Shown here piece after piece: positions 1-64,000 of a stretch of DNA of 64,000 nucleotides. A program made the position numbers and the translations under genes. This stretch comes from Schmidtea polychroa (Eukaryota). The DNA is taken from contig CM097885.1 in assembly GCA_044892525.1 (NCBI GenBank), positions 27,282,001-27,346,000 of the forward strand. Reading direction: 5' to 3'. Under the pieces are notes generated by a model. The model saw only the letters and a program-made list of their open reading frames with translations, was not told where the DNA came from and searched no databases. Within the stretch, counting starts at the first letter, position 1; the number at the start of each line of letters is the position of its first letter.

Positions 1-3000
1 ACACATAATTCATTCCTCGTTGGAATGTAGCTGGGGCTCCTGTTAATCCAAATGGTAACACATTAAACTCATACAGTCCTTTGCCATCCGAGAACGCCGT
101 CTTTCCTCTATCTTCCTCTTTTACTCTAAATTGATTGTACCTTTTGTTTAAATCAATAACAGTGAAATATCGTGCCTCTCCCATTTGATCGAACATTTCT
201 TGAGGTACTGGAATTGGATAAGTGTCTTTCCTCGTAACTTGATTTAGCTTCCTATAATTTACGCAAAATCGTAAGTCTCCATCCTTTTTCTTAACTATCA
301 CTATTGATGAGAAGAATGGTGACGCACTATCTCGAATTATTCCAAATTCCTTCATTGCTGTAATCTGTCTATCACTTTCATCTTGATGAACGTAGGGGAT
401 TCTGTATGGCTTTATTTTTATTGGAGTTTCATCTAATAACGGTATTTCATGCTCAATTACATTGGTTAGACCTAAATCATATTCGTGTTTGGCAAAGATA
501 TCTCGGTATTTTCTCAACAGTTTTGTGAATTCCTTTTTCTGCATCTCATTTAAATCATTGCTTACCACTTCAGGCTCCTTGTACACCTTGACGTTTCTTG
601 GTATTTTACAATTTGTTTCAATAGACATTTTTGATAATTTTCCCAATTTTGTTTTTGGGTGTAACTGAACCGGTTTCTTACTGCTATTCGTTATATGGAC
701 TGGTACTATCTGATTTTCCACTTTAACAACTTCGTCACATATCGGTAAATCATATTTTTCGACTAGCGTTTGATTTGGTTCGAATATAAAATCACCATCA
801 TCCACACTCATGGTATTTGCACAATATACCATCTCCGATTGTGGTGGTATTGTCAATGTCTGATTCACAAACACTTCACCTGCCCTGTGAATTATTTCTC
901 CTGTTTCTCTTGCTATCAAATTACCTGTCTTTAAGTCAAGTGAGACTCCGTCCAGCTGCTCTAATATATCCATACCGATCAGACATCGTACTGGGCTTCC
1001 CTCCATTATGAGCGCATCGTGCGCTATTATTCGATCTCCAATATGGAATATGACGTTAAGTTGTCCAATTATGTTTAATTCATTTTTTGATAATGACCTC
1101 ACTATTTCGTCGGTAGGCTTTATTCGCATTTTCTCCTTCGCGTTTAATACATTTTCCGATATTATTGTGTGACTAGATCCCGAATCGACTAAAGCTTCCA
1201 CTTTATGTTTGTTCATTTGTATAAATATTCGGGGTTGCTTTCCTCTTTTTGTTAATGTCATCAATGAGTAGTTGCATGGTAAGCCTAACATATTTTTTCT
1301 CTCGATCTCTGCGCTAGAAGGCTCGATTCTCTCTCCTACCATTCCTTCACATTGTAATGCGATGTTTTCCACTGGTTTCATCTCTCGTAATCGATCAACT
1401 GGATACACTGGTGCTGGTTGCATAAATGATTTTGGTATACACAATTTTGTAAACGTGTCTACGCTACTCGCATTCAACAGTGGCTCTTGTAAGATTTGAT
1501 AAGTTCTCAACGCTTCTTTATTCATTCCACTTAGTTCTTGATTGTCAACATATAACGGTGCACTATCACCCTCGTTGTCATTGTCATTGTTCTCGTCTCT
1601 TGAAGGGGTAGTACTAGCGTAGCTCACCTTTTTCTTCTTTAATATTCTCGCTTTGAGTATCTCCAACTCCTGATATTGATGATGAGTAATGAAGAATCTA
1701 GCCAATAATGGTATGCAACCAATTACTAGTTTCCACGACCAACCTGTGATCGCGTATAATCTGTGTGTTGACAGGATCTGCGACATTATTACTTTGATTA
1801 CAACACATATTACATAAATTCCAATCAATCCGGCACATGCTTGTCCAATGAACATAAACTTTCCCCAGATCTTTTTCATTGTATTATACGTCGCTTTCTT
1901 GTAATGATATGGAGTTAACAAATACTCGTAATTTACCTTCCCACTTCCGCTTGGGAGAATTGTATCTACCATTTCCATTATTACTCTCTCTTTCTTTGAT
2001 GGAAATAACAAGTTTCTGCGAGCTTCCTCAATGTCTTCGCTCGAGTAAATTCCACTTTGCGACAATTTTTCCAACGACGTAGAATTTACCAGATATTGTA
2101 AATCTGTCAATTCTAAGTTTTTCGGTGTCTTTACTTCTCGATGATCTGGTAATGCAATCCAATATTCTGGTGTTAGTCTGTATAGTGGTGCCAACAATCT
2201 ATTGCATTGTAATACTTTCGGTTTCACGTCCTCTTCTAGTAAGATTCGTGTTACAGGCTCCATAAATCGCAACTTTCCATTTAAATTCACTGGTAACTCG
2301 TTGGTGCATTGGTCATACTTTGTCAGTTTAACTGGTACCGCTTTACATTTATAGCTATATAGTGCTTCACCGAAAATTCTGGCAAACACCCCATTTTCTG
2401 TAATTAACATTGGTGCTACCAAATTAGGATTGGTTATAGCCATTGCCATCCGATTTCGGAGTATTTCTTTGTTGAGATTGCAATCATTTATAATAACTTC
2501 TCGGTACACATTTTCAACAGTATTTTGACCAAAGTGAAATAAATAATCTATTTTGTTATTAAAGTAATTTGTCAACTTGATATCTCCGGCATGTATGTTT
2601 GTTTGGGCCTCTGTAATCATCTTCTGAGATACATATATACCTTTATAATTTGTCTCATAGACGTTTTGTCCACACTTTGTTTTAGTTTCTTTTCTCAGGA
2701 ATCGCATTCCATCTTCCTCCGAGGTTGACATTAACACTGTTGGAGTATCTTTCATCCGTAGAGGTGTGATTCTTGTTGTTGTACTCGTTGCTGGATCCAT
2801 TCTTATTTTCTCAGGCTTTTCCCTGATCTGTTCTCCCGTTATTTCTTTAAAGCTCATTGACTTCAATTGCACTAAATTGCACTTTTTGGTATCGACATCG
2901 TACACCAAGATTGATTCTCCTGTCTGACAGCTAGATTGTTTCATGTTGCAGAATGGATGTGTTTGTAGTTTACCAGTATCATCATCAAATGATCCATCAA

Positions 3001-6000
3001 ATTCTCTTAATTCTGACATGTACTCTTCCACAACCACGGCTTTGTCAATTATAGCATCGTCTACTTTGTATGGCTCTCCTTGGCAATCACCATTCGACTT
3101 TATTATCCCTCGCACGGTTACAGTCTCACGGATTTTATGGTTAAGCTTTGCTTGTAGTTTAATATCTGCATTGATTTTCAACTGTCCTGTTTGAAAGGAT
3201 GCCAAACAATTCTCTGGAATTATTTCTATCGGTCTAGGTATTGATTGCATTTTCACCATCGATGAGTGGCTCCATTTTCCACAATAAAATACAAAAGTAG
3301 TTCGTTTCACTGTACACTCTCTCACCTTTGCTCGTCGAAACCCCGACTCTTGATATACATGATATTTTACTGGATTTGTTACTTTAAATTTTACTGGATA
3401 TGCATCCGAACACTCTGCTACGTTTACCAACGAATATACTCTTCCCATTTCGGTTTGGGAGCAATCGTATGCCACCAATGAATTCGTCGTGTTTATTATT
3501 CCCAATAACATAATAATAGAAATCATCAACCATGGAAATGCGAGTTTTCCCTTTTTCCTCACCGTCTCTGGTTTTGGGCTCCCAGCCTTTTGTATCAACT
3601 TTTCCCATCCGCCATTGTTTGCGATCCACTTAGTCAAATATTTATTCGTCATTTCAGTAGCTTTCTTTATCAATGATTTTGAATTGTCACTTTCCAGACA
3701 ACCATAAATACCAATCTCCAATATTATATAGGCTAGCACTGTCAATATTACATCTCGATCCAACTCGGTTCGTGTTAGGTCCTCAATTACTGCTTCCTCA
3801 CAAAATTCCTTTTCTTCATAATTTCTTTTAATTATCGACGGTAATCTCTTCTTTAATTCCGTTGCCAATCTTTTTACAACTCTTTTCTCCCCCTCCGAAG
3901 TATCATCTTCTGTTTCAGTTTCATCTAACAAGTACAATTCCGTAACTAAACTTTTTAATATTCGCTCAGTCTCGCTTGATTCATCTAAACACTCAGTTTC
4001 GCTTGATTCATCTAAACGCTCAGTTTCGCTTGATTCATCTAAACTCAAAGATTCAATTTCCGCATCATTCTGTTTTTTCCGACACATCGCAATGTCATTT
4101 TTAGTTTCAACAAAGTTCTCTTCACTTTTCATCTCATCTATGCTCGGTAGTATCCTATTATCGGTGCTCATTTCCTCAACATCCCTTGTAACTTCATTTT
4201 CCGATCTCATTTCCTCATTTTCCATTGTTTCTAATCTCTGCAATTCATTAATTTCTCGATCAATTTCTCCTGGGTCATCTACAACTTCAGTTTTAATCTC
4301 CACATTATCATTGTCTTTTTCCTCATACAGAGGCCAAAACGGCACTATTACTGCATCTTTTTCCATTTCCTCACTTTGTTTTGTTGCGTACACATTATTA
4401 ATACAATTTGGGTTACATCCGTAGTTTAACAAATATTCATCATCATATAATTCTCGTCCTTTGAACGTCAACACGATAATTCCTTCATTACCTAATATCT
4501 CCGCTGCTTTTTGTCGTATTTTCTTTGCTTTTACACTCCAATGTTCCTGATAATATTCAATCCTTTGATCCGCAATATTTAACGCTATTATCAAAGATTT
4601 CGCACTATCGTCTGCCGCCTCATAATCATGTCCTAGTTTTCGAATTACCTCTTTTAACTTTGCCTGATAACTTGTCGGTTTATTTGTATACGGCACAATG
4701 CATTCAAACAACCCTTCTTTCATATCTCGATCCATTTCGATGCTCATTATGAAGTCGATACTCGCATTAATTTTATCTCTGTTCCCTGCATACAGGGTAT
4801 CTTGTAAATCTGCTAGCATCTTTCCCCAATTTTGTCTGTCTGAATTCAAAGTATTAACAGCATTAACAACATTTACTTTATTTTTCCAGCCTGGTATCAG
4901 ACCGCAATCTACCAAGTACTCCTCGTCTTCCAGACATCGATTCTCAAATTTTAGTTGCACTTGCCATCCACTGTATTGACGCAGTATTCGCTCCTTTAGC
5001 TCTCTAATTTGTCCGTAGGCATTTACACGGAATTGGCACTTCACATTATCAAGTCCCATCGTTTCCACTATGATATCAGCTATATCCCTTGTTGACCGTA
5101 AAGCTTTGCCAAACTTTTGCATTTGTTTAAGTATCTCATCGTCTCTGTTTCCTTTGAATAACTTTGCACATAAATTTATGGCTCTCTTTAGTTCGCCTTG
5201 GGTTAGTGACATCACACTGAGTTCTGCGATCCATCGTTTCAACTGGGAGTTGTCAGTTTCCATTTTCTCAAGCCATTTTTCAACTCGGGCTAACAGTGCA
5301 GTCGGATTCTCATCTGATGCAATTTTTCGCACTTTCGTAGCAGGTTTTCCCTCACCTTCTGACACGGTTCCAATTATCATATGAGATTCAGTTTCTTCAT
5401 CTGATTCGAATTTAGCCACTAGTTTGTTCAGCTTCTGTCGCATTTCTCGAAATTCCTTTTCCATTTTGTCTTGAAATTCCTCTCTCTGAGCATATGTCAT
5501 GTTGCTGGTGTTTGGCATATCTTCTTGGAATCTGATCGATTTCTTTAAAATAGGTCTGCTGAATCTTTCTGAGTTCCTTGGGCATGATCGCGCCATGTGG
5601 CCGTATCCCTTGCTCGAATGACATTGTATCTGTCCATTTGTATTCACTTTGTCCCTTTGTGGTGAAGGTGACGTTGACGATGATCTTGATCTGGTAAAAC
5701 AGTTTCTGCTAATATGCCCTTTCTTTCCGCATCGATAGCATTCGACATCACTGCTGATCCTTTTGTTATCTGTGAATCTCTTGTTAGGGCTGGGATTCTT
5801 CCCATATTTGAACCAACATTGATTTGAATAGTGTCCAGACTTTTTGCAATGTTCGCATTGAGGATTATTTACCTGTCCATTTGATTGTACATTCATGCCT
5901 GATCTACCTGTTTGAAATCTATTATTTGGTCTCAAAATTGGACTACTGATTTGATTTATTTTCTTTTCATCCCATGGTGCTCTCACAGGCGTAATTGATC

Positions 6001-6619
6001 GCTCACGTCTCTCCACATTAACTCCAAAAGCATCTGATCTTTTTGCACTTTTTAAATTCAACTCTATCTTCATGGCTTTCTTCACGAGCTCATCGAAATT
6101 GGAAAAATCCACATAACATAGGGCCTTTTTGATTTCGGAGTGGACTCCGGTTATAAACTGATCTTCTAACAGCTCTTTAACCTGCTTGGCCATATCTGCT
6201 TGATCTGGTTTGACTTCGAAGGCTTTATCTGCTAAATTGGTCAGATGATAAGCAAACTCACTGACCGATTCATCTGGACCTTGAACTCGATTATAAAATT
6301 TCTGTCGCATGATTCTTTTGATATCTCCACCAACCAGTTTCAGTGCCATTGCATCCTTCAATTTTGTCCAATCATTGCCAACATTTCGTTTGTCGACTTG
6401 CTGCCAGGCTTCTCTTGCCGCACCCTTCAGATAGAGTGGGAATCTCTGAACCATAATGGCTTGTGTCCATCGGTATGCTGAGACGTACATATAATAATCT
6501 CACATGAAATCTGCAAATTCAACAGGGTCTCCTCCATATTGATTGACGGGTAATTTCTGGCAACTTGCGAAATCAATCATCTCTCTATTGAGAGGCATAA
6601 CAGCATTATCATTTGCCAT
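1..6619 (-). CDS. Single-frame polyprotein Gag-Ubl-Ubl-Bcl2-like-Env(gB/chuvirus-type)-PR-RT, >2160 aa, 3'-truncated by window; one in-frame TGA at codon 40 (6500-6502)
   Basis: The ATG at 6619 (MANDNAVMPLNRE) and the RT motif VLPFGLTGAPATFQ at 61-20 share one frame. Hand-translated segments had no stop below 6500. The ORF track lists no closed ORF in this frame, as expected if it is open to the window edge. The next ATG is at 6490. Confidence 0.85.
1680..3541 (-). other. Envelope glycoprotein, chuvirus G / herpes gB-like (class III fusogen type), ~620 aa
   Basis: Hydrophobic signal AFPWLMISIIMLLGII, then LVAYDC, FYCGKWSHSS, GDCQGEPY, GEALYSYKCKAVPV, QCTNELPV, FMEPVTRIL, TM FMFIGQACAGLIGIYVICVVI and GWSWKLVIG. 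These motifs are recognised from chuvirus-like glycoproteins. Confidence 0.85.
3590..3970 (-). other. Bcl-2-family-like domain within the polyprotein
   Basis: BH2-like LTKWIANNGGWEKL (cf. Bcl-2 [14 protein letters not shown]). It is preceded at Bcl-2-like spacing by BH3-like VVKRLATELKKRL and a BH1/helix-5-like VIEDLTRTELDRDVILTVLAYII; the NWGR motif is not conserved. Confidence 0.65.
3965..4046 (-). repeat. 3x 27-nt in-frame tandem repeat encoding LDESSETE(R/C)
   Basis: The unit ctcagtttcgcttgattcatctaaac(a/g) occurs three times in an acidic linker. Confidence 0.9.
4384..4597 (-). other. Ubiquitin-like domain 2 within the polyprotein
   Basis: SLIIALNIADQRIEYYQEHWSVKAKKIRQKAAEILGNEGIIVLTFKGRELYDDEYLLNYGC; the LxFxGxxLxDxxxLxxYG pattern matches the ubiquitin-fold C-terminal half. 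Confidence 0.55.
4865..5077 (-). other. Ubiquitin-like domain 1 within the polyprotein
   Basis: DIIVETMGLDNVKCQFRVNAYGQIRELKERILRQYSGWQVQLKFENRCLEDEEYLVDCGLIPG aligns by eye with ubiquitin IFVKT...IENVKAKI...[21 protein letters not shown]. Confidence 0.65.
5580..6619 (-). other. Gag domain (capsid plus three CCHC zinc knuckles)
   Basis: Capsid-like FYNRVQGPDESVSEFAYHL and LLEDQFITGV; knuckles CEHCKKSGHYSNQC, CYRCGKKGHISRNC and a degenerate CHSSKGYGHMARSC. Confidence 0.9.
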
Positions 6620-6946
6620 TTGGACTTGTTTCTGACTTCTGAGGTTGTATCGGTTCACTTTGAGCTAAACTTCAAACGTTAAACAATAATTTAAAATTAC
6701 TTTTCAACTTCTTTTAAATCTCCCAATAATAGCCTTTTATATCTCTCTCGTTAACACTATTTCCACAAATTTTTCACTACTTTTAATGATTCTCAGGCGA
6801 CTTTCACTCACTTCTGTAGTACTTTTCCAATAATTAACTTTTCCACTAACTTCCAATAATTTTCCTCCGACATTCTATCACGTCGGTACTAATTCTTTTT
6901 ATAATTCCTTTTTCAGTAGCTTTCAATAACTTTCCTCCGACTTTGA

Positions 6947-6964
6947 ATCACGTCGGGCTCACCA
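6947..6964 (-). promoter_or_regulatory. Primer binding site complementary to tRNA-Trp 3' end
   Basis: Minus strand reads TGGTGAGCCCGACGTGAT, 7 nt from the LTR end; one mismatch to the canonical Trp PBS TGGTGACCCCGACGTGAT. Confidence 0.85.
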
Positions 6965-6971
6965 GAATATA

Positions 6972-8030
6972 TGTTGGGTTTTGGATTATTTCAAGTCGGT
7001 TCTCTCTGACTCCTGGTGTTCTTTAAATTAAAACAATGAACGACCCAACGTATATTGAAACAACAGGTTCACAAATTATTATCACTCTACAATTACCAAT
7101 CAAAGTTTTATACGATTCTCCGCTCGGCGTTGATGCTTTGCAAACAAACAATATTCACCTTTTGATCCTTTAGTTCTGTTGACTCTCGTTTTCCTCGGTT
7201 TCTGTTTGGTTTGATCCCTTTTCGCCTTTCCGTATTCTTAATTCTATTTCTTCTTTTCCCTACCTCCCTAATTCGTTTATTAACTTTTCCTATCGTCTGA
7301 TTCTTCGAACCCTAGCTGAGGCAGAATGCCGATTTTCTCTGATTTTCCCTTTGCTTATATACTCCTCGAAATCAGGATGACAAATGGTTATTGCCGAGCC
7401 AATCTTTCGTTTGACATTTTCTCCTACGTGTTTGCTTCGGCTGTCATCCATAATGGTCCAACGAATCCAGATAATTAATGGCCCTACCGGTCTTCCTACG
7501 CGCGCTATCTTCTCCTTACTCTTTTCCCATTAATCATTGTGTCAAACTAATGGGCCCAAATCTTCCTTTTGTTTGCCTTTCTTCTTGTTTACCCAGCTCG
7601 GGTTTCCTTTATCTATCGGGTTCTCCATTGGCTCGGGTTTCCCATTAGCTCGGGTTTTCCATTAGCCAATTAATTAATTAATTAACGTTTTCTGTTTTCA
7701 TACGTTTGAATGTTTTTCGACCCTTCCTAACCCTTTTCTGATAAATCCCTAACCATCATCTTGTTGACCATTAGCTACTCTATACCTGTCCCGTTTTTCC
7801 CATTCGATTTCGATGATTTTTCCATTTATTGATTTTTCTCGGATTTCCGGATTCTCGCCTTTCGTAATTGCCTTTTGCATTTTCTAATACTGTTTCCATC
7901 GCACTTTCCTTTACTATTAATTCTGTGCACGATCCCGCTTTTATTTGCCATTTTTCCTCGCTTACTTTCCAGTTGAATTATTATCCTAAATTTTATTTAA
8001 ATTTTTAATTTTAATTTACAGACCTCAACA
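6972..8030 (-). repeat. 5' LTR (~1059 bp)
   Basis: Bounded by TGTTG (6972) and CAACA (8030) and adjacent to the PBS; composition changes after 8030. The partner LTR is outside the window, so the outer boundary is inferred. Confidence 0.75.
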
Positions 8031-9290
8031 TATTTATTATTAGCTACTTTTCGAGTTGACAGATTTTTCGAATGCGTTGTTTCACTCTTAAATATGTTGG
8101 TGATTGTAATTCGTTGTGTTTATCGTTTTTATTATAAGTGTTTTGTGCTTTACTTTGTATTATTTGATGTATAATCATAAATTTTGATTCGACTTGGTGC
8201 GGTATTTGCGCTATGCTACATATTTTAACAAACTCTCAAATTTTCGACTCGAGCTCAACAATGAGTTAAATCTAAACTAAAAAACCACAGATGATAGATG
8301 AATTATTAGACTATCATTACCCAATGACAAGAAGCATAACCAGTATCATAACCAAGTTACCTGCTTATCATGGAAGTTGATTCTGGTGATTATAATTTCA
8401 ACTTGAATTCCAAAACATTTTAAAAATTTACTAGGATATTTTATGAAATGCATATCTGTTGCATAGTTCTGTTGAAATTCATTAAAATCTTAGTTTTGTG
8501 TACACTAGATTGAACTTGTTCATTGAAATTCGAACCAAGCAAACATTTTCGTCGATTGCTTTTCACTCTCTTTCTCGTTGAATTACTATTGGTATTATTT
8601 TCATTCAACGAATCAATGATTGAATCACTAAAAAACCTTTCATATTACACCTATTCGATTTTATCTTCTCTGTATTCACTAAAGTTTCTGCTTTATGCAT
8701 TGGTATCAAAATCTAAAATATTCATTTAAAATTCCAACTATAGTTTTTAGACGACAAATAAGAAAACTCTGATTTCTAAATTCCAAATATAAAATTTATT
8801 CTTGAAACTCCAAAGAAAATTCCAGAAATTTGATTAAAATTTGGACTGATTAACAAAATAGAAAATTCTGAATCACAAAATTATACACCAAACACCACTG
8901 AGAACCATTTCCTATAATATAACAAAAAAATCAATAATGTTACATTATAGAAACATACATACTTACTCTGATTTCACATTGATGTTCTCATTTAGAGTGC
9001 AGTCAGATACATCTTATACTATAGAAATCTGAAAAGTGGAAGAAAAATTATAAACTGCACACAAACACAAGACATACTAAAAAACACATACAAACTTTTG
9101 ATTCATCGAAATGCACCGCTGAGATACATTTCTATAATAATTCTATTTTAGACAATTTTTGGATAAAAAAAAATCGCTGAAAATTTTTAAAAATATATTT
9201 TTAAAGAGCAGATGAATTTTTTTCAATGTCTTTTCAATCCATATTTGCTTTCCTGAAAGAAGCTCCTCATATTGAGCTCAGAAAAAAAAT

Positions 9291-9797
9291 GGATATTGTT
9301 TGATATTTCCCCCCACTTTATTATTATAATTAGTATTATATTATTGAATTAGAATTGACGATAATAAAATTATTGATCTACCTATGAATGCAAACAATCT
9401 ATTTGAACGAACACGAACTCCGCAAGCAACACTGTTACTTTGCCAAGAATTGGGATTAATTCCAATGACTAAACTGTGCACTGTTTGTGGACAAGCAAAA
9501 GACTTGGTATCATGTACCAAGACCAACTTCCCTTTCCGCTGGCGGTGTAAACGGCCTTGCTGTCTAGAAGTAAGTGTACGTGATGGGACTTTCTTTGAGG
9601 CTTCAAAGCTCGATATAAAGGAAATTCTATTTTTTATTTACTACTGGGCATACGAAGAGTGCTCTTTCAAAAAGATTCGCCGTTTTGCTGCGGATTTGCT
9701 GCGTTAATTGTTTTATTATTTATATATTAATAAAAATTAATATGTTATATTAATTTTTAATTTAATTTTAAGTGGGGGGAAATATCAAACAAGAACC
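9291..9797 (+). mobile_element. Internally deleted Merlin (IS1595/ISXO2-like) DNA transposon
   Basis: ~28-bp TIRs GGATATTGTTTGATATTTCCCCCCACTT / AAGTGGGGGGAAATATCAAACAAGAACC; 8-bp TSD AAAAAAAT on both sides. Confidence 0.85.
9384..9707 (+). pseudogene. N-terminal zinc-ribbon part of a Merlin/ISXO2 transposase; catalytic DDE domain absent
   Basis: CTVC...WRCKRPCC...SVRDGTFFEASKL..EILFFIYYWA, typical of Merlin transposase N-termini; ends after 107 aa. Confidence 0.8.
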
Positions 9798-9820
9798 AAA
9801 AAAATTACAAAAATTATTTT

Positions 9821-10055
9821 TATTAGGATTCTCATCCGTTTTTAAATCACTAAATAATTCCATAAAATTTTATTTAATAAAAGACATCTCAAAAAACTTG
9901 TCTGTTCTTATTTTTGTTATTTAAACAAATTTCAGATTTTCTTAAAATATTTCTTTGATAAATTTCTTCTTTTTAAAATATTTTTCAATAAAAATATTTT
10001 TAAAATTTTTACCAAATTTCTTATTAATCTTTAAGAATCTTTTAACTTCCTCATA
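9821..10055 (-). repeat. 3' LTR (235 bp)
   Basis: Near-identical to 14122-14356 with a few differences; follows the PPT. Confidence 0.9.
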
Positions 10056-13011
10056 TCCCCCTCCTTAAGAAATTTTTTAAGTTTTTCCACGTTTCTTTCA
10101 ATCTTTTTACCATTCTCGTTTCTTAAGATATATCGTCTGTCATGCACTTTCTCGATTACTTTATATGGTCCCTCATATCTGTCCTGGCTTTTGTTGCGTG
10201 TTTCTAATTTTACTAACACATCATCTCCTACGTCAAATTTCCTCCTTTTTTGTTCTTCTTGTTCTTCCTTTACCTGTTTTTCTTTTGACCCGTACCATTT
10301 CTCCCTGCTAATCTTTTTTCCAAAAACTATCTCTGCCGGGCTTATTCCTGTCGTTTTTTGTTTGGTTGCATTTAATGTAAATTCGACTTCTGGTAGTATC
10401 TCTGCCCAATCCGTCTTCCTTCTGTCTCGTAAAGTAGCATTTATCAGCTCTCGTATTGTCCTGAATTGCCTTTCTATCTGTCCATTTGTTTGGTGATGGT
10501 ATGGACTCGAAAAACATAACTTAATATCAAGTTTCTTTGTGAATTCTCTCAACATTCCTGATTCAAACGCCTTCCCACAATCAACTTTTATCTCCTTTGG
10601 GCACCCGAATCTTAAAATCCATTTTTCTAAAATCGATTTTTATTGTTTCTTCGTCTTGTCTTGTTATAGCTGTCAGTACTTGATACTTACTATACTGGTC
10701 TATTATACCCAATATATACTTCTTACGTCCTTTTGTTTCTTGCATTGGTCCACATATATCCACGAATATAATTTCGAACATTTCGGTTGATTCTAATTTT
10801 TTTACTGGTTCCTTCGTTGTAATTGTTATAGCCTTGGTTTTTTGACAAGTCTCACAACTTCGAATAGTTTCCTGAATCTGACTCCACAGGTTTTCCCAAT
10901 ATATCTATCTTTCATATAATCAGCTATCTTCTCGACTCCAGCATGACACAATAGTCTATGTATTTTCTTTATGGTTTCTTGTATCTCGTTTTCAGGTATC
11001 ATCGTTTTCTTTCGTAATTCTTCTTCCAAATTTATTTGTTGATTGGTGCTTCTACCTTCCTCTCTTATCGAGTCTAGTAATCTAGTTTTTATCTTTTCTT
11101 TCTTAGCTTCTTCGTGAGCCATTTGACATTGAACACACGTTTCACATTTAGTTCTGGACACCATGTCTGCATTTTGGTTATTAACACCCTTTCTATATTC
11201 AACGATTATATCCAAATTGCTCAAATAATTGATCCAGGTTTGGAATTGTGAAGTAATTGGCTTCTTGGTTTTCATCATAAACGTGATCGCCTTGTGGTCT
11301 GTCCTTAGTGTGAATCTTCTTCCGTAGAGATAGTGCTTAAAATGAATACAAAAATAGTATACCGCCAATAGTTCCTTCCTTGTAATGCAATATCCTTTTT
11401 CATGGCTCGTCATCGAGTGTGATCCATACGCAATTACTCTCTCCTTTCCATCTTGATCTCTTTGCGAAAGCACTGCTCCAATGGTATCAAAACTGGCATC
11501 AGTATCTAAAATGAACTCCTTTCTCAGATCCGGAAAGCATAGAATCGGTGCCGTTGTGAGTGCTAACTTCATTCCCTCGAATACGTTATTCGTTCCTTCA
11601 GTCCATTCCAGTTTTTTGTTACTCGAACCGCTACATAATTGTTCTAACATCCTTGATTTCTTTGCATACTCACTGATGAATCTTCTATAATAATTACAAA
11701 TGCCTAGAAAGCTTCGATGTTTCTTTACGCAACTTGGCTTCCCAAAGTTTTGTATAGCCTGAATCTTAGAAGGATCGGTTTTTACTCCTTCTTTACTGAT
11801 TATGTGTCCTAAGAATCTGATTTCTTTCTTTATTATTTGACACTTTTCTGGGTTAATCTTTAGTCCTGCTTCATCGATCGCTTTTAATACTTCACTGAGT
11901 ATTGTATAATGTTTTTCTTTACTATTCGAATAAATCAGAATGTCATCCAAATAGACCATTGCTCCATTTATTTTGCCTATTACCTTTGTCATCATTTCCT
12001 GGAACGTACCTGGTGCTGCAGCGATTCCGAACGGCATTCTATTGAAACAGTATTGCCCTTTCTTTGTTGAGAATGCTGTTTTCTCTTGCGATTCTTTGTC
12101 TAACTCCACTTGGTAATATGCATTACCAAGATCGATTGAGCTAAAATAAACGGACCCTCCTAACACATCTAACATCTCGTCTATGGTTGGCATTGGGAAT
12201 GCCTGCCTCTCTGTTACTGCATTCAGCTGTCTGAAATCCAAGCATAGCCTAATATCTTTTTTCTCTTTTTTCCATACGCAGATTAACGGCGTGTTCCATG
12301 GAGAGTTGCATTTCCGTATAATCCCGTTTTCGTACAAATTTTGTATTGCTTCTTCAATTTTTGTTTCCAAATTCAATGGTTGACGATATGGTTTTATGTT
12401 TATCGGTTCACCTCTTGTAATTATCTTATGTTTTACCAAATGCGTGCGACCCACATCCCATTTATCCGCCATAAACACGTTTCCACTGTTCGTTATTATT
12501 TCCTTCAATTTACTATCCTCATCAATCTTTAGATGTTCCAACGCTCGCGTCAATCTTTCTCCATCCTTTATTTGTCTGCCGAATTTTGCTTCAATGTTAC
12601 AAATATAGTTCTTGTCTTTTTCACTAGATTCGATATCTTTTTTTTTGTCAGCCTATATCCAAATGCTTCTTGTAATTCTACTCCTCCAATCACCTCTGGT
12701 GTCACTTTCTCCGCCACAATGAATCTAACTTCCTTAGAAATATCTCCGATAGTTACTTTAACCTTTGTTCTTCCAATTGTCTCTATCGTACTTTCGTTTG
12801 CACATCGTAACTTATCGTCACTTCTAATCAATTGTTGTCCTCGTAACTTGTTAAAACAGTTCACACTCATTAGATTTATTCGTGCTCCGGTGTCTAATAA
12901 ACACTCGAAAATTTCCCCATTCATCATTACTGTTACACTAGGTCTTCCCTGTAGCTTGTTATATACAATTTCTACCTCCTGCCCCGTTTCAATTGTTCCA
13001 ATTCTTTCCAC
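10031..13011 (-). pseudogene. pol (protease, RT, RNase H, integrase) broken by frameshifts
   Basis: ORF fragments contain LLDTGA (PR), YLDDILI (RT), FILDTDAS...TRKELLA (RH), FVDICGP and SSPYHHQTNGQIER...YEGPY (IN). Confidence 0.95.
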
Positions 13012-13118
13012 TTCCTCTTCAAACCTTTCTCTCCTTAGGAACCTGTATACTTTCTCACATACCCTTCCTACATTCTACCACTTTTCTACCCCTTGAGGAT
13101 ATCCCGTCCACTTTTCTG

Positions 13119-14123
13119 TTAGTATATGGCTCCAACCAACTCCTCTACTGGTGGAGCCCTTTTGTTTGGGCACGTCCTACTAAAATTATCTTCATTTGTC
13201 ACTACGCACGATTCCATTTCCTCTTCTTCTTCGATTCCATTAATCCGGCTGTATCTGTTTCCTGTCGGTCTTTGTTTCTCTATTGATTTCTTGTAACTCG
13301 ACTTTGTATAACATTCTTCTGATCTATGACCATTTTTGTTGCATCTTTTACACCGTATTTCTTGACATAACCTTCTTATATGGCCTTCTTTCCAACAACC
13401 AAAACAACTTGGCACTTTTTTATCTGGACAATTCCTACTGATATGTCCGCTTCTGTGACATGTCCAGCACTCTATCTTACTTCTTACTGGACATTCTATT
13501 TTCGTGTGGCCTATTTTGTGGCATAGCCAGCACTCTGGTTCTTCTCGTCGCCTGACTTCTTCTCTTTCATCTTTCTGCTTGTACTGTCCTCTTCTCTGTG
13601 GATCCTGATAGACCACTCTTGCATAACTTTTCAAAGCGTTTATCTGATCTCTCTGTTTGTCCACTTTATCCATCAAAATTAATGTTTCCTTTATCTCCTC
13701 TGTGCTTTTTATCTTCCGCAATATTACTTCTTTGCTGTTATTTTCTCTTTGGTGAATTATTTATTCTCAAACAACCTGTCAACAAGGTCCTCCACTTTTT
13801 TAAAATATGTTTCAATCTCTTCGCCTCTTCTTTTATAATTCAATAGACTTTCCATATCCTTTATTACGTCTCTTTCGTAATCAAATGCCATTCGTAACCT
13901 GGCTTGAAATCCTTCTGCTTTTTAAACCGTTTTCGTATATTTCTCCAATAGATCCTCGTCGATCATGCATGCGGTTAATCTTTCCTGTTCTTTTTTATTG
14001 ATGCCTTTAGCATCGAAATAGATCTCGGATCTTCTGATGAATTTTTTCAATTCATCACCTTGACAGAACACTTTTGGCAATAATCTTTCGGTAATCGCGT
14101 CGGTGTTTACCGCTGCCACCATA
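13119..14123 (-). pseudogene. gag with four to five CCHC knuckles, frameshifted
   Basis: ORF 13119-13721 has CWLCHKIGHTKIEC, CWTCHRSGHISRNC, CFGCWKEGHIRRLC and CKRCNKNGHRSEEC; the N-terminal part lies in ORF 13922-14164. Confidence 0.9.
14109..14121 (-). promoter_or_regulatory. Primer binding site, tRNA-Leu type
   Basis: TGGTGGCAGCGGT directly abuts the 5' LTR. Confidence 0.75.
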
Positions 14124-14356
14124 TTAGGATTCTCATCCGTTTTTAAATCACTAAATAATTCCATAAAATTTTATTTAATAAAACATATCTCAAAAAACTT
14201 GTCTGTTCTTATTTTTGTTATTTAAACAAATTTCAGATTTTCTTAAAATATTTCTTTGATAAATTTTTTCTTTTTAAAATATTTTTCAATAAAAATATTT
14301 TTAAAATTTTTACCAAATTTCTTATTAATCTTTAAGAATCTTTTAACCTCCTCATA
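14122..14356 (-). repeat. 5' LTR (235 bp)
   Basis: Direct repeat of 9821-10055, flanked by the PBS and the TSD ATTTT. Confidence 0.9.
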
Positions 14357-14839
14357 ATTTTATTTTTATTATTCGGGGATTTTTCCCAAAATGTTTTAGA
14401 AAAGTACATATTTTTGGTAATTCATTTATTGAATTATAATTAAAAACATATCTAACTCACATTTTTTCGAAAATATTCCAAAATACTTGCGTACTACACG
14501 CGTAAACACACAATTCAATCGGCCGAAACAGAAGTTATCACTATCATCATCAGGTTACCTACATTCACTAGGGATGAATAACTATACAATATTAAAAGAA
14601 TGAGAACTTTTTTCCAATTTCACCACTGATTATTTTTTCCATTCAATTTATTAAAAAGAGAGCTTGAAGACTATAAATCAGTAATATATCGATGTTTTTT
14701 GAGTAGGTAGATAGTGGCCTACGGGAACAATTACCCCCCCCCCGGGGGGGGGGGGTTTGTTCCCAAATTTTTATTACGCAATTGTTCCCAACTCATTTTT
14801 TTGCTTTCAGGGATTTTTGGTCCAAATTTTTTTTTATCA

Positions 14840-15290
14840 CACTATAGTGAGAGGGTCTTGATGGTCCTGGGAATTTCTATACAAAAATCCGACTATCAAT
14901 AAAAAAGTCAAGGATTATTCACACTATAGTGAGGGGGTCTCGATGGTCCTGGGATTTTCAATACAAATAAAATTTTTTCTATACAAAAATCCGACTATCA
15001 ATAAAAAAGTCAAGGATTATTCACACTATAGTGAGGGGGTCTCGATGGTCCTGGGATTTTCAATACAAATAAAATTTTTTCAATACAAAAATCCGACTAC
15101 CACTAAAAAAGCCAAGGATTATTCACACTATAGTGAGGGGGTCTCGATGGTCCTGGGATTTTCAATACAAAAAATTTTTTTCAATACAAAAAGCTGGTCT
15201 ACACTAAAAAAGCCAAGGAATTTTCAGACTATAGTGAGGAGGTCTCGATGGTCCTGAGAAATAGGTGGTCTACACTAAAAAACGTGGTAA
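14840..15290. repeat. Subterminal ~102-bp tandem repeats (left arm)
   Basis: cacactatagtgagggggtctcgatggtcctggga recurs at 14920, 15022 and 15124. Confidence 0.9.
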
Positions 15291-15294
15291 ATTT

Positions 15295-15895
15295 TTCAAT
15301 TACAGTAAATTACGGTCCAAATTTTTCAATTAAAGTAAATAATGGTTCTAAAAATTAAATTAAAGTTAATTATGGCTCAAATTTTTCAAATAAGGTAATT
15401 ATGGTTCTAAAAAATTAAATTAAAGTAAATTAAGGTCCTAAAAATTAAATTATAGTAAATTATGGCTCAAATTTTTAAATTACAGTAAATTATGGTCCTA
15501 AAAAATTAAATTACAGTAAATTATGGTCAAACATTTTAAATTAAAAAAAACAATGGTTCAAATTTTTCAAATACAGTAAATTATGGGTCTAAAAATTAAA
15601 TTACAGTAAATAATGGTTCTAAAAATTAAATTAAAGTAAATTATGGTTCTAAAATATTAAATTACAGTAAATTATGGTCCAGATTTTTCAATTAAAGTAA
15701 ATAATGGTCCAAATTTTTAAATTAAAGTAAATTTAAGTTCTTAAAAATTAAATTACAGTAAATAATGGTCCAAATTTTTAAATTAAGTAATCAATGGTAA
15801 AAAATTTTAAATAAGTAAATTAAAGTACTAATTTTTAAATTAAGTAATCAATGGTAAAAAATTTTAAATAAGTAAATTAAAGTAAGATTTTAAAA
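15295..15895. repeat. ~30-bp AT-rich tandem array (mirrored at ~29790-30505)
   Basis: Repeated unit resembling ttacagtaaattatggtccaaatttttcaa. Confidence 0.85.
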
Positions 15896-16179
15896 TTTAA
15901 TTACAAAATAATAGAAGGTGTTTGAGAATTGAAATTTTTTAATGAAAATTTTTATGAAATAATTTTTAAGTAATTTTTAATAGAAATTTTAATGAAATAT
16001 TTTTCAATGGTAATTTTTAATGGAAATTTTTATGGAATAATTTTTTAAGTAATTTTTAATGTAAATTTTTATGAAATATTTTTCAATGATAATTTTAGAT
16101 GGAAATTTTTAAGATAATTTTTAATGAAAATTTTTATGACATATTTATCAAAGACAAATTTTAATAATAATTCAACAAC

Positions 16180-17710
16180 AAACCAACAACTTAGTACCAA
16201 CAACCAGTAACTTACGAACATATATTAACAACCAGATACCTACAACTAGTTACTAACAACTAGTTACATGATACTAAGTAAATACAACCACCTAACAAGT
16301 ACTAACAACCAAAAACAAGCAACCAACCAGGTACCAGTTACCAACTACTAAGTACCTACAACCAACTAGTTACCTGATACCAAGTACTTACAACTAAATA
16401 CTAACAACCAGTTACCTGATACCTAGTACTTAAAACTAGTTACTAACAACCAAAAACAAGCAACCAACTAGCTACCAAGTACTAACAATCAAAAACAACT
16501 AGCTAACAACTAGATACCAAGTACCTACAACCACCTACCTATTAACTAGCTACCAAGTACTAACAACTAACAACAACCAGGTACTAGATACCAAGTACTA
16601 ACAACCTACAACAACTAGGTACTAAGCATTATCAACCAAGTACCTAAAACCACCTAACAAGTACATACAACCAACATCAACCAGGTACCTACAACTAGAT
16701 ACTAACAAACAGTTACGAAGTACCTACAACCACCTACCCATTAACTAACTACAACCAGCTAACAACTAACAACCAGATACCTACTACTTACAACCAACTA
16801 CTAAGTACTAACAACCACCTAACAAGTACATACAACCAACATCAACCAAGTACCTAAAACCACCTAACAAGTACATACAACCAACATCAACCAGGTACCT
16901 ACAACTAGATACTAACAAACAGTTACGAAGTACCTACAACCATCTACCCATTAACCACCTAACAAGTACCTACAACCAACTACTAAGTACTAACAACCAA
17001 AAACAACCAACTAGGTACTAGATACCAAGTACTTACAACAAACATCAACCAAGTACTTACTACCAACTACCAAGTACTTACAACTAGTTACTAACAACTA
17101 GTTACCTGCTACCAAGTACTTACAATTAGTTACTAACAACCAGTTACCTGATACCAAGTACCTACAACCAACTACTAAGCATTAATTACCTACAACTAGT
17201 TACTAACAACTAGATACCAAGTACTTACAACCAACATCAACCAGGTACCAGTTACCAACTACTAAGTACCTACAACCAACTAGTTACCTGATACCAAGTA
17301 CTAACAACCTACAACAACTAGGTACTAAGCATCATCAACTAACTACTAAGTACCTACAACCTACAACTAGATACTAAAAACCAGTTACCTGCTACCAAGT
17401 ACTTACAACTAGTTACTAACAACCAACCAACTAGGTACTAGATACCAAGTACTAACAACCAACAACAACCAGGTACTAAGCATTATCAACCAACTACTAA
17501 GTACCTACAACCAACTAACAACCACCTACCAAGTACTAACAACCAGTTACCAACTACTAAGCATTAATTACATACAACTAGTTACTAACAACTAGATACC
17601 AAGTACATATAACCAACAACTAAGCATTATCAACCAAGTACTAACAACCAAGTAACTTACCTAGTACTAAGCACTGTCAACTAGATACCAAACACTTACA
17701 ACCAGATGAC
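16180..17710. repeat. Strand-asymmetric A/C-rich scrambled satellite (mirrored at ~28405-29460)
   Basis: Shuffled short words acaacc, aagtact, aactag and gatacc. Confidence 0.9.
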
Positions 17711-17977
17711 CACATGAAATTATTGGTTAAATATGAAAATAAGGATTATATTTAGTTGTTTAGTAAATTATGGTGTAAAATTAAGAAATAAAGAATAATT
17801 AGGTAAATTAAGGATAAGTAAATTAAAGTTAAAAATTTTAAATTAAAGAAAACAATGGTTCAAAATTTAAATTAAAGCTAAAGTAAGATTTTTAAATTTA
17901 TTATCAAAAGATTGAATAACCACCAACTTTTTTGAGAAATGTAATTTATAATGAAAATTTAAATGGAAATTTAAATG

Positions 17978-18019
<42 letters not shown>

Positions 18020-18436
18020 TACTAATAATTCAACAGTTACCAACAATCGGTTACTGATTATTTTTTAACTAGGTGCTAACAAATACTTACACCATGATAC
18101 CACGTACTAACTAACTCTCAAACAACCAGATACTTACAACTAACTACTAAATATTCTTTATTGTATTTTATGAAATGCTTTTTAAATTAATTTTTTATCT
18201 ATCTTCAAAAATATATTTAATTACAATCATTAGAAAAACCTTTTCAAATTTAACAAAAATGTTGATTTTCATCAAAAAAACCACAACTCATCACCACGTG
18301 GAATTCAAAATAATTACAATGAAAGACTAATGAAATCTAATTTACAAAACATTCTTCTTTTAAATGATAACTTATTATTGCAATGTAAAAATCGCATTCA
18401 ATAAAAACTTATTGTTGATCAGTTTTATTATATATA

Positions 18437-21400
18437 CTCTGAGTTTATCCGACAGGATGTTTTGACCCCCTAAGGGTACAGGTCGTAAGGGTACTGGTCG
18501 TAAGGGTATTAGTCGTAAGGGTACTAGTCGTAGGGGTATTGGTAACACTCAACCCCCATCTACCCATTAACCACCTAACAAGTACCAACAACCAAGTCTC
18601 AAACAACTAAATACTAAACACTAACAACCAACAACAACCAGACACTAAGCATTATCAACCTACAACTATATAACAACAATCAGTAAACAACACTGTACCA
18701 ACTACCAAATACAAGAAACCAACAACTTAGTACCAACAATCAACTAACAACACATAAAAATAATAGCAATTAAATAAAAAAAATTATTCTTCATCGCATA
18801 CACTATTTTCTTATCAAAATCTAAAAAGTCAACCAACTACTTACAACCAACAACTATGTACTAACAAATTGATCTTTAAAAGCAAATACTCATCACTTGA
18901 AAAAATTAGATGAAAAATTAATTGAACTCAAGGCACTTTTAAGATATTTGAACTCAAGGCATCAATAACTTGGTAAAAATTGATTAAATTATTGTAAAAA
19001 TTTAAATTATTCAAAATATACTAAATTAAAAAAAATATAATTAATGGACAAGAAAGAACTTTAAATTCTAGTCATTGATCATTCAAGTTAATATGAATCA
19101 ACTAAGATAATAAATTAATAAGAATTTTGAAATAAGATCTAGTAGATAATTGATTTAGATTGAATAAATTAATTGAAATAAAATTAATTTTAATTATTTT
19201 TTTTTAAAAGTAATACATGTACTCAAATTGATTGACTGATTTCTCAATATATTCAAAAAATCTGTATGAATTCATTACAATTATCAAAGTCAGCAATCTA
19301 CAATAAAAATAATTATCATTAAATTTCAAAAGAGACTAGAAAACTAATGATAAAATCTATCAAACCAGTAAATTCATTTAAATGACAATAATTGGTATAT
19401 CCAAGTGAATTCTCTAATAAAATCATCTAAAAAGCATCAAATTTCCCTGAAATATCTATATCTTTTAAGATTAGTATCTTATCGATAAGTACTTGTTAAA
19501 GATCATATATTCACCTCAAACTAACAAGATTCCTTAAAATCCCTTAAATGGCTATATTTCAACCCTTAATTCGTATTATTACAAATATCATCTAAAAAGC
19601 ATCAAATTTCATTGAAATAACTCTATCCTTAAAGATTGATATTTTAATGACAAGTACCCTTAAAAGGTTATATATTTACCTCAGACTAATAAGATTGCTT
19701 AAAATCCCTTAAATGACTATAATTCTAACTTTAATTCGTATTATCACGAATATTTCCCTATAAAACATGTAAAATCATTAACCCTAAATAATTTATAAAA
19801 TCTAATGATAAAACTGGTTATAATTAATTTTTTGTTAATCACTGTACTCGATATTTTAAATAAATATTACTACAATATAACTGACTAGGTCCCATTGAAA
19901 GATTAAATTTATCCATTCAATAAAATATATTTCTTCAAATGATCATTTTTACCAATATTCAACCGATTTAATTACTAATTAAAATCAAGATTCCTTCCAA
20001 TAAAGATCAATTTTATTTAGTCGATGTTTTAAGTCCATATTTCTAAACTTTTGTCATTCTCCGCCTAAATAAAGATAAAAATAAATTAAAGTTGATATCA
20101 ATCCCATTTATCTGTAAAGTTTTCATCGTCAAAACCAAGTAAATCGACATTGTTCTAAAACATAAATCTAAATTCATATACAATGAATTAATCACAACCT
20201 AATAAAACAATATAATTATTATTGATACATAACTGACTAATTGACATTTCCCTTAAAACATTGATATTTTACCAACAGCATACTTAAAAAATCATATATT
20301 CCCATCTTAACCCATCTCTCATTAAATTCAATCGACTATATCCCCCTTACAATGATATATTCCCAACTTATCTGATCTCTCATTAAAATCAATCGACTAT
20401 ATCTCCCTTACAATGATATATTTCCATCTTATCTGATCTCTCATTAAATCTAACCGACTATATCCCCTTAAAAAATCATATATTCCCACCTTATCTGATC
20501 TCTCATTAAATCTAACCGACTATATCCCTTTAAAAATCATATATTCCCATCTTAACCCATCCCTCATTAAATCTCACCGACAATATCCCATCTTATCCGA
20601 TCTCTCAGCAAATATTTCTACCCCCCTCATTAAATTTAACCGACAATATCCCATCTTATCCGATCTCTCAGCAAATAATTCTACCCTTTTAAACATCTAT
20701 CCGATTATATCCCTTATTTTCCCTAAAGATTCCGCCCACTTGAGCCCTTTAATATATATCAATCCTCTTAAAATCCTCAGAGAAATTCAAAAATATGACT
20801 TTTAATTAATTGTTATAGAACCAGACAAATAATAAGAGCCCATTAAAAGATCAAAATTCACTAAATTTTCTACAAATATTTACCATCAAATACTGGAGAT
20901 GATATATATTGATTGATCATAATTCTTCATCGATTCAGCCAATCATTTTCAAGCAATAACAGCAAACTAAATTTCTTTATATCCTACAATAATTATCACG
21001 TAAATTTAAAGTCATTGATAAAGTTGGTTTCTTAGCTTATGTTTTTTAAAGATCATCAATGTGTAAATATTCTTAGAAAATTATTGAAAAATTATTTATT
21101 CAAATATATTACAAAGTTATCATCAGAAATTTATTCTATCACTTAATTATTAACCTAATTGTCAATGAAATTAATTTTTATTTAAAAACTATTCAATAAA
21201 ATACAACTAATTATCAAGAAATTAATTAAATTTATCAATTAAATTTATCACCATTAAAACTTTTAATCAGTCAACATGAAATTCTTAGAAAATTATTCAA
21301 TATCCTCATCAAAATTTATCCTACCACTTGATTATTGTACAAACTTTAATTATTAACCTCATTAAAAATAAATTTTTATTTAAAATTAAAAAACAAGTCA

Positions 21401-21831
21401 ATAAAAATACATTCAATTATCAAGAAATTAATTAAATTTACCTTAGAATTAGCATTAAATTACAGATATTCACAAAAATTACGGAAATTCATGAAAATAA
21501 TGGAAATTCACAAAAATAATAGAAATTCACAAAATTGATAAAAATTCACAAAAAACGATAAAAATTCACAAGAATGATAGAAATTCACAAGAATGATAAA
21601 AATCCACAAGAATAATAGAAATTCACAAAAAAGATAGAAATTTACTTGAATAAAACCATCAACTCTAAAATTTATCAATGAATGCCTTATACAAATTTGC
21701 CTAAATAATCATTCAAATAAAAACATTAAATACCTTTACGACTAATACCCTTGCGACATGTTGAATGTGAGTAGTACCCTTGTGAGCAATACCCATAGGG
21801 GGACAGAATATTTTGTCGGATAAACTCAGAG
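18437..21831. mobile_element. Nested non-autonomous TIR element in left arm (TA-flanked, Tc1/mariner-like)
   Basis: Ends CTCTGAGTTTATCCGACA...TGTCGGATAAACTCAGAG with TATATA on both sides; 15-bp subterminal repeats taagggtactggtcg. Confidence 0.65.
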
Positions 21832-24005
21832 TATATATTAATTAACTCATTTTTCATTGAATCAGTCAAATTATCATAAATTTCGATAAAAATTCTAAAG
21901 TGGTAAGCAATGTAAAGAGAAATATTCTTTAAACTTTGATAAAATTAACAATGAAGGTGGTAAGAATCTTCATTAAAGTGAGGAAATTATTCATTACTCG
22001 ATTCAAATGGGTGAAAATAATTGGTAGAATAATTCATTAATGGATCATTGAATGGGCATAGATAAGAAGAAAGTTGATAAGAATGGAAATATATTAATTG
22101 AATTTATTTAAAATTATTTCATAAAATTCATAAATTTAATAAAAAAAAGAAATATTTGTGGGGAATAATTAATCAAAATCGGCGGAATATAAGTAGAAAA
22201 TCGGGGTGGGGGGTTATAGGCGAATAATTAATGGAAATTCGAGGGGATATAAGTGAATAACTAATGGAGAATCGGGGGGGGGGGGGAATATAGGGATTAA
22301 ATAGTAGAGAATAATAGTGAATATAAGTGAGGAGGATATATAATTTAAGCTAGTTTATTACATAACAAGCCGTGACTAGTCTATTACATAACAACCCGCG
22401 TCTAGTTTATTACATAACAAGCTGTGAATGGTATTTTATTGAAAATTATTGATTAGGTCTTTTTTATAATTTTTGAATAAGTACTTTAATACCTTAATAA
22501 TTTAAATGTTTTGATTTACACTAAATAATTTCTAAATCAATTACCCTTTTCAATCAAAATAAGATCAATTATATACCTTTTTATAAAATTCAGTTAAAAT
22601 TAAATACTTTCCACTAAATTTAAAATATATAAATTTTATAAGTTTTTCAAATTTTCAAATAATGTAAATAAGAAATTAATCTATTACCAGTTACATACTT
22701 ATTGACGGAATTACGTAATAGAAATAAAAAGTAACTTAGGTTATTTTTTTTTCAAAATTATGACTAAGTCCTTTAATATTGTAATAATAGCTATTTATTA
22801 ATAAATTTATTATTTTACGTTAACTATTTCAAAAACAATTATCATATTATTAATTATATTACCCTTTTTAATCAAAATAAGATAACTATTCAAATAGATG
22901 ATTTTTATAAATTACAATAAAAATTAAATACTTTTACACTAAATTTAAAAATATAAATTTTATAAGTAAATGTGAATAAGAAATAAGTGTATTATCAGTT
23001 ATAGACTTTTAAAACTTATTGATTAGATATTAAAAGTTACTTTTTTTTCAAAAAGTCCTCTAATATTGTATTCTATTCATTATTAAATTTACTATTTTAC
23101 ACTAAAATATTTTAATTTAGAAAACAATCATCATAATATTAAATATGATACTTCAATCAAAATAAGTTAATACTCAAATATTTGTCTTATAAAATACAAT
23201 CAAAATTAAATACTTCACAAATTTTAAGTAAAGTTTTTTAAATTCTCAAATAAATGTTAACAAGATATTAATTTAATAATCATTATATACTTTTTAAACT
23301 TATTATTGGAATAAAACAATAGAATGATATTGAAAATATATACAATTTTAAAATATAATTAAAATTAAATTACATACTTTAAAAATTTAGTAAAATGTTG
23401 GTAAAATACCATTCACAGCTTGTTATGCAATAAAATAGTCGCGGGTTGTTATGTAATAGACTAGTCACGGCTTGTTATGTAATAAACTAGCTTAAATTAT
23501 ATATCCTCCTCACTTATATTCACTATTATTCTCTACTATTTAATCCCTATATTCCCCCCCCCCGATTCTCCATTAGTTATTCACTTATATCCCCTCGAAT
23601 TTCCATTAATTATTCGCCTATAACCCCCCACCCCGATTTTCTACTTATATTCCGCCGATTTTGATTAATTATTCCCCACAAATATTTCTTTTTTTTATTA
23701 AATTTATGAATTTTATGAAATAATTTTAAATAAATTCAATTAATATATTTCCATTCTTATCAACTTTCTTCTTATCTATGCCCATTCAATGATCCATTAA
23801 TGAATTATTCTACCAATTATTTTCACCCATTTGAATCGAGTAATGAATAATTTCCTCACTTTAATGAAGATTCTTACCACCTTCATTGTTAATTTTATCA
23901 AAGTTTAAAGAATATTTCTCTTTACATTGCTTACCACTTTAGAATTTTTATCGAAATTTATGATAATTTGACTGATTCAATGAAAAATGAGTTAATTAAT
24001 ATATA

Positions 24006-27000
24006 CTCTGAGTTTATCCGACAAAATATTCTGTCCCCCTATGGGTATTGCTCACAAGGGTACTACTCACATTCAACATGTCGCAAGGGTATTAGTCGTA
24101 AAGGTATTTAATGTTTTTATTTGAATGATTATTTAGGCAAATTTGTATAAGGCATTCATTGATAAATTTTAGAGTTGATGGTTTTATTCAAGTAAATTTC
24201 TATCTTTTTTGTGAATTTCTATTATTCTTGTGGATTTTTATCATTCTTGTGAATTTCTATCATTCTTGTGAATTTTTATCGTTTTTTGTGAATTTTTATC
24301 AATTTTGTGAATTTCTATTATTTTTGTGAATTTCCATTATTTTCATGAATTTCCGTAATTTTTGTGAATATCTGTAATTTAATGCTAATTCTAAGGTAAA
24401 TTTAATTAATTTCTTGATAATTGAATGTATTTTTATTGACTTGTTTTTTAATTTTAAATAAAAATTTATTTTTAATGAGGTTAATAATTAAAGTTTGTAC
24501 AATAATCAAGTGGTAGGATAAATTTTGATGAGGATATTGAATAATTTTCTAAGAATTTCATGTTGACTGATTAAAAGTTTTAATGGTGATAAATTTAATT
24601 GATAAATTTAATTAATTTCTTGATAATTAGTTGTATTTTATTGAATAGTTTTTAAATAAAAATTAATTTCATTGACAATTAGGTTAATAATTAAGTGATA
24701 GAATAAATTTCTGATGATAACTTTGTAATATATTTGAATAAATAATTTTTCAATAATTTTCTAAGAATATTTACACATTGATGATCTTTAAAAAACATAA
24801 GCTAAGAAACCAACTTTATCAATGACTTTAAATTTACGTGATAATTATTGTAGGATATAAAGAAATTTAGTTTGCTGTTATTGCTTGAAAATGATTGGCT
24901 GAATCGATGAAGAATTATGATCAATCAATATATATCATCTCCAGTATTTGATGGTAAATATTTGTAGAAAATTTAGTGAATTTTGATCTTTTAATGGGCT
25001 CTTATTATTTGTCTGGTTCTATAACAATTAATTAAAAGTCATATTTTTGAATTTCTCTGAGGATTTTAAGAGGATTGATATATATTAAAGGGCTCAAGTG
25101 GGCGGAATCTTTAGGGAAAATAAGGGATATAATCGGATAGATGTTTAAAAGGGTAGAATTATTTGCTGAGAGATCGGATAAGATGGGATATTGTCGGTTA
25201 AATTTAATGAGGGGGGTAGAAATATTTGCTGAGAGATCGGATAAGATGGGATATTGTCGGTGAGATTTAATGAGGGATGGGTTAAGATGGGAATATATGA
25301 TTTTTAAAGGGATATAGTCGGTTAGATTTAATGAGAGATCAGATAAGGTGGGAATATATGATTTTTTAAGGGGATATAGTCGGTTAGATTTAATGAGAGA
25401 TCAGATAAGATGGAAATATATCATTGTAAGGGAGATATAGTCGATTGATTTTAATGAGAGATCAGATAAGTTGGGAATATATCATTGTAAGGGGGATATA
25501 GTCGATTGAATTTAATGAGAGATGGGTTAAGATGGGAATATATGATTTTTTAAGTATGCTGTTGGTAAAATATCAATGTTTTAAGGGAAATGTCAATTAG
25601 TCAGTTATGTATCAATAATAATTATATTGTTTTATTAGGTTGTGATTAATTCATTGTATATGAATTTAGATTTATGTTTTAGAACAATGTCGATTTACTT
25701 GGTTTTGACGATGAAAACTTTACAGATAAATGGGATTGATATCAACTTTAATTTATTTTTATCTTTATTTAGGCGGAGAATGACAAAAGTTTAGAAATAT
25801 GGACTTAAAACATCGACTAAATAAAATTGATCTTTATTGGAAGGAATCTTGATTTTAATTAGTAATTAAATCGGTTGAATATTGGTAAAAATGATCATTT
25901 GAAGAAATATATTTTATTGAATGGATAAATTTAATCTTTCAATGGGACCTAGTCAGTTATATTGTAGTAATATTTATTTAAAATATCGAGTACAGTGATT
26001 AACAAAAAATTAATTATAACCAGTTTTATCATTAGATTTTATAAATTATTTAGGGTTAATGATTTTACATGTTTTATAGGGAAATATTCGTGATAATACG
26101 AATTAAAGTTAGAATTATAGTCATTTAAGGGATTTTAAGCAATCTTATTAGTCTGAGGTAAATATATAACCTTTTAAGGGTACTTGTCATTAAAATATCA
26201 ATCTTTAAGGATAGAGTTATTTCAATGAAATTTGATGCTTTTTAGATGATATTTGTAATAATACGAATTAAGGGTTGAAATATAGCCATTTAAGGGATTT
26301 TAAGGAATCTTGTTAGTTTGAGGTGAATATATGATCTTTAACAAGTACTTATCGATAAGATACTAATCTTAAAAGATAGTGTTATTTCAATGAAATTTGA
26401 TGCTTTTTAGATGATATTTGTAATAATATGAATTAAGGATAGAAATATAGTCATTTAAGGGGATTTTAAGGAATCTTGTTAGTTTGAGGTGAATATATGA
26501 TCTTTAACAAGTACTTATCATTAAAATACCAATCTTTAAATATTGATATATTTCAGGGAAAATGATTCTTTTTAGATGGTTTTATTAGAGAATTCACTTG
26601 GATATACCAATTATTGCTATTTAAATGAATTTACTGGTTTATTAGATGTTATCATTAGTTTTCTAGTCTCTCTTGGAATTTAATGATAATTATTTTTATT
26701 GTAGATTGCTGACTTTGATAATTGTAATGAATTTATACTGATTTTTTGAATATATTGAGAAATCAGTCAATCAATTTGAGTACATGTATTACTTTTAAAA
26801 AAATAATTAAAATTAATTTTATTTCAATTAATTTATTCAATCTAAATCAATTATCTACTAGATCTTATTTCAAAATTTTTATTAATTTATTATCTTAGTT
26901 GATTCATAATAACTTGAATGATCAATATTTTTTTTTATTTACTGGATGACTAGAATTTTTTTTTGTCCATTAATTTAATTTTTATGATATTTATTTCGAA

Positions 27001-27540
27001 TAATTTAAATTTTTACAATTATTTAATCAATTTTTACCAAGTTATTGATGTCTTGAGTTCAATTAATTTTCCATCTAATTTTTCAAGTGATGAGTATTTT
27101 CTTTTAAAGATCAATTTGTTAGTACATAGTTGTTAGTTGTAAGTAGTTGGTTGACTTTTTAGATTTTGATAAGAAAATAGTGTATGCGATGAAGAATATT
27201 TTGTATTTAATTGCTATTATTTTTATGTGTTGTTAGTTGATTGTTGGTACTAAGTTGTTGGTATCTTGTATTTGGTAGTTGGTACAGTGTTGTTTACTGA
27301 TTGTTATATAGTTGTAGGTTGATATTTGTTAATTTCTCGATGGGTTTTGATGGTGGTTGTTAGTAGTTGTTGTTTGAAACCTAGTGGTTAGTACTTAGTA
27401 GCTAGTTAATGGATAGGTTGTGGTTAAGTGTTACCAATACCCCTACGACTAGTACCTTTACGACCAGTACCCTTACGACTAATACCCTTACGACCTGTAC
27501 CCTTAGGGGGGTCAAAACATCCTGTCGGATAAACTCAGAG
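24006..27540. mobile_element. Mirror copy of the nested TIR element in right arm
   Basis: Same TIRs at 24006 and 27540; carries an extra ~155-bp internal repeat unit near 26380-26540. Confidence 0.65.
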
Positions 27541-27975
27541 TATATATAATAAAACTGATCAATAATAAGTATTTATTGAATGTGATTTTTACTTTGCAAT
27601 AATAAGTCAGTAGTTATCATTTAAAAGAAGAATGTTTTGTAAATTAGAATTCATTAGTCTTTCATTGTAATTATTTTGAATTCCACGTGGTGTTTTAAAG
27701 TGGTTGAGTTGTGGTTTTTTGATGAAAATCAACATTTTTGTTAAATTTAGACATTTTGAAAAGGTTTTTCTACTGATTGTAATTAAAATTATTATAGAAG
27801 CTGTATAAAAAATATTAATTTAAAAAGCATTTCATAAAATACAGTGAAGAATATTTAGTAGTTAGTTGTAAGTATCTGGTTGTTTGAGAGTTAGTTAGTA
27901 CGTGGTATCTAGTTGTAAGTATTTGTTAGCACCTAGTTAAAAAATAATCAGTAACCGATTGTTGGTAACTGTTGA

Positions 27976-28045
<70 letters not shown>

Positions 28046-30599
28046 CATTTAAATTTTCATTATAAATTACATTTCTCAAAAAAGTTGGTGGTTATTCAAT
28101 CTTTTGATAATAAAATTAAAAATCTTACTTTAATTTACTTATTACATTACTTATTTAAAAATTATTACTTTAATTAAATTCTTTAAAAATTATTACTTTA
28201 ATTTACTTATTTAACTTTAATTTAATTTTTTAGAACATTGATTACTTATTTTTAAAATTTGGACCTTAATTAACTTTAATTTAATTTTTTAATTTTAATT
28301 TACTTATCCTTAATTTACCTATTTATGCTTTATTACTTAATTTTACACCATAATTTACTAAATAACTAATTATAACCCTTATTTTCATATTTAACCAATA
28401 ATTTCATGTGGTCATCTGGTTGTAAGTGTTTGGTATCTAGTTGACAGTACTAGGTATCTTGTACTTGGTTGTTAGTACTTGGTTGATAATGCTTAGTGTC
28501 TGGTTGTATGTACTTGGTAGCTAGTTGTTAGTAACTAGTTGTAGGTAATTAATGCTTAGTAGTTGGTAACTGGTTGTTAGTACTTGGTAGGTGGTAGCTA
28601 GTTGGTTGTAGGTACTTAGTAGTTGGTTGATGATGCTTAGTACCTGGTTGATGTTGGTTGTAGGTACTTAGTAGTTGGTAATTAGTGCTTAGTACCTGGT
28701 TGATGTTGGTTGTAGGTACTTAGTAGTTGGTAGCTAGTTGGTTGCTATCAGGTAACTAGTTGTTAGTAACTAGTTGTAGGTATCTGGTTGTTAATACATG
28801 TTCGTAATTTACTGGTACTTGGTATCTAGTTGTTAGTTGTTAGCGGGTTGTTAGTAACTAGGTATCTAGTTGTTAGTACTTGGTTGATAATGCTTAGTAC
28901 CTGGTTGATGTTGGTTGTTAGTACTTAGTAGTTGGTAGCTAGTTGTTAGTAACTAGTTGTAAGTACTTGGTATCTGGTTGTTAGTTGTTATCTGGTTGTG
29001 AGTAGTTGGTATCAGGTTGTTAGCTGGTTGATAGTACTTGGTATCTGGTAATTAGTTGTAGGTACTTGGTTGTTTGAGAGTTATTTAGTACGTGGTATCT
29101 AGTTGTAGGTACTTGGTATCAGGTAACTGGTTGTTAGTAACTAGTTGTAAGTACTTGGTAGTTGGTTGTTAGTTGTTGGTATCAGGTTGTAAGCTGGTTG
29201 ATAGTACTTGGTATCTGGTAATTAGTTGTAAGTACTTGGTTGTTTGAGAGTTATTTAGTACGTGGTATCTAGTTGTTAGCTGGTTGTAGCTAGTTAATGG
29301 GTAGGTGGTTGTTAGTAGTTGGTATCAGGTAACTAGTTGTAGGTATCTAGTTGTAGGTATCTGGTATCAGGTAACTGATTGTTAGTAACTAGTTGTAGGT
29401 ATCTGGTTGTTAATACATGTTCATAAGTTACTGGTTGTTGGTACTAAGTTGTTGGTTTGTTGTTGAATTATTATTAAAATTTGTCTTTGAAAAATATTTC
29501 ATAAAAATTTTCATTAAAAATTATCTTAAAAATTTCCATCTAAAATTATCATTGAAAAATATTTCATAAAAATTTCCATCTAAAATTATCATTGAAAAAT
29601 ATTTCATAAAAATTTCCATTAAAAATTACTTAAAAAATTATTCCATAAAAATTTCCATTAAAAATTACCATTGAAAAATATTTCATTAAAATTTCTATTA
29701 AAAATTACTTAAAAATTATTTCATAAAAATTTTCATTAAAAAATTTCAATTCTCAAACACCTTCTATTATTTTGTAATTAAATTTTAAAATCTTACTTTA
29801 ATTTACTTATTACATTACTTTAATTTACTTATTTAAAAATTATTACTTTAATTTACTTATTTAAAATTTTTTTACCATTGATTACTTAATTTAAAAATTT
29901 GGACCATTATTTACTTTAATTTAATTTTTAGAACCTTAATTTACTTTAATTTAAAAATTTGGACCATAATTTACTTTAATTGAAAAATATGGACCATAAT
30001 TTACTGTAATTTAATATTTTAGAACCATAATTTACTTTAATTTAATTTTTAGAACCATTATTTACTGTAATTTAATTTTTTAGGACCATTATTACCTTAT
30101 TTGAAACTTTGATCCATAATTTACTTTAATTTAATTTTTTAGAACCATTATTTACTTTAATTTAAAAATTTGAGCCATAATTTACTATAATTTAATTTTT
30201 AGAACCATAATTTACTGTAATTCAATTTTTAGAACCATTATTTACTGTAATTGAAAAATTTGAGCCATAATTTACTGTAATTTAATTTTTTAGAACCATT
30301 ATTTACTGTAATTTAATTTTTTAGGACCATTATTTACTGTAATTGAAAAATTTGAGCCATAATTTACTGTAATTTAATTTTTTGAACCATTATTTACTGT
30401 AATTTAATTTTTTTGGACCATTATTTACTGTAATTTAATTTTTAGAACCATAATTTACTGTAATTCAATTTTTAGGACTATAATTTACTGTATTTGAAAA
30501 ATTTACCATGTTTTTTAGTGTAGACCACCTTTTTCTCAGGACCAAGGAGACTCACCTTAATTTAATTCGAAAAATCCATGCTTTTTTATTGATAGTCGG

Positions 30600-31380
30600 A
30601 TTTTTGTATTGAAAATATCCTGAGACCTTAAATTACCACGTTTTTTTAGTGTAGACCAGCTTTTTGTATTGAAAAATTTTTTTGTATTGAAAATCCCAGG
30701 ACCATCGAGACCCCCTCACTATAGTCTGAAAAATCCTTGGCTTTTTTAGTGGTAGTCGGATTTTTGTATTGAAAATATCCTGAGACCTTAAATTACCATG
30801 CTTTTTTAGTGTAGACCACCTATTTCTCAGGACCAAGGAGACTCACCTCACTATACTCTGAAAAATCCTTGGCTTTTTTAGTGGTAGTCGGATTTTTGTA
30901 TTGAAAATATCCTGAGACCTTAAATTACCATGCTTTTTAGTGTAGACCACCTATTTCTCAGGACCAAGGAGACTCACCTCACTATAGTCTGAAAAATCCT
31001 TGGCTTTTTTAGTGGTAGTCGGATTTTTGTATTGAAAATATCCTGAGACCTTAAATTACCATGCTTTTTTTGTATAGACCACCTATTTCTCAGGACCAAG
31101 GAGACTCACCTCACTATACTCTGAAAAATCCTTGGCTTTTTAGTGGTAGTCGGATTTTTGTATTGAAAATATCCTGAGACCTTAAATTACCATGCTTTTT
31201 AGTGTAGACCACCTATTTCTCAGGACCAAGGAGACTCACCTCACTATAGTCTGAAAAATCCTTGGCTTTTTTAGTGGTAGTCGGATTTTTGTATTGAAAA
31301 TATCCTGAGACCTTAAATTACCATGCTTTTTTAGTGTAGACCACCTATTTCTCAGGACCAAGGAGACTCACCTCACTATA
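30600..31380. repeat. ~131-bp tandem repeat expansion specific to the right arm
   Basis: tgagaccttaaattacca recurs at 30781, 30913, 31044, 31175 and 31306. Confidence 0.9.
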
Positions 31381-32168
31381 GCGTGATAAATCCTTGGCTT
31401 TTTTATTGATAGTAGGATTTTTGTATAGAAAAAAATTTTATTTGTATTGAAAATCCCAGGACCATCGAGACCCCCTCACTATAGTGTGAATAATCCTTGA
31501 CTTTTTTATTGATAGTCGGATTTTTGTATAGAAATTCCCAGGACCATCAAGACCCTCTCACTATAGTGTGATAAAAAAAAATTTGGACCAAAAATCCCTG
31601 AAAGCAAAAAAATGAGTTGGGAACAATTGCGTAATAAAAATTTGGGAACAAACCCCCCCCCCCCCCCCCGGGGGGGGGTAATTGTTCCCGTAGGCCACTA
31701 TCTACCTACTTTTTTGATACTCACGAATTTTCGGCACTGTCTCGGCACTATACCAAGATGGCAAATCACACGAGTCCTTCGCTACAATTTAGTCTAACCA
31801 AACTGATATCCATGGTCATGCACTATTTTTTTTAAATTCAAAAGTTTATTGTAATCATATATTAATCGCCAATTAATATATACTCAGTTTCAACTTAAAA
31901 TTACTTTTTTAATCACAAATATGTCTTATCTTTATCATGAATTATATTTTACAAAATAATCATTTTTAAATATTCATCATTGAATTTTACCAATTTGTTA
32001 TCCAAATTAAATTCATAATTACTTATTGTAAATAAATAAATAAATGTTTTAAGAACAAATAATAATAATTTAATATTTTTACAATTTTGAATTTAAGACT
32101 TAAGAACCATAAACTTTTAACAAGTAGTTTGTTTTAAATATTACACATAATTGAATTAGATTCAAAAA

Positions 32169-35100
32169 ATGTTGAAATTAATTATCATTTGTATTTCTAT
32201 ATTAAATTCCATATTATGTATTGACAAACCTCGAGGAATACCATTTTCAAGTATATCATATTTGTTAATAAACTAAAAAATATTAAAATTTTAGAATTAT
32301 CATTATATCAGCCAAATAGTCCATTTAAGTGTCTTGATGGATCAGGAGTAATAAGTTGGATGAAAGTAAATGATGATTATTGTGACTGTCGTGATGCAAC
32401 TGATGAGCCTGGTACGTCTGCATGTTCTAATGGTGTTTTTCAATGCGATAACAAGGGCCACAAACCTCAAATTATACTTTCATCTCGTGTTAATGATGGT
32501 GTATGTGATTGTTGCGATGGCCAAGATGAATACTCTGGAATAATAAATTGCACTAATACATGCTGGTAATTAAATGTGTTATCAAAACCAGTGATGACAA
32601 CTTTCTCAGGGAACTAGGTGCAATTGCTAGAGAGGAAATGAAACGCAATAAGGAAGCTGCTGAAAAAGGACACAAAATATATCAAGAATACATAAAGCAG
32701 GTAAATTAAATAGACAAATGGAAATGAAAACTAAAACATAAAAAATTTTGAAGTATGAGACATCGGTAACAGAAAAGAAATCTCGACTAGAAGCGATTAA
32801 TGAGCAATTTAAAGTTCTCAGTGAAGAAAAGCTCGTTGCAGAACGATCAAAAACAGATTCTGAAAATAATGAATCAGAAGCCAAACGGATTTTTGAAGAA
32901 AATTGGAAAAATTTACAAGCGGAAAATGAAACAAAATTGGAACGCTATAAAATATCTAAAGCTTTTAAGGAATTGGATTTCGATGTTAATGAAAGGTTAA
33001 TATAAAACTGAAGTAAATGGATTCAATATTTTCTATAGAGTAACATTTGAAGAATTACAAAGCCATCATGAATTTGATATCGATCAAAATGGAGATGTTT
33101 CACCCGAGGAGGCCAAAGTAGATTTTATTTATTAGCTTTTTTTATTACAGTAATTAAAATAATTAATATTTAAAAATCATAAATCACGTGACACTGACGT
33201 AATTGTCTTTGTTGTTTCTTTTCAAATAACTTTGACTCACAAAGTACCAATCAATACCGCTGTGTGTACATGCATGTATTTAACATGATTTTATTGGCCA
33301 ATGTTCAAAATTGACTTAAATATTGTATCCAATAAGGAAAAGGAATGCATTAAGAAGCAACCAATGAAAATTGATTAAAATACTTTTTTTAATTTTTTAT
33401 CTTTTTCTATAAATTTATCGTATTTTCTGTATTGTTTTAATGATTTGAGAATGAAATGATTATTTTTAACGATAATTTTCAAATTTATTGGGATATATTG
33501 ATAGATTAAGCCCTCTCATGAGAACAGCCGGTTGAGGGGGGGAGTAGACGCGATAAAAGCGAGGCGATAACTTCTCGATGTCGGTAAATAATGAAAGAGA
33601 AAACTAGTGATAAAACTCCAAAATTTAACACATTTCTGGTGTGCTGTTAAGGGCCTTACTCAGGATATTGGGGAGGGGGGAGGGGGAGGAGGCACAATGC
33701 ACAGGGCTGTTGGGCAAACACAATTGCGTTTTATCCAAAATCCGTAATATTTACAAAGCAAATCCAATAAAAATCTAAACAAATATTGAATTATTTGGTA
33801 CCCATTTATCAGGCAGCTTTGTACGTGTATTATAAGGAAGTACAATCTAACAAGGTCACTACAGAGCTGAATTCTTTAAAATTAACAAGAGTGAAACATT
33901 TGCAGATATTTTCTACTTCTCCCTAAACATAGATTTCCGAATTGCAGAGGGTATTGTAAAAGGTAACAGAAGTACATAAAGCGGTCCCGGGTTTACAAAC
34001 CGCTTACAATTACTTGCTTACGCAATCAGTTGCATCACTATTCAACCTGCATAGAATCGCAACTTGCCTATTTTATTGTCGTTATTAAAATGTGGAATAT
34101 TAGTTGAACTAATGAGCATCATTGTTATTATTATCAAGGAGTACTTGAGTGAAAGGGAATCGGTAAATGAGCTTGAATTCACTGAAATTGTCTGGCCGAA
34201 TATCAAACAAATATTCAAATTCAAAGAAAGAGCAGAAAACGATTTGCGTCATGATTTCGACGGGGCAGTTCCTGATCCAGTCGATCAAGCCCCAGAAGAT
34301 GAAAAACTCCCCGAAGAAACTCCGCCTGAAGAGCCAGTTAAAATGGAATATGATGACGAGACAAATAGACTCATTTCCAGTAAAGCGTTATTTTGTCTCA
34401 ATAAACAATGTCCTTATTACCAATTGTGATTTTTCCAGTTGCCAATGACGCCCGGAACAGTTACAACGAATTGAATGAGAAATTTATGAAACTGGAGAAC
34501 GAGAAAAAGTTTGATTTTTTTTAAAAATTTCGATTTTTCAAATAATCTAATCGATTATCGATTTTCTAATTTATTCTCCCTTTATATTGTTACAACTGTA
34601 AATAATTTATTTCGTGAATTCATCTTTCTTAACCAAATTCAAGAACCACTGGAACCACGAGGACCCTATAGGAATTACAAAACCGGATCCTACAACCTTG
34701 ACCTAATATAATATCTATAGCTCACCACAGTTGTTTAAATCAGTTTTTCTCAACCGGGAGCCACATGAACCCTTAGGAGGACCACAGCGCAAAATCAGGC
34801 ACTTGGGGCCACTGCGCGGTCAAAATAGACAAATATGAAAGCAATTACAATTCAATATTTATTTTATGATAAAAATATCAATTAATAAATATTTAATAAT
34901 TTAAATTGATATTGATATAATAAATCGATTTAATAAATGATATTTGCATTTATAATAATAATAATAATATTTCATGAAAGTTTAAAGCTGTAGGTTTACA
35001 CAATTTGTAAGCATCTGAATTGAGTCACATTTCCTAAGTTATTTATTATAACTACTTGTCAATATCAAGTAAAGTGGCACTCAGACATCCTCCTACCTAC

Positions 35101-38100
35101 TCGTCTAGTGGCACCAAGTAACAGAATAAAATATAAAATGTTGATATAAAGTTGGAATTACATGCAGGATAAAGGGAAAGTATAAAAAATAGTTATGAAT
35201 ATTGATAATCAAACTCAATAACTCCATTGAAAATACAAAACCGAATCCAAATATGTAATTTTTTATTAATCGAAACCATTTAAAGCTTCCAGGGTTTTAA
35301 TAAACTATTTGACACGTTTATATCCAATATTAATCAACTAGAAGCGAAAGAGAATCTCAGGAGAGCCACAGTGCAAAAACAGACATTCTCTGGGGGAAGT
35401 CGCCCCACAGTCAAAATAAAAAATATGAAAACAAATACAATTCAGTACTTATTTTATGATTAAAATAGAATCATAAATATTCAATAATTGAAATCGATAT
35501 TGATATAATAAATTGATCTAATAAATGATATTTCAATAATAATAATAGTGATAATTTATGGAAAATAGGAAGAATTTAATGAAAATAATATATAGATGAA
35601 ATATAGTCAATGATATATAGATGATATATAGATGATATATAGATGATATATAGATGATATATAGATGATATATTGATATGTCGATGATATTTAGACGATA
35701 TATAGATGATATATAGACGATATATAGATGATATATAGATGATATATAGATGATATATAGATGATATATAGATTATATATACATGATATATAGATGATAT
35801 ATTGATGATATATTGATATGTCGATGATATTTAGACGATATATAGATGATATATAGACGATATATGGATGATATATAGATGATATATAGATGATATATAG
35901 ATGATATATTGATGATATATTGATGATATATTGATATGTCGATGATATATAGATGATATATAGACTATATATAGATGATATATAGATGATATATAGATGA
36001 TATATTGATATGTCGATGATATTTAGACGATATATAGATGATATATAGAAGTCGCCCCACAGTCAAAATAAAAAATATGAAAACAAATGCAATTCAGTAC
36101 TTATTTTATGATTAAAATAGAGTCATAAATATTTAATAATTGAAATCGATATTGATAGAATAAATTGATCTAATAGATGATATTTCAATAATAATAATAG
36201 TAATAATTTATGGAAAATAGGAAGAATTTAATGAAAATAATATATAGATGAAATATAGTCAATGATATATAGATGATATATAGATGATATATAGATGATA
36301 TATAGATGATATATAGATGATATATTGATATGTCGATGATATTTAGACGATATATAGATGATATATAGACGATATATAGATGATATATAGATGATATATA
36401 GATGATATATAGATTATATATAGATGATATATAGATGATATATAGATGATATATAGATGATATATAGATGATATATTGATATGTCGATGATATTTAGACG
36501 ATATATAGATGATATATAGACGATATATAGATGATATATAGACGATATATAGATGATATATAGATGATATATAGATGATATATAGATTATATATAGATGA
36601 TATATAGATGATATATAGATGATATATAGATGATATATTGATATGTCGATGATATTTAGACGATATATAGATGATATATAGACGATATATAGATGATATA
36701 TAGATGATATATAGATGATATATAGATTATATATAGATGATATATAGATGATATATAGATGATATATAGATGATATATAGATGATATATAGATTATATAT
36801 AGATGATATATAGATGATATATAGATGATATATAGATGATATATAGATGATATATAGATGATATATTGATATGTCGATGATATTTAGACGATATATAGAT
36901 GATATATAGACGATATATAGATGATATATAGACGATATATAGATGATATATAGATGATATATAGATGATATATAGATTATATATAGATGATATATAGATG
37001 ATATATAGATGATATATAGATGATATATTGATATGTCGATGATATTTAGACGATATATAGATGATATATAGACGATATATGGATGATATATAGATGATAT
37101 ATAGATGATATATTGATGATATATTGATGATATATAGACGATATATAGATGATATATAGATGATATATAGATGATATATAGATGATATATAGATGATATA
37201 TTGATATGTCGATGATATTTAGACGATATATAGATGATATATAGATGATATATAGATGATATATTGATGATATATAGATTATATATACATGATATATAGA
37301 TGATATATTGATGATATATTGATATGTCGATGATATTTAGACGATATATAGATGATATATAGATGATATATAGATGATATATAGATGATATATTGATGAT
37401 ATATAGATTATATATACATGATATATAGATGATATATTGATATGTCGATGATATTTAGACGATATATAGATGATATATAGATGATATATAGATGATATAT
37501 TGATGATATATAGATTATATATACATGATATATAGATGATATATTGATGATATATTGATATGTCGATGATATTTAGACGATATATAGATGATATATAGAT
37601 GATATATAGATGATATATAGATGATATATTGATGATATATAGATTATATATACATGATATATAGATGATATATTGATGATATATTGATATGTCGATGATA
37701 TTTAGACGATATATAGATGATATATAGATGATATATAGATGATAGACATGTGATCAATATGTGATAGATATATTATAGACATAAAAATGATTGATTTATA
37801 GATATATAGATCACCTATTTTTCAATTAATATAATTCGAACAATTTGATCGATAGTGTAAAATGAATGAAACTAAATGAAATTGTTAAAAATCAATATTT
37901 GAGAAAGATTAAATATTTAAATAAATCATCAAAACTTATCGATTGCAAAATTACCAATGTGATTTTTTATCATTATAGGGCTATAGAAAATCTTTTGAAT
38001 ATTGATTATGGACCGAGCTCAGCCTTCTATAAGCTAGCCGAGGACGACACATGTTACGAACTAACTGACCGGGAATATATTTATAAACTATGCCCATTTA

Positions 38101-38436
38101 AAAAAACTAGTCAAATGTCTAAGGATTCCGGCCCAGAAACGGAGCTTGGTAAATGGGGACATTGGGGCGGTGAGGAGAACCAATATTCAATGCAGGTCTA
38201 TGATAATGGGTTACCGTGCTGGAATGGGCCCAACCGGCAGACAAAGGTGAGAATCAGTCCCGCAAATGTCCCGCAATTATTGACCATAACTCATTCAGGT
38301 AATGATTTACTGTGGCGTAGACAACAAATTAACAGAGGCATCGGAACCGAGCAGGTGCGAATACCTTTTCAAATTTGAGACGCCATCAGCTTGTGATAAA
38401 TCTTCTGAGCAGTTGAATGATCACGATGAGTTATGA
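32169..38436 (+). CDS. PRKCSH: Glucosidase II beta subunit; exons 32169-32250, 32295-32565, 32610-32700, 32754-32995, 33039-33117, 34139-34379, 34439-34508, 37979-38246, 38299-38436
   Basis: Signal peptide plus PRGI; LDLa-like VNDDYCDC...DEPGTSAC...[19 protein letters not shown]-hand-like [15 protein letters not shown] domain EYIYKLCPF...CWNGPNR...EPSRCEY; C-terminal HDEL-stop. All introns are GT-AG and keep the frame. Confidence 0.95.
35590..37745. repeat. 11-bp satellite (GATGATATATA)n in PRKCSH intron 7, in two blocks
   Basis: Arrays at ~35590-36047 and ~36240-37745; each is preceded by a copy of the same ~200-bp unique segment (starting 35397 and 36048). Confidence 0.95.
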
Positions 38437-39245
38437 TTTGCTGCATTTCAGGCGAGTAAGGCCGGCATTATTTACTTTCCCACTTTGCAATTATTATAGG
38501 GCCGTTTTGATAGGCTTGTGACCTTTCTGTTGTACTTTTATTTCAGTTAATCTCGTATTTCCTGCATTATTCGGTGCCGCTGGTTCTGCTGTTGTGATTC
38601 TCCCAATCAGATTCTCCCACTGAACTGGCCATCGATTGTCGGTAACCATGGAAATACAACAAACAAATATATAGTAGCTTTTGTTGGGTTTTTGATAACT
38701 AATAAATGGTGTGAACGCAAATTGTGATGAATAATGCAGTCAGAATTGGCATGAATACGCAGATATTTACTGCTTATCAATGGCCAAGGAAATAATAATC
38801 GATATAGAAATCATTCCTCAAAAGGTGAGAAAATTACAAGCAAAATCGAAACTGTGGGTAAACCATGGCAACCGGTTATTAGGATATTTGGTCATAGTTC
38901 ATAATGAGGTTAACAGTTACGTAAATATACAAAAAAAATATATTATAATGCAAGTATACACAAAGATTTGCGATAAGTGAGAAAATCGAGTTTTCAATTT
39001 ATTGATTTTTACACGACTTTCATTTCTTACCTATGTAACCATGGCAATGAACATGTTGGAACTGCACACAGTGATCGAATGCCAGTGAGTAGGCGAGCTT
39101 TATTGCTAAAACTACTATTCATTGTGCTTAAGCGGGTCTTAGACTGCCAATAGAAGGTCTTACGTCAACGAGAATTACTGACGGTCGAACTGGGACTCGT
39201 AGATTAAACCTAATAAAGTCACAATTAAGAGAAATAGTTAATAAA

Positions 39246-40220
39246 GTGTTAAATGACAGATTACCTGACGACAACATTAATAAATATAAAAATTTCCTAT
39301 CTAATCTCTCAATACAGATAAATAACAACGACATTACCCCAACAAATAGATTAAATGAAATATCTAAAATACATAATGCTCTTTTCCCGAATAAATACCC
39401 AAAACCTAATTTTATAATTAATATAAGAAACAATATCAAAAAAATTGAACTCATATACGAAATAAGAAATAACTATAATAAAGAGTCTAAAATTACTATT
39501 AATAAAATATTTAATAATATCACACAAATTCAACCACCGACTACTGAAAAAATCACTGATAATTTAAAAAAAACCCTAATGATTATTGAAGATTCACCAC
39601 TTACTAAAATTAAATAATGACATAGAACAAATAACTAATAAGATAATATCAATTAACGAAATAAGTAACAATATTAAGAAATTAAACTTAAATTCAGCAC
39701 CAGGTACTGACAAAATAACTTACAGAGATTGGCGAATAATTGACCCTGACCTCACATTACTATGTGCCCTCTTTAATAATCTAATCAGAAACATAAAAAC
39801 TCCTGATAATTGGAAATTTTACAAAACTAAACTAATATTAAAACTGACCCCTTGCAATTTTAGATACATCCTATTGAATCTTCTCTGCTATAATAAACAA
39901 TAGACTTCTTGAATGGATAAAAATAAGGGGTTATATCAGTATTAACCAAAAAGCAATTGGCATACCTGACGGATGTTCTGAACATAATATAACCCTTAAA
40001 ATAATCAAAGAAAGAGCAATTCGCTATGATAGAGATATTAACATAATATGGATTTGGTCTGTAAAACACTGTAAAACTACTGTAAAATACAATATGATTG
40101 TGAAGGGCAACTCACTAGCGAAATAGAAATAAATAACGGAGTTAAGCAGGGATACCCAATGTCCATGACACTTTTTTGTCTGACAAACGATTTCATACTT
40201 AGCGATATATTAAATAAATT
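39246..40220 (+). pseudogene. Degraded non-LTR retrotransposon reverse transcriptase fragment
   Basis: KLNLNSAPGTDKITY...PDNWK and EINNGVKQGYPMSMTLF (RT motif GVxQGxPxS), interrupted by stops and frameshifts. Confidence 0.75.
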
Positions 40221-42457
40221 TCCCCTGGCTAGTTTCTTCGCCTTGCAGAGGTTCTTCCTCCTTGGGTTTCAGATAGCGGGCACGGATTTGGGTGCGCAGG
40301 GGTCCACCATCAGCTCGACTACCGCTTGGCCTATCCCGATTACTGATGGTCGAACTGGGACTTGTAGATAGGATGAATAGCAATCAATACAAGTAGACGG
40401 AGGGAGGAGATCCGGCCGAAAGTGATATGGCGGGATAACAGTATCTGCTATCACCGACTTGAAGCCCGATTTCCAAGTGATTACAAAAGGAGTAGCTAAC
40501 TCCTTGGCAGTATCACCTGGTACAAGGCCTGTGATTTCTCCTGTACTAATGCTCTATGCGCTCGGTTCTCGTTGATGAAACTGTCTCGACAGTGCTCAAC
40601 CATACGAAATTGCTGGATTTTATCCTTCATCTAGAAGGGTGAGAACCATGTGCCACCAAGACGGTATATCTTGGCTCGGAGGAATCGATTTTCCTCTAGA
40701 ACGAGCGCTATCTGGGAGATTTTGTCAGCACAAACAAAACAAGGTTTCAACTTTATCGCTGGATTCGTCATCTCTACACTCGAGTTCTTGAAAATTGCAG
40801 GCGGAATGCATTAGTTAGTGATCATTTTAGGAAGTGTATCTGTAAAAAATAGTATTGGTGATTTTAAAATCTTGTCAAAGAGTTTCAGCAATTACTAGGA
40901 ACGAGTAACGTGCGAGGCAATGTAAATTAGTACTTTAAATCCTTTAATTAATATTCAGTGTCCTCGATTAATTAATATTTCAGAGGCTCGATGACGTCGA
41001 TCTACTGCTGGGGAACTTGTTTTGTGAATGAACCAGCAAAAAATCAGCGAGTTCCCTTTCTTTCTCCTTTCCCAAAACCTACTATTTCAATGCATTAAAT
41101 CATAAAAAATAAAAATGTTGTAAGTAAAAGTTAATCAGAATTTAACTGTTAAGGGATATTAAATTATAGTGAGTTTTAGATAAAATTAATAATTATTTAA
41201 GCTGAGTTCCTTTGAATTAAATATGATTACTACAAGGTCGATAGTAGCTTTGAGCGAGTGTATATGCCTCGGAAAAATCCTAGAGGGGGTAGTTCGAACG
41301 ACTGTCCCTCTCCTCTGATTTTGGTAGCTATTCACGAGATTCGAGATTTTTTTCATTTTTGTTTTAATTATTTGACTTTTTTTTGTTGTTACTTTTGTTT
41401 TAATTGGTGTTTTTTAAGTATTTGAAGTTTTCGCTTGCGTTTTCAATGTTATGTGACATCTTGGTTGTGTCATTACTCGTCGGGTTAAGTCAAAAAAGGA
41501 TAAATAAGGTATATATAATTTTAAGATTGGCTTCAAGCCCAATCGGAGAATATGAGACAAAATGAATAACAATTTAACTACGTTCTTTACAAAAAAATCA
41601 AAAAATAACACAACATGTTTGGTTTCAAACTAACACTTTTTTTCATATTAAATCAAGATATGGAATATTACCATAGTTCATCCAAATCAACTTCTCCTCG
41701 ATCATCTGCGAGCCAATCGTCCAAATGAAATGTGTCGTCGAGGATCGGTACCCAAGGATGGTCGTCACATAACTGACCGTTCCTCCGCAGATGATGTTGT
41801 TGCTCAATAAGCTCTCTTCGGCCGCCTGCTTAGCTTTCTTTCTTTTATTCCGCTCCGAACGCGAAATTTGTTTGTCTAATAAATTAATCAAATTAACAAT
41901 TAAGAATGTTGGGACACTTAGTTTAATGAAGAAAGCTGTTAGACTAATTTTATCAATAGTGGGTAGTTGAATAGCAGTAGTTGAATGGTCGTGTATTCGA
42001 ATTTGGTATTGAAAAGAGCTTTTCGAAACGAAGTGTTGTATAAGCATTAAATAGCAATTGGTTTTTTATTAGATATTTGGTATCATGGTAATTGTATAAT
42101 CATTTCAGCTAATCAATAAAGCTAATCAAAATTGTCACTAACAGATAAAACACGCTTGAAGTAGATCATTAATTGTAAATTTTACATTTCACAGACAACT
42201 CCAACAAGTGCAACTAAATACATAATTTATAAATATTCTTTACAGTTTGTATTCAGAAATAAACAGTAAAACCTTCAAGGCATTCATATAACAAATAAAG
42301 GAATTAGCAACTTAGTTTAACCGTAAATTATTTAGTTTCCTCAATTTTGTTACTTTTAATAATATTTTATATCCGTATTTTATAGGGAAAATGTTCAATT
42401 ATGTAATATGAAGGTAATATTAAAATGAAAAATCGCAAATAAATTTTCATAACAACA

Positions 42458-42673
42458 ATGAACAATTGTAAAACAGACGAAGAAAATATTTATGAAGATT
42501 TAATAAGCGAAGATTATTTATTGAATCAATTATACAATTCTCTTGAACATTTAGGTCCTAATTTTGATGGTTCTGACATTGAAGAAATAATAAATTGGAA
42601 TGAAATTTTATTCTATTCTGATTGGTCAATAAATGAAAGCGTAAAAATAGAAACTAAAGACAATAGAAAATAA
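42458..42673 (+). CDS. Small acidic hypothetical protein (71 aa), left-arm copy
   Basis: ATG-initiated and open in both arms (mirror 59476-59691, one aa difference); no recognisable domain. Confidence 0.3.
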   Translation: MNNCKTDEENIYEDLISEDYLLNQLYNSLEHLGPNFDGSDIEEIINWNEILFYSDWSINESVKIETKDNRK

Positions 42674-43713
42674 AAATGAAAATTATATTTCGAAAATTAT
42701 ACGATATAAAATTTGTTTAAATATAATTTATTTTGTTTCGTTATTGTAGTTTTAATATCTTCAAAATTTGAATTCATTAAATGGAGAATGAAATATAGCG
42801 GACCCCATTTTAACATTTCTATAGCTTCATTGGCAAATTTTCACATTTTTAACAATAAATTTTCCTTTGAATTTCGGAAACAAAGTTTATTCCTAAATGC
42901 AGTTTTTACCAAAATGCACTAATTTCAACATGCAATTTCAATTTAAATTCAAAACATGTAGATAGACCCTAAGTAAACACGGAAAAATAATCGAACATAA
43001 CATTTTAATCGAGTAACTAAACTAGAGAAAAAAGAATTACCAAATGCAGAAACTATAAATGAAATAAACACAAAATTAATAAATAATACGAAGGCAATGA
43101 AAAATAATAAGAGTTGGGAAAAAAATATTTATTAAAATAATAGAAAATATTAATCACAAAATGAAGGAAATAGAAATTATATTAAAAAAAACAATCAAAT
43201 TGAAGATAATTCTAGAAGAAAAATCCATCATAAAAATTAAATAAGATATAAATATTTTGAAATAAATAAAAGAATAAAAATAAACCAATAAAAATTGTGA
43301 TGTAATTATAATGGGATATTTGATTTCCCTAACCTTTACCCATTATTATGTAATGCTTGCATGTGTGATTTATTATTTTTGATTGTCTGGGTCCTCAAAT
43401 TATGTCACTGATTATTATTTCCCAAAAAGTTATTGCTGATTGTGTTGGTGTCGACACATCGGGTACTATAAATAGTACCACAATTTCTTAAATAAAGTTT
43501 TTTGGAATTTATCAATTATTCTTATTCTTAACAAAAATGAAAAAAATTAAATATAATAGAAATTGATTAAAAGTATGTGATTTTGTTTTAATGCTCTAAT
43601 GCATATTAATACTCTAAGAATGATATTACAAATCAATAAGAACTCAACGGGCATTATGTGTCAATTATCATTTGTATCTTGGTTTACGCAGGAAACAGCA
43701 CGACGAGATAAAA

Positions 43714-44547
43714 TTACGCTTTCTTATTTGATAAAATATTCATTTTAATCAGAATATCTTTTAACTGATCAATACGATTATTTCGATTAATAAGCATATT
43801 ATTATAATTGATCAGTTCACAGTTGATTGATTTCCGCACATATTGCCATGATTGAGATTCGGATAAAGCTGATAGGTTGAGGCCAAAAGCACCGATATTG
43901 GAAATCGAGCAGTAAATTGTTGTTTCGATAACAAAATATAATTTCTCCAAAACTTTTCTTGCTAATTTCAATTCTTCATTTCCTTTTGATGTTGCTTTGG
44001 AAAGTAGAAATTCAATTTCCCGACTCAGGCTGTCAAACTCATTAAAATTCAGTGAAATATAACTGCAATCGTTTGATATAAATTCATCCAGTTCAGCAAT
44101 CACATTTTCCATGACGTTGTTAAACTGGTATTTATTTTCTATATTAATGTTGTTGTAGCGAACTGCGCTGTTGATTTCATTAAGGATTCCTTGATGTTTG
44201 AAAAATAATTTTTCGAGTACTTCAATATTATTCAAACAAACGTTGTATCCCTGCAGTATTGTATGTAAATTTCTTCCCATGAAATTTTCCACAGCCGGCA
44301 ATAATTTGTTTTCATAAATTGAAATGATATCAACAATTGATATAATTTCATCCGTTTCTTTATCCAAACAAAAAACGTTGCTGAAAGTCATCTTGTCCAA
44401 TGGGCAATCAGAAGATCTCATCGTTACCTCAGCTATGCAATTGCCACAAAATTGATGGAATTTGTAACATTTCCCAAACCCAAATTTACAACTGTCAAAT
44501 AATTCGTAACAAATTACACAAAAATTTTCATCATTTTCATTATTCAT
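43714..44547 (-). CDS. RING-finger protein (277 aa), intronless, left-arm copy
   Basis: CVIC-x13-CYKFHQFCGNC-x10-CPLD, a RING-HC-like pattern with Asp as last ligand, followed by a helical region. Confidence 0.8.
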   Translation of the reverse strand: MNNENDENFCVICYELFDSCKFGFGKCYKFHQFCGNCIAEVTMRSSDCPLDKMTFSNVFCLDKETDEIISIVDIISIYENKLLPAVENFMGRNLHTILQGYNVCLNNIEVLEKLFFKHQGILNEINSAVRYNNINIENKYQFNNVMENVIAELDEFISNDCSYISLNFNEFDSLSREIEFLLSKATSKGNEELKLARKVLEKLYFVIETTIYCSISNIGAFGLNLSALSESQSWQYVRKSINCELINYNNMLINRNNRIDQLKDILIKMNILSNKKA

Positions 44548-44913
44548 TTTATCTATTTCTATATTTGATTTCTGTTTTTATTTCAAGTTATTTTTATTTT
44601 ACTAATAGTTTATTATGTCAAATAGTAAGGAAAGTTATATTTATTATATTTTAAATTTATTTCATTGGATACAAAAATATAAAAATGAAAAAATTGTAGA
44701 TAATTCAAAACTATGTATAAAAACAATTAAATGATAATTTAAGCCTTTTGCTGCGAAAAATATATTTAATACAAATGAAAAAATTTTCGATTATAAGATA
44801 GTCCTTTTCAATTCAACTCTCCCCTGGTGTATTATTTAGATTTAATAATTTATGAGAATAAGATTATTCTGAGTACTCTTGAAGATGTACAAAAAGCATT
44901 ATTCAATCTATAT

Positions 44914-45128
44914 CAGTGTTTCTCAAACTATGGGTCGCGACCCAAAAATGGGTCGCGAAAGAATTTTTGGTGGGTCGCGATGACTAGAATAACTAGAGTT
45001 AAATAGAGTTATTCTCATTAAATAAACATTTATTTTAAAATTAATCTTTGTCATGTGGGTCGCAATAAAATTATTGGCATGAAATGTCAAAAATTTGGGT
45101 CGTGATCAAAAAAGTTTGAGAACCACTG
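44914..45128. mobile_element. hAT MITE (215 bp)
   Basis: TIRs CAGTGTTTCTCAAACT / AGTTTGAGAACCACTG; 8-bp TSD ATCTATAT; gggtcgcg subterminal motifs. Confidence 0.9.
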
Positions 45129-45236
45129 ATCTATATGGAGATGGAGTCAAAATGAGATATGGCTTGATTTCTAATTTATTACGTAAAATGAATTAATGTT
45201 TTTATAGTGATAATAAGAAATTTAAATACTTTATAA

Positions 45237-45900
45237 ATGGAGATTCTAGAACCAAAAATATATCCTGTTCTGATTTACATTCTGACTGGAATAGAATTTA
45301 TTTTAGCACATTTGATCGTTGAAAATATAGAAACTAGAAATATAGAAAATGAAACAATAAACAGCGAACCACCGAATACTATAAGCATAAATAGAATAAA
45401 TGAATTTTCATTAGTCAATAAAAAACTGGATGAAAGACTTGAACATTATAAAAAAATAAAAAATGGATGGACTAGTTCTGATTGTAGAATTAAAATGGCT
45501 TGTATTTCAATAACTGGAATTATAAAAATTTCAACTGCAGTATTGGATTAATTGGAGTTGCTCCATTAGTTTCTGGTATTGTTGCTCCAACTTTCTGAGG
45601 AGTAAATGCTTTATATTTATTTTTATCAGAAGGTATTTCTACCGGATTAACTTCGAAAAGAAAAAAGATTTATCGAAAAGTATGTGATGAATGTGCTTTT
45701 TCAAATGAAAAAATTGGAACATGGACTTTTAATTAGTAATGAAATCCAAGAATCTAATAGAATAATATCTGAAATTAATGAAAATATTAACAAGATTAAA
45801 TATGCTTCGAAGGTGGATTATAATATAGTTGAAAAACAAGTTAAAAAAGAGTTGATAAAATAGTTGAAAGAGGAATACAAATCTAAAATTAAAAGTTTAT
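45237..45900 (+). pseudogene. Decayed Polinton-associated hypothetical gene
   Basis: MEILEPKIYP...LEHYKKIKNGW, followed by a hydrophobic stretch and coiled-coil-like remnants with stops; lies directly upstream of the PolB relic. Confidence 0.4.
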
Positions 45901-46065
45901 AAAATAAAGAATTAAAAATTAAAAGCAACAAAATAAAAATTAAAGAAATGAGGAGCCAAAGCCAAAATTCTTTTGAAGTGAATTTATATGAAACATTTTG
46001 TGAATATTGTAATAAATATTACAAGAATACATATTATAATAGTCATCTTGCAACAAAAATACATA

Positions 46066-47283
46066 TTTTGGGTTATTTTGTTGGTGATAAAATTAAATTT
46101 CTTTTTCTGACTCAAAGCGTGTCTTTGACTGACCCACAAATAACACTTGTCAACAGAAATCTTTATTGATAATCACAAATAATTTTCACTTTACACTGAC
46201 AATCAATTCAACACTCCGCTCGGTGATTATAGAATGCTTATTGCAACACTTAGTGAAGAATAGCACTCTTGTACAATAGCGGATTGAAAGATTAGTTTAT
46301 CAACTGGGACTTTGAGCTGGTTGTTTTCTTTGACCTTTTTCACAACTTTATTCAAGTACTCAAATAACTTATTTTCGTTTAATTTTCCAACTAATTCATT
46401 TCCGCAAATCTTCTCCAGTAATTATTCTTCACAAATTGTTTTCCACTAATTTTTCGTCCGCCTAATCCCTCGTCTCGGTTTTGCCTAAATTTCTGTCTCA
46501 ATTTTTGTTTAATTTCTCGGCCAACAGTTCCTTCTTATATAGCTCGTTTCATTTTTGGCAATAGAGTAGTAGGATGTGAGCCCGTTAGATACAGGGGGTA
46601 TTGCTATTATGTAATATAAAATAATAAATGACCGATTACGTCATTGCACGCGGCGACCATGGTCAGTATGATGAGTCATTACTACTTGTGTCAGATAGCA
46701 CTGACGTGTCTATTATGTAATGGATATGCGTGTGGTCAAATAACAACTGTGGGTATGTTGTAATGGGCACAGAATTGGTCAGTCAGCAACTAATGCGTGT
46801 CAGCACGTACGATGACGTAACTGGTCAATTATTATTTGTATCAATTGTTATTTGTACCCCTATTTGTATCTGACAGGCTCACATCCTACTACTCACTAGA
46901 GATAATCAAATGTTTCCCACTTTTCTTTCTCTTGCATTTCCCGACTGTTCACATTTTATCTCTGAAAGATGTCGAGATATTTTCCCTTTTTTGTTAAGCC
47001 ATCTTCTCCCTGCAATTCTGTTATATATGACAAGCTGTCAAGATACGGCCTTTTCTCATATTTTGTTTTTCTGGAATTCGAAATTCCTTTTTTCCTTTGT
47101 ACTAATTAATTAGTACTGGTTTTTGTTTTCTTGTCTAATTTCTTTTGTTTCATTCCTGTTTTTCATTTCTTTTTACTTCCGCTTTCTTTTCTGAGTTCCC
47201 AAAGATCGTCCCGTTTGTCATGACAATCTCCCCAGGTAATTTACTTATTTATTATGCTATTTGTCATTTAGGTATCCTTAACA
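46066..47283 (-). mobile_element. Solo LTR inserted in the Polinton relic
   Basis: 4-bp TSD CATA on both sides; ends TTTTGGGTT...TAACA; T-rich composition resembling the LTR at 6972-8030. Confidence 0.55.
46565..46893. mobile_element. 329-bp mini-element with Polinton-type AGTAGT termini
   Basis: TIRs AGTAGTAGGATGTGAGCCCGTTAGATAC / GTATCTGACAGGCTCACATCCTACTACT; flanks CAATAG and CACTAG (6-bp TSD, 1 mismatch). Confidence 0.75.
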
Positions 47284-49678
47284 CATAAATTAAATAGAAG
47301 AGGTGGAAATAAATATGAATCACCAAAATAAGCAAGACCAGTTGAATTCGGAGAATTTAAATTTGAATATCCAGAAGTAATACAAGTTGAAAGTTTTTAA
47401 AAATTAACTGCTGTTAAATTTGTACGATATCAAAACTCTAAAATTTTAAATGTACAAGGATTTGATGAAATTTTAGAACATTTCTTTGATCATTTTAAAG
47501 TCCCAATACAATTTTATATCGGAGAACATGTTTTTTATACACAACGCATTCAACCTGTTAATATTAAATAATACTTAAATAACATAGATGAAAGACCTTC
47601 ATATTCTGAAAGAGCTTCACATGTTGGAAATGTTTAAATAATAAGATGCAAAAACCTTTCAGGAACTAAGAAATTAAATTTAAAAAATTATTACACAAAA
47701 CATTTTTTAAACAAAAAAACATTAAATAAGAAAATTTTGAAAAAGAAAGTATTATCACTAAATAAAAATACACCAATAATAATAGATGAAGATTATCAAA
47801 GATCATATACTGCACTAGAATCTATAATTGTTGATAAAGATTTAATATTGGAAGAAATTGTAAAACAAGTTTCATATTTGGAAACGAGAATACATGTTGA
47901 AGAACTTAGAGGAAGTGAATGGCTTTTTAAAGAAATTAAACCAGTATCATTAAATATTAACCAATATAGAACACCAATTGGAGGAACATTTATAAAACTT
48001 CCATTTAAATCTAATGTTATACTTAACATTCAAAATAGAGATGAGAAATATTTTGTTTTGTCGATATTGGCTCATCTTCATTGTTCAAATGTCGAACGGA
48101 ACATGTTGGCTCTGATAAACTCGCTCTTGTATTGAGCATCATCTTCTTTCGAAGCATCAGCTAAAAGCCTTTGACTTGATTCCTCATATAGTAATAATTC
48201 ATGTTCGGGGATAACGGCAAGCATAAAGACCAATTTATAGAGATTCGTGTCCAAATTCCCACGCGTCTGTTCCAGTTTTATTGTTCGAATATATAGAAAT
48301 TCATATTTGGATAATGGATCAGCTATCCGCTTAAAGTCAATCATTTCTGAACCTTCAACTGATTTGAATTTATTCAACTTCGTTTGATCAAGATTTAATT
48401 TCCAATCAATTACATAATCACATAATTCCACACTTTCAAGGAATGAGTTAGTTTCGTTGATTAATTTCGTTATTGATTCTGAATGTCATATAATATATCA
48501 CTCTGTTTGCCATCTTCTAAACTCCATACAATCATAATATCCATTCCACCAGTGAATGCAACTCTCGATTTATTGTCACAAACTTCTTACAAAACAACAT
48601 TCGAATGACCACTCAACAACTTCATATTCATTTTCCATTTCGAAATTAATAAACGAATTTTTAAAACCTTTGTATTTTCAAAACAATCATAAGACTTACC
48701 AAATTTAAACAACTGATATAAAAATCCAAAACTTTACATAAATCCAAATATTTTAAAAAACTGATCAATCCAAAACTGTGATAACAACTCGACAATTGTT
48801 CGCGTCTGTGTGCGCACACAAATTAATCCAATGTCAAAGTAAAAAACGCACACAGACGCGAGACATAAACTGAATAAATTAAACAAGTATCATTAAATAT
48901 TAACCAATATAGAACACCAATTGGAGGAACATTTATAAAACTTCCATTTAAATCTAATGTTATACTTAACATTCAAAATAGAGATGAGAAATATTTTGTT
49001 TTGTCGATATTGGCTCCTCTTCATCCTTTTTCAACAACAGAACATCTATATCGAGTAATTAAATATTATGAATTTGAAGATGAATTAAATTTACTTGGTA
49101 TAAAATTTCCAATATCATTAGAAGAAATAGGAAAATTTCAATGACTAACCCTAGGGTTTTTAATTAATGTTTTTGAAATTGATGACAATAAGAAACTTAA
49201 AATGATTTATAGATCACATTTGAAGCCAAAAGTTTGTAATTTATTATTATACAAGAATCACTATGTTTGTGTAAAAATATATCAGTGTTTTTAGTTATTA
49301 GTAAATCTCATCAAATATTTCCATATCTCAATTGTTTCTGTTCATATAGTTGTGAAAGTCCAGTGTTTAAACACAGGAAAATATGTGTACAACACAAGGA
49401 AGCCAAAGCAACTTTCCATTATTACAGTCATAAATTTTTTAAAGAATATCATTTTAAAAGTAAAGTTCCATTTGTTTGTTATGCAGATTTTGATTGTTGG
49501 AATAAATTATCTAAAAGGTGTACTGTTAATATAAAACTATTAGGTTTTTGTTTTGGTGTATATTAAAAAAGTAATTATCCAGAATTGATAAGATCAAAAT
49601 ACTTTGAATATTATAGATGTGATGCTGTAGAAAAGTTCTCTGAAATAATTAATGATTTGGAAGTGAAATTCTCTAGAA

Positions 49679-50259
49679 CAGGGATATTCAACTGGCGGCC
49701 CGCGGGCGAGATCGGGCCCGCCGAAATTTGAAAAAGGCCCTTTCAATATCTTGGAATGCGTATACAAAAGGCGGTCTATTTAGATTCAAACCCGATCAAA
49801 ATAGTGTTTTTATTGTTTTAACGGTAGAAGAAATTGGGAATTCGTGTAAATTGCGATAGTTTTGCAATAAAAAAACTTGCAAAAAACACCAAAGTATTGA
49901 AAATGTGTTTGTAAGTTTGAATAGGAAACGGGGTTTACTTAATATTTAATAAAATTAATATGTGTTTAAGTGGCTGTGATCATTTAAATTTCTTGGAAAA
50001 TGCGTCTAACACCAGAAAAATTAAAAGAAAAAATGGCAATAAAGTTATTAATTTAAAATGCGCCAGGAAAATACATAATAATATAAAAATAAATGGTAAA
50101 CATTATAATACTTGGTAATAGAATAACAATCACTAAAACCAGTTTATTTTTGTTACTTTGTAATCCGCTACAAAACTAACTACTTTTTAATTGATACGGC
50201 CCTCGATTGCCGTTATAAGAAAAATTTGGCCCTTCATAATATTTAGTTGAATACCCATG
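49679..50259. mobile_element. hAT MITE (581 bp) in pPolB
   Basis: Ends CAGGGATATTCAACT...AGTTGAATACCCATG; TSD CTCTAGAA/CACTAGAA; ggcccgcgggc subterminal motif. Confidence 0.85.
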
Positions 50260-50809
50260 CACTAGAATATTAAAAACAAAATTCGTAATAAATGCAACAA
50301 GAGAACAACGACAAGAATATAACAATTTAGAAGAGTGTTATTATTGTGGTGAAAGATTTGAAAATCCTGAAAATATTAAATTTATGGTTCATGATCATTT
50401 CAAAAAAGAAAATAATTTAGAGGGGCTGCTCATCGATCTTGTAAATTACAAGCATCAAGGGTAAATTTTGTACCTTTTTATTTTCATAATGCTACTGGAT
50501 ATGATAACCATTTAATATTTGTAAAGTTGGCTCTTAAAATATCAAAGTTTTAGCTAATACAGATGAACGGTATATTTCATTTAATGTTGGAGTTTTTAGA
50601 TTCGTATAGAATGATGATTTGTGGTTTAGACTATTTACCATCACTTTTGGAACCCGTCGAATGCCAAATATATAATGAATATTTCACAACTAGTAAATGA
50701 AAAGGAATATACTCACATGAGAGTATTACAGGAAGGAACTTTAAAGATATTGAAAATATAATGATTGAAACTGAATTACCTGAAAAGAATAAATTCTATT
50801 CGCATTTAA

Positions 50810-51042
50810 CCCTTTCGCACAGACTTTCCGCTAATGACACTATGCTAAATTTATATATTGGAACTTGTTAATATTGACCTAAATATGAAATATTCTCATT
50901 TTTGTAATCGTGGCGCTTCTGAATATCCTAGAAAGTCCTGGGATAATAAGTCCCAATAGGCTTTTATGGACCATTCAAAATCATAAATGTAGGATCATGA
51001 TGAAAGTTTCTGGGACGTATTGTCCAAATAGGGGCGAAAGGG
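50810..51042. mobile_element. piggyBac MITE (233 bp) in pPolB
   Basis: TTAA-CCCTTTCGC...GCGAAAGGG-TTAA. Confidence 0.85.
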
Positions 51043-53731
51043 TTAAAACAATCAGATATTTCCGATCAAGGCTTGCAATATGCAAATGAATCTTGGAGAA
51101 TAATATTAAACTGTAGAACAATTAAAGATTATACAACAGCATATTTGAAAATAAATGTATGTCTTTTAGGTGATGTATTTTACAAATTGAGAAATACTTG
51201 TTTCGAAAATTATAAGATTGATCCTTGTTATTGTTTTTCAGCACCAGGATTATCACGGTTGGCGGGATTAGGATGTACAAAAGTTAAATTAAAATATTTT
51301 AAACAAGATACTTTTGATCAATTATTACATATTGAAAAAGCTGTAAGAGGAGGGGTTTCAAGTGTTGATGGTGATGGATTTGTAGAGGTTAAAAAAGAGT
51401 GTGGAAATTATTTTGGATATTATGATGCTTATTCTTTATATTCAGTCTCAATGATTGAAGAAATACCAAATGGGGAAATGGAATGGTCTAGTGAAGTCGA
51501 GTATGAAAAATCAGTTGATGGTTCTGGAGTTGGATATATTTATGAAGTGGATATATCCAGATCATATAAAATACAAAACTAGATATTTTCCATTTTATAA
51601 AGAAAAATTGCAAATAAAAGATGATTGATTATCACCGTGGCAAAAAGAAAAATAATCTTCATATTTGCAAGACAGCAGAAAAATTAATTCAAACTCAATT
51701 TGATTAAAAAATTATATTGTTGAAGGAAAAATGTTGAATTGGTATTTGGAAAATGGAATGATTTTAGAAATTGTTCATGGAAAATTAATTAATAGAAAAT
51801 GAAAATATATTGCATTAAATTTCAATAAAAGACTTGAAGCTAAAAGAAATGGAGATGAATTTGGTGATTTCTTTTATAAATTATTAAATAATTCATTTTA
51901 TGGTAAAACTTTGGAAAATGTAAGAAATAGACAAAATATAGAAATTGTAAATAACGCAGAACGTTATCGAAAATTATCTGCAAAAATTGGATATAAAAGA
52001 ACTAAAATATTTCCAGTGGATTCTGAAGCTGTACATTTAATAAATCATCAATTAAATTTGATAAATTCAATTATGTTGGATTTGTAATTTTAGAATTATC
52101 AAAATTAGTAATGTATAAATTTATATAAATGATGTTGTGTGGAATACATATAAAATTAATTGAAAAATTCATTTCGGAGACACTGATTCATTAATTATAG
52201 AATTATTAAATAATGAGTCTATTGATAAAATTGATGATTATATTGATATGATGATAAATTAGGATATTTTAAAAAGGAATTAAAAAAAACATGAAAGAAT
52301 TACCAAATTTTGTGGATTAAAATCTAAAATGTATTTTCTAGACAAAGAAGATACAAAGAATCCAAAAAATACAAAAATATCATTTCGTAAAAAAATGAAG
52401 GGATATGCAAAAGCATCTGCAGCGAAAGAATGTCTGTTTGGTCAAGAACAAAAATAAATAACTAATTATTCTTTAAGATCTAAAAGCAATCATATTTTTT
52501 TTCAATCAACTTGAAAAAAAGAAATGAATGCATATAATGATAAACGATATATTTTATCTGATGGAATAACTACACTTCCATATGGTTATGAGGAATCCGA
52601 ATATCTAAGAAAAACTAACACAGAAATACTCTATTTCTATGATCTCAAGATTCTGAATGTTGTGAAGATACTAAAGATAAAATTTTATTAACTTTATTTC
52701 AATTCATATTTAATTTTTTAATTACATGTAATTTGTGTTGTTGATAACTTTAAGAATCTCCATTATTATTTGGACAATATTTTAAATCATTTAAAAATAT
52801 ATTACAATTTTTAAAATATTTTTTATCAGACATTTTGAAAATGTTATTTTCTATAATGTTGCATTCTACAAATCTTGTTTATCTACAAGTAGTATTGTTT
52901 TAGTCTTTGGTAGCTATTTCACAAATTTGAAAATTAACGTGTTTTAAAATTCTAAAATTTATACATTGAAAAATTTTAAAATTATGGTTGACTTAGAAAA
53001 GCTAAATTATTAAACCGAGAGAGAGAGAGATGATTAATATAAGACTATTGGCTTTGAATTAATAAATTTCGAATGTAATAAAGCTTAAATTTTTAAATCG
53101 TGATTGGATTACAAAAGCTAAAACAATACTACTTTTTGATATTTTACTGATCCATAGTCAAGCCTTATAATAAATACAATGTCAATGGAAAAGAAACCAG
53201 TAGTGAAATAAAAATGAAAATTATATTTCGAAAATTATACGATATAAAATTTGTTTAAATATAATTTATTTTGTTTCGTTATTGTAGTTTTAATATCTTC
53301 AAAATTTGAATTCATTAAATGGAGAATGAAATATAGCGGACCCCATTTTAACATTTCTATAGCTTCATTGGCAAATTTTCACATTTTTAACAATAAATTT
53401 TCCTTTGAATTTCGGAAACAAAGTTTGTTCCTAAATGCAGTTTTGACCAAAATGCATTAATTTCAACATGCAATTTCAATTTAAATTCAAAACATGTAGA
53501 AAGACCCTAAGTAAACACGGAAAATTAATCGAACATAACATCTTAATCGAGTAACTAAACTAAAGAAAAAATAATTGACAAATGCAGAAACTATAGAATG
53601 AAATAAACACAAAATGAACATATTTATAGATTAAATTAAAAATTAAAAAATAATAATTTAAAACAAAAAAACGGATGAAATTATATCAGTTGTTGATATC
53701 ATTTCAATTTATGAAAACAAATTATTGCCGG

Positions 53732-54670
53732 CTACCTATTTTTGCTCCTGTGTCAAATAATGAATTAAAAGTCGCATTATTTAATCAACCATTATTAAAT
53801 GGTCTACCATCTACATTACAATATCCTATATCATATATATCTTTAATAACATTTACACGAGGTAATTTTAATTTTTTATTAGATTTATTTGAAAACAATC
53901 ATTTTTATCACAATCACTCACAAATATACAGCCATTCACATTTTGTTCAGTATTACAATTATTAATTAAATAAAAATCTTAATCAAAATTTTGATTGGGG
54001 GAAAAATCAACATTTGGATTATCAAACAAACGATCAACCAAACAATCATTACATTCAGCATTTAGGGTCCTCAAAAAATTATCATTGCTTACATGTGATT
54101 TATCGCTCCTAACATATCCCCTCTGTTTGGAGCTTTGGCATTTCCCGATATTTCTGATTCTACATCATAGTCGTTCGGTTCTTCATCATATACTGCAGCT
54201 ACGTTTTCTCCATTGTTTAGATCATTTTCTTGATTAGAATGTCTATTGTATCGATTTAAATTCCCATGGTTTTGATTCGAAGTTCTTTGCAATCTCATTT
54301 CGTACTGATTCTGTTTCTGAAAACACTGAAAACTTAAATGACCTGTTTTACCACAAAACGAACATCGAATATTTGGGCATTCCCGACGAATATGACCAAT
54401 TTAACAGCATGTGTAACATTGCACTTTTGAATATTGATCTGAACTTTGATTTTGATAGCAGTTTCTATTTAAATTTTTTCATATTTGTTGCGGCAATTTT
54501 CATCCAAATAAGCTCGAACAATTACTTTTCTTTGACTATTGTCTAGCTGAATAATTGAAAAGTATGATTCAATCATCTCAATAAATTTTTCCAAATCATC
54601 TCCGATTGAACAGATTTTCGTTGTGGGAGAATCCGTAATGATTCCTTGGTTGAAAGCCTGTCGTCATGTT
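53732..54670 (-). pseudogene. Gypsy gag-protease fragment
   Basis: Minus strand has CCHC knuckle remnants at ~54330-54420 and the protease motif LFDTGAK at ~53740-53760; contains stops. Confidence 0.65.
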
Positions 54671-55278
54671 AAGAAAAAAAATAATTGATAAATTCCAAAA
54701 AACTTTATTTAAGAAATTGTGGTACTATTTATAGTACCCGATGTGTCGATACCAACACAATCAGCAATAGCTTTTTGGGAAATAATAATCAGTGACATAA
54801 TTTGAGGACCCAGACAATCAAAAATAATAAATCACACATGCAAGCATTACATAATAATGGGTAAAGGTTAGGGAAATCAAATATCCCATTATAATTACAT
54901 CACAATTTTTATTGGTGATTTTTTATTCTTTTTATTTATTTCAAAATATTTATATCTTATTTAATTTTTATGATGGATTTTTCTTCTAGAATTATCTTCA
55001 ATTTGATTCAATTTTTTTTAATATAATTCCTATTTCCTTCATTTTGTGCTTAATATTTTCTATTATTTTAATAAATATTTTTTCCCCAACTCTTATTATT
55101 TTTCATTGCCTTCGTATTATTTATTAATGTTCATTTTGTGTTTATTTCATTTATAGTTTCTGCATTTGGTAATTCTTTTTTCTTTAGTTTAGTTACTCGA
55201 TTAAGATGTTATGTTCGATTATTTTTCCGTGTTTACTTAGGGTCTTTCTACATGTTTTGAATTTAAATTAGCATAAAG

Positions 55279-55740
55279 CTATGTTTGCATATTGAATGAT
55301 CTCTTTGTCTGCGTTGTTTCTCGTGTATCTTCTTTTTGCGAAATCGGCGTTTTACTATTTTTTTTTATTTTTACGATTTTTCTTTCAAATATTAACTCTG
55401 CGGGACTTCGCCAAATTGATTTATGAAATGTTGCATTCATAGTAAATTCAATCTCTGGTATGATCTCTGTCCAATCTGTTCTACCTTTTTCTTTTAATGA
55501 TACATTTATATAGTCTCTTATTGTCCTGAATTTCATTTCTATCACACCATTTGTATTATGGTGGTATGGACTTGAAAACTATAGTGTAGTTCTCATTGAT
55601 TTTGTAAAATCTTTCGTCATCTTAGATTCAAATACTTCTCAGCTGCACAGTGTACCAGCAGATATTTTGTTAAACTTTCCTTGTTTAACTCATGTCCCAA
55701 TATTTTTGCCCAATATTTCTATCAAATTTTGTTGCTAGTC
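55279..55740 (-). pseudogene. Gypsy integrase fragment
   Basis: FSSPYHHNTNGVIE..FRTIRD...DWTEIIPEIEFTMN, homologous to the integrase at 10031-10555. Confidence 0.8.
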
Positions 55741-57026
55741 AGAGTTCTCTTATGGCATTTTGTCGTTTGATCCTATTAACTGTCTTTATATTTTTAATTA
55801 TTCATCATTTATTTTCGTCGACTCAAACACTGAAATTTTCGATATGCATTGTATATGTGCTTACTTTTCAATTTGGATGTTATTCATTGACCTTTTTTCT
55901 GGTTCTGTGACTTCGTTGTTATTTTTTGTATTTCTATCTCTTCTACGAGTTTGATATTATTTAGTGTCTTCATATCTCAATTTGCTGTCTCTTGTTTCAA
56001 TTACTCATTATCATTGTTCTTGTTGGTCTTTGCACTTCAATTTAAAGTTTTTACCGTTTTTTATTATCTCAGCTTTATTTCACATTTATGATGTTATTCA
56101 TTCTCGTCCATCTGATTCTTTGATTTTGATATAACTGACTGTCTTTACGCTTTAATATTCAATATTAGCGGTTTCCGATATTTCTACACTTTGAATTTCG
56201 ATAGTTTGCTATTATTTATTGTTTCCGTATTAGATTTTTGATTTTTATGTTATTCATCGTCTAATTCACTTTAATCATTAACATTAATGTTTTGATTGTC
56301 CTTGTATTTAATTTTCAATTTTGATGTCATTCACTGTCTCGTTTGTTTTATTTTTCGGCACAAATGGTTTTCATTGTCTACTTTTCATTTTACAATTTCT
56401 TATTTATGTTACAACTCTTAATTTTGACGTTATTCATTGACTTCTTTAATTCAATCATTAATATTGGTAGTATTTTCTGTCTTTCCTCATCAATCATTAA
56501 TGTTTGTTTCATTCATTGTTTTCTTCTTTTCAGTCATTAAGGTGTTTGTTATTCACTGTCGTCTAAACTTCAATCAGTAACAGTAGTCTTATTCGTTCCT
56601 GTCTTATCTTCAACCATTAACATGGTTCTTGTTCACAGTAATTTGTGCATTCATATCATTTTTAATACTACTATCAGAACTAGTCCATCCATTTTTTATT
56701 TTTTTATAATGTTCAAGTCTTTCATCCAGTTTTTTATTGACTAATGAAAATTCATTTATTCTATTTATGCTTATAGTATTCGGTGGTTCGCTGTTTATTG
56801 TTTCATTTTCTATATTTCTAGTTTCTATATTTTCAACGATCAAATGTGCTAAAATAAATTCTATTCCAGTCAGAATGTAAATCAGAACAGGATATATTTT
56901 TGGTTCTAGAATCTCCATTTACAAAGTATTTAAATTTTTTATTATCACTATAAAAACATTAATTCATTTTACGTAATAAATTAGAAATCAAGCCATATCT
57001 CATTTTGACTCCATCTCCATATAGAT

Positions 57027-57241
57027 CAGTGGTTCTCAAACTTTTTTGATCACGACCCAAATTTTTGACATTTCATGCCAATAATTTTATTGCGACCCAC
57101 ATGACAAAGATTAATTTTAAAATAAATGTTTATTTAATGAGAATAACTCTATTTAACTCTAGTTATTCTAGTCATCGCGACCCACCAAAAATTCTTTCGC
57201 GACCCATTTTTGGGTCGCGACCCATAGTTTGAGAAACACTG
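57027..57241. mobile_element. hAT MITE, mirror copy in right arm
   Basis: Reverse complement of 44914-45128 including the same TSD. Confidence 0.9.
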
Positions 57242-57607
57242 ATATAGATTGAATAATGCTTTTTGTACATCTTCAAGAGTACTCAGAATAATCTTATTCT
57301 CATAAATTATTAAATCTAAATAATACACCAGGGGAGAGTTGAATTGAAAAGGACTATCTTATAATCGAAAATTTTTTCATTTGTATTAAATATATTTTTC
57401 GCAGCAAAAGGCTTAAATTATCATTTAATTGTTTTTATACATAGTTTTGAATTATCTACAATTTTTTCATTTTTATATTTTTGTATCCAATGAAATAAAT
57501 TTAAAATATAATAAATATAACTTTCCTTACTATTTGACATAATAAACTATTAGTAAAATAAAAATAACTTGAAATAAAAACAGAAATCAAATATAGAAAT
57601 AGATAAA

Positions 57608-58441
57608 ATGAATAATGAAAATGATGAAAATTTTTGTGTAATTTGTTACGAATTATTTGACAGTTGTAAATTTGGGTTTGGGAAATGTTACAAATTCCAT
57701 CAATTTTGTGGCAATTGCATAGCTGAGGTAACGATGAGATCTTCTGATTGCCCATTGGACAAGATGACTTTCAGCAACGTTTTTTGTTTGGATAAAGAAA
57801 CGGATGAAATTATATCAATTGTTGATATCATTTCAATTTATGAAAACAAATTATTGCCGGCTGTGGAAAATTTCATGGGAAGAAATTTACATACAATACT
57901 GCAGGGATACAACGTTTGTTTGAATAATATTGAAGTACTCGAAAAATTATTTTTCAAACATCAAGGAATCCTTAATGAAATCAACAGCGCAGTTCGCTAT
58001 AACAACATTAATATAGAAAATAAATACCAGTTTAACAACGTCATGGAAAATGTGATTGCTGAACTGGATGACTTTATATCAAACGATTGCAGTTATATTT
58101 CACTGAATTTTAATGAGTTTGACAGCCTGAGTCGGGAAATTGAATTTCTACTTTCCAAAGCAACATCAAAAGAAAATGAAGAATTGAAATTAGCAAGAAA
58201 AGTTTTGGAGAAATTATATTTTGCTATCGAAACAACAATTTACTGCTCGATTTCCAATATCGGTGCTTTTGGCCTCAACCTATCAGCTTTATCCGAATCT
58301 CAATCATGGCAATATGTGCGGAAATCAATCAACTGTGAACTGATCAATTATAATAATATGCTTATTAATCGAAATAATCGTATTGATCAGTTAAAAGATA
58401 TTCTGATTAAAATGAATATTTTATCAAATAAGAAAGCGTAA
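57608..58441 (+). CDS. RING-finger protein (277 aa), right-arm copy
   Basis: Differs from 43714-44547 at 3 aa (E/D, G/E, V/A). Confidence 0.8.
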   Translation: MNNENDENFCVICYELFDSCKFGFGKCYKFHQFCGNCIAEVTMRSSDCPLDKMTFSNVFCLDKETDEIISIVDIISIYENKLLPAVENFMGRNLHTILQGYNVCLNNIEVLEKLFFKHQGILNEINSAVRYNNINIENKYQFNNVMENVIAELDDFISNDCSYISLNFNEFDSLSREIEFLLSKATSKENEELKLARKVLEKLYFAIETTIYCSISNIGAFGLNLSALSESQSWQYVRKSINCELINYNNMLINRNNRIDQLKDILIKMNILSNKKA

Positions 58442-59475
58442 TTTTATCTCGTCGTGCTGTTTCCTGCGTAAACCAAGATACAAATGATAATTGACACATA
58501 ATGCCCGTTGAGTTCTTATTGATTTGTAATATCATTCTTAGAGTATTAATATGCATTAGAGCATTAAAACAAAATCACATACTTTTAATCAATTTCTATT
58601 ATATTTAATTTTTTTCATTTTTGTTAAGAATAAGAATAATTGATAAATTCCAAAAAACTTTATTTAAGAAATTGTGGTACTATTTATAGTACCCGATGTG
58701 TCGACACCAACACAATCAGCAATAACTTTTTGGGAAATAATAATCAGTGACATAATTTGAGGACCCAGACAATCAAAAATAATATATCACACATGCAAGC
58801 ATTACATAATAATTGGTAAAGGGAAATCAAATATCTCATTATAATTACATCACAATTTTTATTGGTGATTTTTTATTCTTTTATTTATTTCAAAATATTT
58901 ATCTTATTTAATTTTTATGATGGATTTTTCTTCTAGAATTATCTTCAATTTGATTGTTTTTTTCATATAATTCCTATTTCCTTCATTTTGTGATTAATAT
59001 TTTCTATTATTTTAATAAATATTTTTTTCCCAACTTTTATTATTTTTCATTGCCTTCGTATTATTTATTAATTTTGTGTTTATATTTCATTTATAGTTTC
59101 TGCATTTGGTAATTCTTTTTTCTTTAGTTTAGTTACTCGATTAAGATGTTATGTTCGATTAATTTTCCGTGTTTACTTAGGGTCTTTCTACATGTTTTGA
59201 ATTTAAATTGAAATTGCATGTTGAAATTATTGCATTTTGGTAAAAACTGCATTTAGGAATAAACTTTGTTTCCGAAATTCAAAGGAAAATTTATTGTTAA
59301 AAATGTGAAAATTTGCCAATGAAGCTATAGAAATGTTAAAATGGGGTCCGCTATATTTCATTCTCCATTTAATGAATTCAAATTTTGAAGATATTAAAAC
59401 TACAATAACGAAACCAAATAAATTATATTTAAACAAATTTTATATCGTATAATTTTCGAAATATTATTTTCATTT

Positions 59476-59691
59476 TTATTTTCTATTGTTTTTAGTTTCT
59501 ATTTTTACGCTTTCATTTATTGACCAATCAGAATAGAATAAAATTTCATTCCAATTTATTATTTCTTCAATGTCAGAACCATCAAAATTAGGACCTAAAT
59601 GTTCAAGAGAGTTGTATAATTGATTCAATAAATAATCTTCGCTTATTAAATCTTCATAAATATTTTCTTCGTCTGTTTTACAATTGTTCAT
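59476..59691 (-). CDS. Small acidic hypothetical protein (71 aa), right-arm copy
   Basis: Mirror of 42458-42673. Confidence 0.3.
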   Translation of the reverse strand: MNNCKTDEENIYEDLISEDYLLNQLYNSLEHLGPNFDGSDIEEIINWNEILFYSDWSINESVKIETKNNRK

Positions 59692-61334
59692 TGTTGTTAT
59701 GAAAATTTATTTGCGATTTTTCATTTTAATATTACCTTCATATTACATAATTGAACATTTTCCGTATAAAATACGGATATAAAATATTATCAAAAGTAAC
59801 AAAATTGAGGAAACAAAATAATTTACGGTTAAACTAAGTTGCTAATTCCTTTAATTGTTATATGAATCTGATGCCTTGAAGATTTTACTGTTTATTTCCG
59901 AATACAAACTGTAAAGAATATTTATAAATTATGTATTTACTTGCACTTGTTGGAGTTGTCTGTGAAATGTAAAATTTACAATTAATGATCTACCTCAAGC
60001 GTGTTTTATCTGTTAGTGACAATTTTGATTAGCTTTATTGATTAGCTGAAATGATTATACAATTACCATGATACCAAATATCTAATAAAAAACCAATTGC
60101 TATTTAATGCTTATTACAACACTTCGTTTCGAAAAGCTCTTTTAAAAGCAAATTCGAATACACGACCATTCAACTACTGCTATTGAACTACCCACTATTG
60201 ATAAAATTAGTCTAACAGCTTTCTTCATTAAACCAAGTGTCCCAACATTCTTAATTGTTAATTTGATTCATTTATTAGACAAACAAATTTCGCGTTCGGA
60301 GCGGAATAAAAGAAAGAAAGCTAAGCAGGCGGCCGAAGAGAGCTTATTGAGCAACAACATCATCTGCGGAGGAACGGTCAGTTATGTGACGACCATCCTT
60401 GGGTACCGATCCTCGACGACGCATTTAATTTGGACGATTGGCTCGCAGATGATCGAGGAGAAGTTGATTTCGATGAACTATGGTAATATGCCATATCTTG
60501 ATTTAATATGAAAAAATGTGTTAGTTTGAAACCAAACCAAACATGTTGTGTTATTTTTTGATTTTTTGTAAAGACCGTAGTTAAATTGTTATTCATCTTG
60601 TCTCATATTCTCCTGTTGGGCTTGAAGCCAATCTTAAAATTATATATACCTTATTTATCCTTTTTTGACTTAACCCGACGAGTAATGACACAATCAAGAT
60701 GTCACATAACATTGAAACGCAAGCGAAAACTTCAAATACTCTAAAAACACCAATTAAAACAAAAGTAACAACAAAAAAAGTCAATTAGAACAAAAATTAA
60801 AAATATCTCGAATCTCGTGAATAGCTACAAAAATCAGAGGAGAGGGACAGTCGTTCGGATTACCTTCTCAAGCATTTTTCCGAGGCATATACACTCGCTC
60901 GAAGCTACAATCGATCTAGTAGTAATCATATTTAATTCACAGGAACTCTAGTTATAGGTTTTCAGCTTAAATAATTGTTAATTTAATCTAAAACTCACTA
61001 TAATTTAATATCCCTTAACAGTTAAATTTTGATAAACTTTTATTTACAACATTTTTATTTTTTATGATTTAATGCATTGAAATAGTAGGTTTTTGGAAAT
61101 GGAGAAAGAGAGGAACTGGCTGATTTCTTGCTGGTTCGTTCACAAAACAAGTTCCCCAGCAGTAGATCGACCTCATCGAGCCTCTGTGAAGGGTTCTTGT
61201 CGCTGTCATGCATCCATCATGCATTTCACTCACTAGTTGAAACAAGTTAGTATCTATTCTACCTTATATTGGAAGAAGCTTCACATTATCCTCATTAGCA
61301 TCATCATTAAATTACTGAGTAGCATTATCAATAA

Positions 61335-61336
<2 letters not shown>

Positions 61337-61398
<62 letters not shown>
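61337..61398. repeat. (TTA)n microsatellite
   Basis: Direct reading. Confidence 0.95.
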
Positions 61399-61399
<1 letters not shown>

Positions 61400-63396
61400 A
61401 ATTAATAATAAAAGAACGAAGGCTAGTTTTTATAATAGAAAATAACTAAGTATAATAAATATGACATTGATCAGTTATTTAAAAAATTATTTGTAGATTT
61501 GTTTTGCTGTATAAAAGAAATTGAAATATTTCTGGAATTGTGAAGGCTTTGTAATTATAATTGTTTATCTGTTATTCGAAAGGTGCGGGACAAACAAGTC
61601 CACCATAATGGGTTTGGCAATCGAATTCGACACTGGGCCTGTTGGAACTGGAGAGCTCAAAACCAACATTGAGTACCCAGCGTAGGCTGAAGATCTGAAA
61701 GCCACTTACTTTCTGCCAGATGATGAGCTGGTACGAGATTCCCTTTTACCATAGATGATAGGTTATGTAACTGCGCCTTCCAGAAGCTTCCATTAGATCT
61801 ATTATTCGAAGTTACAAGAATGAGGGACACATCGAAAAAAATATAGTAGGTGGAAGAAGAAATTATAAAATTATTGATGAGATTAAAAACTTTAGACGAT
61901 AAAAGGTCGACGAGAAATGTTATAACTTTCAAGGCTCTATCAGAAAAGGTAAAAGAAAAATTTAATGCGACTTTCTACAAATGCGGGCAATATTTCTTTA
62001 AAATTACTTCATTTTAGCTTTAAAAGATTAAAGGTTGTGACAGAAAAACGTTTAGGTGATGATGTCTTGCCGTAAAGTGTGAGATATTCAACAGAGTTCC
62101 AAGACGTAATAACCATTGGTGGGTTACAGGTGGTCAGACATCTTACCTTTTCTTGCTGTTTCCAGCGTAACCCAGAATACAAGGTTGATTCTACCAATTG
62201 ACACCCGATGAATGATCATAGTTGGTAATTTATTAACTGGGTGAGTACTCGCAAAAAGTGAGCGCACTACTTGCACTATAATTGTCGGGTACTCTTTGGG
62301 TCCACGGACTTGACTCTATTGTTTTCCCAAAATCGCACAACTTTTCACTCAACCTTATCATCCGACTATTACAAATTACAATTTTATTAGTTGTCTAACT
62401 ACGTTGCGAAACAAATTGTAGATTAGATTGTAACTTAAAATTCAATTACAACTCAATTTGTAAATCAAATCTTAAAATTGTACATGAACTTTTGACACTT
62501 TTAACATTTGTTTTAACTCGGTAAATTATTAAGATACAAATGGGATTCTTTCAACGGGAATATGAAATTAGTTCACAACTTTGTTGAATATGATTCGTTA
62601 TATTTCTGATATATCAGGTTCCTTTTGCTTCGTAATATGTGATTTTCTTAGATATGAATGAACGTTGCTGCTATCCTGCAACCATTCAATGATGCCGGAA
62701 TTTATAATCCAATCGTTAATCAGAACTTCTCAAATTCTCTTTCCTACAATGATCCATCTTTCTTAGAACAAATGCTATTGCTCAGAACAAGGTGAATATC
62801 TGCCAGGGAAATTTTTAATCATTTTGATTCTCGGTGTTATGTCTACATGAGTGTGGCGCGAAATTAATCAATTCTCTCGTTTAGTTATTTATTTATTTAT
62901 TTAATTCCGATTCTATTCATAATAATTAATACCGATAGTAGTGATAGTAATAATAATATTGATCACGCTAATGCTAAGTATATACCGAATTCGACTTATG
63001 TAACAAGCCATCGTGAGTAGACACGTTTGAAGCTAGTCGATTGGAGTCATTGATTTCCAATCAAATATGTACAATAAATGTACTACAAGATTATCCAGTA
63101 AACTTTGACGAAAGAGCCACTTGAAATGAGAGGAAATAACGTACGAATTCTAACGGGTTAAAGGCATCGCTATCAACGGTTGAATGAATTATTCCCTTTG
63201 TTGATTATGAGAATAATGTCAGTAGGTAAATAATGGCTCCCTGTAGCAGCAAATTTATGGTAGCATATTTTGAAGAATAGTAAATAGAAAGGGTAGCGTA
63301 GTGTATGAAGCTGATTAATTAATGAATATAGGTTGGTACTTGGTTGTTCATACCTAGTTTTTAGTACTTGGTAGTTAGTACATGGTTCTTGATTGA

Positions 63397-63515
<119 letters not shown>

Positions 63516-64000
63516 CACAAAATCTTATTTCATAAAAATTTCCATATATAAAATTTCTTTAGTTTTAAAAATTCTCAACGTCCACTTATTTTTAAGCATC
63601 ACCCTAATTTCTCATAAGTCATTAAATTTTATAAATATCTAACCAAAAAAAATATATGCACAAAAAATCCTGGGACCTAAAATAACCCTCACTATAGTAT
63701 GATTTTGAAAATTACTCTGTGGCCCACTTCAGCATAGGCTTTTTAAAGAGACCTGGATTTCATGTACAAAAATTCAATAAAAATAAAAGTAAAAAAGCTA
63801 GGAACCATGTTTTTGTATATGTTAAAATTTATAATGAAGGCATTGTAAAAATTGATTGGTTTTTCTATAAATCTGACATTGTACCAAATCAACAATTATA
63901 TAGAAAATCTCTTATGATTATGTCATGTTCAGGTTTTGGTTATGCATTAAAATATCTTGGTACAATGTCACGTACATAGGAATGGATACCTGTCATTCAC

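What the first reader, a model, noticed from the sequence alone, without database searches (positions are those of the whole stretch)
1240..3600. One hydrophobic segment may serve as both Bcl-2 tail anchor and Env signal peptide, leaving Pol tethered to the Env tail
Seen: after BH2 comes RKKGKL-AFPWLMISIIMLLGII-NTTNS/LVAYDC, then ~540 aa of ectodomain, a TM at ~1790-1858, a ~150-aa polar tail and the protease. Inference: signal peptidase would yield a membrane-anchored Gag-Ubl-Bcl2 and an Env-PR-RT chain with Pol on the cytosolic side, so Pol would be packaged via Env rather than via Gag-Pol. This resembles flavivirus/alphavirus polyprotein processing rather than retroviral processing.
Basis: inference. 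Interest (0 to 1): 0.72.

Follow-up and report, generated by a model that had tools for sequence, protein, structure and literature searches.

The report
Retrotransposon enzymes strung between two anchors
A known flatworm retrotransposon encodes capsid, a Bcl-2-like domain, a fusion protein, its copying enzymes and a second surface protein in one reading frame, which likely threads the ER membrane four times so that the enzymes are predicted to hang in the cytosol between two membrane anchors instead of being fused to the capsid.

Summary
The sequence observation is exact. The element is not new: it is a planarian Burro-type GAG-ENV-POL Ty3/gypsy element (Env stretch 249 of 251 residues identical, by eye, to published Smed_errantivirus_2), and its in-frame Gag-Ubl-Bcl-2-Env-Pol order was published in 2019. 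The hydrophobic segment is best read as Env's own signal peptide: stand-alone relatives carry an N-terminal signal-like stretch at the same place, and its distance to Env is fixed while its distance to BH2 varies (47-75 aa, four families). A tail-anchor role for Bcl-2 is a possible by-product, not conserved. The 1690-1740 segment is a kinked helix with 10-residue charge-free runs, not a likely extra TM. Beyond the window the same frame continues past integrase into a second signal-like segment, ectodomain, TM and PDZ-type tail (three families), which supports a cytosolic Pol anchored at both ends. Cleavage and packaging are inferred, not shown; no SignalP or DeepTMHMM was available. This scan noted the Bcl-2/signal overlap (same genome) and the post-integrase protein (another genome) before. 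I found the four-span, doubly anchored Pol reading in no paper searched.

The parts
6972..8030 (-). 5' LTR (TGTTG...CAACA); twin LTR lies beyond the window start; 4-bp target duplication AATA; element about 17.2 kb
   Evidence: 99.4% identity over 1066 columns to the LTR in L021; termini and flanks printed
6946..6964 (-). Primer-binding site complementary to the 3' end of host tRNA-Trp(CCA), 7 bases after the LTR
2..6619 (-). 5' part of the single polyprotein frame (about 3330 codons in all; it runs on 3.4 kb beyond the window start). This copy is broken by a stop at 6502-6500, 40 codons after the first ATG
5582..6442 (-). Gag: capsid-type Retrotrans_gag region and three CCHC-type knuckles (the third degenerate); no matrix-like N-terminal region or Met-Gly start
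   Evidence: Pfam E 3e-8 and 2e-7; sequence
4895..5071 (-). Ubiquitin-like domain
   Evidence: Pfam ubiquitin E 1.6e-5, 25.0 bits, cut-off 25.4
3584..3892 (-). Divergent Bcl-2-like domain: BH2 kept, BH1 NWGR motif replaced; hydrophobic core helix at 3751-3695
3479..3559 (-). SP1: internal signal-peptide-like segment (basic n-region, hydrophobic core, polar c-region); candidate cuts TNS|LVAY or LVA|YDC
1859..3478 (-). Env ectodomain, Monjiviricetes / HSV gB-type (class III) fusion glycoprotein, 14 cysteines
   Evidence: Pfam PF24664 E 7e-92; match to Smed_errantivirus_2
1784..1858 (-). TM1: Env transmembrane anchor, 21 charge-free residues
1685..1783 (-). Amphipathic, proline-kinked segment after TM1; charge-free runs of at most 10 residues; predicted to lie on the cytosolic face
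1265..1684 (-). Polar, poorly conserved Env tail / linker to protease
   Evidence: alignment of three families
947..1264 (-). Retropepsin protease (DSG at 1186)
   Evidence: Pfam E 9e-8
2..295 (-). Start of reverse transcriptase; RNase H, integrase, SP2 (L021 7651-7601), second ectodomain, TM2 (L021 6667-6590) and tail follow in frame outside the window

Best explanation
One reading frame encodes Gag, a ubiquitin-like domain, a Bcl-2-like domain, a gB-type Env, PR-RT-RNase H-IN and a second membrane protein, and it carries four membrane-type segments that likely thread the ER in the order in (SP1), out (TM1), in (SP2), out (TM2), so that signal peptidase would give three chains: Gag-Ubl-Bcl-2 ending in SP1, Env-TM1-Pol-SP2 with Pol as a cytosolic loop held at both ends, and a type I surface protein. 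SP1 is Env's inherited signal peptide; it would anchor whatever lies upstream, Bcl-2 included, only until it is cut again by signal peptide peptidase or the element's protease (the HCV core-E1 pattern). Gag has no matrix region, so this anchor is a likely way to bring capsid to the membrane. Pol would reach the budding site through its two anchors at one copy per Gag and be cut free by its own protease. Shown: frame, domains, four segments, their conservation. Inferred: topology (about 0.8), cleavage at SP1 and SP2 (about 0.75), packaging through the anchors (about 0.45).
For: Stand-alone relatives P0004 (707 aa) and P0005 (632 aa) start with Met and carry a hydrophobic stretch directly before the same xxAYDC/xxGFDC motif; the Pfam model begins at that motif (positions 4-636 of 653 from the AYDC region). 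All six proteins tested have a -3,-1 small-residue site within 8 residues before YDC. SP1 has 3-5 basic residues on its N side and none on its C side in 3 of 3 families and is intact in 29 of 30 copies examined. BH2-to-AYDC distance 47, 60, 63, 75 aa. The post-TM segment scores +2.2 to +3.1 against -1.4 to +0.3 for TM1 in the three genome families and has K...R/K brackets 10 residues apart in all three. SP2, ectodomain and TM2 follow integrase in frame in this element, in L120-L122 and in L127; a signal peptide needs its N side in the cytosol, which fixes Pol there by parity. Tails end in T-R-L, T-W-V, S-L-V, a class I PDZ-type motif (motif recalled). The family is young and has full-length frames: LTRs 99.4% alike, 9 of 144 scored copies with a frame of 3334 aa or more, so Pol must reach cytosol or nucleus. 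Published DeepTMHMM runs place a signal peptide or TM before, and one TM after, gB-type errantivirus ectodomains (PMC13524379, passages). One 10.6-kb contig of a probable RNA run covers the whole frame without a large gap.
Against: No trained predictor was run; the insertion scores use a recalled scale with home-made weighting and are uncalibrated. In the stand-alone relatives the gap between TM1 and the post-TM segment is smaller (P0004 1.6 against 2.7; P0005 0.3 against 2.4, with a 17-residue charge-free run), so a hairpin in part of the family is not excluded. The Bcl-2 core helix of this family scores -0.34 (26 of 29 copies), inside the TM range, although +3.8 and +5.7 in the other two families. 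The Env ectodomain has 1 glycosylation sequon against 4.0 expected and the second ectodomain 4 against 3.7, so sequons give no support for a luminal place here. The genomic context of P0004 and P0005 could not be seen, so their start codons are unverified. No data bear on packaging.
Confidence: 0.68

Rival explanations
1. True dual use: the segment is kept as a lasting tail anchor for an active Bcl-2-like protein as well as being Env's signal peptide.
For: In this family BH2 lies about 30 residues before the hydrophobic core, as in a multicopy spliced Bcl-2-like gene of the same genome (L085-L099); the charge-free run is 26-27 residues in two families. A three-copy deletion derivative of the third family keeps Gag-Bcl-2 in frame with TM2 after losing SP1, Env and Pol (3 of 26 matches span the joint).
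Against: Distance to BH2 varies by 28 residues; core only 12-14 residues with an acid and a lysine behind it in two of four families; BH1 NWGR is lost; the derivative's joint has an 8-base microhomology and one frame in three is kept by chance.
Confidence: 0.25
2. Topology as above, but Pol is packaged by another route: it is cut free early and binds genomic RNA or Gag (foamy-virus style), or a fraction of chains skips SP1 and acts as a cytosolic Gag-Env-Pol precursor for intracellular transposition.
For: Foamy virus Pol is made apart from Gag and packaged through RNA (PMC3196705, abstract). Retropepsins cut themselves out of precursors (established knowledge); a likely cut lies about 25 residues before DSG. 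SP1 stands about 1000 residues from the N-terminus.
Against: Retroviral proteases are normally activated by clustering during assembly (established knowledge), which membrane anchoring would provide; four segments are kept across families only 35% identical.
Confidence: 0.3
3. Pol is made from a separate spliced or frameshifted message that skips Env, so the Env-Pol junction is incidental.
For: A GTAAGG donor-like site lies in the LTR at 7519-7514; only about 2 in 100 of the raw-read run was read, and 8 and 74 joints were not shown.
Against: None of the 15 joints shown links gag to pol; sense reads and contigs cover all 30 bins. No 2A-like motif and no slippery site shared by the three families. 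A 3-read joint 3313-7534 has five extra letters and no GT-AG ends.
Confidence: 0.12
4. An extra membrane span (the 1690-1740 segment, or the Bcl-2 core helix) flips the topology and puts Pol or Env on the wrong side in most chains.
For: Post-TM segment is moderately hydrophobic and conserved into stand-alone relatives; the Bcl-2 core helix scores -0.34 in this family.
Against: 10-residue charge-free runs around a proline; the core helix aligns to the buried BH1 helix of solved Bcl-2 and is not TM-like in two other families; luminal Pol could not explain young insertions; SP2 parity.
Confidence: 0.08

Closest known systems
Smed_errantivirus_2 and the flatworm GAG-ENV-POL HSV/gB-type errantiviruses (Chary and Hayashi, PMC13524379)
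   Same: Env stretch differs at 2 of 251 residues by eye (supplement row); GAG-ENV-POL order; gB-type Env flanked by signal peptide or TM. The two other families found here resemble Smed_errantivirus_1 and _3 by eye.
   Different: The main text has no occurrence of Bcl, Burro or splicing and, in the passages read, no processing model, no post-integrase membrane protein.
Burro / GYPSM1 giant Ty3/gypsy elements of planarians (Arkhipova and Yushenova, PMC6431247, section 7)
   Same: [quoted passage not shown]
   Different: This element is 17.2 kb with about 3330 codons, not over 30 kb with 4873; no MATH, BIR or ankyrin hits in the polyprotein. The section does not discuss membrane topology, cleavage or a protein after integrase.
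Atlas virus, hookworm belpaovirus (PMC9094657, passages)
   Same: Single Gag-Pol-Env polyprotein with internal TM helices and host cleavage sites; Pol is followed in frame by membrane proteins.
   Different: Env is C-terminal and class II; Gag and Pol stay joined on the cytosolic side.
HCV core-E1 junction (PMC5402940, abstract); flavivirus and alphavirus capsid-envelope junctions (recalled)
   Same: Capsid chain ends in the envelope's signal peptide, is anchored after signal peptidase and freed by a second cut; enzymes follow membrane proteins in one chain.
   Different: RNA viruses with no reverse transcriptase to package; analogy of mechanism only, not kinship.
Foamy virus Pol (PMC3196705, abstract)
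   Same: Pol is not part of a Gag-Pol fusion.
   Different: Separate message and RNA-bridged packaging; no membrane anchor.

Membership tests
Ty3/gypsy (Metaviridae) LTR retroelement | Pol order PR-RT-RNase H-IN | tested here: met
   Pfam on both parts of the frame
Ty3/gypsy (Metaviridae) LTR retroelement | TG...CA LTRs, tRNA primer site, polypurine tract, 4-6 bp target duplication | tested here: met
Ty3/gypsy (Metaviridae) LTR retroelement | RT phylogeny within Ty3/gypsy | not tested
   no tree built; the near-identical published element is classed there (PMC13524379)
GAG-ENV-POL HSV/gB-type errantivirus | gB-type / Monjiviricetes Env between gag and pol | tested here: met
   PF24664 E 7e-92; 249 of 251 match to Smed_errantivirus_2 by eye
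Burro / GYPSM1 | Gag-Ubl-BCL2-Env-Pol in one frame | tested here: met
Burro / GYPSM1 | Giant size (over 30 kb, about 4900-aa frame) with MATH, BIR, ankyrin domains | tested here: not met
   17.2 kb, about 3330 codons, no such Pfam hits; filed as Burro-like, not as Burro1
Burro / GYPSM1 | Sequence identity to a named Burro-1 to -4 | not testable with these tools
   Grohme 2018 not held
Bcl-2 family | BH1-BH2 homology | tested here: met
   E 2.5e-5 to solved Bcl-2; hhalign 91%; NWGR motif replaced
Bcl-2 family | Bcl-2 helical-bundle fold | tested here: inconclusive
   model pLDDT 50.5; no significant fold match
Tail-anchored Bcl-2 protein | Lasting C-terminal TM at a kept place after BH2 | tested here: inconclusive
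   spacing fits in this family, varies 47-75 aa and core shortens to 12-14 residues in others
Cleaved internal signal peptide | Basic n-region, hydrophobic core, -3,-1 site, homologous to N-terminal signals of stand-alone relatives | tested here: met
[quoted passage not shown]
   needs N-terminal sequencing or a trained predictor

The most novel reading that the evidence does not exclude
Planarian GAG-ENV-POL elements are retroelements built like flaviviruses: one four-span ER polyprotein in which capsid is anchored by its C-terminus, Pol is delivered to the particle as a cytosolic loop pinned between the fusion protein and the signal peptide of a second, receptor-like surface protein, and a captured Bcl-2 domain is displayed on the same membrane. 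Membrane topology would replace the Gag-Pol fusion as the way a reverse-transcribing element packages its enzymes.
Probability: 0.4. Interest if true: 0.75.

Novelty: new variant of a known kind. Interest (0 to 1): 0.5.

Why it matters
Almost all LTR elements and retroviruses package Pol as a Gag-Pol fusion. An Env placed in frame between Gag and Pol breaks that link as soon as its signal peptide is cut, and the papers read that describe this gene order do not say how such elements cope. The four-span reading gives a concrete, testable answer and may apply to the GAG-ENV-POL elements of nematodes and bryozoans. The element and its domain order are already known; what is added is the topology, the second anchor behind integrase and the evidence that the disputed segment belongs to Env.

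Tried and rejected
Protein searches with the single sequence found nothing; the three-family profile found 4 of 4551 candidates, of which P0006 lacks both ends and was left out of the signal and TM counts. No relative in viral contigs. Env profile against solved structures gave only weak centrin matches, E 0.03 or worse. The 1.84-billion-protein search never ran, so the comparison rests on four polyprotein families and two stand-alone proteins. AlphaFold models were poor: post-integrase protein pLDDT 39, strands plus one confident TM helix; Bcl-2 region pLDDT 50.5, no fold match. ESM Atlas gave leads only: FN3 plus TM clusters at 0.82-0.85, Bcl-2 clusters at 0.78. Pfam gave no FN3 or dUTPase hit on the cut-outs, so the FN3 and dUTPase-like labels are unconfirmed here. 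Sequon counts do not tell lumen from cytosol. No listed holder is on record as RNA. 2A-like skipping and a shared frameshift site were looked for and not found. Troyka (PMC12440569, abstract and passages) was rejected: CG termini, no envelope. Cer1 (PMC10309623, passages) has Gag-Pol and no Env. Grohme 2018 and Sacco 2022 are not held; Sacco 2022 describes nematode env-before-pol elements and may discuss processing.
Full report
What is there. The finding lies in a minus-strand frame open from 6499 to the window start. Pfam finds Gag, zinc knuckles, a ubiquitin-like domain, a weak Bcl-2 match, a Monjiviricetes fusion glycoprotein (E 7e-92), protease and RT. The neighbouring stretch L021 carries the rest: RT, RNase H, integrase and about 400 further residues to the stop. 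LTRs of about 1.06 kb are 99.4% alike, end TG...CA, and are flanked by a 4-bp duplication; the primer site matches host tRNA-Trp. This copy has a stop 40 codons into Gag. The family is large: 144 of 2388 candidates were scored, all 93-100% identical over the Bcl-2/Env junction, and 9 of the 144 lie in frames of 3334 codons or more.

What is known. Arkhipova and Yushenova (PMC6431247; section 7 read whole) describe planarian Burro elements with Gag, Ubi/SUMO-like, BCL2-like, Env, PR, dUTPase-like, RT, RNase H and IN in one frame and call it the first in-frame env between gag and pol. Chary and Hayashi (PMC13524379; passages and supplement rows) report GAG-ENV-POL elements with gB-type Env in flatworms, nematodes and bryozoans; their Smed_errantivirus_2 Env stretch differs from this one at 2 of 251 residues by eye. 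The host is therefore taken to be a planarian. The architecture is not new. Searches returned no paper on the membrane topology or processing of these polyproteins; Grohme 2018 and Sacco 2022 could not be read, and the figures of PMC13524379 are not held.

Is the Bcl-2 domain real? Yes by sequence: a profile of six element sequences from three families finds solved Bcl-2, Bcl-xL and A1 (best E 2.5e-5) and aligns to host-type Bcl-2 stretches of the genome (91%). BH2 is kept; NWGR of BH1 is replaced. The fold could not be confirmed.

Whose segment is it? A Bcl-2 search of the genome and an Env search led to two further element families, 65% and 36% identical over the Env region; a metagenome fragment, P0003, is a fourth. 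In all four the hydrophobic segment ends a few residues before AYDC, while BH2 lies 47, 60, 75 and 63 residues away. Two stand-alone relatives begin with Met and a hydrophobic stretch before the same motif. All six have a -3,-1 site there; in this element two fit, TNS|LVAY and LVA|YDC. In the third family and P0003 the core is 14 and 12 residues, followed by an acid and a lysine: a signal peptide, a poor lasting anchor. In this family and the second the charge-free run is 26-27 residues, and the 30-residue spacing from BH2 matches a spliced Bcl-2-like gene of the genome, so a lasting anchor is possible here. The simplest reading is that the segment came with Env and anchors the upstream chain as a by-product. 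HCV core shows how such an anchor is then removed by signal peptide peptidase (PMC5402940, abstract).

Where does Pol sit? In all three genome families it has charged residues 10 apart around a proline and scores +2.2 to +3.1 on a rough, recalled insertion scale, against -1.4 to +0.3 for TM1. That fits a kinked helix on the cytosolic face. The margin is smaller in the stand-alone relatives, and the scale is uncalibrated. A second hazard is the Bcl-2 core helix, which scores -0.34 in 26 of 29 copies of this family but +3.8 and +5.7 in the others; it aligns to a buried helix of solved Bcl-2. The strongest added argument lies outside the window: after integrase the frame runs into a second signal-like segment (basic flank, 16 charge-free residues, -3,-1 sites), about 310 residues of predicted strands, a very hydrophobic TM and a short tail. 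The same order stands in the third family (L120-L122; ectodomain 196 aa) and in L127 of the second (36% identity over 313 columns; that copy has lost RT to most of integrase). Tails end T-R-L (5 of 6 copies seen), T-W-V and S-L-V. A signal peptide has its N side in the cytosol, so Pol lies there and the number of spans between Gag and Pol is even. An FN3-like fold for the second ectodomain is a lead only.

Is there another route to Gag-Pol? Reads of one raw RNA run of a related organism (about 2 in 100 read) and contigs of three probable RNA runs cover all 30 bins of window 1-8200; none of the 15 joints shown links gag to pol, and 8 were not shown. One 10.6-kb contig runs through the whole frame, but its run is only guessed to be RNA. 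In one search all 15 joints shown came from one run of unknown kind and 74 were not shown, so that call tests little. No 2A-like motif and no shared slippery site were found.

Mechanism. Shown: one frame, the domains, four conserved membrane-type segments. Inferred: co-translational insertion gives Gag-Ubl-Bcl-2-SP1, Env-TM1-Pol-SP2 and a type I surface protein at equal amounts; Gag, which lacks a matrix region, is brought to the membrane by SP1; Pol is concentrated at the same membrane by two anchors; the protease then frees CA, NC, Bcl-2 and the enzymes. Packaging through the anchors is the least supported step: foamy viruses package a separate Pol through RNA (PMC3196705, abstract), and a fraction of chains could skip SP1. 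Atlas virus is the nearest retroelement precedent for membrane proteins in frame behind Pol (PMC9094657, passages).

Earlier notes of this scan, looked up after searches had given the same points, record the Bcl-2/signal overlap in this genome and the post-integrase protein in another; they are not independent support.

Verdict. Real feature, known element, partly right interpretation. The segment is Env's signal peptide first; Pol is very likely cytosolic and is predicted to be anchored at both ends. Interest 0.5; 0.75 if anchor-based packaging were shown.

Noticed in passing
L021:6527-7651 (minus strand, same frame, outside the window): Second membrane protein after integrase: signal-like segment, strand-rich ectodomain, TM, tail with PPSY and a PDZ-type end; kept in three families.
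   Followed up: partly
L111:1-4417, L109: Deletion derivative of the third family that joins Gag-Bcl-2 in frame to the stalk and TM of the post-integrase protein, without Env and Pol; 3 of 26 matches span the joint.
   Followed up: partly
L103, L127: Single copies with in-frame deletions that join the protease region directly to the post-integrase protein.
   Followed up: no
L120-L123, downstream of the polyprotein stop: The third family has a further frame of 530-780 codons overlapping the end of the polyprotein; no such long frame in L021 behind this element.
   Followed up: no
L085-L090, L098, L099: A multicopy, apparently intron-containing Bcl-2-like gene with a C-terminal hydrophobic tail, spread over several chromosomes; possibly carried by another transposon.
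   Followed up: no
G000:C4:55.02 Mb (L132): Tandem array of tRNA-Trp(CCA) genes with a 284-bp period; 821 pattern matches genome-wide, 99 of the 100 listed in this array.
   Followed up: partly
window 10031-12652: A second, unrelated Ty3/gypsy pol (RT-RNase H-IN by motif), broken into several frames, on the minus strand.
   Followed up: no
window 9348-9707: Short frame with a transposase-like zinc-ribbon look (label recalled, not tested), flanked by what appear to be inverted ends near 9300 and 9790.
   Followed up: no
window 3960-4040: Three tandem 27-base repeats (LDESSETE) in the acidic linker before Bcl-2; one unit is missing in a related contig.
   Followed up: no

Follow-up and report, generated by a model that had tools for sequence, protein, structure and literature searches.

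Burro and GYPSM1 are giant gypsy-like LTR retrotransposons of planarians, reportedly described by Jurka in 2007. Planarian Burro elements carry a ubiquitin- or SUMO-like motif before BCL-2, and their env is located in frame between BCL2 and the protease (PMC6431247, Arkhipova and Yushenova 2019); the same source credits the BCL2-like motif of Burro-2, -3 and -4 to Grohme et al. 2018 and calls for experiments on such domains. Stem-cell protection and anti-apoptotic activity have been ascribed by Lee et al. 2026 (Dev Cell), as related at second hand in the accessible portion of PMC13465017, to the BIR-RING region of Burro1 (B-IAP) and not to BCL2; the available text of PMC8532177 treats Burro expression without mention of Bcl. 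The Burro literature searched, which stops short of the full texts of Grohme 2018 and Lee 2026, contains no test of the BCL2 domain and no mention of a signal-peptide anchor. By the present analysis the BCL2 module is a more constant cargo across Burro-type lineages than the IAP module.

The window (the whole stretch of 64,000 nucleotides that was analysed) contains most of a copy of a high-copy gypsy LTR retrotransposon of 17,243 bp that continues past the window start, in which a Bcl-2 domain is encoded by a single ORF in the order Gag, ubiquitin-like, Bcl-2, in-frame Mononegavirus-type env, PR, RT, RH and IN. The novelty of such cargo implied by the initial annotation does not hold, as a BCL2-like motif between the ubiquitin-like domain and an in-frame env is published for planarian Burro (PMC6431247); the Bcl-2 cargo is a published feature of Burro-type elements, and on sequence comparison the 17.2-kb family is a compact Burro relative. 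The single-polyprotein order, from Gag-CCHC through the ubiquitin/SUMO-like and BCL2-like domains and the in-frame env to PR, RT, RH and IN, is shared with Burro/GYPSM1, as is the high copy number; pairwise identity to a Burro1-like element of the same genome is 34-39% in env, 29% in the post-protease region (E 6e-17) and 51% in RT. The element differs from Burro1 in size (17.2 kb, 1.06-kb LTRs and an ORF of ~3,330 aa, versus >30 kb and 4,873 aa), and Pfam finds in its two ORF parts no match to the MATH, ankyrin or BIR modules of Burro1/GYPSM1. For the dUTPase-like region that is a Burro trait between PR and RT, Pfam gives no dUTPase match, and the corresponding region of the element is homologous to that of the Burro1-like element (29%, E 6e-17). 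The 17.2-kb family may or may not be one of Burro-2, -3 and -4. B-IAP is similar in being an apoptosis-related host cargo in a Burro element, however it is a BIR-RING region while only a Bcl-2 domain is found here; since the compact family has the Bcl-2 domain without a BIR module, it would allow the two modules to be distinguished.

The ORF occupies window positions 2-6490 (-), is open at the window start and ends in the adjoining stretch, L031, where Pfam places the rest of RT, RNase H and integrase; its full length is ~3,290-3,330 codons (3,290 counted stop to stop). In the window copy, an in-frame TGA stands near the beginning of gag (6500-6502). The features of gypsy (Metaviridae) elements are all present: paired TG...CA LTRs with boundaries read from flanking sequence, a primer site (the pattern has 6 exact matches), a polypurine tract, a short target duplication (4 bp, AATA) and the PR-RT-RH-IN order. 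The ubiquitin-like match is also seen in the relative P0007 (E 0.0046), the acidic linker shows a 27-nt length difference in other copies, and the env transmembrane segment is placed by hydropathy at aa 1551-1569. The 781-Mb genome holds 1,156 candidate matches to the Bcl-2 domain; all 150 that were scored are 92-100% identical to it, with an internal stop in 12 of the 150. The C-terminal part of the same ORF (L031 6627-9998 (-)) features, after the integrase, a second hydrophobic segment (aa 745-763 of that part), a ~320-aa domain that Pfam does not match well and, at aa 1082-1100, a last transmembrane segment; the ~320-aa region is possibly a second luminal glycoprotein, judging from this arrangement. 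The polyprotein of lineage B (see the table) likewise ends in a transmembrane segment.

Table. Features of the 17.2-kb element in the window and lineages of the same genome carrying a related domain
Feature	Position or locus	Strand	Basis
Aspartic protease (aa 1751-1848), spacer, start of RT	2..1240	-	Pfam
In-frame env, Monjiviricetes-type fusion glycoprotein	1592..3478	-	PF24664 E 6.9e-92
Putative internal env signal peptide and candidate Bcl-2 membrane anchor (basic stretch, hydrophobic core, small residues at -3/-1)	3479..3559	-	Pattern; putative cleavage site
Bcl-2-fold domain, ORF aa 839-969	3584..3976	-	Pfam, profiles, AF2 model, structure searches
Predicted domain layout: helix 1 (BH4-like), helices 2-4, central helix 5 from the BH1 equivalent, helices 6-8 with BH2	3584..3976	-	AF2 model
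BH2 motif WIANNGGW	3605..3628	-	Sequence and alignment
BH1 equivalent DRDV replacing NWGR (Trp, Gly and Arg all changed)	3749..3760	-	Alignment with host and camel Bcl-2
Acidic linker that adjoins the Bcl-2 domain on its N-terminal side and contains three short repeats of 9 residues	3977..4419	-	Sequence
Ubiquitin-like domain	4895..5071	-	PF00240 E 0.0018, below cut-off
Gag	5696..6442	-	Pfam: retrotrans_gag aa 17-102, CCHC knuckle aa 250-265
Primer-binding-site-like sequence, begins TGG	6943..6964	-	7 nt inside the 5' LTR
5' LTR, TG...CA, 1059 nt	6972..8030	-	99.4% identical to the 3' LTR at L031 788-1845
Lineage A2	L081, L082		PF00452 E 7.8e-6
Lineage B	L063-L067		PF00452 E 1.5e-6
Burro1-like element	L084, L087, L090		Bcl-2 domain placed by position, BH2 and alignment

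The domain in the window has, with near certainty, the Bcl-2 fold. The initial annotation had proposed a Bcl-2-like domain inside the retrotransposon polyprotein at 3590-3970 (-); this interval encodes 127 aa without stops and contains the stretch that had been quoted, ending WIANNGGWEKLI. The suggested check against Pfam PF00452 does return a match for the single window sequence (E 0.004), however at 18.1 bits it falls below the gathering score of 31.4. The best PDB sequence match of the domain is human Bcl-2 (E 0.037), all 37 of its PDB sequence matches are Bcl-2 or Bcl-2/Bcl-xL chimeras, and its top ESM Atlas rows are BCL2L15/BID (0.91-0.92), with recognition below the tool's mark. As the single sequence is marginal, relatives were gathered without using cellular Bcl-2. 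An element-only profile of 7 rows matches Bcl-2/Bcl-xL at E 7.2e-5 and one of 17 rows matches Bcl-xL at E 1.5e-7, all 60 matches listed for the latter being Bcl-xL or Bcl-2; PF00452 is found at E<=0.01 in 12 of the 17 profile rows, the sister lineages score 26.8 and 29.1 bits, and the relative P0009 reaches the cut-off (31.4). A word-index search for Bcl-2 cargo within long proteins gave 0 of 190 candidates with the single domain as query and 2 of 890 (P0015 and P0017) with the profile.

Through AF2 modeling on the 17 element-only rows, an alignment with zero cellular Bcl-2 rows, the domain is predicted to have seven helical segments (pLDDT 78.4, pTM 0.74) that form a helical bundle around hydrophobic helix 5. 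The best match of this model in a wide structural search is Hydra Bcl-2-4 (6wgz; Z 13.9, rmsd 3.1 Å, 134 residues); Bcl-2-fold proteins fill ranks 1-36 of the 50, and the highest-ranking different fold has Z 5.9. The 40 matches listed by Foldseek are all Bcl-2 family members, the best at E 1.8e-3 with probability 1.0 and zero at E<=0.001, and the TM-score against Bcl-2/Bak/Mcl-1 chains is 0.53-0.69. The model resembles the pro-survival Bcl-2 of cells (Z 13-14) more closely than it does A52, N1, A46 and B14 (Z 6.1-7.4). A first AF2 model from 7 rows (pLDDT 55.9, helix 1 unformed), which gave 0 Bcl-2 rows of 50 and a best Z of 5.7, was superseded by the 17-row model. The AlphaFold/Foldseek comparison had been set beforehand as a possible refutation; the model is a Bcl-2 helical bundle, and the claim of a Bcl-2-like domain inside a retrotransposon polyprotein is upheld by both the element-only profile and the predicted structure.

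The domain shares helices 1-8, BH2 and a hydrophobic segment behind the fold with cellular (Hydra Bcl-2-4, Bcl-xL, Trichoplax Bcl-2L2) and viral (M11L, BHRF1, A179L) Bcl-2 proteins; it differs from these in being 12-20% identical, in having neither NWGR nor the BH3 Gly-Asp, in its location inside a polyprotein and in having a putative env signal peptide as the segment. The BH2-like motif first noticed in the window is borne out, with the pattern W-I-x-x-x-G-G-W exact, and it is conserved: WIxxNGGW is retained in 21 of 24 element copies, GGW in 12/14 lineage rows and the first Trp in 10/14. The loss of NWGR was likewise read correctly; the canonical BH1, with its groove Gly and Arg, is absent from the window domain, where the aligned equivalent is DRDV, and across the 14 lineage rows the BH1 Trp is found in none and the Gly in one, while Lys/Arg is found at the Arg position in 12 and Val in the window lineage and its sister A2. 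In canonical pro-survival Bcl-2 the BH1 Arg pairs with the BH3 Asp. As for the BH3- and BH1-like helices described upstream, a BH1 equivalent is indeed present, at a distance of 44 residues from the BH2 Trp as against 45 in camel Bcl-2, however the BH3 pattern L-x-x-x-[GAS]-D occurs in 0/14 lineage rows, 4 of the 14 being too short for helix 2. The likeness to Bcl-2 seen in CLES/CVES is probably coincidental, since the Cys is ~5 residues out of register and absent in the sister lineage, and the local alignment has six gaps. Just upstream of its Bcl-2 domain, lineage B has a helix that resembles BH3 by an eye match to the BH3 pattern (AERLRDIANNM, L063 2803-2910 (+)), with Asn for the expected Asp.

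The basic-then-hydrophobic tail reported behind the domain is present, with a Kyte-Doolittle peak at aa 983-1001, however its pattern marks it as a probable internal env signal peptide; the hydrophobic core stands directly before the env start motif in 10/10 rows holding both BH2 and the env start, 25-59 residues from BH2, with a small residue at -1 in 9/10. A hydrophobic segment is found where a C-terminal anchor would be, but coincides with the putative env signal peptide, which may anchor the Bcl-2 domain to the ER. The Bcl-2 domain precedes env in 10/10 testable lineage rows. Together with the env transmembrane segment, the putative signal peptide suggests a topology in which Gag through Bcl-2, and also pol, would face the cytosol and env would enter the ER lumen; helix 5 in the window lineage is as hydrophobic as a transmembrane segment.

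Three further lineages in the same genome have the domain in an equivalent place, making four in all; identity to the window domain is 37-38% for A2 and about 19% and 18% for the other two, and the Burro1-like domain alone gives no PF00452 match in Pfam. The 7-row profile has 11 matches among 1.84 billion representative proteins, ten of them element-like and the eleventh camel Bcl-2; seven of the ten have either a Pfam match to env or a Gag knuckle together with ubiquitin, while P0009, P0010 and P0014 are short pieces without env/Gag context. The proposed phylogeny against host Bcl-2 paralogues was built from 24 rows (14 element lineages, 8 host exons, 1 Polinton gene and camel Bcl-2), omitting one of each near-identical pair (L069, L067, L087), duplicate host loci and the spliced Polinton type; it places the 14 element lineage rows on one side of a branch with support 98/97, in a tree that has long branches and in which ten rows were ascertained with the element profile. 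The element domains on one branch fit one old capture. The branch nearest to the element side joins host L044 with Polinton L055 (90/81, not starred); it was considered as a pointer to the donor gene, but no donor is claimed. A host Bcl-2 gene of canonical type, with NWGR, is also present in seven near-identical copies within a single region of the genome (L033-L039, C4 89.95-90.83 Mb).

Sequencing runs X7, X10 and X14, labelled organism B and from three studies, contain the 17.2-kb element family (window 2600-5000 as query). One 12.5-kb organism-B contig spans window 2600-5000 with 80 changed letters and one 27-nt gap (~96.6% identical), which falls within the spread among copies of the window's genome (93-99.6%); horizontal transfer between species is possible, as is mislabelling or contamination.

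Recent constraint on the Bcl-2 domain is weak. Among 24 copies from the env-ranked list (a choice that lowers the env value), and with variants common to at least 2 copies, pN/pS is 0.43 in the Bcl-2 domain (15 non-synonymous and 9 synonymous variants; test against neutrality P 0.044), 0.05 in env, 0.14 in the upstream region and 0.30 in the acidic linker; constraint on the domain is lower than on env (Fisher P 8e-5) or on the upstream region (P 0.045), and no difference is seen from the acidic linker (P 0.79). The copy-level selection check yields a lean to synonymous changes like that of the linker. A pN/pS of 0.15 from 34 copies was set aside as selection-biased, because 29 of the 34 had been chosen by protein similarity of the Bcl-2 domain itself. 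Identity between lineages A and A2 is 37% in the Bcl-2 domain, 54% in the protease and 69-74% in env; this fast divergence and the weak pN/pS indicate that the domain is kept, but loosely.

As a whole the locus is best explained, with about even chances and by way of sequence, model and analogy, as a captured host Bcl-2, ER-anchored and of viral type, that would raise the death threshold of the expressing cell. The ancestor of the env-bearing gypsy elements of Burro type in planarians would have taken up a host-derived Bcl-2 domain a single time, far in the past, and the polyprotein would have kept it directly before env. The hydrophobic segment would act as a signal peptide taking env into the ER, presumably cut by signal peptidase; after cleavage the Bcl-2 domain would be found on the cytosolic ER face, where the signal helix would hold it in much the way that the tail holds cellular Bcl-2, and the element protease may release it from Gag; from inspection by eye, no protease site around the domain is claimed. 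The domain would then act like viral Bcl-2 against death from env load in the ER and from DNA breaks at integration; as NWGR is gone, this is proposed to occur through a non-canonical groove or other surface. The likely signal-peptide anchor and the loss of groove residues predict an ER location and non-canonical ligands. The account starts from the observed fold, position, single branch and hydrophobic segment behind the domain, and what it says beyond fold and position is inferred.

According to the accessible part of PMC7022251, Bax/Bak are sequestered even by viral Bcl-2 proteins, such as M11L, that show no sequence likeness; anchoring in the membrane is of importance, and planarians possess Bak and Bcl-2 and release cytochrome c. 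A further point for a pro-survival role is that the Burro1-like element of the same genome also carries a BIR-RING ORF. Plausible objections to it are the altered groove residues for BH3 binding, as read from the alignment, and the weak recent constraint; loss of the BH1 Gly is taken, in the part of PMC8998228 available, to make a working BH3 groove unlikely. A signal-peptide anchor, too, would point to the ER and not to mitochondria. Prediction of a complex between the Bcl-2 domain and a Bak-like BH3 stretch of the host (L112, 35 residues) gave no informative answer (score 0.01, with the alignment unused and a tool not validated on peptides); the stretch was chosen by scanning for the motif upstream of a Bak-like exon, and Pfam gives no Bcl-2 match for the stretch itself.

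It is unlikely, though well worth considering, that the fold was kept while apoptosis control was lost, the domain instead modulating innate-immune, autophagy or stress signalling via a non-groove surface in the manner of poxviral A52, B14, A46 and K7. The lost BH1 Trp/Gly and BH3, the fast divergence of the domain and the MATH/TRAF and ubiquitin-like modules carried by Burro polyproteins would all suit such a change, for which poxviral Bcl-2-fold proteins provide a precedent (PMC7022251, in its accessible part); however the well-kept BH2, and a model that lies closer to pro-survival Bcl-2 than to A52, N1, A46 and B14, argue otherwise. Quite unlikely is a decaying relic in the window lineage, which must only stay in frame since env and pol are translated behind it. 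The pN/pS indistinguishable from that of the acidic linker is what connects the domain to this fate, together with the loss of the BH1 Arg, which is confined to the window lineage and its sister, and the lowest Pfam score among lineages A, A2 and B; against decay, lineages with an identity of just 37% have retained the length, the pattern of helices and BH2, and the lean to synonymous changes persists (P 0.044).

A slim chance is given to a structural role, in which the Bcl-2 bundle with the cleaved signal helix would be a matrix-like tether of the Gag precursor at the ER beside env during budding. The domain has a fixed place between Gag and the env signal in 10/10 testable rows while MATH, ankyrin and BIR modules come and go, the topology would keep Gag attached to the signal helix unless cut, and helix 5 of the window lineage is hydrophobic like a transmembrane segment; the tether is nonetheless wholly conjectural, weak recent constraint is atypical of a virion structural domain, and the linker between domain and anchor varies from 25 to 59 residues. 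Of similarly small probability is the proposal that the Burro clade reuses a captured Bcl-2, tethered to the ER by the env signal peptide, not as a BH3 sponge but as a component that is matrix-like or shapes membranes and links Gag to env, or adjusts ER stress, while an infectious particle is assembled; if true, such a role would mean that a retrovirus-like element has put the Bcl-2 fold to a new structural use, of which no description was found in the literature searched. A chance likeness of a helical linker to BH2 is very improbable and largely refuted, as the marginal single-sequence scores and the first 7-row model (pLDDT 55.9) that matched no Bcl-2 are outweighed by the element-only profile (E 1.5e-7), by a deeper model without cellular Bcl-2 rows that matches the fold over its whole length, and by the relative P0009 at the Pfam cut-off.

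Polinton/adintovirus Bcl-2 cargo is likewise a mobile-element Bcl-2, and the same genome has such genes (L055, L070-L072); these differ in being stand-alone small genes in DNA elements, some apparently spliced, and L055, the one placed in the tree, lies outside the branch of the retroelements. A lancelet adintovirus Bcl2 is also listed in BFVD. Small Bcl-2 genes of two kinds, both dispersed and multicopy, one with an apparent short intron and the other of 152 aa, are found at L048-L062 and L070-L072 (chromosomes C1-C3) among Polinton-like genes for an A32-like ATPase, an integrase and a TBP-like ORF; the unspliced Polinton Bcl-2 gene groups with host L044 (92/89). The Burro1-like element (L083-L090) has MATH and ankyrin in its polyprotein and separate downstream ORFs, TRAF-like of 487 aa and BIR-RING of 392 aa; all 150 candidates scored for BIR in the same genome are matches, mostly in frames of 392-393 aa.

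The window also contains, at 10031-14170 (-), a second gypsy element, frameshifted, with gag, protease, RT and integrase pieces and, from translations, no evident env or Bcl-2. Two large nested inverted-repeat structures occupy 14744-31664 and 40981-61186; the arms at 19419-22283 and 23554-26418 (2865 nt) are 100% complementary, as are those at 43333-45495 and 56660-58822 (2163 nt). Each 2163-nt arm features an ORF of 287 aa whose Cys/His pattern is RING-like, and the region between the arms contains Polinton-like fragments.

Follow-up and report, generated by a model that had tools for sequence, protein, structure and literature searches.

Doubled modules of a helical bundle and a ubiquitin-like domain in the Gag part of a Burro-like retroelement from Schmidtea polychroa

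The window analysed here, a stretch of 64,000 nucleotides of Schmidtea polychroa DNA (GCA_044892525.1, contig CM097885.1, positions 27,282,001 to 27,346,000), begins within an LTR retroelement that runs on the minus strand. Its polyprotein frame is open for 2166 aa, from 6499 to the window start, and contains both of the segments that an earlier note had singled out as ubiquitin-like. Pfam domains follow one another in this frame as Gag, zinc knuckles, ubiquitin (residues 477-535), Bcl-2 (weak), a Monjiviricetes fusion glycoprotein, aspartic protease (PR) and reverse transcriptase (RT), and the element comprises the following features.

6972..8030, minus strand: probable 5′ LTR of 1059 bp, with TG...CA termini and a 5-bp terminal inverted repeat
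6947..6964, minus strand: PBS-like 18-mer beginning with TGG, 7 nt after the LTR
6500..6619, minus strand: gag start by translation, with the ATG at 6619 and an in-frame stop at 6502-6500
6185..6442, minus strand: Gag capsid region (Retrotrans_gag, PF03732, E 3e-8)
5582..5857, minus strand: three CCHC zinc knuckles and a basic region (PF00098, E 2e-7)
5099..5320, minus strand: four-helix bundle of module 1 (single-sequence model and relatives-only profile)
4856..5074, minus strand: ubiquitin-like domain of module 1, Ubl1 (PF00240, PDB Ubl matches, profile)
4616..4843, minus strand: four-helix bundle of module 2 (AF2 helices and profile)
4376..4597, minus strand: ubiquitin-like domain of module 2, Ubl2 (AF2 beta-grasp; Foldseek and VIA matches)
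3971..4363, minus strand: acidic low-complexity linker with short tandem repeats (49 D/E against 16 K/R in residues 713-862)
3575..3970, minus strand: Bcl-2-like domain (PF00452, E 0.0075; six-sequence profile to Bcl-xL, E 1e-4)
3485..3550, minus strand: hydrophobic segment (hydropathy peak, residues 984-1005)
1760..3478, minus strand: in-frame Env, a Monjiviricetes-type fusion glycoprotein (PF24664, E 7e-92)
947..1240, minus strand: aspartic protease (PF13975, E 9e-8)
560..928, minus strand: conserved insert of about 120 aa between PR and RT (28% identity to the relative L002)
2..295, minus strand: reverse transcriptase, continuing past the window edge (PF00078, E 2e-13)

Given the in-frame stop, this copy is broken near its start, and its third CCHC knuckle is degenerate. 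Contigs of other copies have loose ends at 6968-6982, by the LTR edge; the edge at 8030 we infer, since the 3′ LTR lies outside the window. The PBS-like 18-mer may resemble the 3′ end of tRNA-Trp, and no tRNA genes were found within the window. The core word of the PBS occurs twice in the leader (6878 and 6948), and the same leader region, 6870-6965, carries variable repeats in contigs of other copies. The flanks of the element are AT-rich. The family is abundant: 7961 contigs from one sequencing run align to 4 kb of it, parts are covered in all four of the four runs, and in RNA-labelled runs the element stretch is present as contigs only. A separate small Gypsy element (9821-14356), with 235-bp LTRs that are 98% identical and a frameshifted gag-pol, sits 1.8 kb upstream of the LTR. 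Beyond it, 14700-38000 is occupied by long degenerate tandem-repeat blocks that form large inverted pairs and mirror each other in GC skew (for example, 19419-22438 and 26419-23402 at 99.6%). A 4.5-kb inverted repeat follows (arms 40981-45495 and 56660-61186, 97% identical), and in each arm lies an intronless frame of about 287 aa (44577-43717 on the minus strand, 57578-58438 on the plus strand) whose N terminus matches a RING finger (Pfam E 0.002).

The proposal that the two segments are ubiquitin-fold domains held for both, for Ubl2 on the strength of an AF2 model and for Ubl1 by sequence. Ubl2 adopts a beta-grasp fold in the model of unit 2 (pTM 0.73), and the Foldseek comparison that had been suggested as a check, together with VIA, matched it to SUMO, ISG15 and ubiquitin. 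All fold matches listed for the unit-2 model were Ubls, so that search barely probed the bundle. Ubl1 matches PF00240 at E 4.3e-5 to 0.0045 (the E 4.3e-5 match lies below the gathering cutoff), finds PDB Ubls by sequence and is homologous to the modelled unit 2 by profile; single-sequence AF2 of both units gave nothing confident past the first bundle, which left Ubl1 without a confident model. A 17-row profile matches ISG15 and ubiquitin at E 1e-8 to 2e-7. In the ESM Atlas, unit 2 brought up only ubiquitin leads below 0.9, and the bundle no usable lead. We are confident of the identity and structure of these segments as integral ubiquitin-fold domains within bundle-Ubl modules.

Each Ubl is the back half of a module of about 155 aa, a helical bundle followed by a Ubl, two of which stand in tandem in the Gag portion of the polyprotein. 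The old internal duplication that the earlier note had suspected is borne out, since a profile built from relatives alone recovers both units in the window ORF, at E 5e-17 and 3e-26. With the same relatives-only profile and 500 shuffles, the bundle of module 1 scores 15.2 bits against a shuffle maximum of 9.8, and that of module 2 scores 17.3 bits against 4.0. The helices of the first bundle have pLDDT 67-81 in the single-sequence model, and AF2 places those of the second at residues 2-20, 23-35, 40-53 and 61-77. Pairwise alignment of the two units is marginal (score 56, reached by 5 of 2000 shuffles), BLASTP of the protein on itself finds no match between them, and by sequence the duplication is visible with profiles only. 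The shared word that had been read as its trace (LFKGNRD and LYAGNRD) did not survive scrutiny: it occurs in 0 of 12 relatives, and a repeated 4-mer arises in 42% of shuffles. As a marker it was rejected also by position, LFKGNRD lying between the third and fourth helices and LYAGNRD between the first and second. A tree of the 14 units is weakly supported and poorly resolved, so one duplication cannot be told from several by counting. The pTM of unit 2 and the conserved Gly72, Gly143, Pro146 and Asn150 of the bundle-Ubl unit fit a fixed arrangement of the two parts in the model, and bundle and Ubl may thus behave as one rigid unit.

In another reading, the bundle rather than the Ubl could be the working part: a captured domain resembling the TFIIS N-terminal and LEDGF-IBD (TND) family, whose targets would be transcription-elongation motifs of the host or the integrase of the element, the Ubl serving as its rigid partner. 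We regard this as improbable. TND domains, including the LEDGF IBD, have five helices in the available text of PMC9987994, whereas four are predicted here; the fold score between bundle and TND does not exceed that of unrelated bundles; and no TND match was obtained by sequence profile when 11 bundles were run against Pfam and two profiles against PDB, the profiles being shallow. Nor did we find a TND-like domain in a retrotransposon Gag described in the literature, although Grohme 2018, Jurka 2007 and Lee 2026 may hold one. The fuller version, in which the element captured such a bundle, fused it to a Ubl and doubled it, and in this way came to encode a counterpart of the tether that lentiviruses take from the host, seems a little more doubtful still. 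Were it true, the module released by cleavage would tie integrase or Gag to transcription-elongation factors and guide where the element integrates or how it is expressed, and the element would encode an equivalent of the LEDGF tether.

The module is kept between the knuckles and the Bcl-2-like domain in relatives. A HMMER scan gave eight matches, one of which (P0009) was dropped as a spurious helicase-associated repeat. Two module copies are present in L002, L003, L008, L011, P0003 and P0004 (the first copy of P0004 being partial), and one is detectable in L001/P0008 and P0007. L002 is an intact ORF of 3184 aa with the same domain order through integrase; its identity to the window copy is 20–31% in the module, 41% in Env and 52% in RT, and the shared order at such low identity indicates that the arrangement is old. 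Word-based protein searches found no relatives with a single sequence and, with an alignment, five near-copies from one metagenome family; no relative was found in viral contigs. Among copies, 13 of the 18 differences in 4364-5320 fall at third codon positions (p 9e-4; 10/12 in unit 2 and 3/6 in unit 1), as counted over the 40 best-supported of 258 listed places, a bias indicating purifying selection. The conservation across element copies that had been proposed as a check extends to distant relatives, and the doubled module is real and apparently under selection. In L002, about 500 aa of polyprotein follow the integrase core, with a strongly hydrophobic segment at the end (8419-9954); immediately behind the stop codon lies a 607-aa frame (9958-11778) with no Pfam match that, by eye only, resembles a DEDD exonuclease.

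The surfaces of the Ubls narrow what they might do. A di-Gly, the feature of type I modifiers, follows the Ubl in 0 of 14 units, which agrees with the earlier view of integral, non-conjugated domains. Pestiviruses carry ubiquitin inserts as polyprotein processing signals, and the Ubl insert of the BVDV polyprotein is among the fold matches. An analogous role here as a signal for host deubiquitinases, or else conjugation, or a module that is merely a folding spacer, would be in keeping with the fast divergence of the module. We consider all of these very unlikely, given the missing di-Gly, the element's own protease, and a conserved surface loop that, with the third-position bias, suggests a specific partner. 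That loop corresponds to ubiquitin positions 51-54 (D-D-D-E); in 11 of the 14 units three or four of its residues are acidic, the first units of L002, L003 and L008 having lost it. The Ubl domains as a whole are near neutral (12 acidic and 12 basic residues in one, 13 and 10 in the other), so acidity is confined to the loop. At the position equivalent to Ile44, placed and scored by alignment to ubiquilin, Ubl1 has Lys and Ubl2 Thr, and 4 of the 14 units are hydrophobic.

This substitution bears on the idea in the earlier note that the Ubls are adaptors for ESCRT recruitment or proteasome contact, which they might achieve by imitating ubiquitin toward the respective receptors and standing in for a late domain. 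The element encodes an Env, PTAP, PPxY and YPxL late motifs were absent from five of the five Gag regions checked, single-module relatives retain Val at the Ile44 position, and fused ubiquitin can replace a late domain according to the part of PMC2958808 consulted. The same text, however, reports that Gag-fused ubiquitin requires L8 and I44 for budding, and with that position lost here ubiquitin mimicry toward ESCRT or the proteasome is weakened to an improbable reading.

Downstream of the module, the Bcl-2-like domain is, as judged from the six-sequence profile match to Bcl-xL, real; BH2 is kept and the NWGR of BH1 is degenerate. The hydrophobic segment directly before the Env ectodomain, present in L002 too, is likely both a tail anchor for the Bcl-2-like domain and an internal signal peptide for Env, and a C-terminal membrane segment of Env lies at residues 1547-1579. 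In L001, an in-frame stop (3058-3060) falls between the Bcl-2-like domain and the Env signal segment; neither L002 nor the window has a stop there, and it may reflect either decay or programmed readthrough, which one copy cannot separate. Module and Bcl-2-like domain follow each other in the window, L001, L002, L003, L007 and L008, and the earlier note had considered the two as partners. The protease might free a Ubl-Ubl-Bcl-2 product that, anchored in the ER or mitochondrial membrane, draws in ubiquitin/SUMO or chaperone machinery of the host and blunts apoptosis. The IAP region of Burro1 is reported to shield stem cells against death by caspases, according to a citation in PMC13465017. We nonetheless think this unlikely, in view of the 130-aa acidic linker between module and Bcl-2, the degenerate BH1 groove motif and the 949-aa ORF of P0007, which has the module with no Pfam Bcl-2 match.

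We instead favor a model in which the modules are a non-conjugated scaffold. That such a scaffold does not use the Ile44 patch is probable; that during assembly its acidic loop docks onto the nucleocapsid of the element itself is a tentative proposal by analogy, with the nucleocapsid as docking partner held more loosely still. The hydrophobic segment after Bcl-2 would anchor the Gag precursor in the ER and feed Env into the lumen, which would place the modules in the cytosol, with the basic zinc knuckles on one side and the membrane on the other. The knuckle region is strongly basic (23 K/R against 6 D/E in residues 200-320), and the acidic loop may bind it or a Gag-RNA complex, so that the module could organise assembly at the membrane until protease releases it. 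Function is in any case narrowed, in that conjugation drops out and classical mimicry of ubiquitin probably does too, and a soluble domain of 160 aa lends itself to direct tests.

Among known systems, a parallel by functional analogy only is coronavirus nsp3, whose Ubl1 and Ubl2 are likewise integral, non-conjugated Ubls in a membrane-anchored viral polyprotein, as far as the excerpt of PMC8769549 goes. There, Ubl1 forms a complex with the nucleocapsid protein through a hydrophobic helix and a polar strand, not simply through charge, and unlike here the nsp3 Ubls have no fused bundle. Also close are type II (integral) Ubls such as those of ubiquilin, BAG6 and UHRF1, with ISG15 and SUMO as the nearest folds; at 10–23% identity to the element Ubls they all rank level, which singles out no donor. 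The element Ubls differ from all of these in having mostly lost the Ile44 patch, and from the di-Ubls ISG15 and FAT10 in that a helical bundle parts the two domains.

Within retroelements, the relevant comparison is with Burro/GYPSM1, the giant Gypsy elements of dugesiid planarians, whose polyprotein is described in the portion of PMC6431247 available as Gag, three knuckles, a Ubi2/SUMO-like motif before BCL-2, an in-frame Env, PR, a dUTPase-like domain and RT. Common to both are Gag, three CCHC knuckles, a Ubi/SUMO-like domain and BCL-2 in that order, a mononegavirus-like Env in frame between gag and pol (in L002 too), PR, insert and RT in one polyprotein, and high copy number. A Ubl at this position was thus already known from that source. 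Giant size is lacking: gag start to RT spans about 2200 aa, the LTR is 1059 bp, and the complete relative L002 has 3184 aa against 4873-5140 aa in Burro (element >30 kb). No Pfam match to MATH, BIR or ankyrin, the cargo of Burro1-4, was found in the window ORF (E<=1), which reaches RT and leaves any downstream accessory ORF outside the window, or in the complete L002 ORF (E<=0.5). A conserved PR-RT insert stands where Burro has its dUTPase-like domain, and it gave no dUTPase match. Since the core is shared while the size and cargo are absent, we call the element Burro-like, set apart by these descriptions from Burro1-4. The accessible text of PMC8532177 and PMC11410931 gives no domain detail on the Burro polyprotein, and the review of Burro names, where seen, one Ubi/SUMO-like motif (PMC6431247), whereas the element has a doubled bundle-Ubl module. 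We found no literature description of that module, although Grohme 2018, Jurka 2007 and Lee 2026 (Dev Cell), with their supplements, may hold one; what we consider new is the doubled module, its missing Ile44 patch and the compactness of the family. An unannotated part of the Burro-type polyprotein thereby becomes a defined module that can fold and that distant families keep as a single or double copy, and the Ubl-Bcl-2-Env core exists in compact elements without MATH, BIR or ankyrin cargo, which suggests that this core belongs to the basic kit of the lineage.

Follow-up and report, generated by a model that had tools for sequence, protein, structure and literature searches.

A gene-less 17-kb palindromic insertion with ends of probable Polinton type

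Architecture and insertion site of the palindrome

Self-comparison of the 64-kb window, the whole stretch of DNA that was analysed, which comes from an animal and probably a flatworm, delimits an element of 17,009 bp (14702-31710) composed of two inverted arms and a spacer. The left arm (14702..22438, forward strand; 7,737 bp) and the right arm (23402..31710, reverse strand; 8,309 bp) make up 94% of the element, and the 963-bp spacer or loop between them (22439..23401) has a GC content of 15% and contains degenerate repeats of ~320 bp that are ~72% identical to one another. Each arm begins with a terminal block, represented on the left by 14702..14992 (forward strand; starting AGTAGGTAGATAG), which is alike in both arms except for differences in homopolymer runs and is the presumed origin and integrase end. 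The terminal 27-mer occurs in the window only at 14702 on the forward strand and 31710 on the reverse strand, with no occurrences expected from 100 shuffles. The termini read AGTAGG, matching the Maverick end motif (AGT)2 (PMC8097293) at five of six letters, and are followed by a degenerate 4-bp repeat. A sub-terminal hairpin is predicted for a palindrome of a C-run and a G-run (14723..14764), the DNA fold of 14702-14800 giving -24.0 kcal/mol.

Tandem repeats account for 46% of the element. Inward from the left terminus lie a 102-bp array of 3.8 copies (14874..15256, forward strand), related to a right-arm array with a 131-bp unit in 5.6 copies (30697-31432); 30-bp and 13/79-bp arrays (15289..16136, forward strand), mirrored at 29490-30492; and a degenerate CAAC-rich satellite (16182..17712, forward strand), whose mirror at 28466-29456 is shorter by ~500 bp. 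Deeper in the arm is a 3.4-kb block with inverted ends of its own (18437..21831; mirror at 24006-27540), bounded by an 18-mer at 18437 and 21814-21831 with TATATA beside each copy and carrying 15-bp repeats within its left end. These ends are probably those of a second, more abundant family with terminal inverted repeats (TIRs). Contig depth peaks at 21680-21984, and 110 contigs of set X1 (one of four sets considered below) have (AAT)n loose ends at 21838.

The inversion of the arms ends exactly at TTTTTG on both sides, giving a target-site duplication (TSD) at 14696..14701 and 31711..31716 (both forward strand); two random 6-mers from the window are equal by chance with a probability of 0.0008. 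Contig evidence indicates that the flanks belong to a high-copy host repeat, which is interrupted after 14431..14695 and resumes at 31717, and for which a search for inverted ends found none. In X1, 155 contigs hold copies of this repeat with an empty site, and the consensus of their loose ends agrees with the right flank across its first 22 letters. Because these empty-site contigs show a single TTTTTG, the element is a true, clean insertion into the repeat, the 6-bp length of its TSD being known from this one filled site.

Gene content and abundance of the family

The element is confirmed to be gene-less and without coding signal. The left arm and spacer hold four stop-free frames of at least 70 aa, compared with 5.2 expected from 200 block shuffles. 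A Pfam scan of frames of at least 36 aa covered the left arm, the spacer and the outer right arm, the inner right arm being identical to the left; only one of the 82 frames matched, through two weak hits (E 1e-4) on the translated 102-bp tandem array. By frame counts and Pfam, the element shows no coding signal for the protein-primed polymerase pPolB or a retroviral-like integrase and no capsid, ATPase or protease genes, and Rfam gave no matches across the window. The original prediction of a gene-less palindrome at 14702..31710, with these arm and spacer sizes, these termini and a TTTTTG TSD, is thus upheld by the exact coordinates, the 27-mer and the frame scans.

A decayed, pPolB-bearing Polinton lies 9 kb from the palindrome. 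Its arms are 4.5 kb long, with 5.6% mismatch at the outside declining to 0.4% at the inside; the inner arm boundary cuts an open reading frame, and the element carries nested insertions. It has neither DNA in common with the palindrome nor similarity to it by tblastx, and its arm limits display neither AG ends nor a TSD. To recover its lost true ends, 16-mers were taken from 90 bp at its right arm limit and outside it; these matched nothing but the arm itself and one isolated sequence with two mismatches.

The family to which the palindrome belongs is very abundant in all four contig sets compared, which derive from three studies. With the left rather than the right arm as reference, matching contigs number 339,910 of 10,851,225 in X1, 55,151 of 2,426,954 in X2, 54,493 of 3,768,793 in X5 and 2,587 of 2,360,915 in X7, and are mostly 90-99% alike; contig depth does not equate to copy number. 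Many variants of the family occur in these contigs, and other flanks are absent among the 24 loose ends listed (10,058 more exist). The spacer is covered in all four sets, at a depth well below half that of the arms in each, which may reflect variable spacers or poorer capture of AT-rich DNA. X5 and X7 are without several letters of the 14702-31710 copy, contigs recording presence only. The terminal 18-mer has no matches in viral contigs; three metagenome matches were rejected as chance, since their next 42 letters agree at only 11-12 positions and the similarity does not extend. No RNA data set was listed as containing the element, a result that carries no information on its expression.

Arm identity zones and copying between the arms

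The arms fall into three zones of identity. In the terminal 291 bp they differ in homopolymer runs alone (P ~1e-6 at 5.5% divergence), the outer arms are ~94% identical (~5-6% diverged), and an inner tract of 2,815 bp (19459..22273 on the forward strand, 23564..26378 on the reverse) has no differences. Outside the termini and inner tract, identity ranges from 89 to 99%, and indels of tandem units sum to as much as ~600 bp in one array. Three substitutions between the arms remain next to the spacer. Letters were compared with those of the family at 29 of 40 variants listed, out of 498 variant rows. Of the ten outer positions listed, nine have the alternative family letter in the right arm. At the inner positions the two arms share the letter of the window, and in four of these cases another letter accounts for 92-99% of X1 depth. 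A Fisher test on this sharing of alleles was discarded as circular, the inner tract being defined by identity.

The identical inner tract and its shared, family-rare letters therefore indicate recent copying of one arm onto the other, except if the tract is an effect of assembly. Collapse of the inner arms would yield precisely 2,815 bp with zero differences, none of the contig pieces listed spans the stretch, and the junction of left arm and spacer is crossed by just 22-25 letters on the arm side. Against an artefact stand the TSD and the empty site, outer arms that differ by ~5-6% plus hundreds of bases of tandem units, the three substitutions beside the spacer, and an X7 contig from a separate study that bridges the junction of spacer and right arm (23343-23456). 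It is accordingly highly improbable that the whole element is false, whether through a fold-back chimera or inner-arm collapse; that the perfect inner tract alone is an assembly artefact is quite unlikely.

Divergence of ~5-6% in the outer arms, against nearly identical termini and an identical inner tract, means that the copying was patchy and repeated. Of the copy-back origin that had been proposed for the palindrome, the copying from arm to arm is retained, with the rare letters common to both arms as its evidence, whereas a single copy-back event is too simple given the divergence of the outer arms.

The arms could also have been equalised in the chromosome, by gene conversion or gap repair, in an element with Polinton ends that is moved by a helper integrase and undergoes neither hairpin replication nor packaging. 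This alternative, to which somewhat less than an even chance is given, makes the same claim of class membership as the preferred explanation and differs in the copying route alone. The tracts suit it, being patchy and sharp-edged, with one edge within a 165-bp tandem array and another short of the spacer, as does the neighbouring decayed Polinton, which carries nested insertions and whose arms have the same inward gradient of identity. The Galileo transposon of Drosophila is likewise described as extending its TIRs and copying nested transposable elements into both (PMC4168063). On the other hand, near-identity of exactly the terminal 291 bp beside a perfect TSD is consistent with the ends having been copied at about the time the element transposed.

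Class membership, proposed mechanism and known systems

The palindrome is probably a non-autonomous, Polinton-ended foldback element that is moved in trans by a putative helper. Two features of membership were found: a 6-bp TSD, at one insertion, and termini of the form 5'-AG...CT-3' that carry a short repeat motif. A TSD of this length is regarded as a Polinton hallmark (PMC10045372). The earlier assignment to Polinton-type elements draws support from the TSD, the AG ends and the length of ~17 kb and is weakened by a terminus that is not an exact (AGT)2 or (AG)3. The competing idea, that a cut-and-paste DNA transposon from another superfamily gave rise to a giant foldback element whose 6 bp and AG start would be coincidental, is improbable. 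Long gene-less TIRs with tandem arrays are typical of Galileo-like elements (PMC4168063), each arm contains a second TIR-like pair, and no autonomous Polinton with the palindrome's termini, and hence no helper, lies within the 64-kb window. However, the inner pair sits 3.7 kb inward of the TSD-bounded ends, Galileo is reported to generate TSDs of 7-8 bp (PMC4168063), and among other candidates IS3EU/GingerRoot elements are described with TA..TA or TG..CA ends, and Ginger1/Ginger2 as leaving 4-5 bp (PMC10045372).

In the preferred reading, that of a Polinton-ended foldback element, the palindrome would have kept only its Polinton-type ends and would be inserted by the retroviral-like integrase of a helper Polinton, leaving the 6-bp duplication. 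Its terminal repeats would have extended inward until only the ~1-kb loop stayed unique, and patchwise copying between the arms would place the satellites and nested foreign ends of one arm into both. The likeliest route may be that a single strand displaced during protein-primed replication folds into an 8-kb hairpin, within which one arm could template the other, keeping the ends identical and occasionally converting kilobases inside. Such hairpin copying and ordinary chromosomal gene conversion appear about equally likely. From sequence, Polintons have been proposed to replicate through a folded single strand (PMC4196379), and panhandles are the standing model for restored end homology in protein-primed replicons, although described as still without direct evidence (PMC11886824). 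The fuller proposal, in which the helper's protein-primed polymerase copies gene-less hairpin satellites of genome size by snap-back, capsid packaging keeps them near 15-18 kb and the helper's integrase reinserts them, is rather doubtful; Maverick particles had not been observed at the time of one account (PMC8097293).

In the literature searched, no description was found of a gene-less palindromic class with Polinton ends. An abundant gene-less family whose arms are ~5% apart yet freshly converted makes the folded-strand model testable from genome data. If the elements were hairpin satellites, the racket or panhandle intermediate, which is proposed but unproven, would have left a natural record in their conversion tracts, and given their abundance a free or packaged form could be caught more readily than any autonomous Polinton. 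If the arms were converted in the chromosome only, the family would be less surprising, as a counterpart among Polintons to foldback elements. Genome rearrangement and assembly quality are further matters on which long perfect inverted repeats bear. Maverick expansions have been reported in Dugesia planarians (bioRxiv 10.64898/2025.12.11.693146), of which gene-less palindromic families may be a hidden part if the host is related.

Compared with Polintons/Mavericks, the palindrome lacks pPolB, integrase, ATPase, protease and capsid genes. Its arms are presumably also much longer than the TIRs of Galileo. It resembles Polintons/Mavericks in its 6-bp TSD, 5'-AG(T) short-repeat termini, length of ~17 kb and possession of TIRs (PMC8097293; PMC4196379; bioRxiv 10.1101/2023.08.22.554363). 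Intact vertebrate Mavericks are given as 16,862 +/- 1,678 bp long with TIRs of 46-1,447 bp (PMC8097293), and butterfly polintons as having arms of ~2 kb (bioRxiv 10.1101/2025.02.07.637071), in contrast to the 7.7-8.3 kb of the palindrome. In Pieris mannii, polintons that lack polB are apparently mobile (bioRxiv 10.1101/2025.02.07.637071), and Tlr1 of Tetrahymena is reported as mobile or multi-copy without a polymerase (PMC5499653). Both parallel the palindrome in having inverted ends, but as described each retains genes besides the polymerase and neither comes close to being a complete palindrome. Galileo shares long, dynamic TIRs with internal repeats, best-conserved ends, inward TIR extension and nested elements in both arms, and differs in its P-superfamily transposase and 7-8-bp TSD from an element with a 6-bp TSD and no transposase found (PMC4168063). 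Arm extension is thus not Polinton-specific, because Galileo, a P-superfamily element without a polymerase, shows it (PMC4168063). IS3EU/GingerRoot, the other group with 6-bp TSDs, has TA..TA (or TG..CA) ends where the element has AG..CT (PMC10045372).

The palindrome is integrated, heritable and satellite-rich and has diverged outer arms, all of which distinguish it from copy-back and snap-back defective viral genomes. What it has in common with these genomes is a mirror-image structure in which the ends are kept and the genes are lost.

Structure and insertion of the palindrome

The palindrome is a real foldback element that lacks genes, carries Polinton-type ends and is very abundant; it is inserted with a 6-bp target duplication and shows patchy arm-to-arm identity in the assembled copy. 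Self-comparison of the window shows inverted sequence between 14702 and 31710, consisting of a left arm of 7,737 bp (14702-22438), a right arm of 8,309 bp (23402-31710) and a spacer of 963 bp with 15% GC, in an animal host whose window GC is 29%. TTTTTG borders the element on both sides and the inversion ends exactly there; the probability that two random window 6-mers are equal is 0.0008. The terminal 27-mer is confined to the two ends, which agree with (AGT)2 at five of six letters. Tandem arrays make up 46% of the palindrome, and it is non-coding: the left arm and spacer contain four stop-free frames of at least 70 aa (5.2 in shuffles), one of 82 frames has Pfam matches (both weak, on tandem-repeat translation) and Rfam returned no matches for the element. 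The observations behind the original prediction, namely arms of ~7.7 and ~8.3 kb, a ~960-bp spacer, a perfect TTTTTG target site duplication (TSD) and absence of coding capacity, were all upheld.

Contigs of four of the 24 listed sequencing runs were compared with 14360-23480, a stretch that takes in the left flank, the whole left arm and spacer, and the adjoining 79 bp of the right arm. In X1, from which the assembly possibly derives, 155 contigs track the left flank up to 14702 and then depart from the compared stretch; with one copy of TTTTTG, their continuation agrees with the right flank over 22 letters. These empty sites, new evidence for insertion of the palindrome, set the target duplication at 6 bp; since the left flank is itself a high-copy repeat, they lie in other copies of that repeat and not necessarily in an allele of this locus. 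The palindrome family is very abundant: matching contigs, which include those of the flank repeat, number 339,910 of 10,851,225 in X1, 55,151 of 2,426,954 in X2, and 54,493 of 3,768,793 and 2,587 of 2,360,915 in X5 and X7, two runs from other studies. Most are 90-99% alike, and all 30 bins of the stretch are covered in each run. The boundary between spacer and right arm is spanned by one X7 contig. At the boundary between left arm and spacer, every crossing piece reaches just 22-25 letters into the arm, below the tool's 31-letter rule, and none of the contig pieces listed spans the compared stretch end to end. An old short relative of the family lies at 63221-63730, where a terminus matched at 15 of 17 letters (63221) is followed by satellites of the palindrome's types, by (TTA)39 and by the sub-terminal unit in diverged form.

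Identity and copying between the arms

Global alignment of the two arms resolves three zones, a pattern that, together with the rare letters shared between arms, this analysis adds for the assembled copy. The terminal 291 bp differ in homopolymer runs only; were they as diverged as the outer arms (5.5%), at most one mismatch would have a probability near 1e-6. The outer zone (~15.0-19.45 kb) is 89-99% identical by segment (94-95% where non-repetitive), and tandem copy number differs strongly between the arms. In the inner tract (19459-22273), the arms are identical through 2,815 bp. Beside the spacer, three substitutions and a 3-base difference in a homopolymer persist, indicating that the inverted arms already extended to the spacer when the inner tract became uniform.

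Of 498 family-variant positions, 40 were listed and 29 used for arm comparison, leaving aside two in the flank, six in the spacer, one in the right arm and two with low X1 share. The right arm bears the alternative family letter at nine of ten outer positions, and both arms carry the window letter at all 19 inner positions, necessarily so as the tract is identical. At four of these 19, 92-99% of X1 depth has a letter other than the window's; rare letters common to both arms indicate copying from one arm into the other. This copying postdates the departure of the lineage from the family mainstream. An assembler could also generate the identical tract and its shared rare letters, but this is improbable.

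Nested within each arm is a further pair of inverted ends (18437-21831 and 24006-27540), bordered by TATATA. At 21831, the end falls within a depth peak ~3x that of neighbouring bins, and 110 X1 contigs run on from it into (AAT)n, which suggests a distinct TIR family, also abundant, next to microsatellites.

Neighbouring elements and host gene

A decayed Polinton at 40981-61186 holds fragments of protein-primed polymerase that match Pfam DNA_pol_B_2 at E-values of 6.5e-6 and 2e-5, both slightly under the curated cut-off. In both of its inverted arms, 4.5 kb in length, an ORF of 277 aa weakly matches RING fingers. From outside to inside, arm mismatch runs 5.6, 2.2, 1.1, 2.2 and 0.4%, and the inner arm limit falls within an ORF, past which limit the two copies of the ORF differ; the inward drop and the cut ORF indicate that inward growth of arms by copying also occurs in a coding element of this genome. 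Parts of 42668-43533 reappear in its core, close to Gypsy-like fragments. This element was considered as a helper of the palindrome and cannot be named as such, because comparison within the window found no sequence common to the two, and neither AG ends nor a TSD occur at its arm limits. Reverse transcriptase fragments of non-LTR retrotransposon type (39132-40368; weak RVT_1) adjoin its left arm.

The host gene for glucosidase II beta (PRKCSH; 32169-38378) probably starts at 32169, which is 460 bp beyond the palindrome's right end. Among named relatives its closest comes from the flatworm Macrostomum (67%), below a top match of 95%, and since other phyla give 61-70% this places the host only weakly among flatworms; a ~2.2-kb satellite of 11-bp units (35588-37744) lies between its exons. 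Left of the palindrome, a Gypsy-like LTR element (9821-14356) with near-intact pol pieces and 235-bp direct repeats (98% identical) ends 345 bp away. A ~500-bp element at 9297-9790, with inverted ends recognized by eye, encodes a 107-aa cysteine-rich ORF that presumably resembles the N-terminus of Merlin/ISXO2-type transposases, though Pfam gave no match of this type. A metagenome contig (L001) sharing an 18-mer by chance has several internal inverted repeats at 389-3763 and 4369-5441 and is unrelated to the window.

Mobilization and comparison with known elements

Having no genes, the palindrome is not an autonomous Polinton; by its ends and footprint it is a candidate that would work like a non-autonomous one. 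Family knowledge makes mobilization by Polinton enzymes likely. Against this reading, no helper was seen and one filled site was covered. In the Polinton model, a racket-shaped single strand is copied by protein priming (PMC4196379), and panhandles have been invoked for restoring end homology in adenovirus and PRD1, direct evidence being described as lacking (PMC11886824). The displaced strand of the palindrome would form a hairpin with an 8-kb stem and a 1-kb loop, which could be a ready template for end correction and long conversions. However, in Galileo, which has no polymerase, the TIRs grow as well and nested elements come to be copied into both of them (PMC4168063), so arm copying does not require Polinton replication. 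The hairpin route and chromosomal conversion are about equally probable. The full picture, combining Polinton mobilization, hairpin copying and packaging, is rather doubtful. The three-zone pattern allows the replication model to be tested across family copies.

No description of gene-less giant palindromic Polintons was found in the literature covered, a scope exclusive of most subscription papers, Repbase and supplements; planarian repeat libraries or genome-paper supplements may hold such families. The accessible portions of PMC3014272, PMC6431247, bioRxiv 10.1101/2023.08.22.554363 and bioRxiv 10.1101/2024.01.15.575659 describe no such element, and those of a report on Maverick expansions in Dugesia genomes describe no palindromic forms (bioRxiv 10.64898/2025.12.11.693146). 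Published relatives include Tlr1 (PMC5499653) and butterfly polintons, of which some lack polB and others have 2-kb gene-bearing TIRs (bioRxiv 10.1101/2025.02.07.637071). Vertebrate Mavericks have (AGT)2 or (AG)3 ends, TIRs of 46-1,447 bp and lengths of 16,862 +/- 1,678 bp (PMC8097293), with which the palindrome agrees in length, perhaps by coincidence or through selection by readers. Its 6-bp duplication is a Polinton footprint that is also common to IS3EU/GingerRoot, whereas TA..TA ends belong to the latter (PMC10045372).
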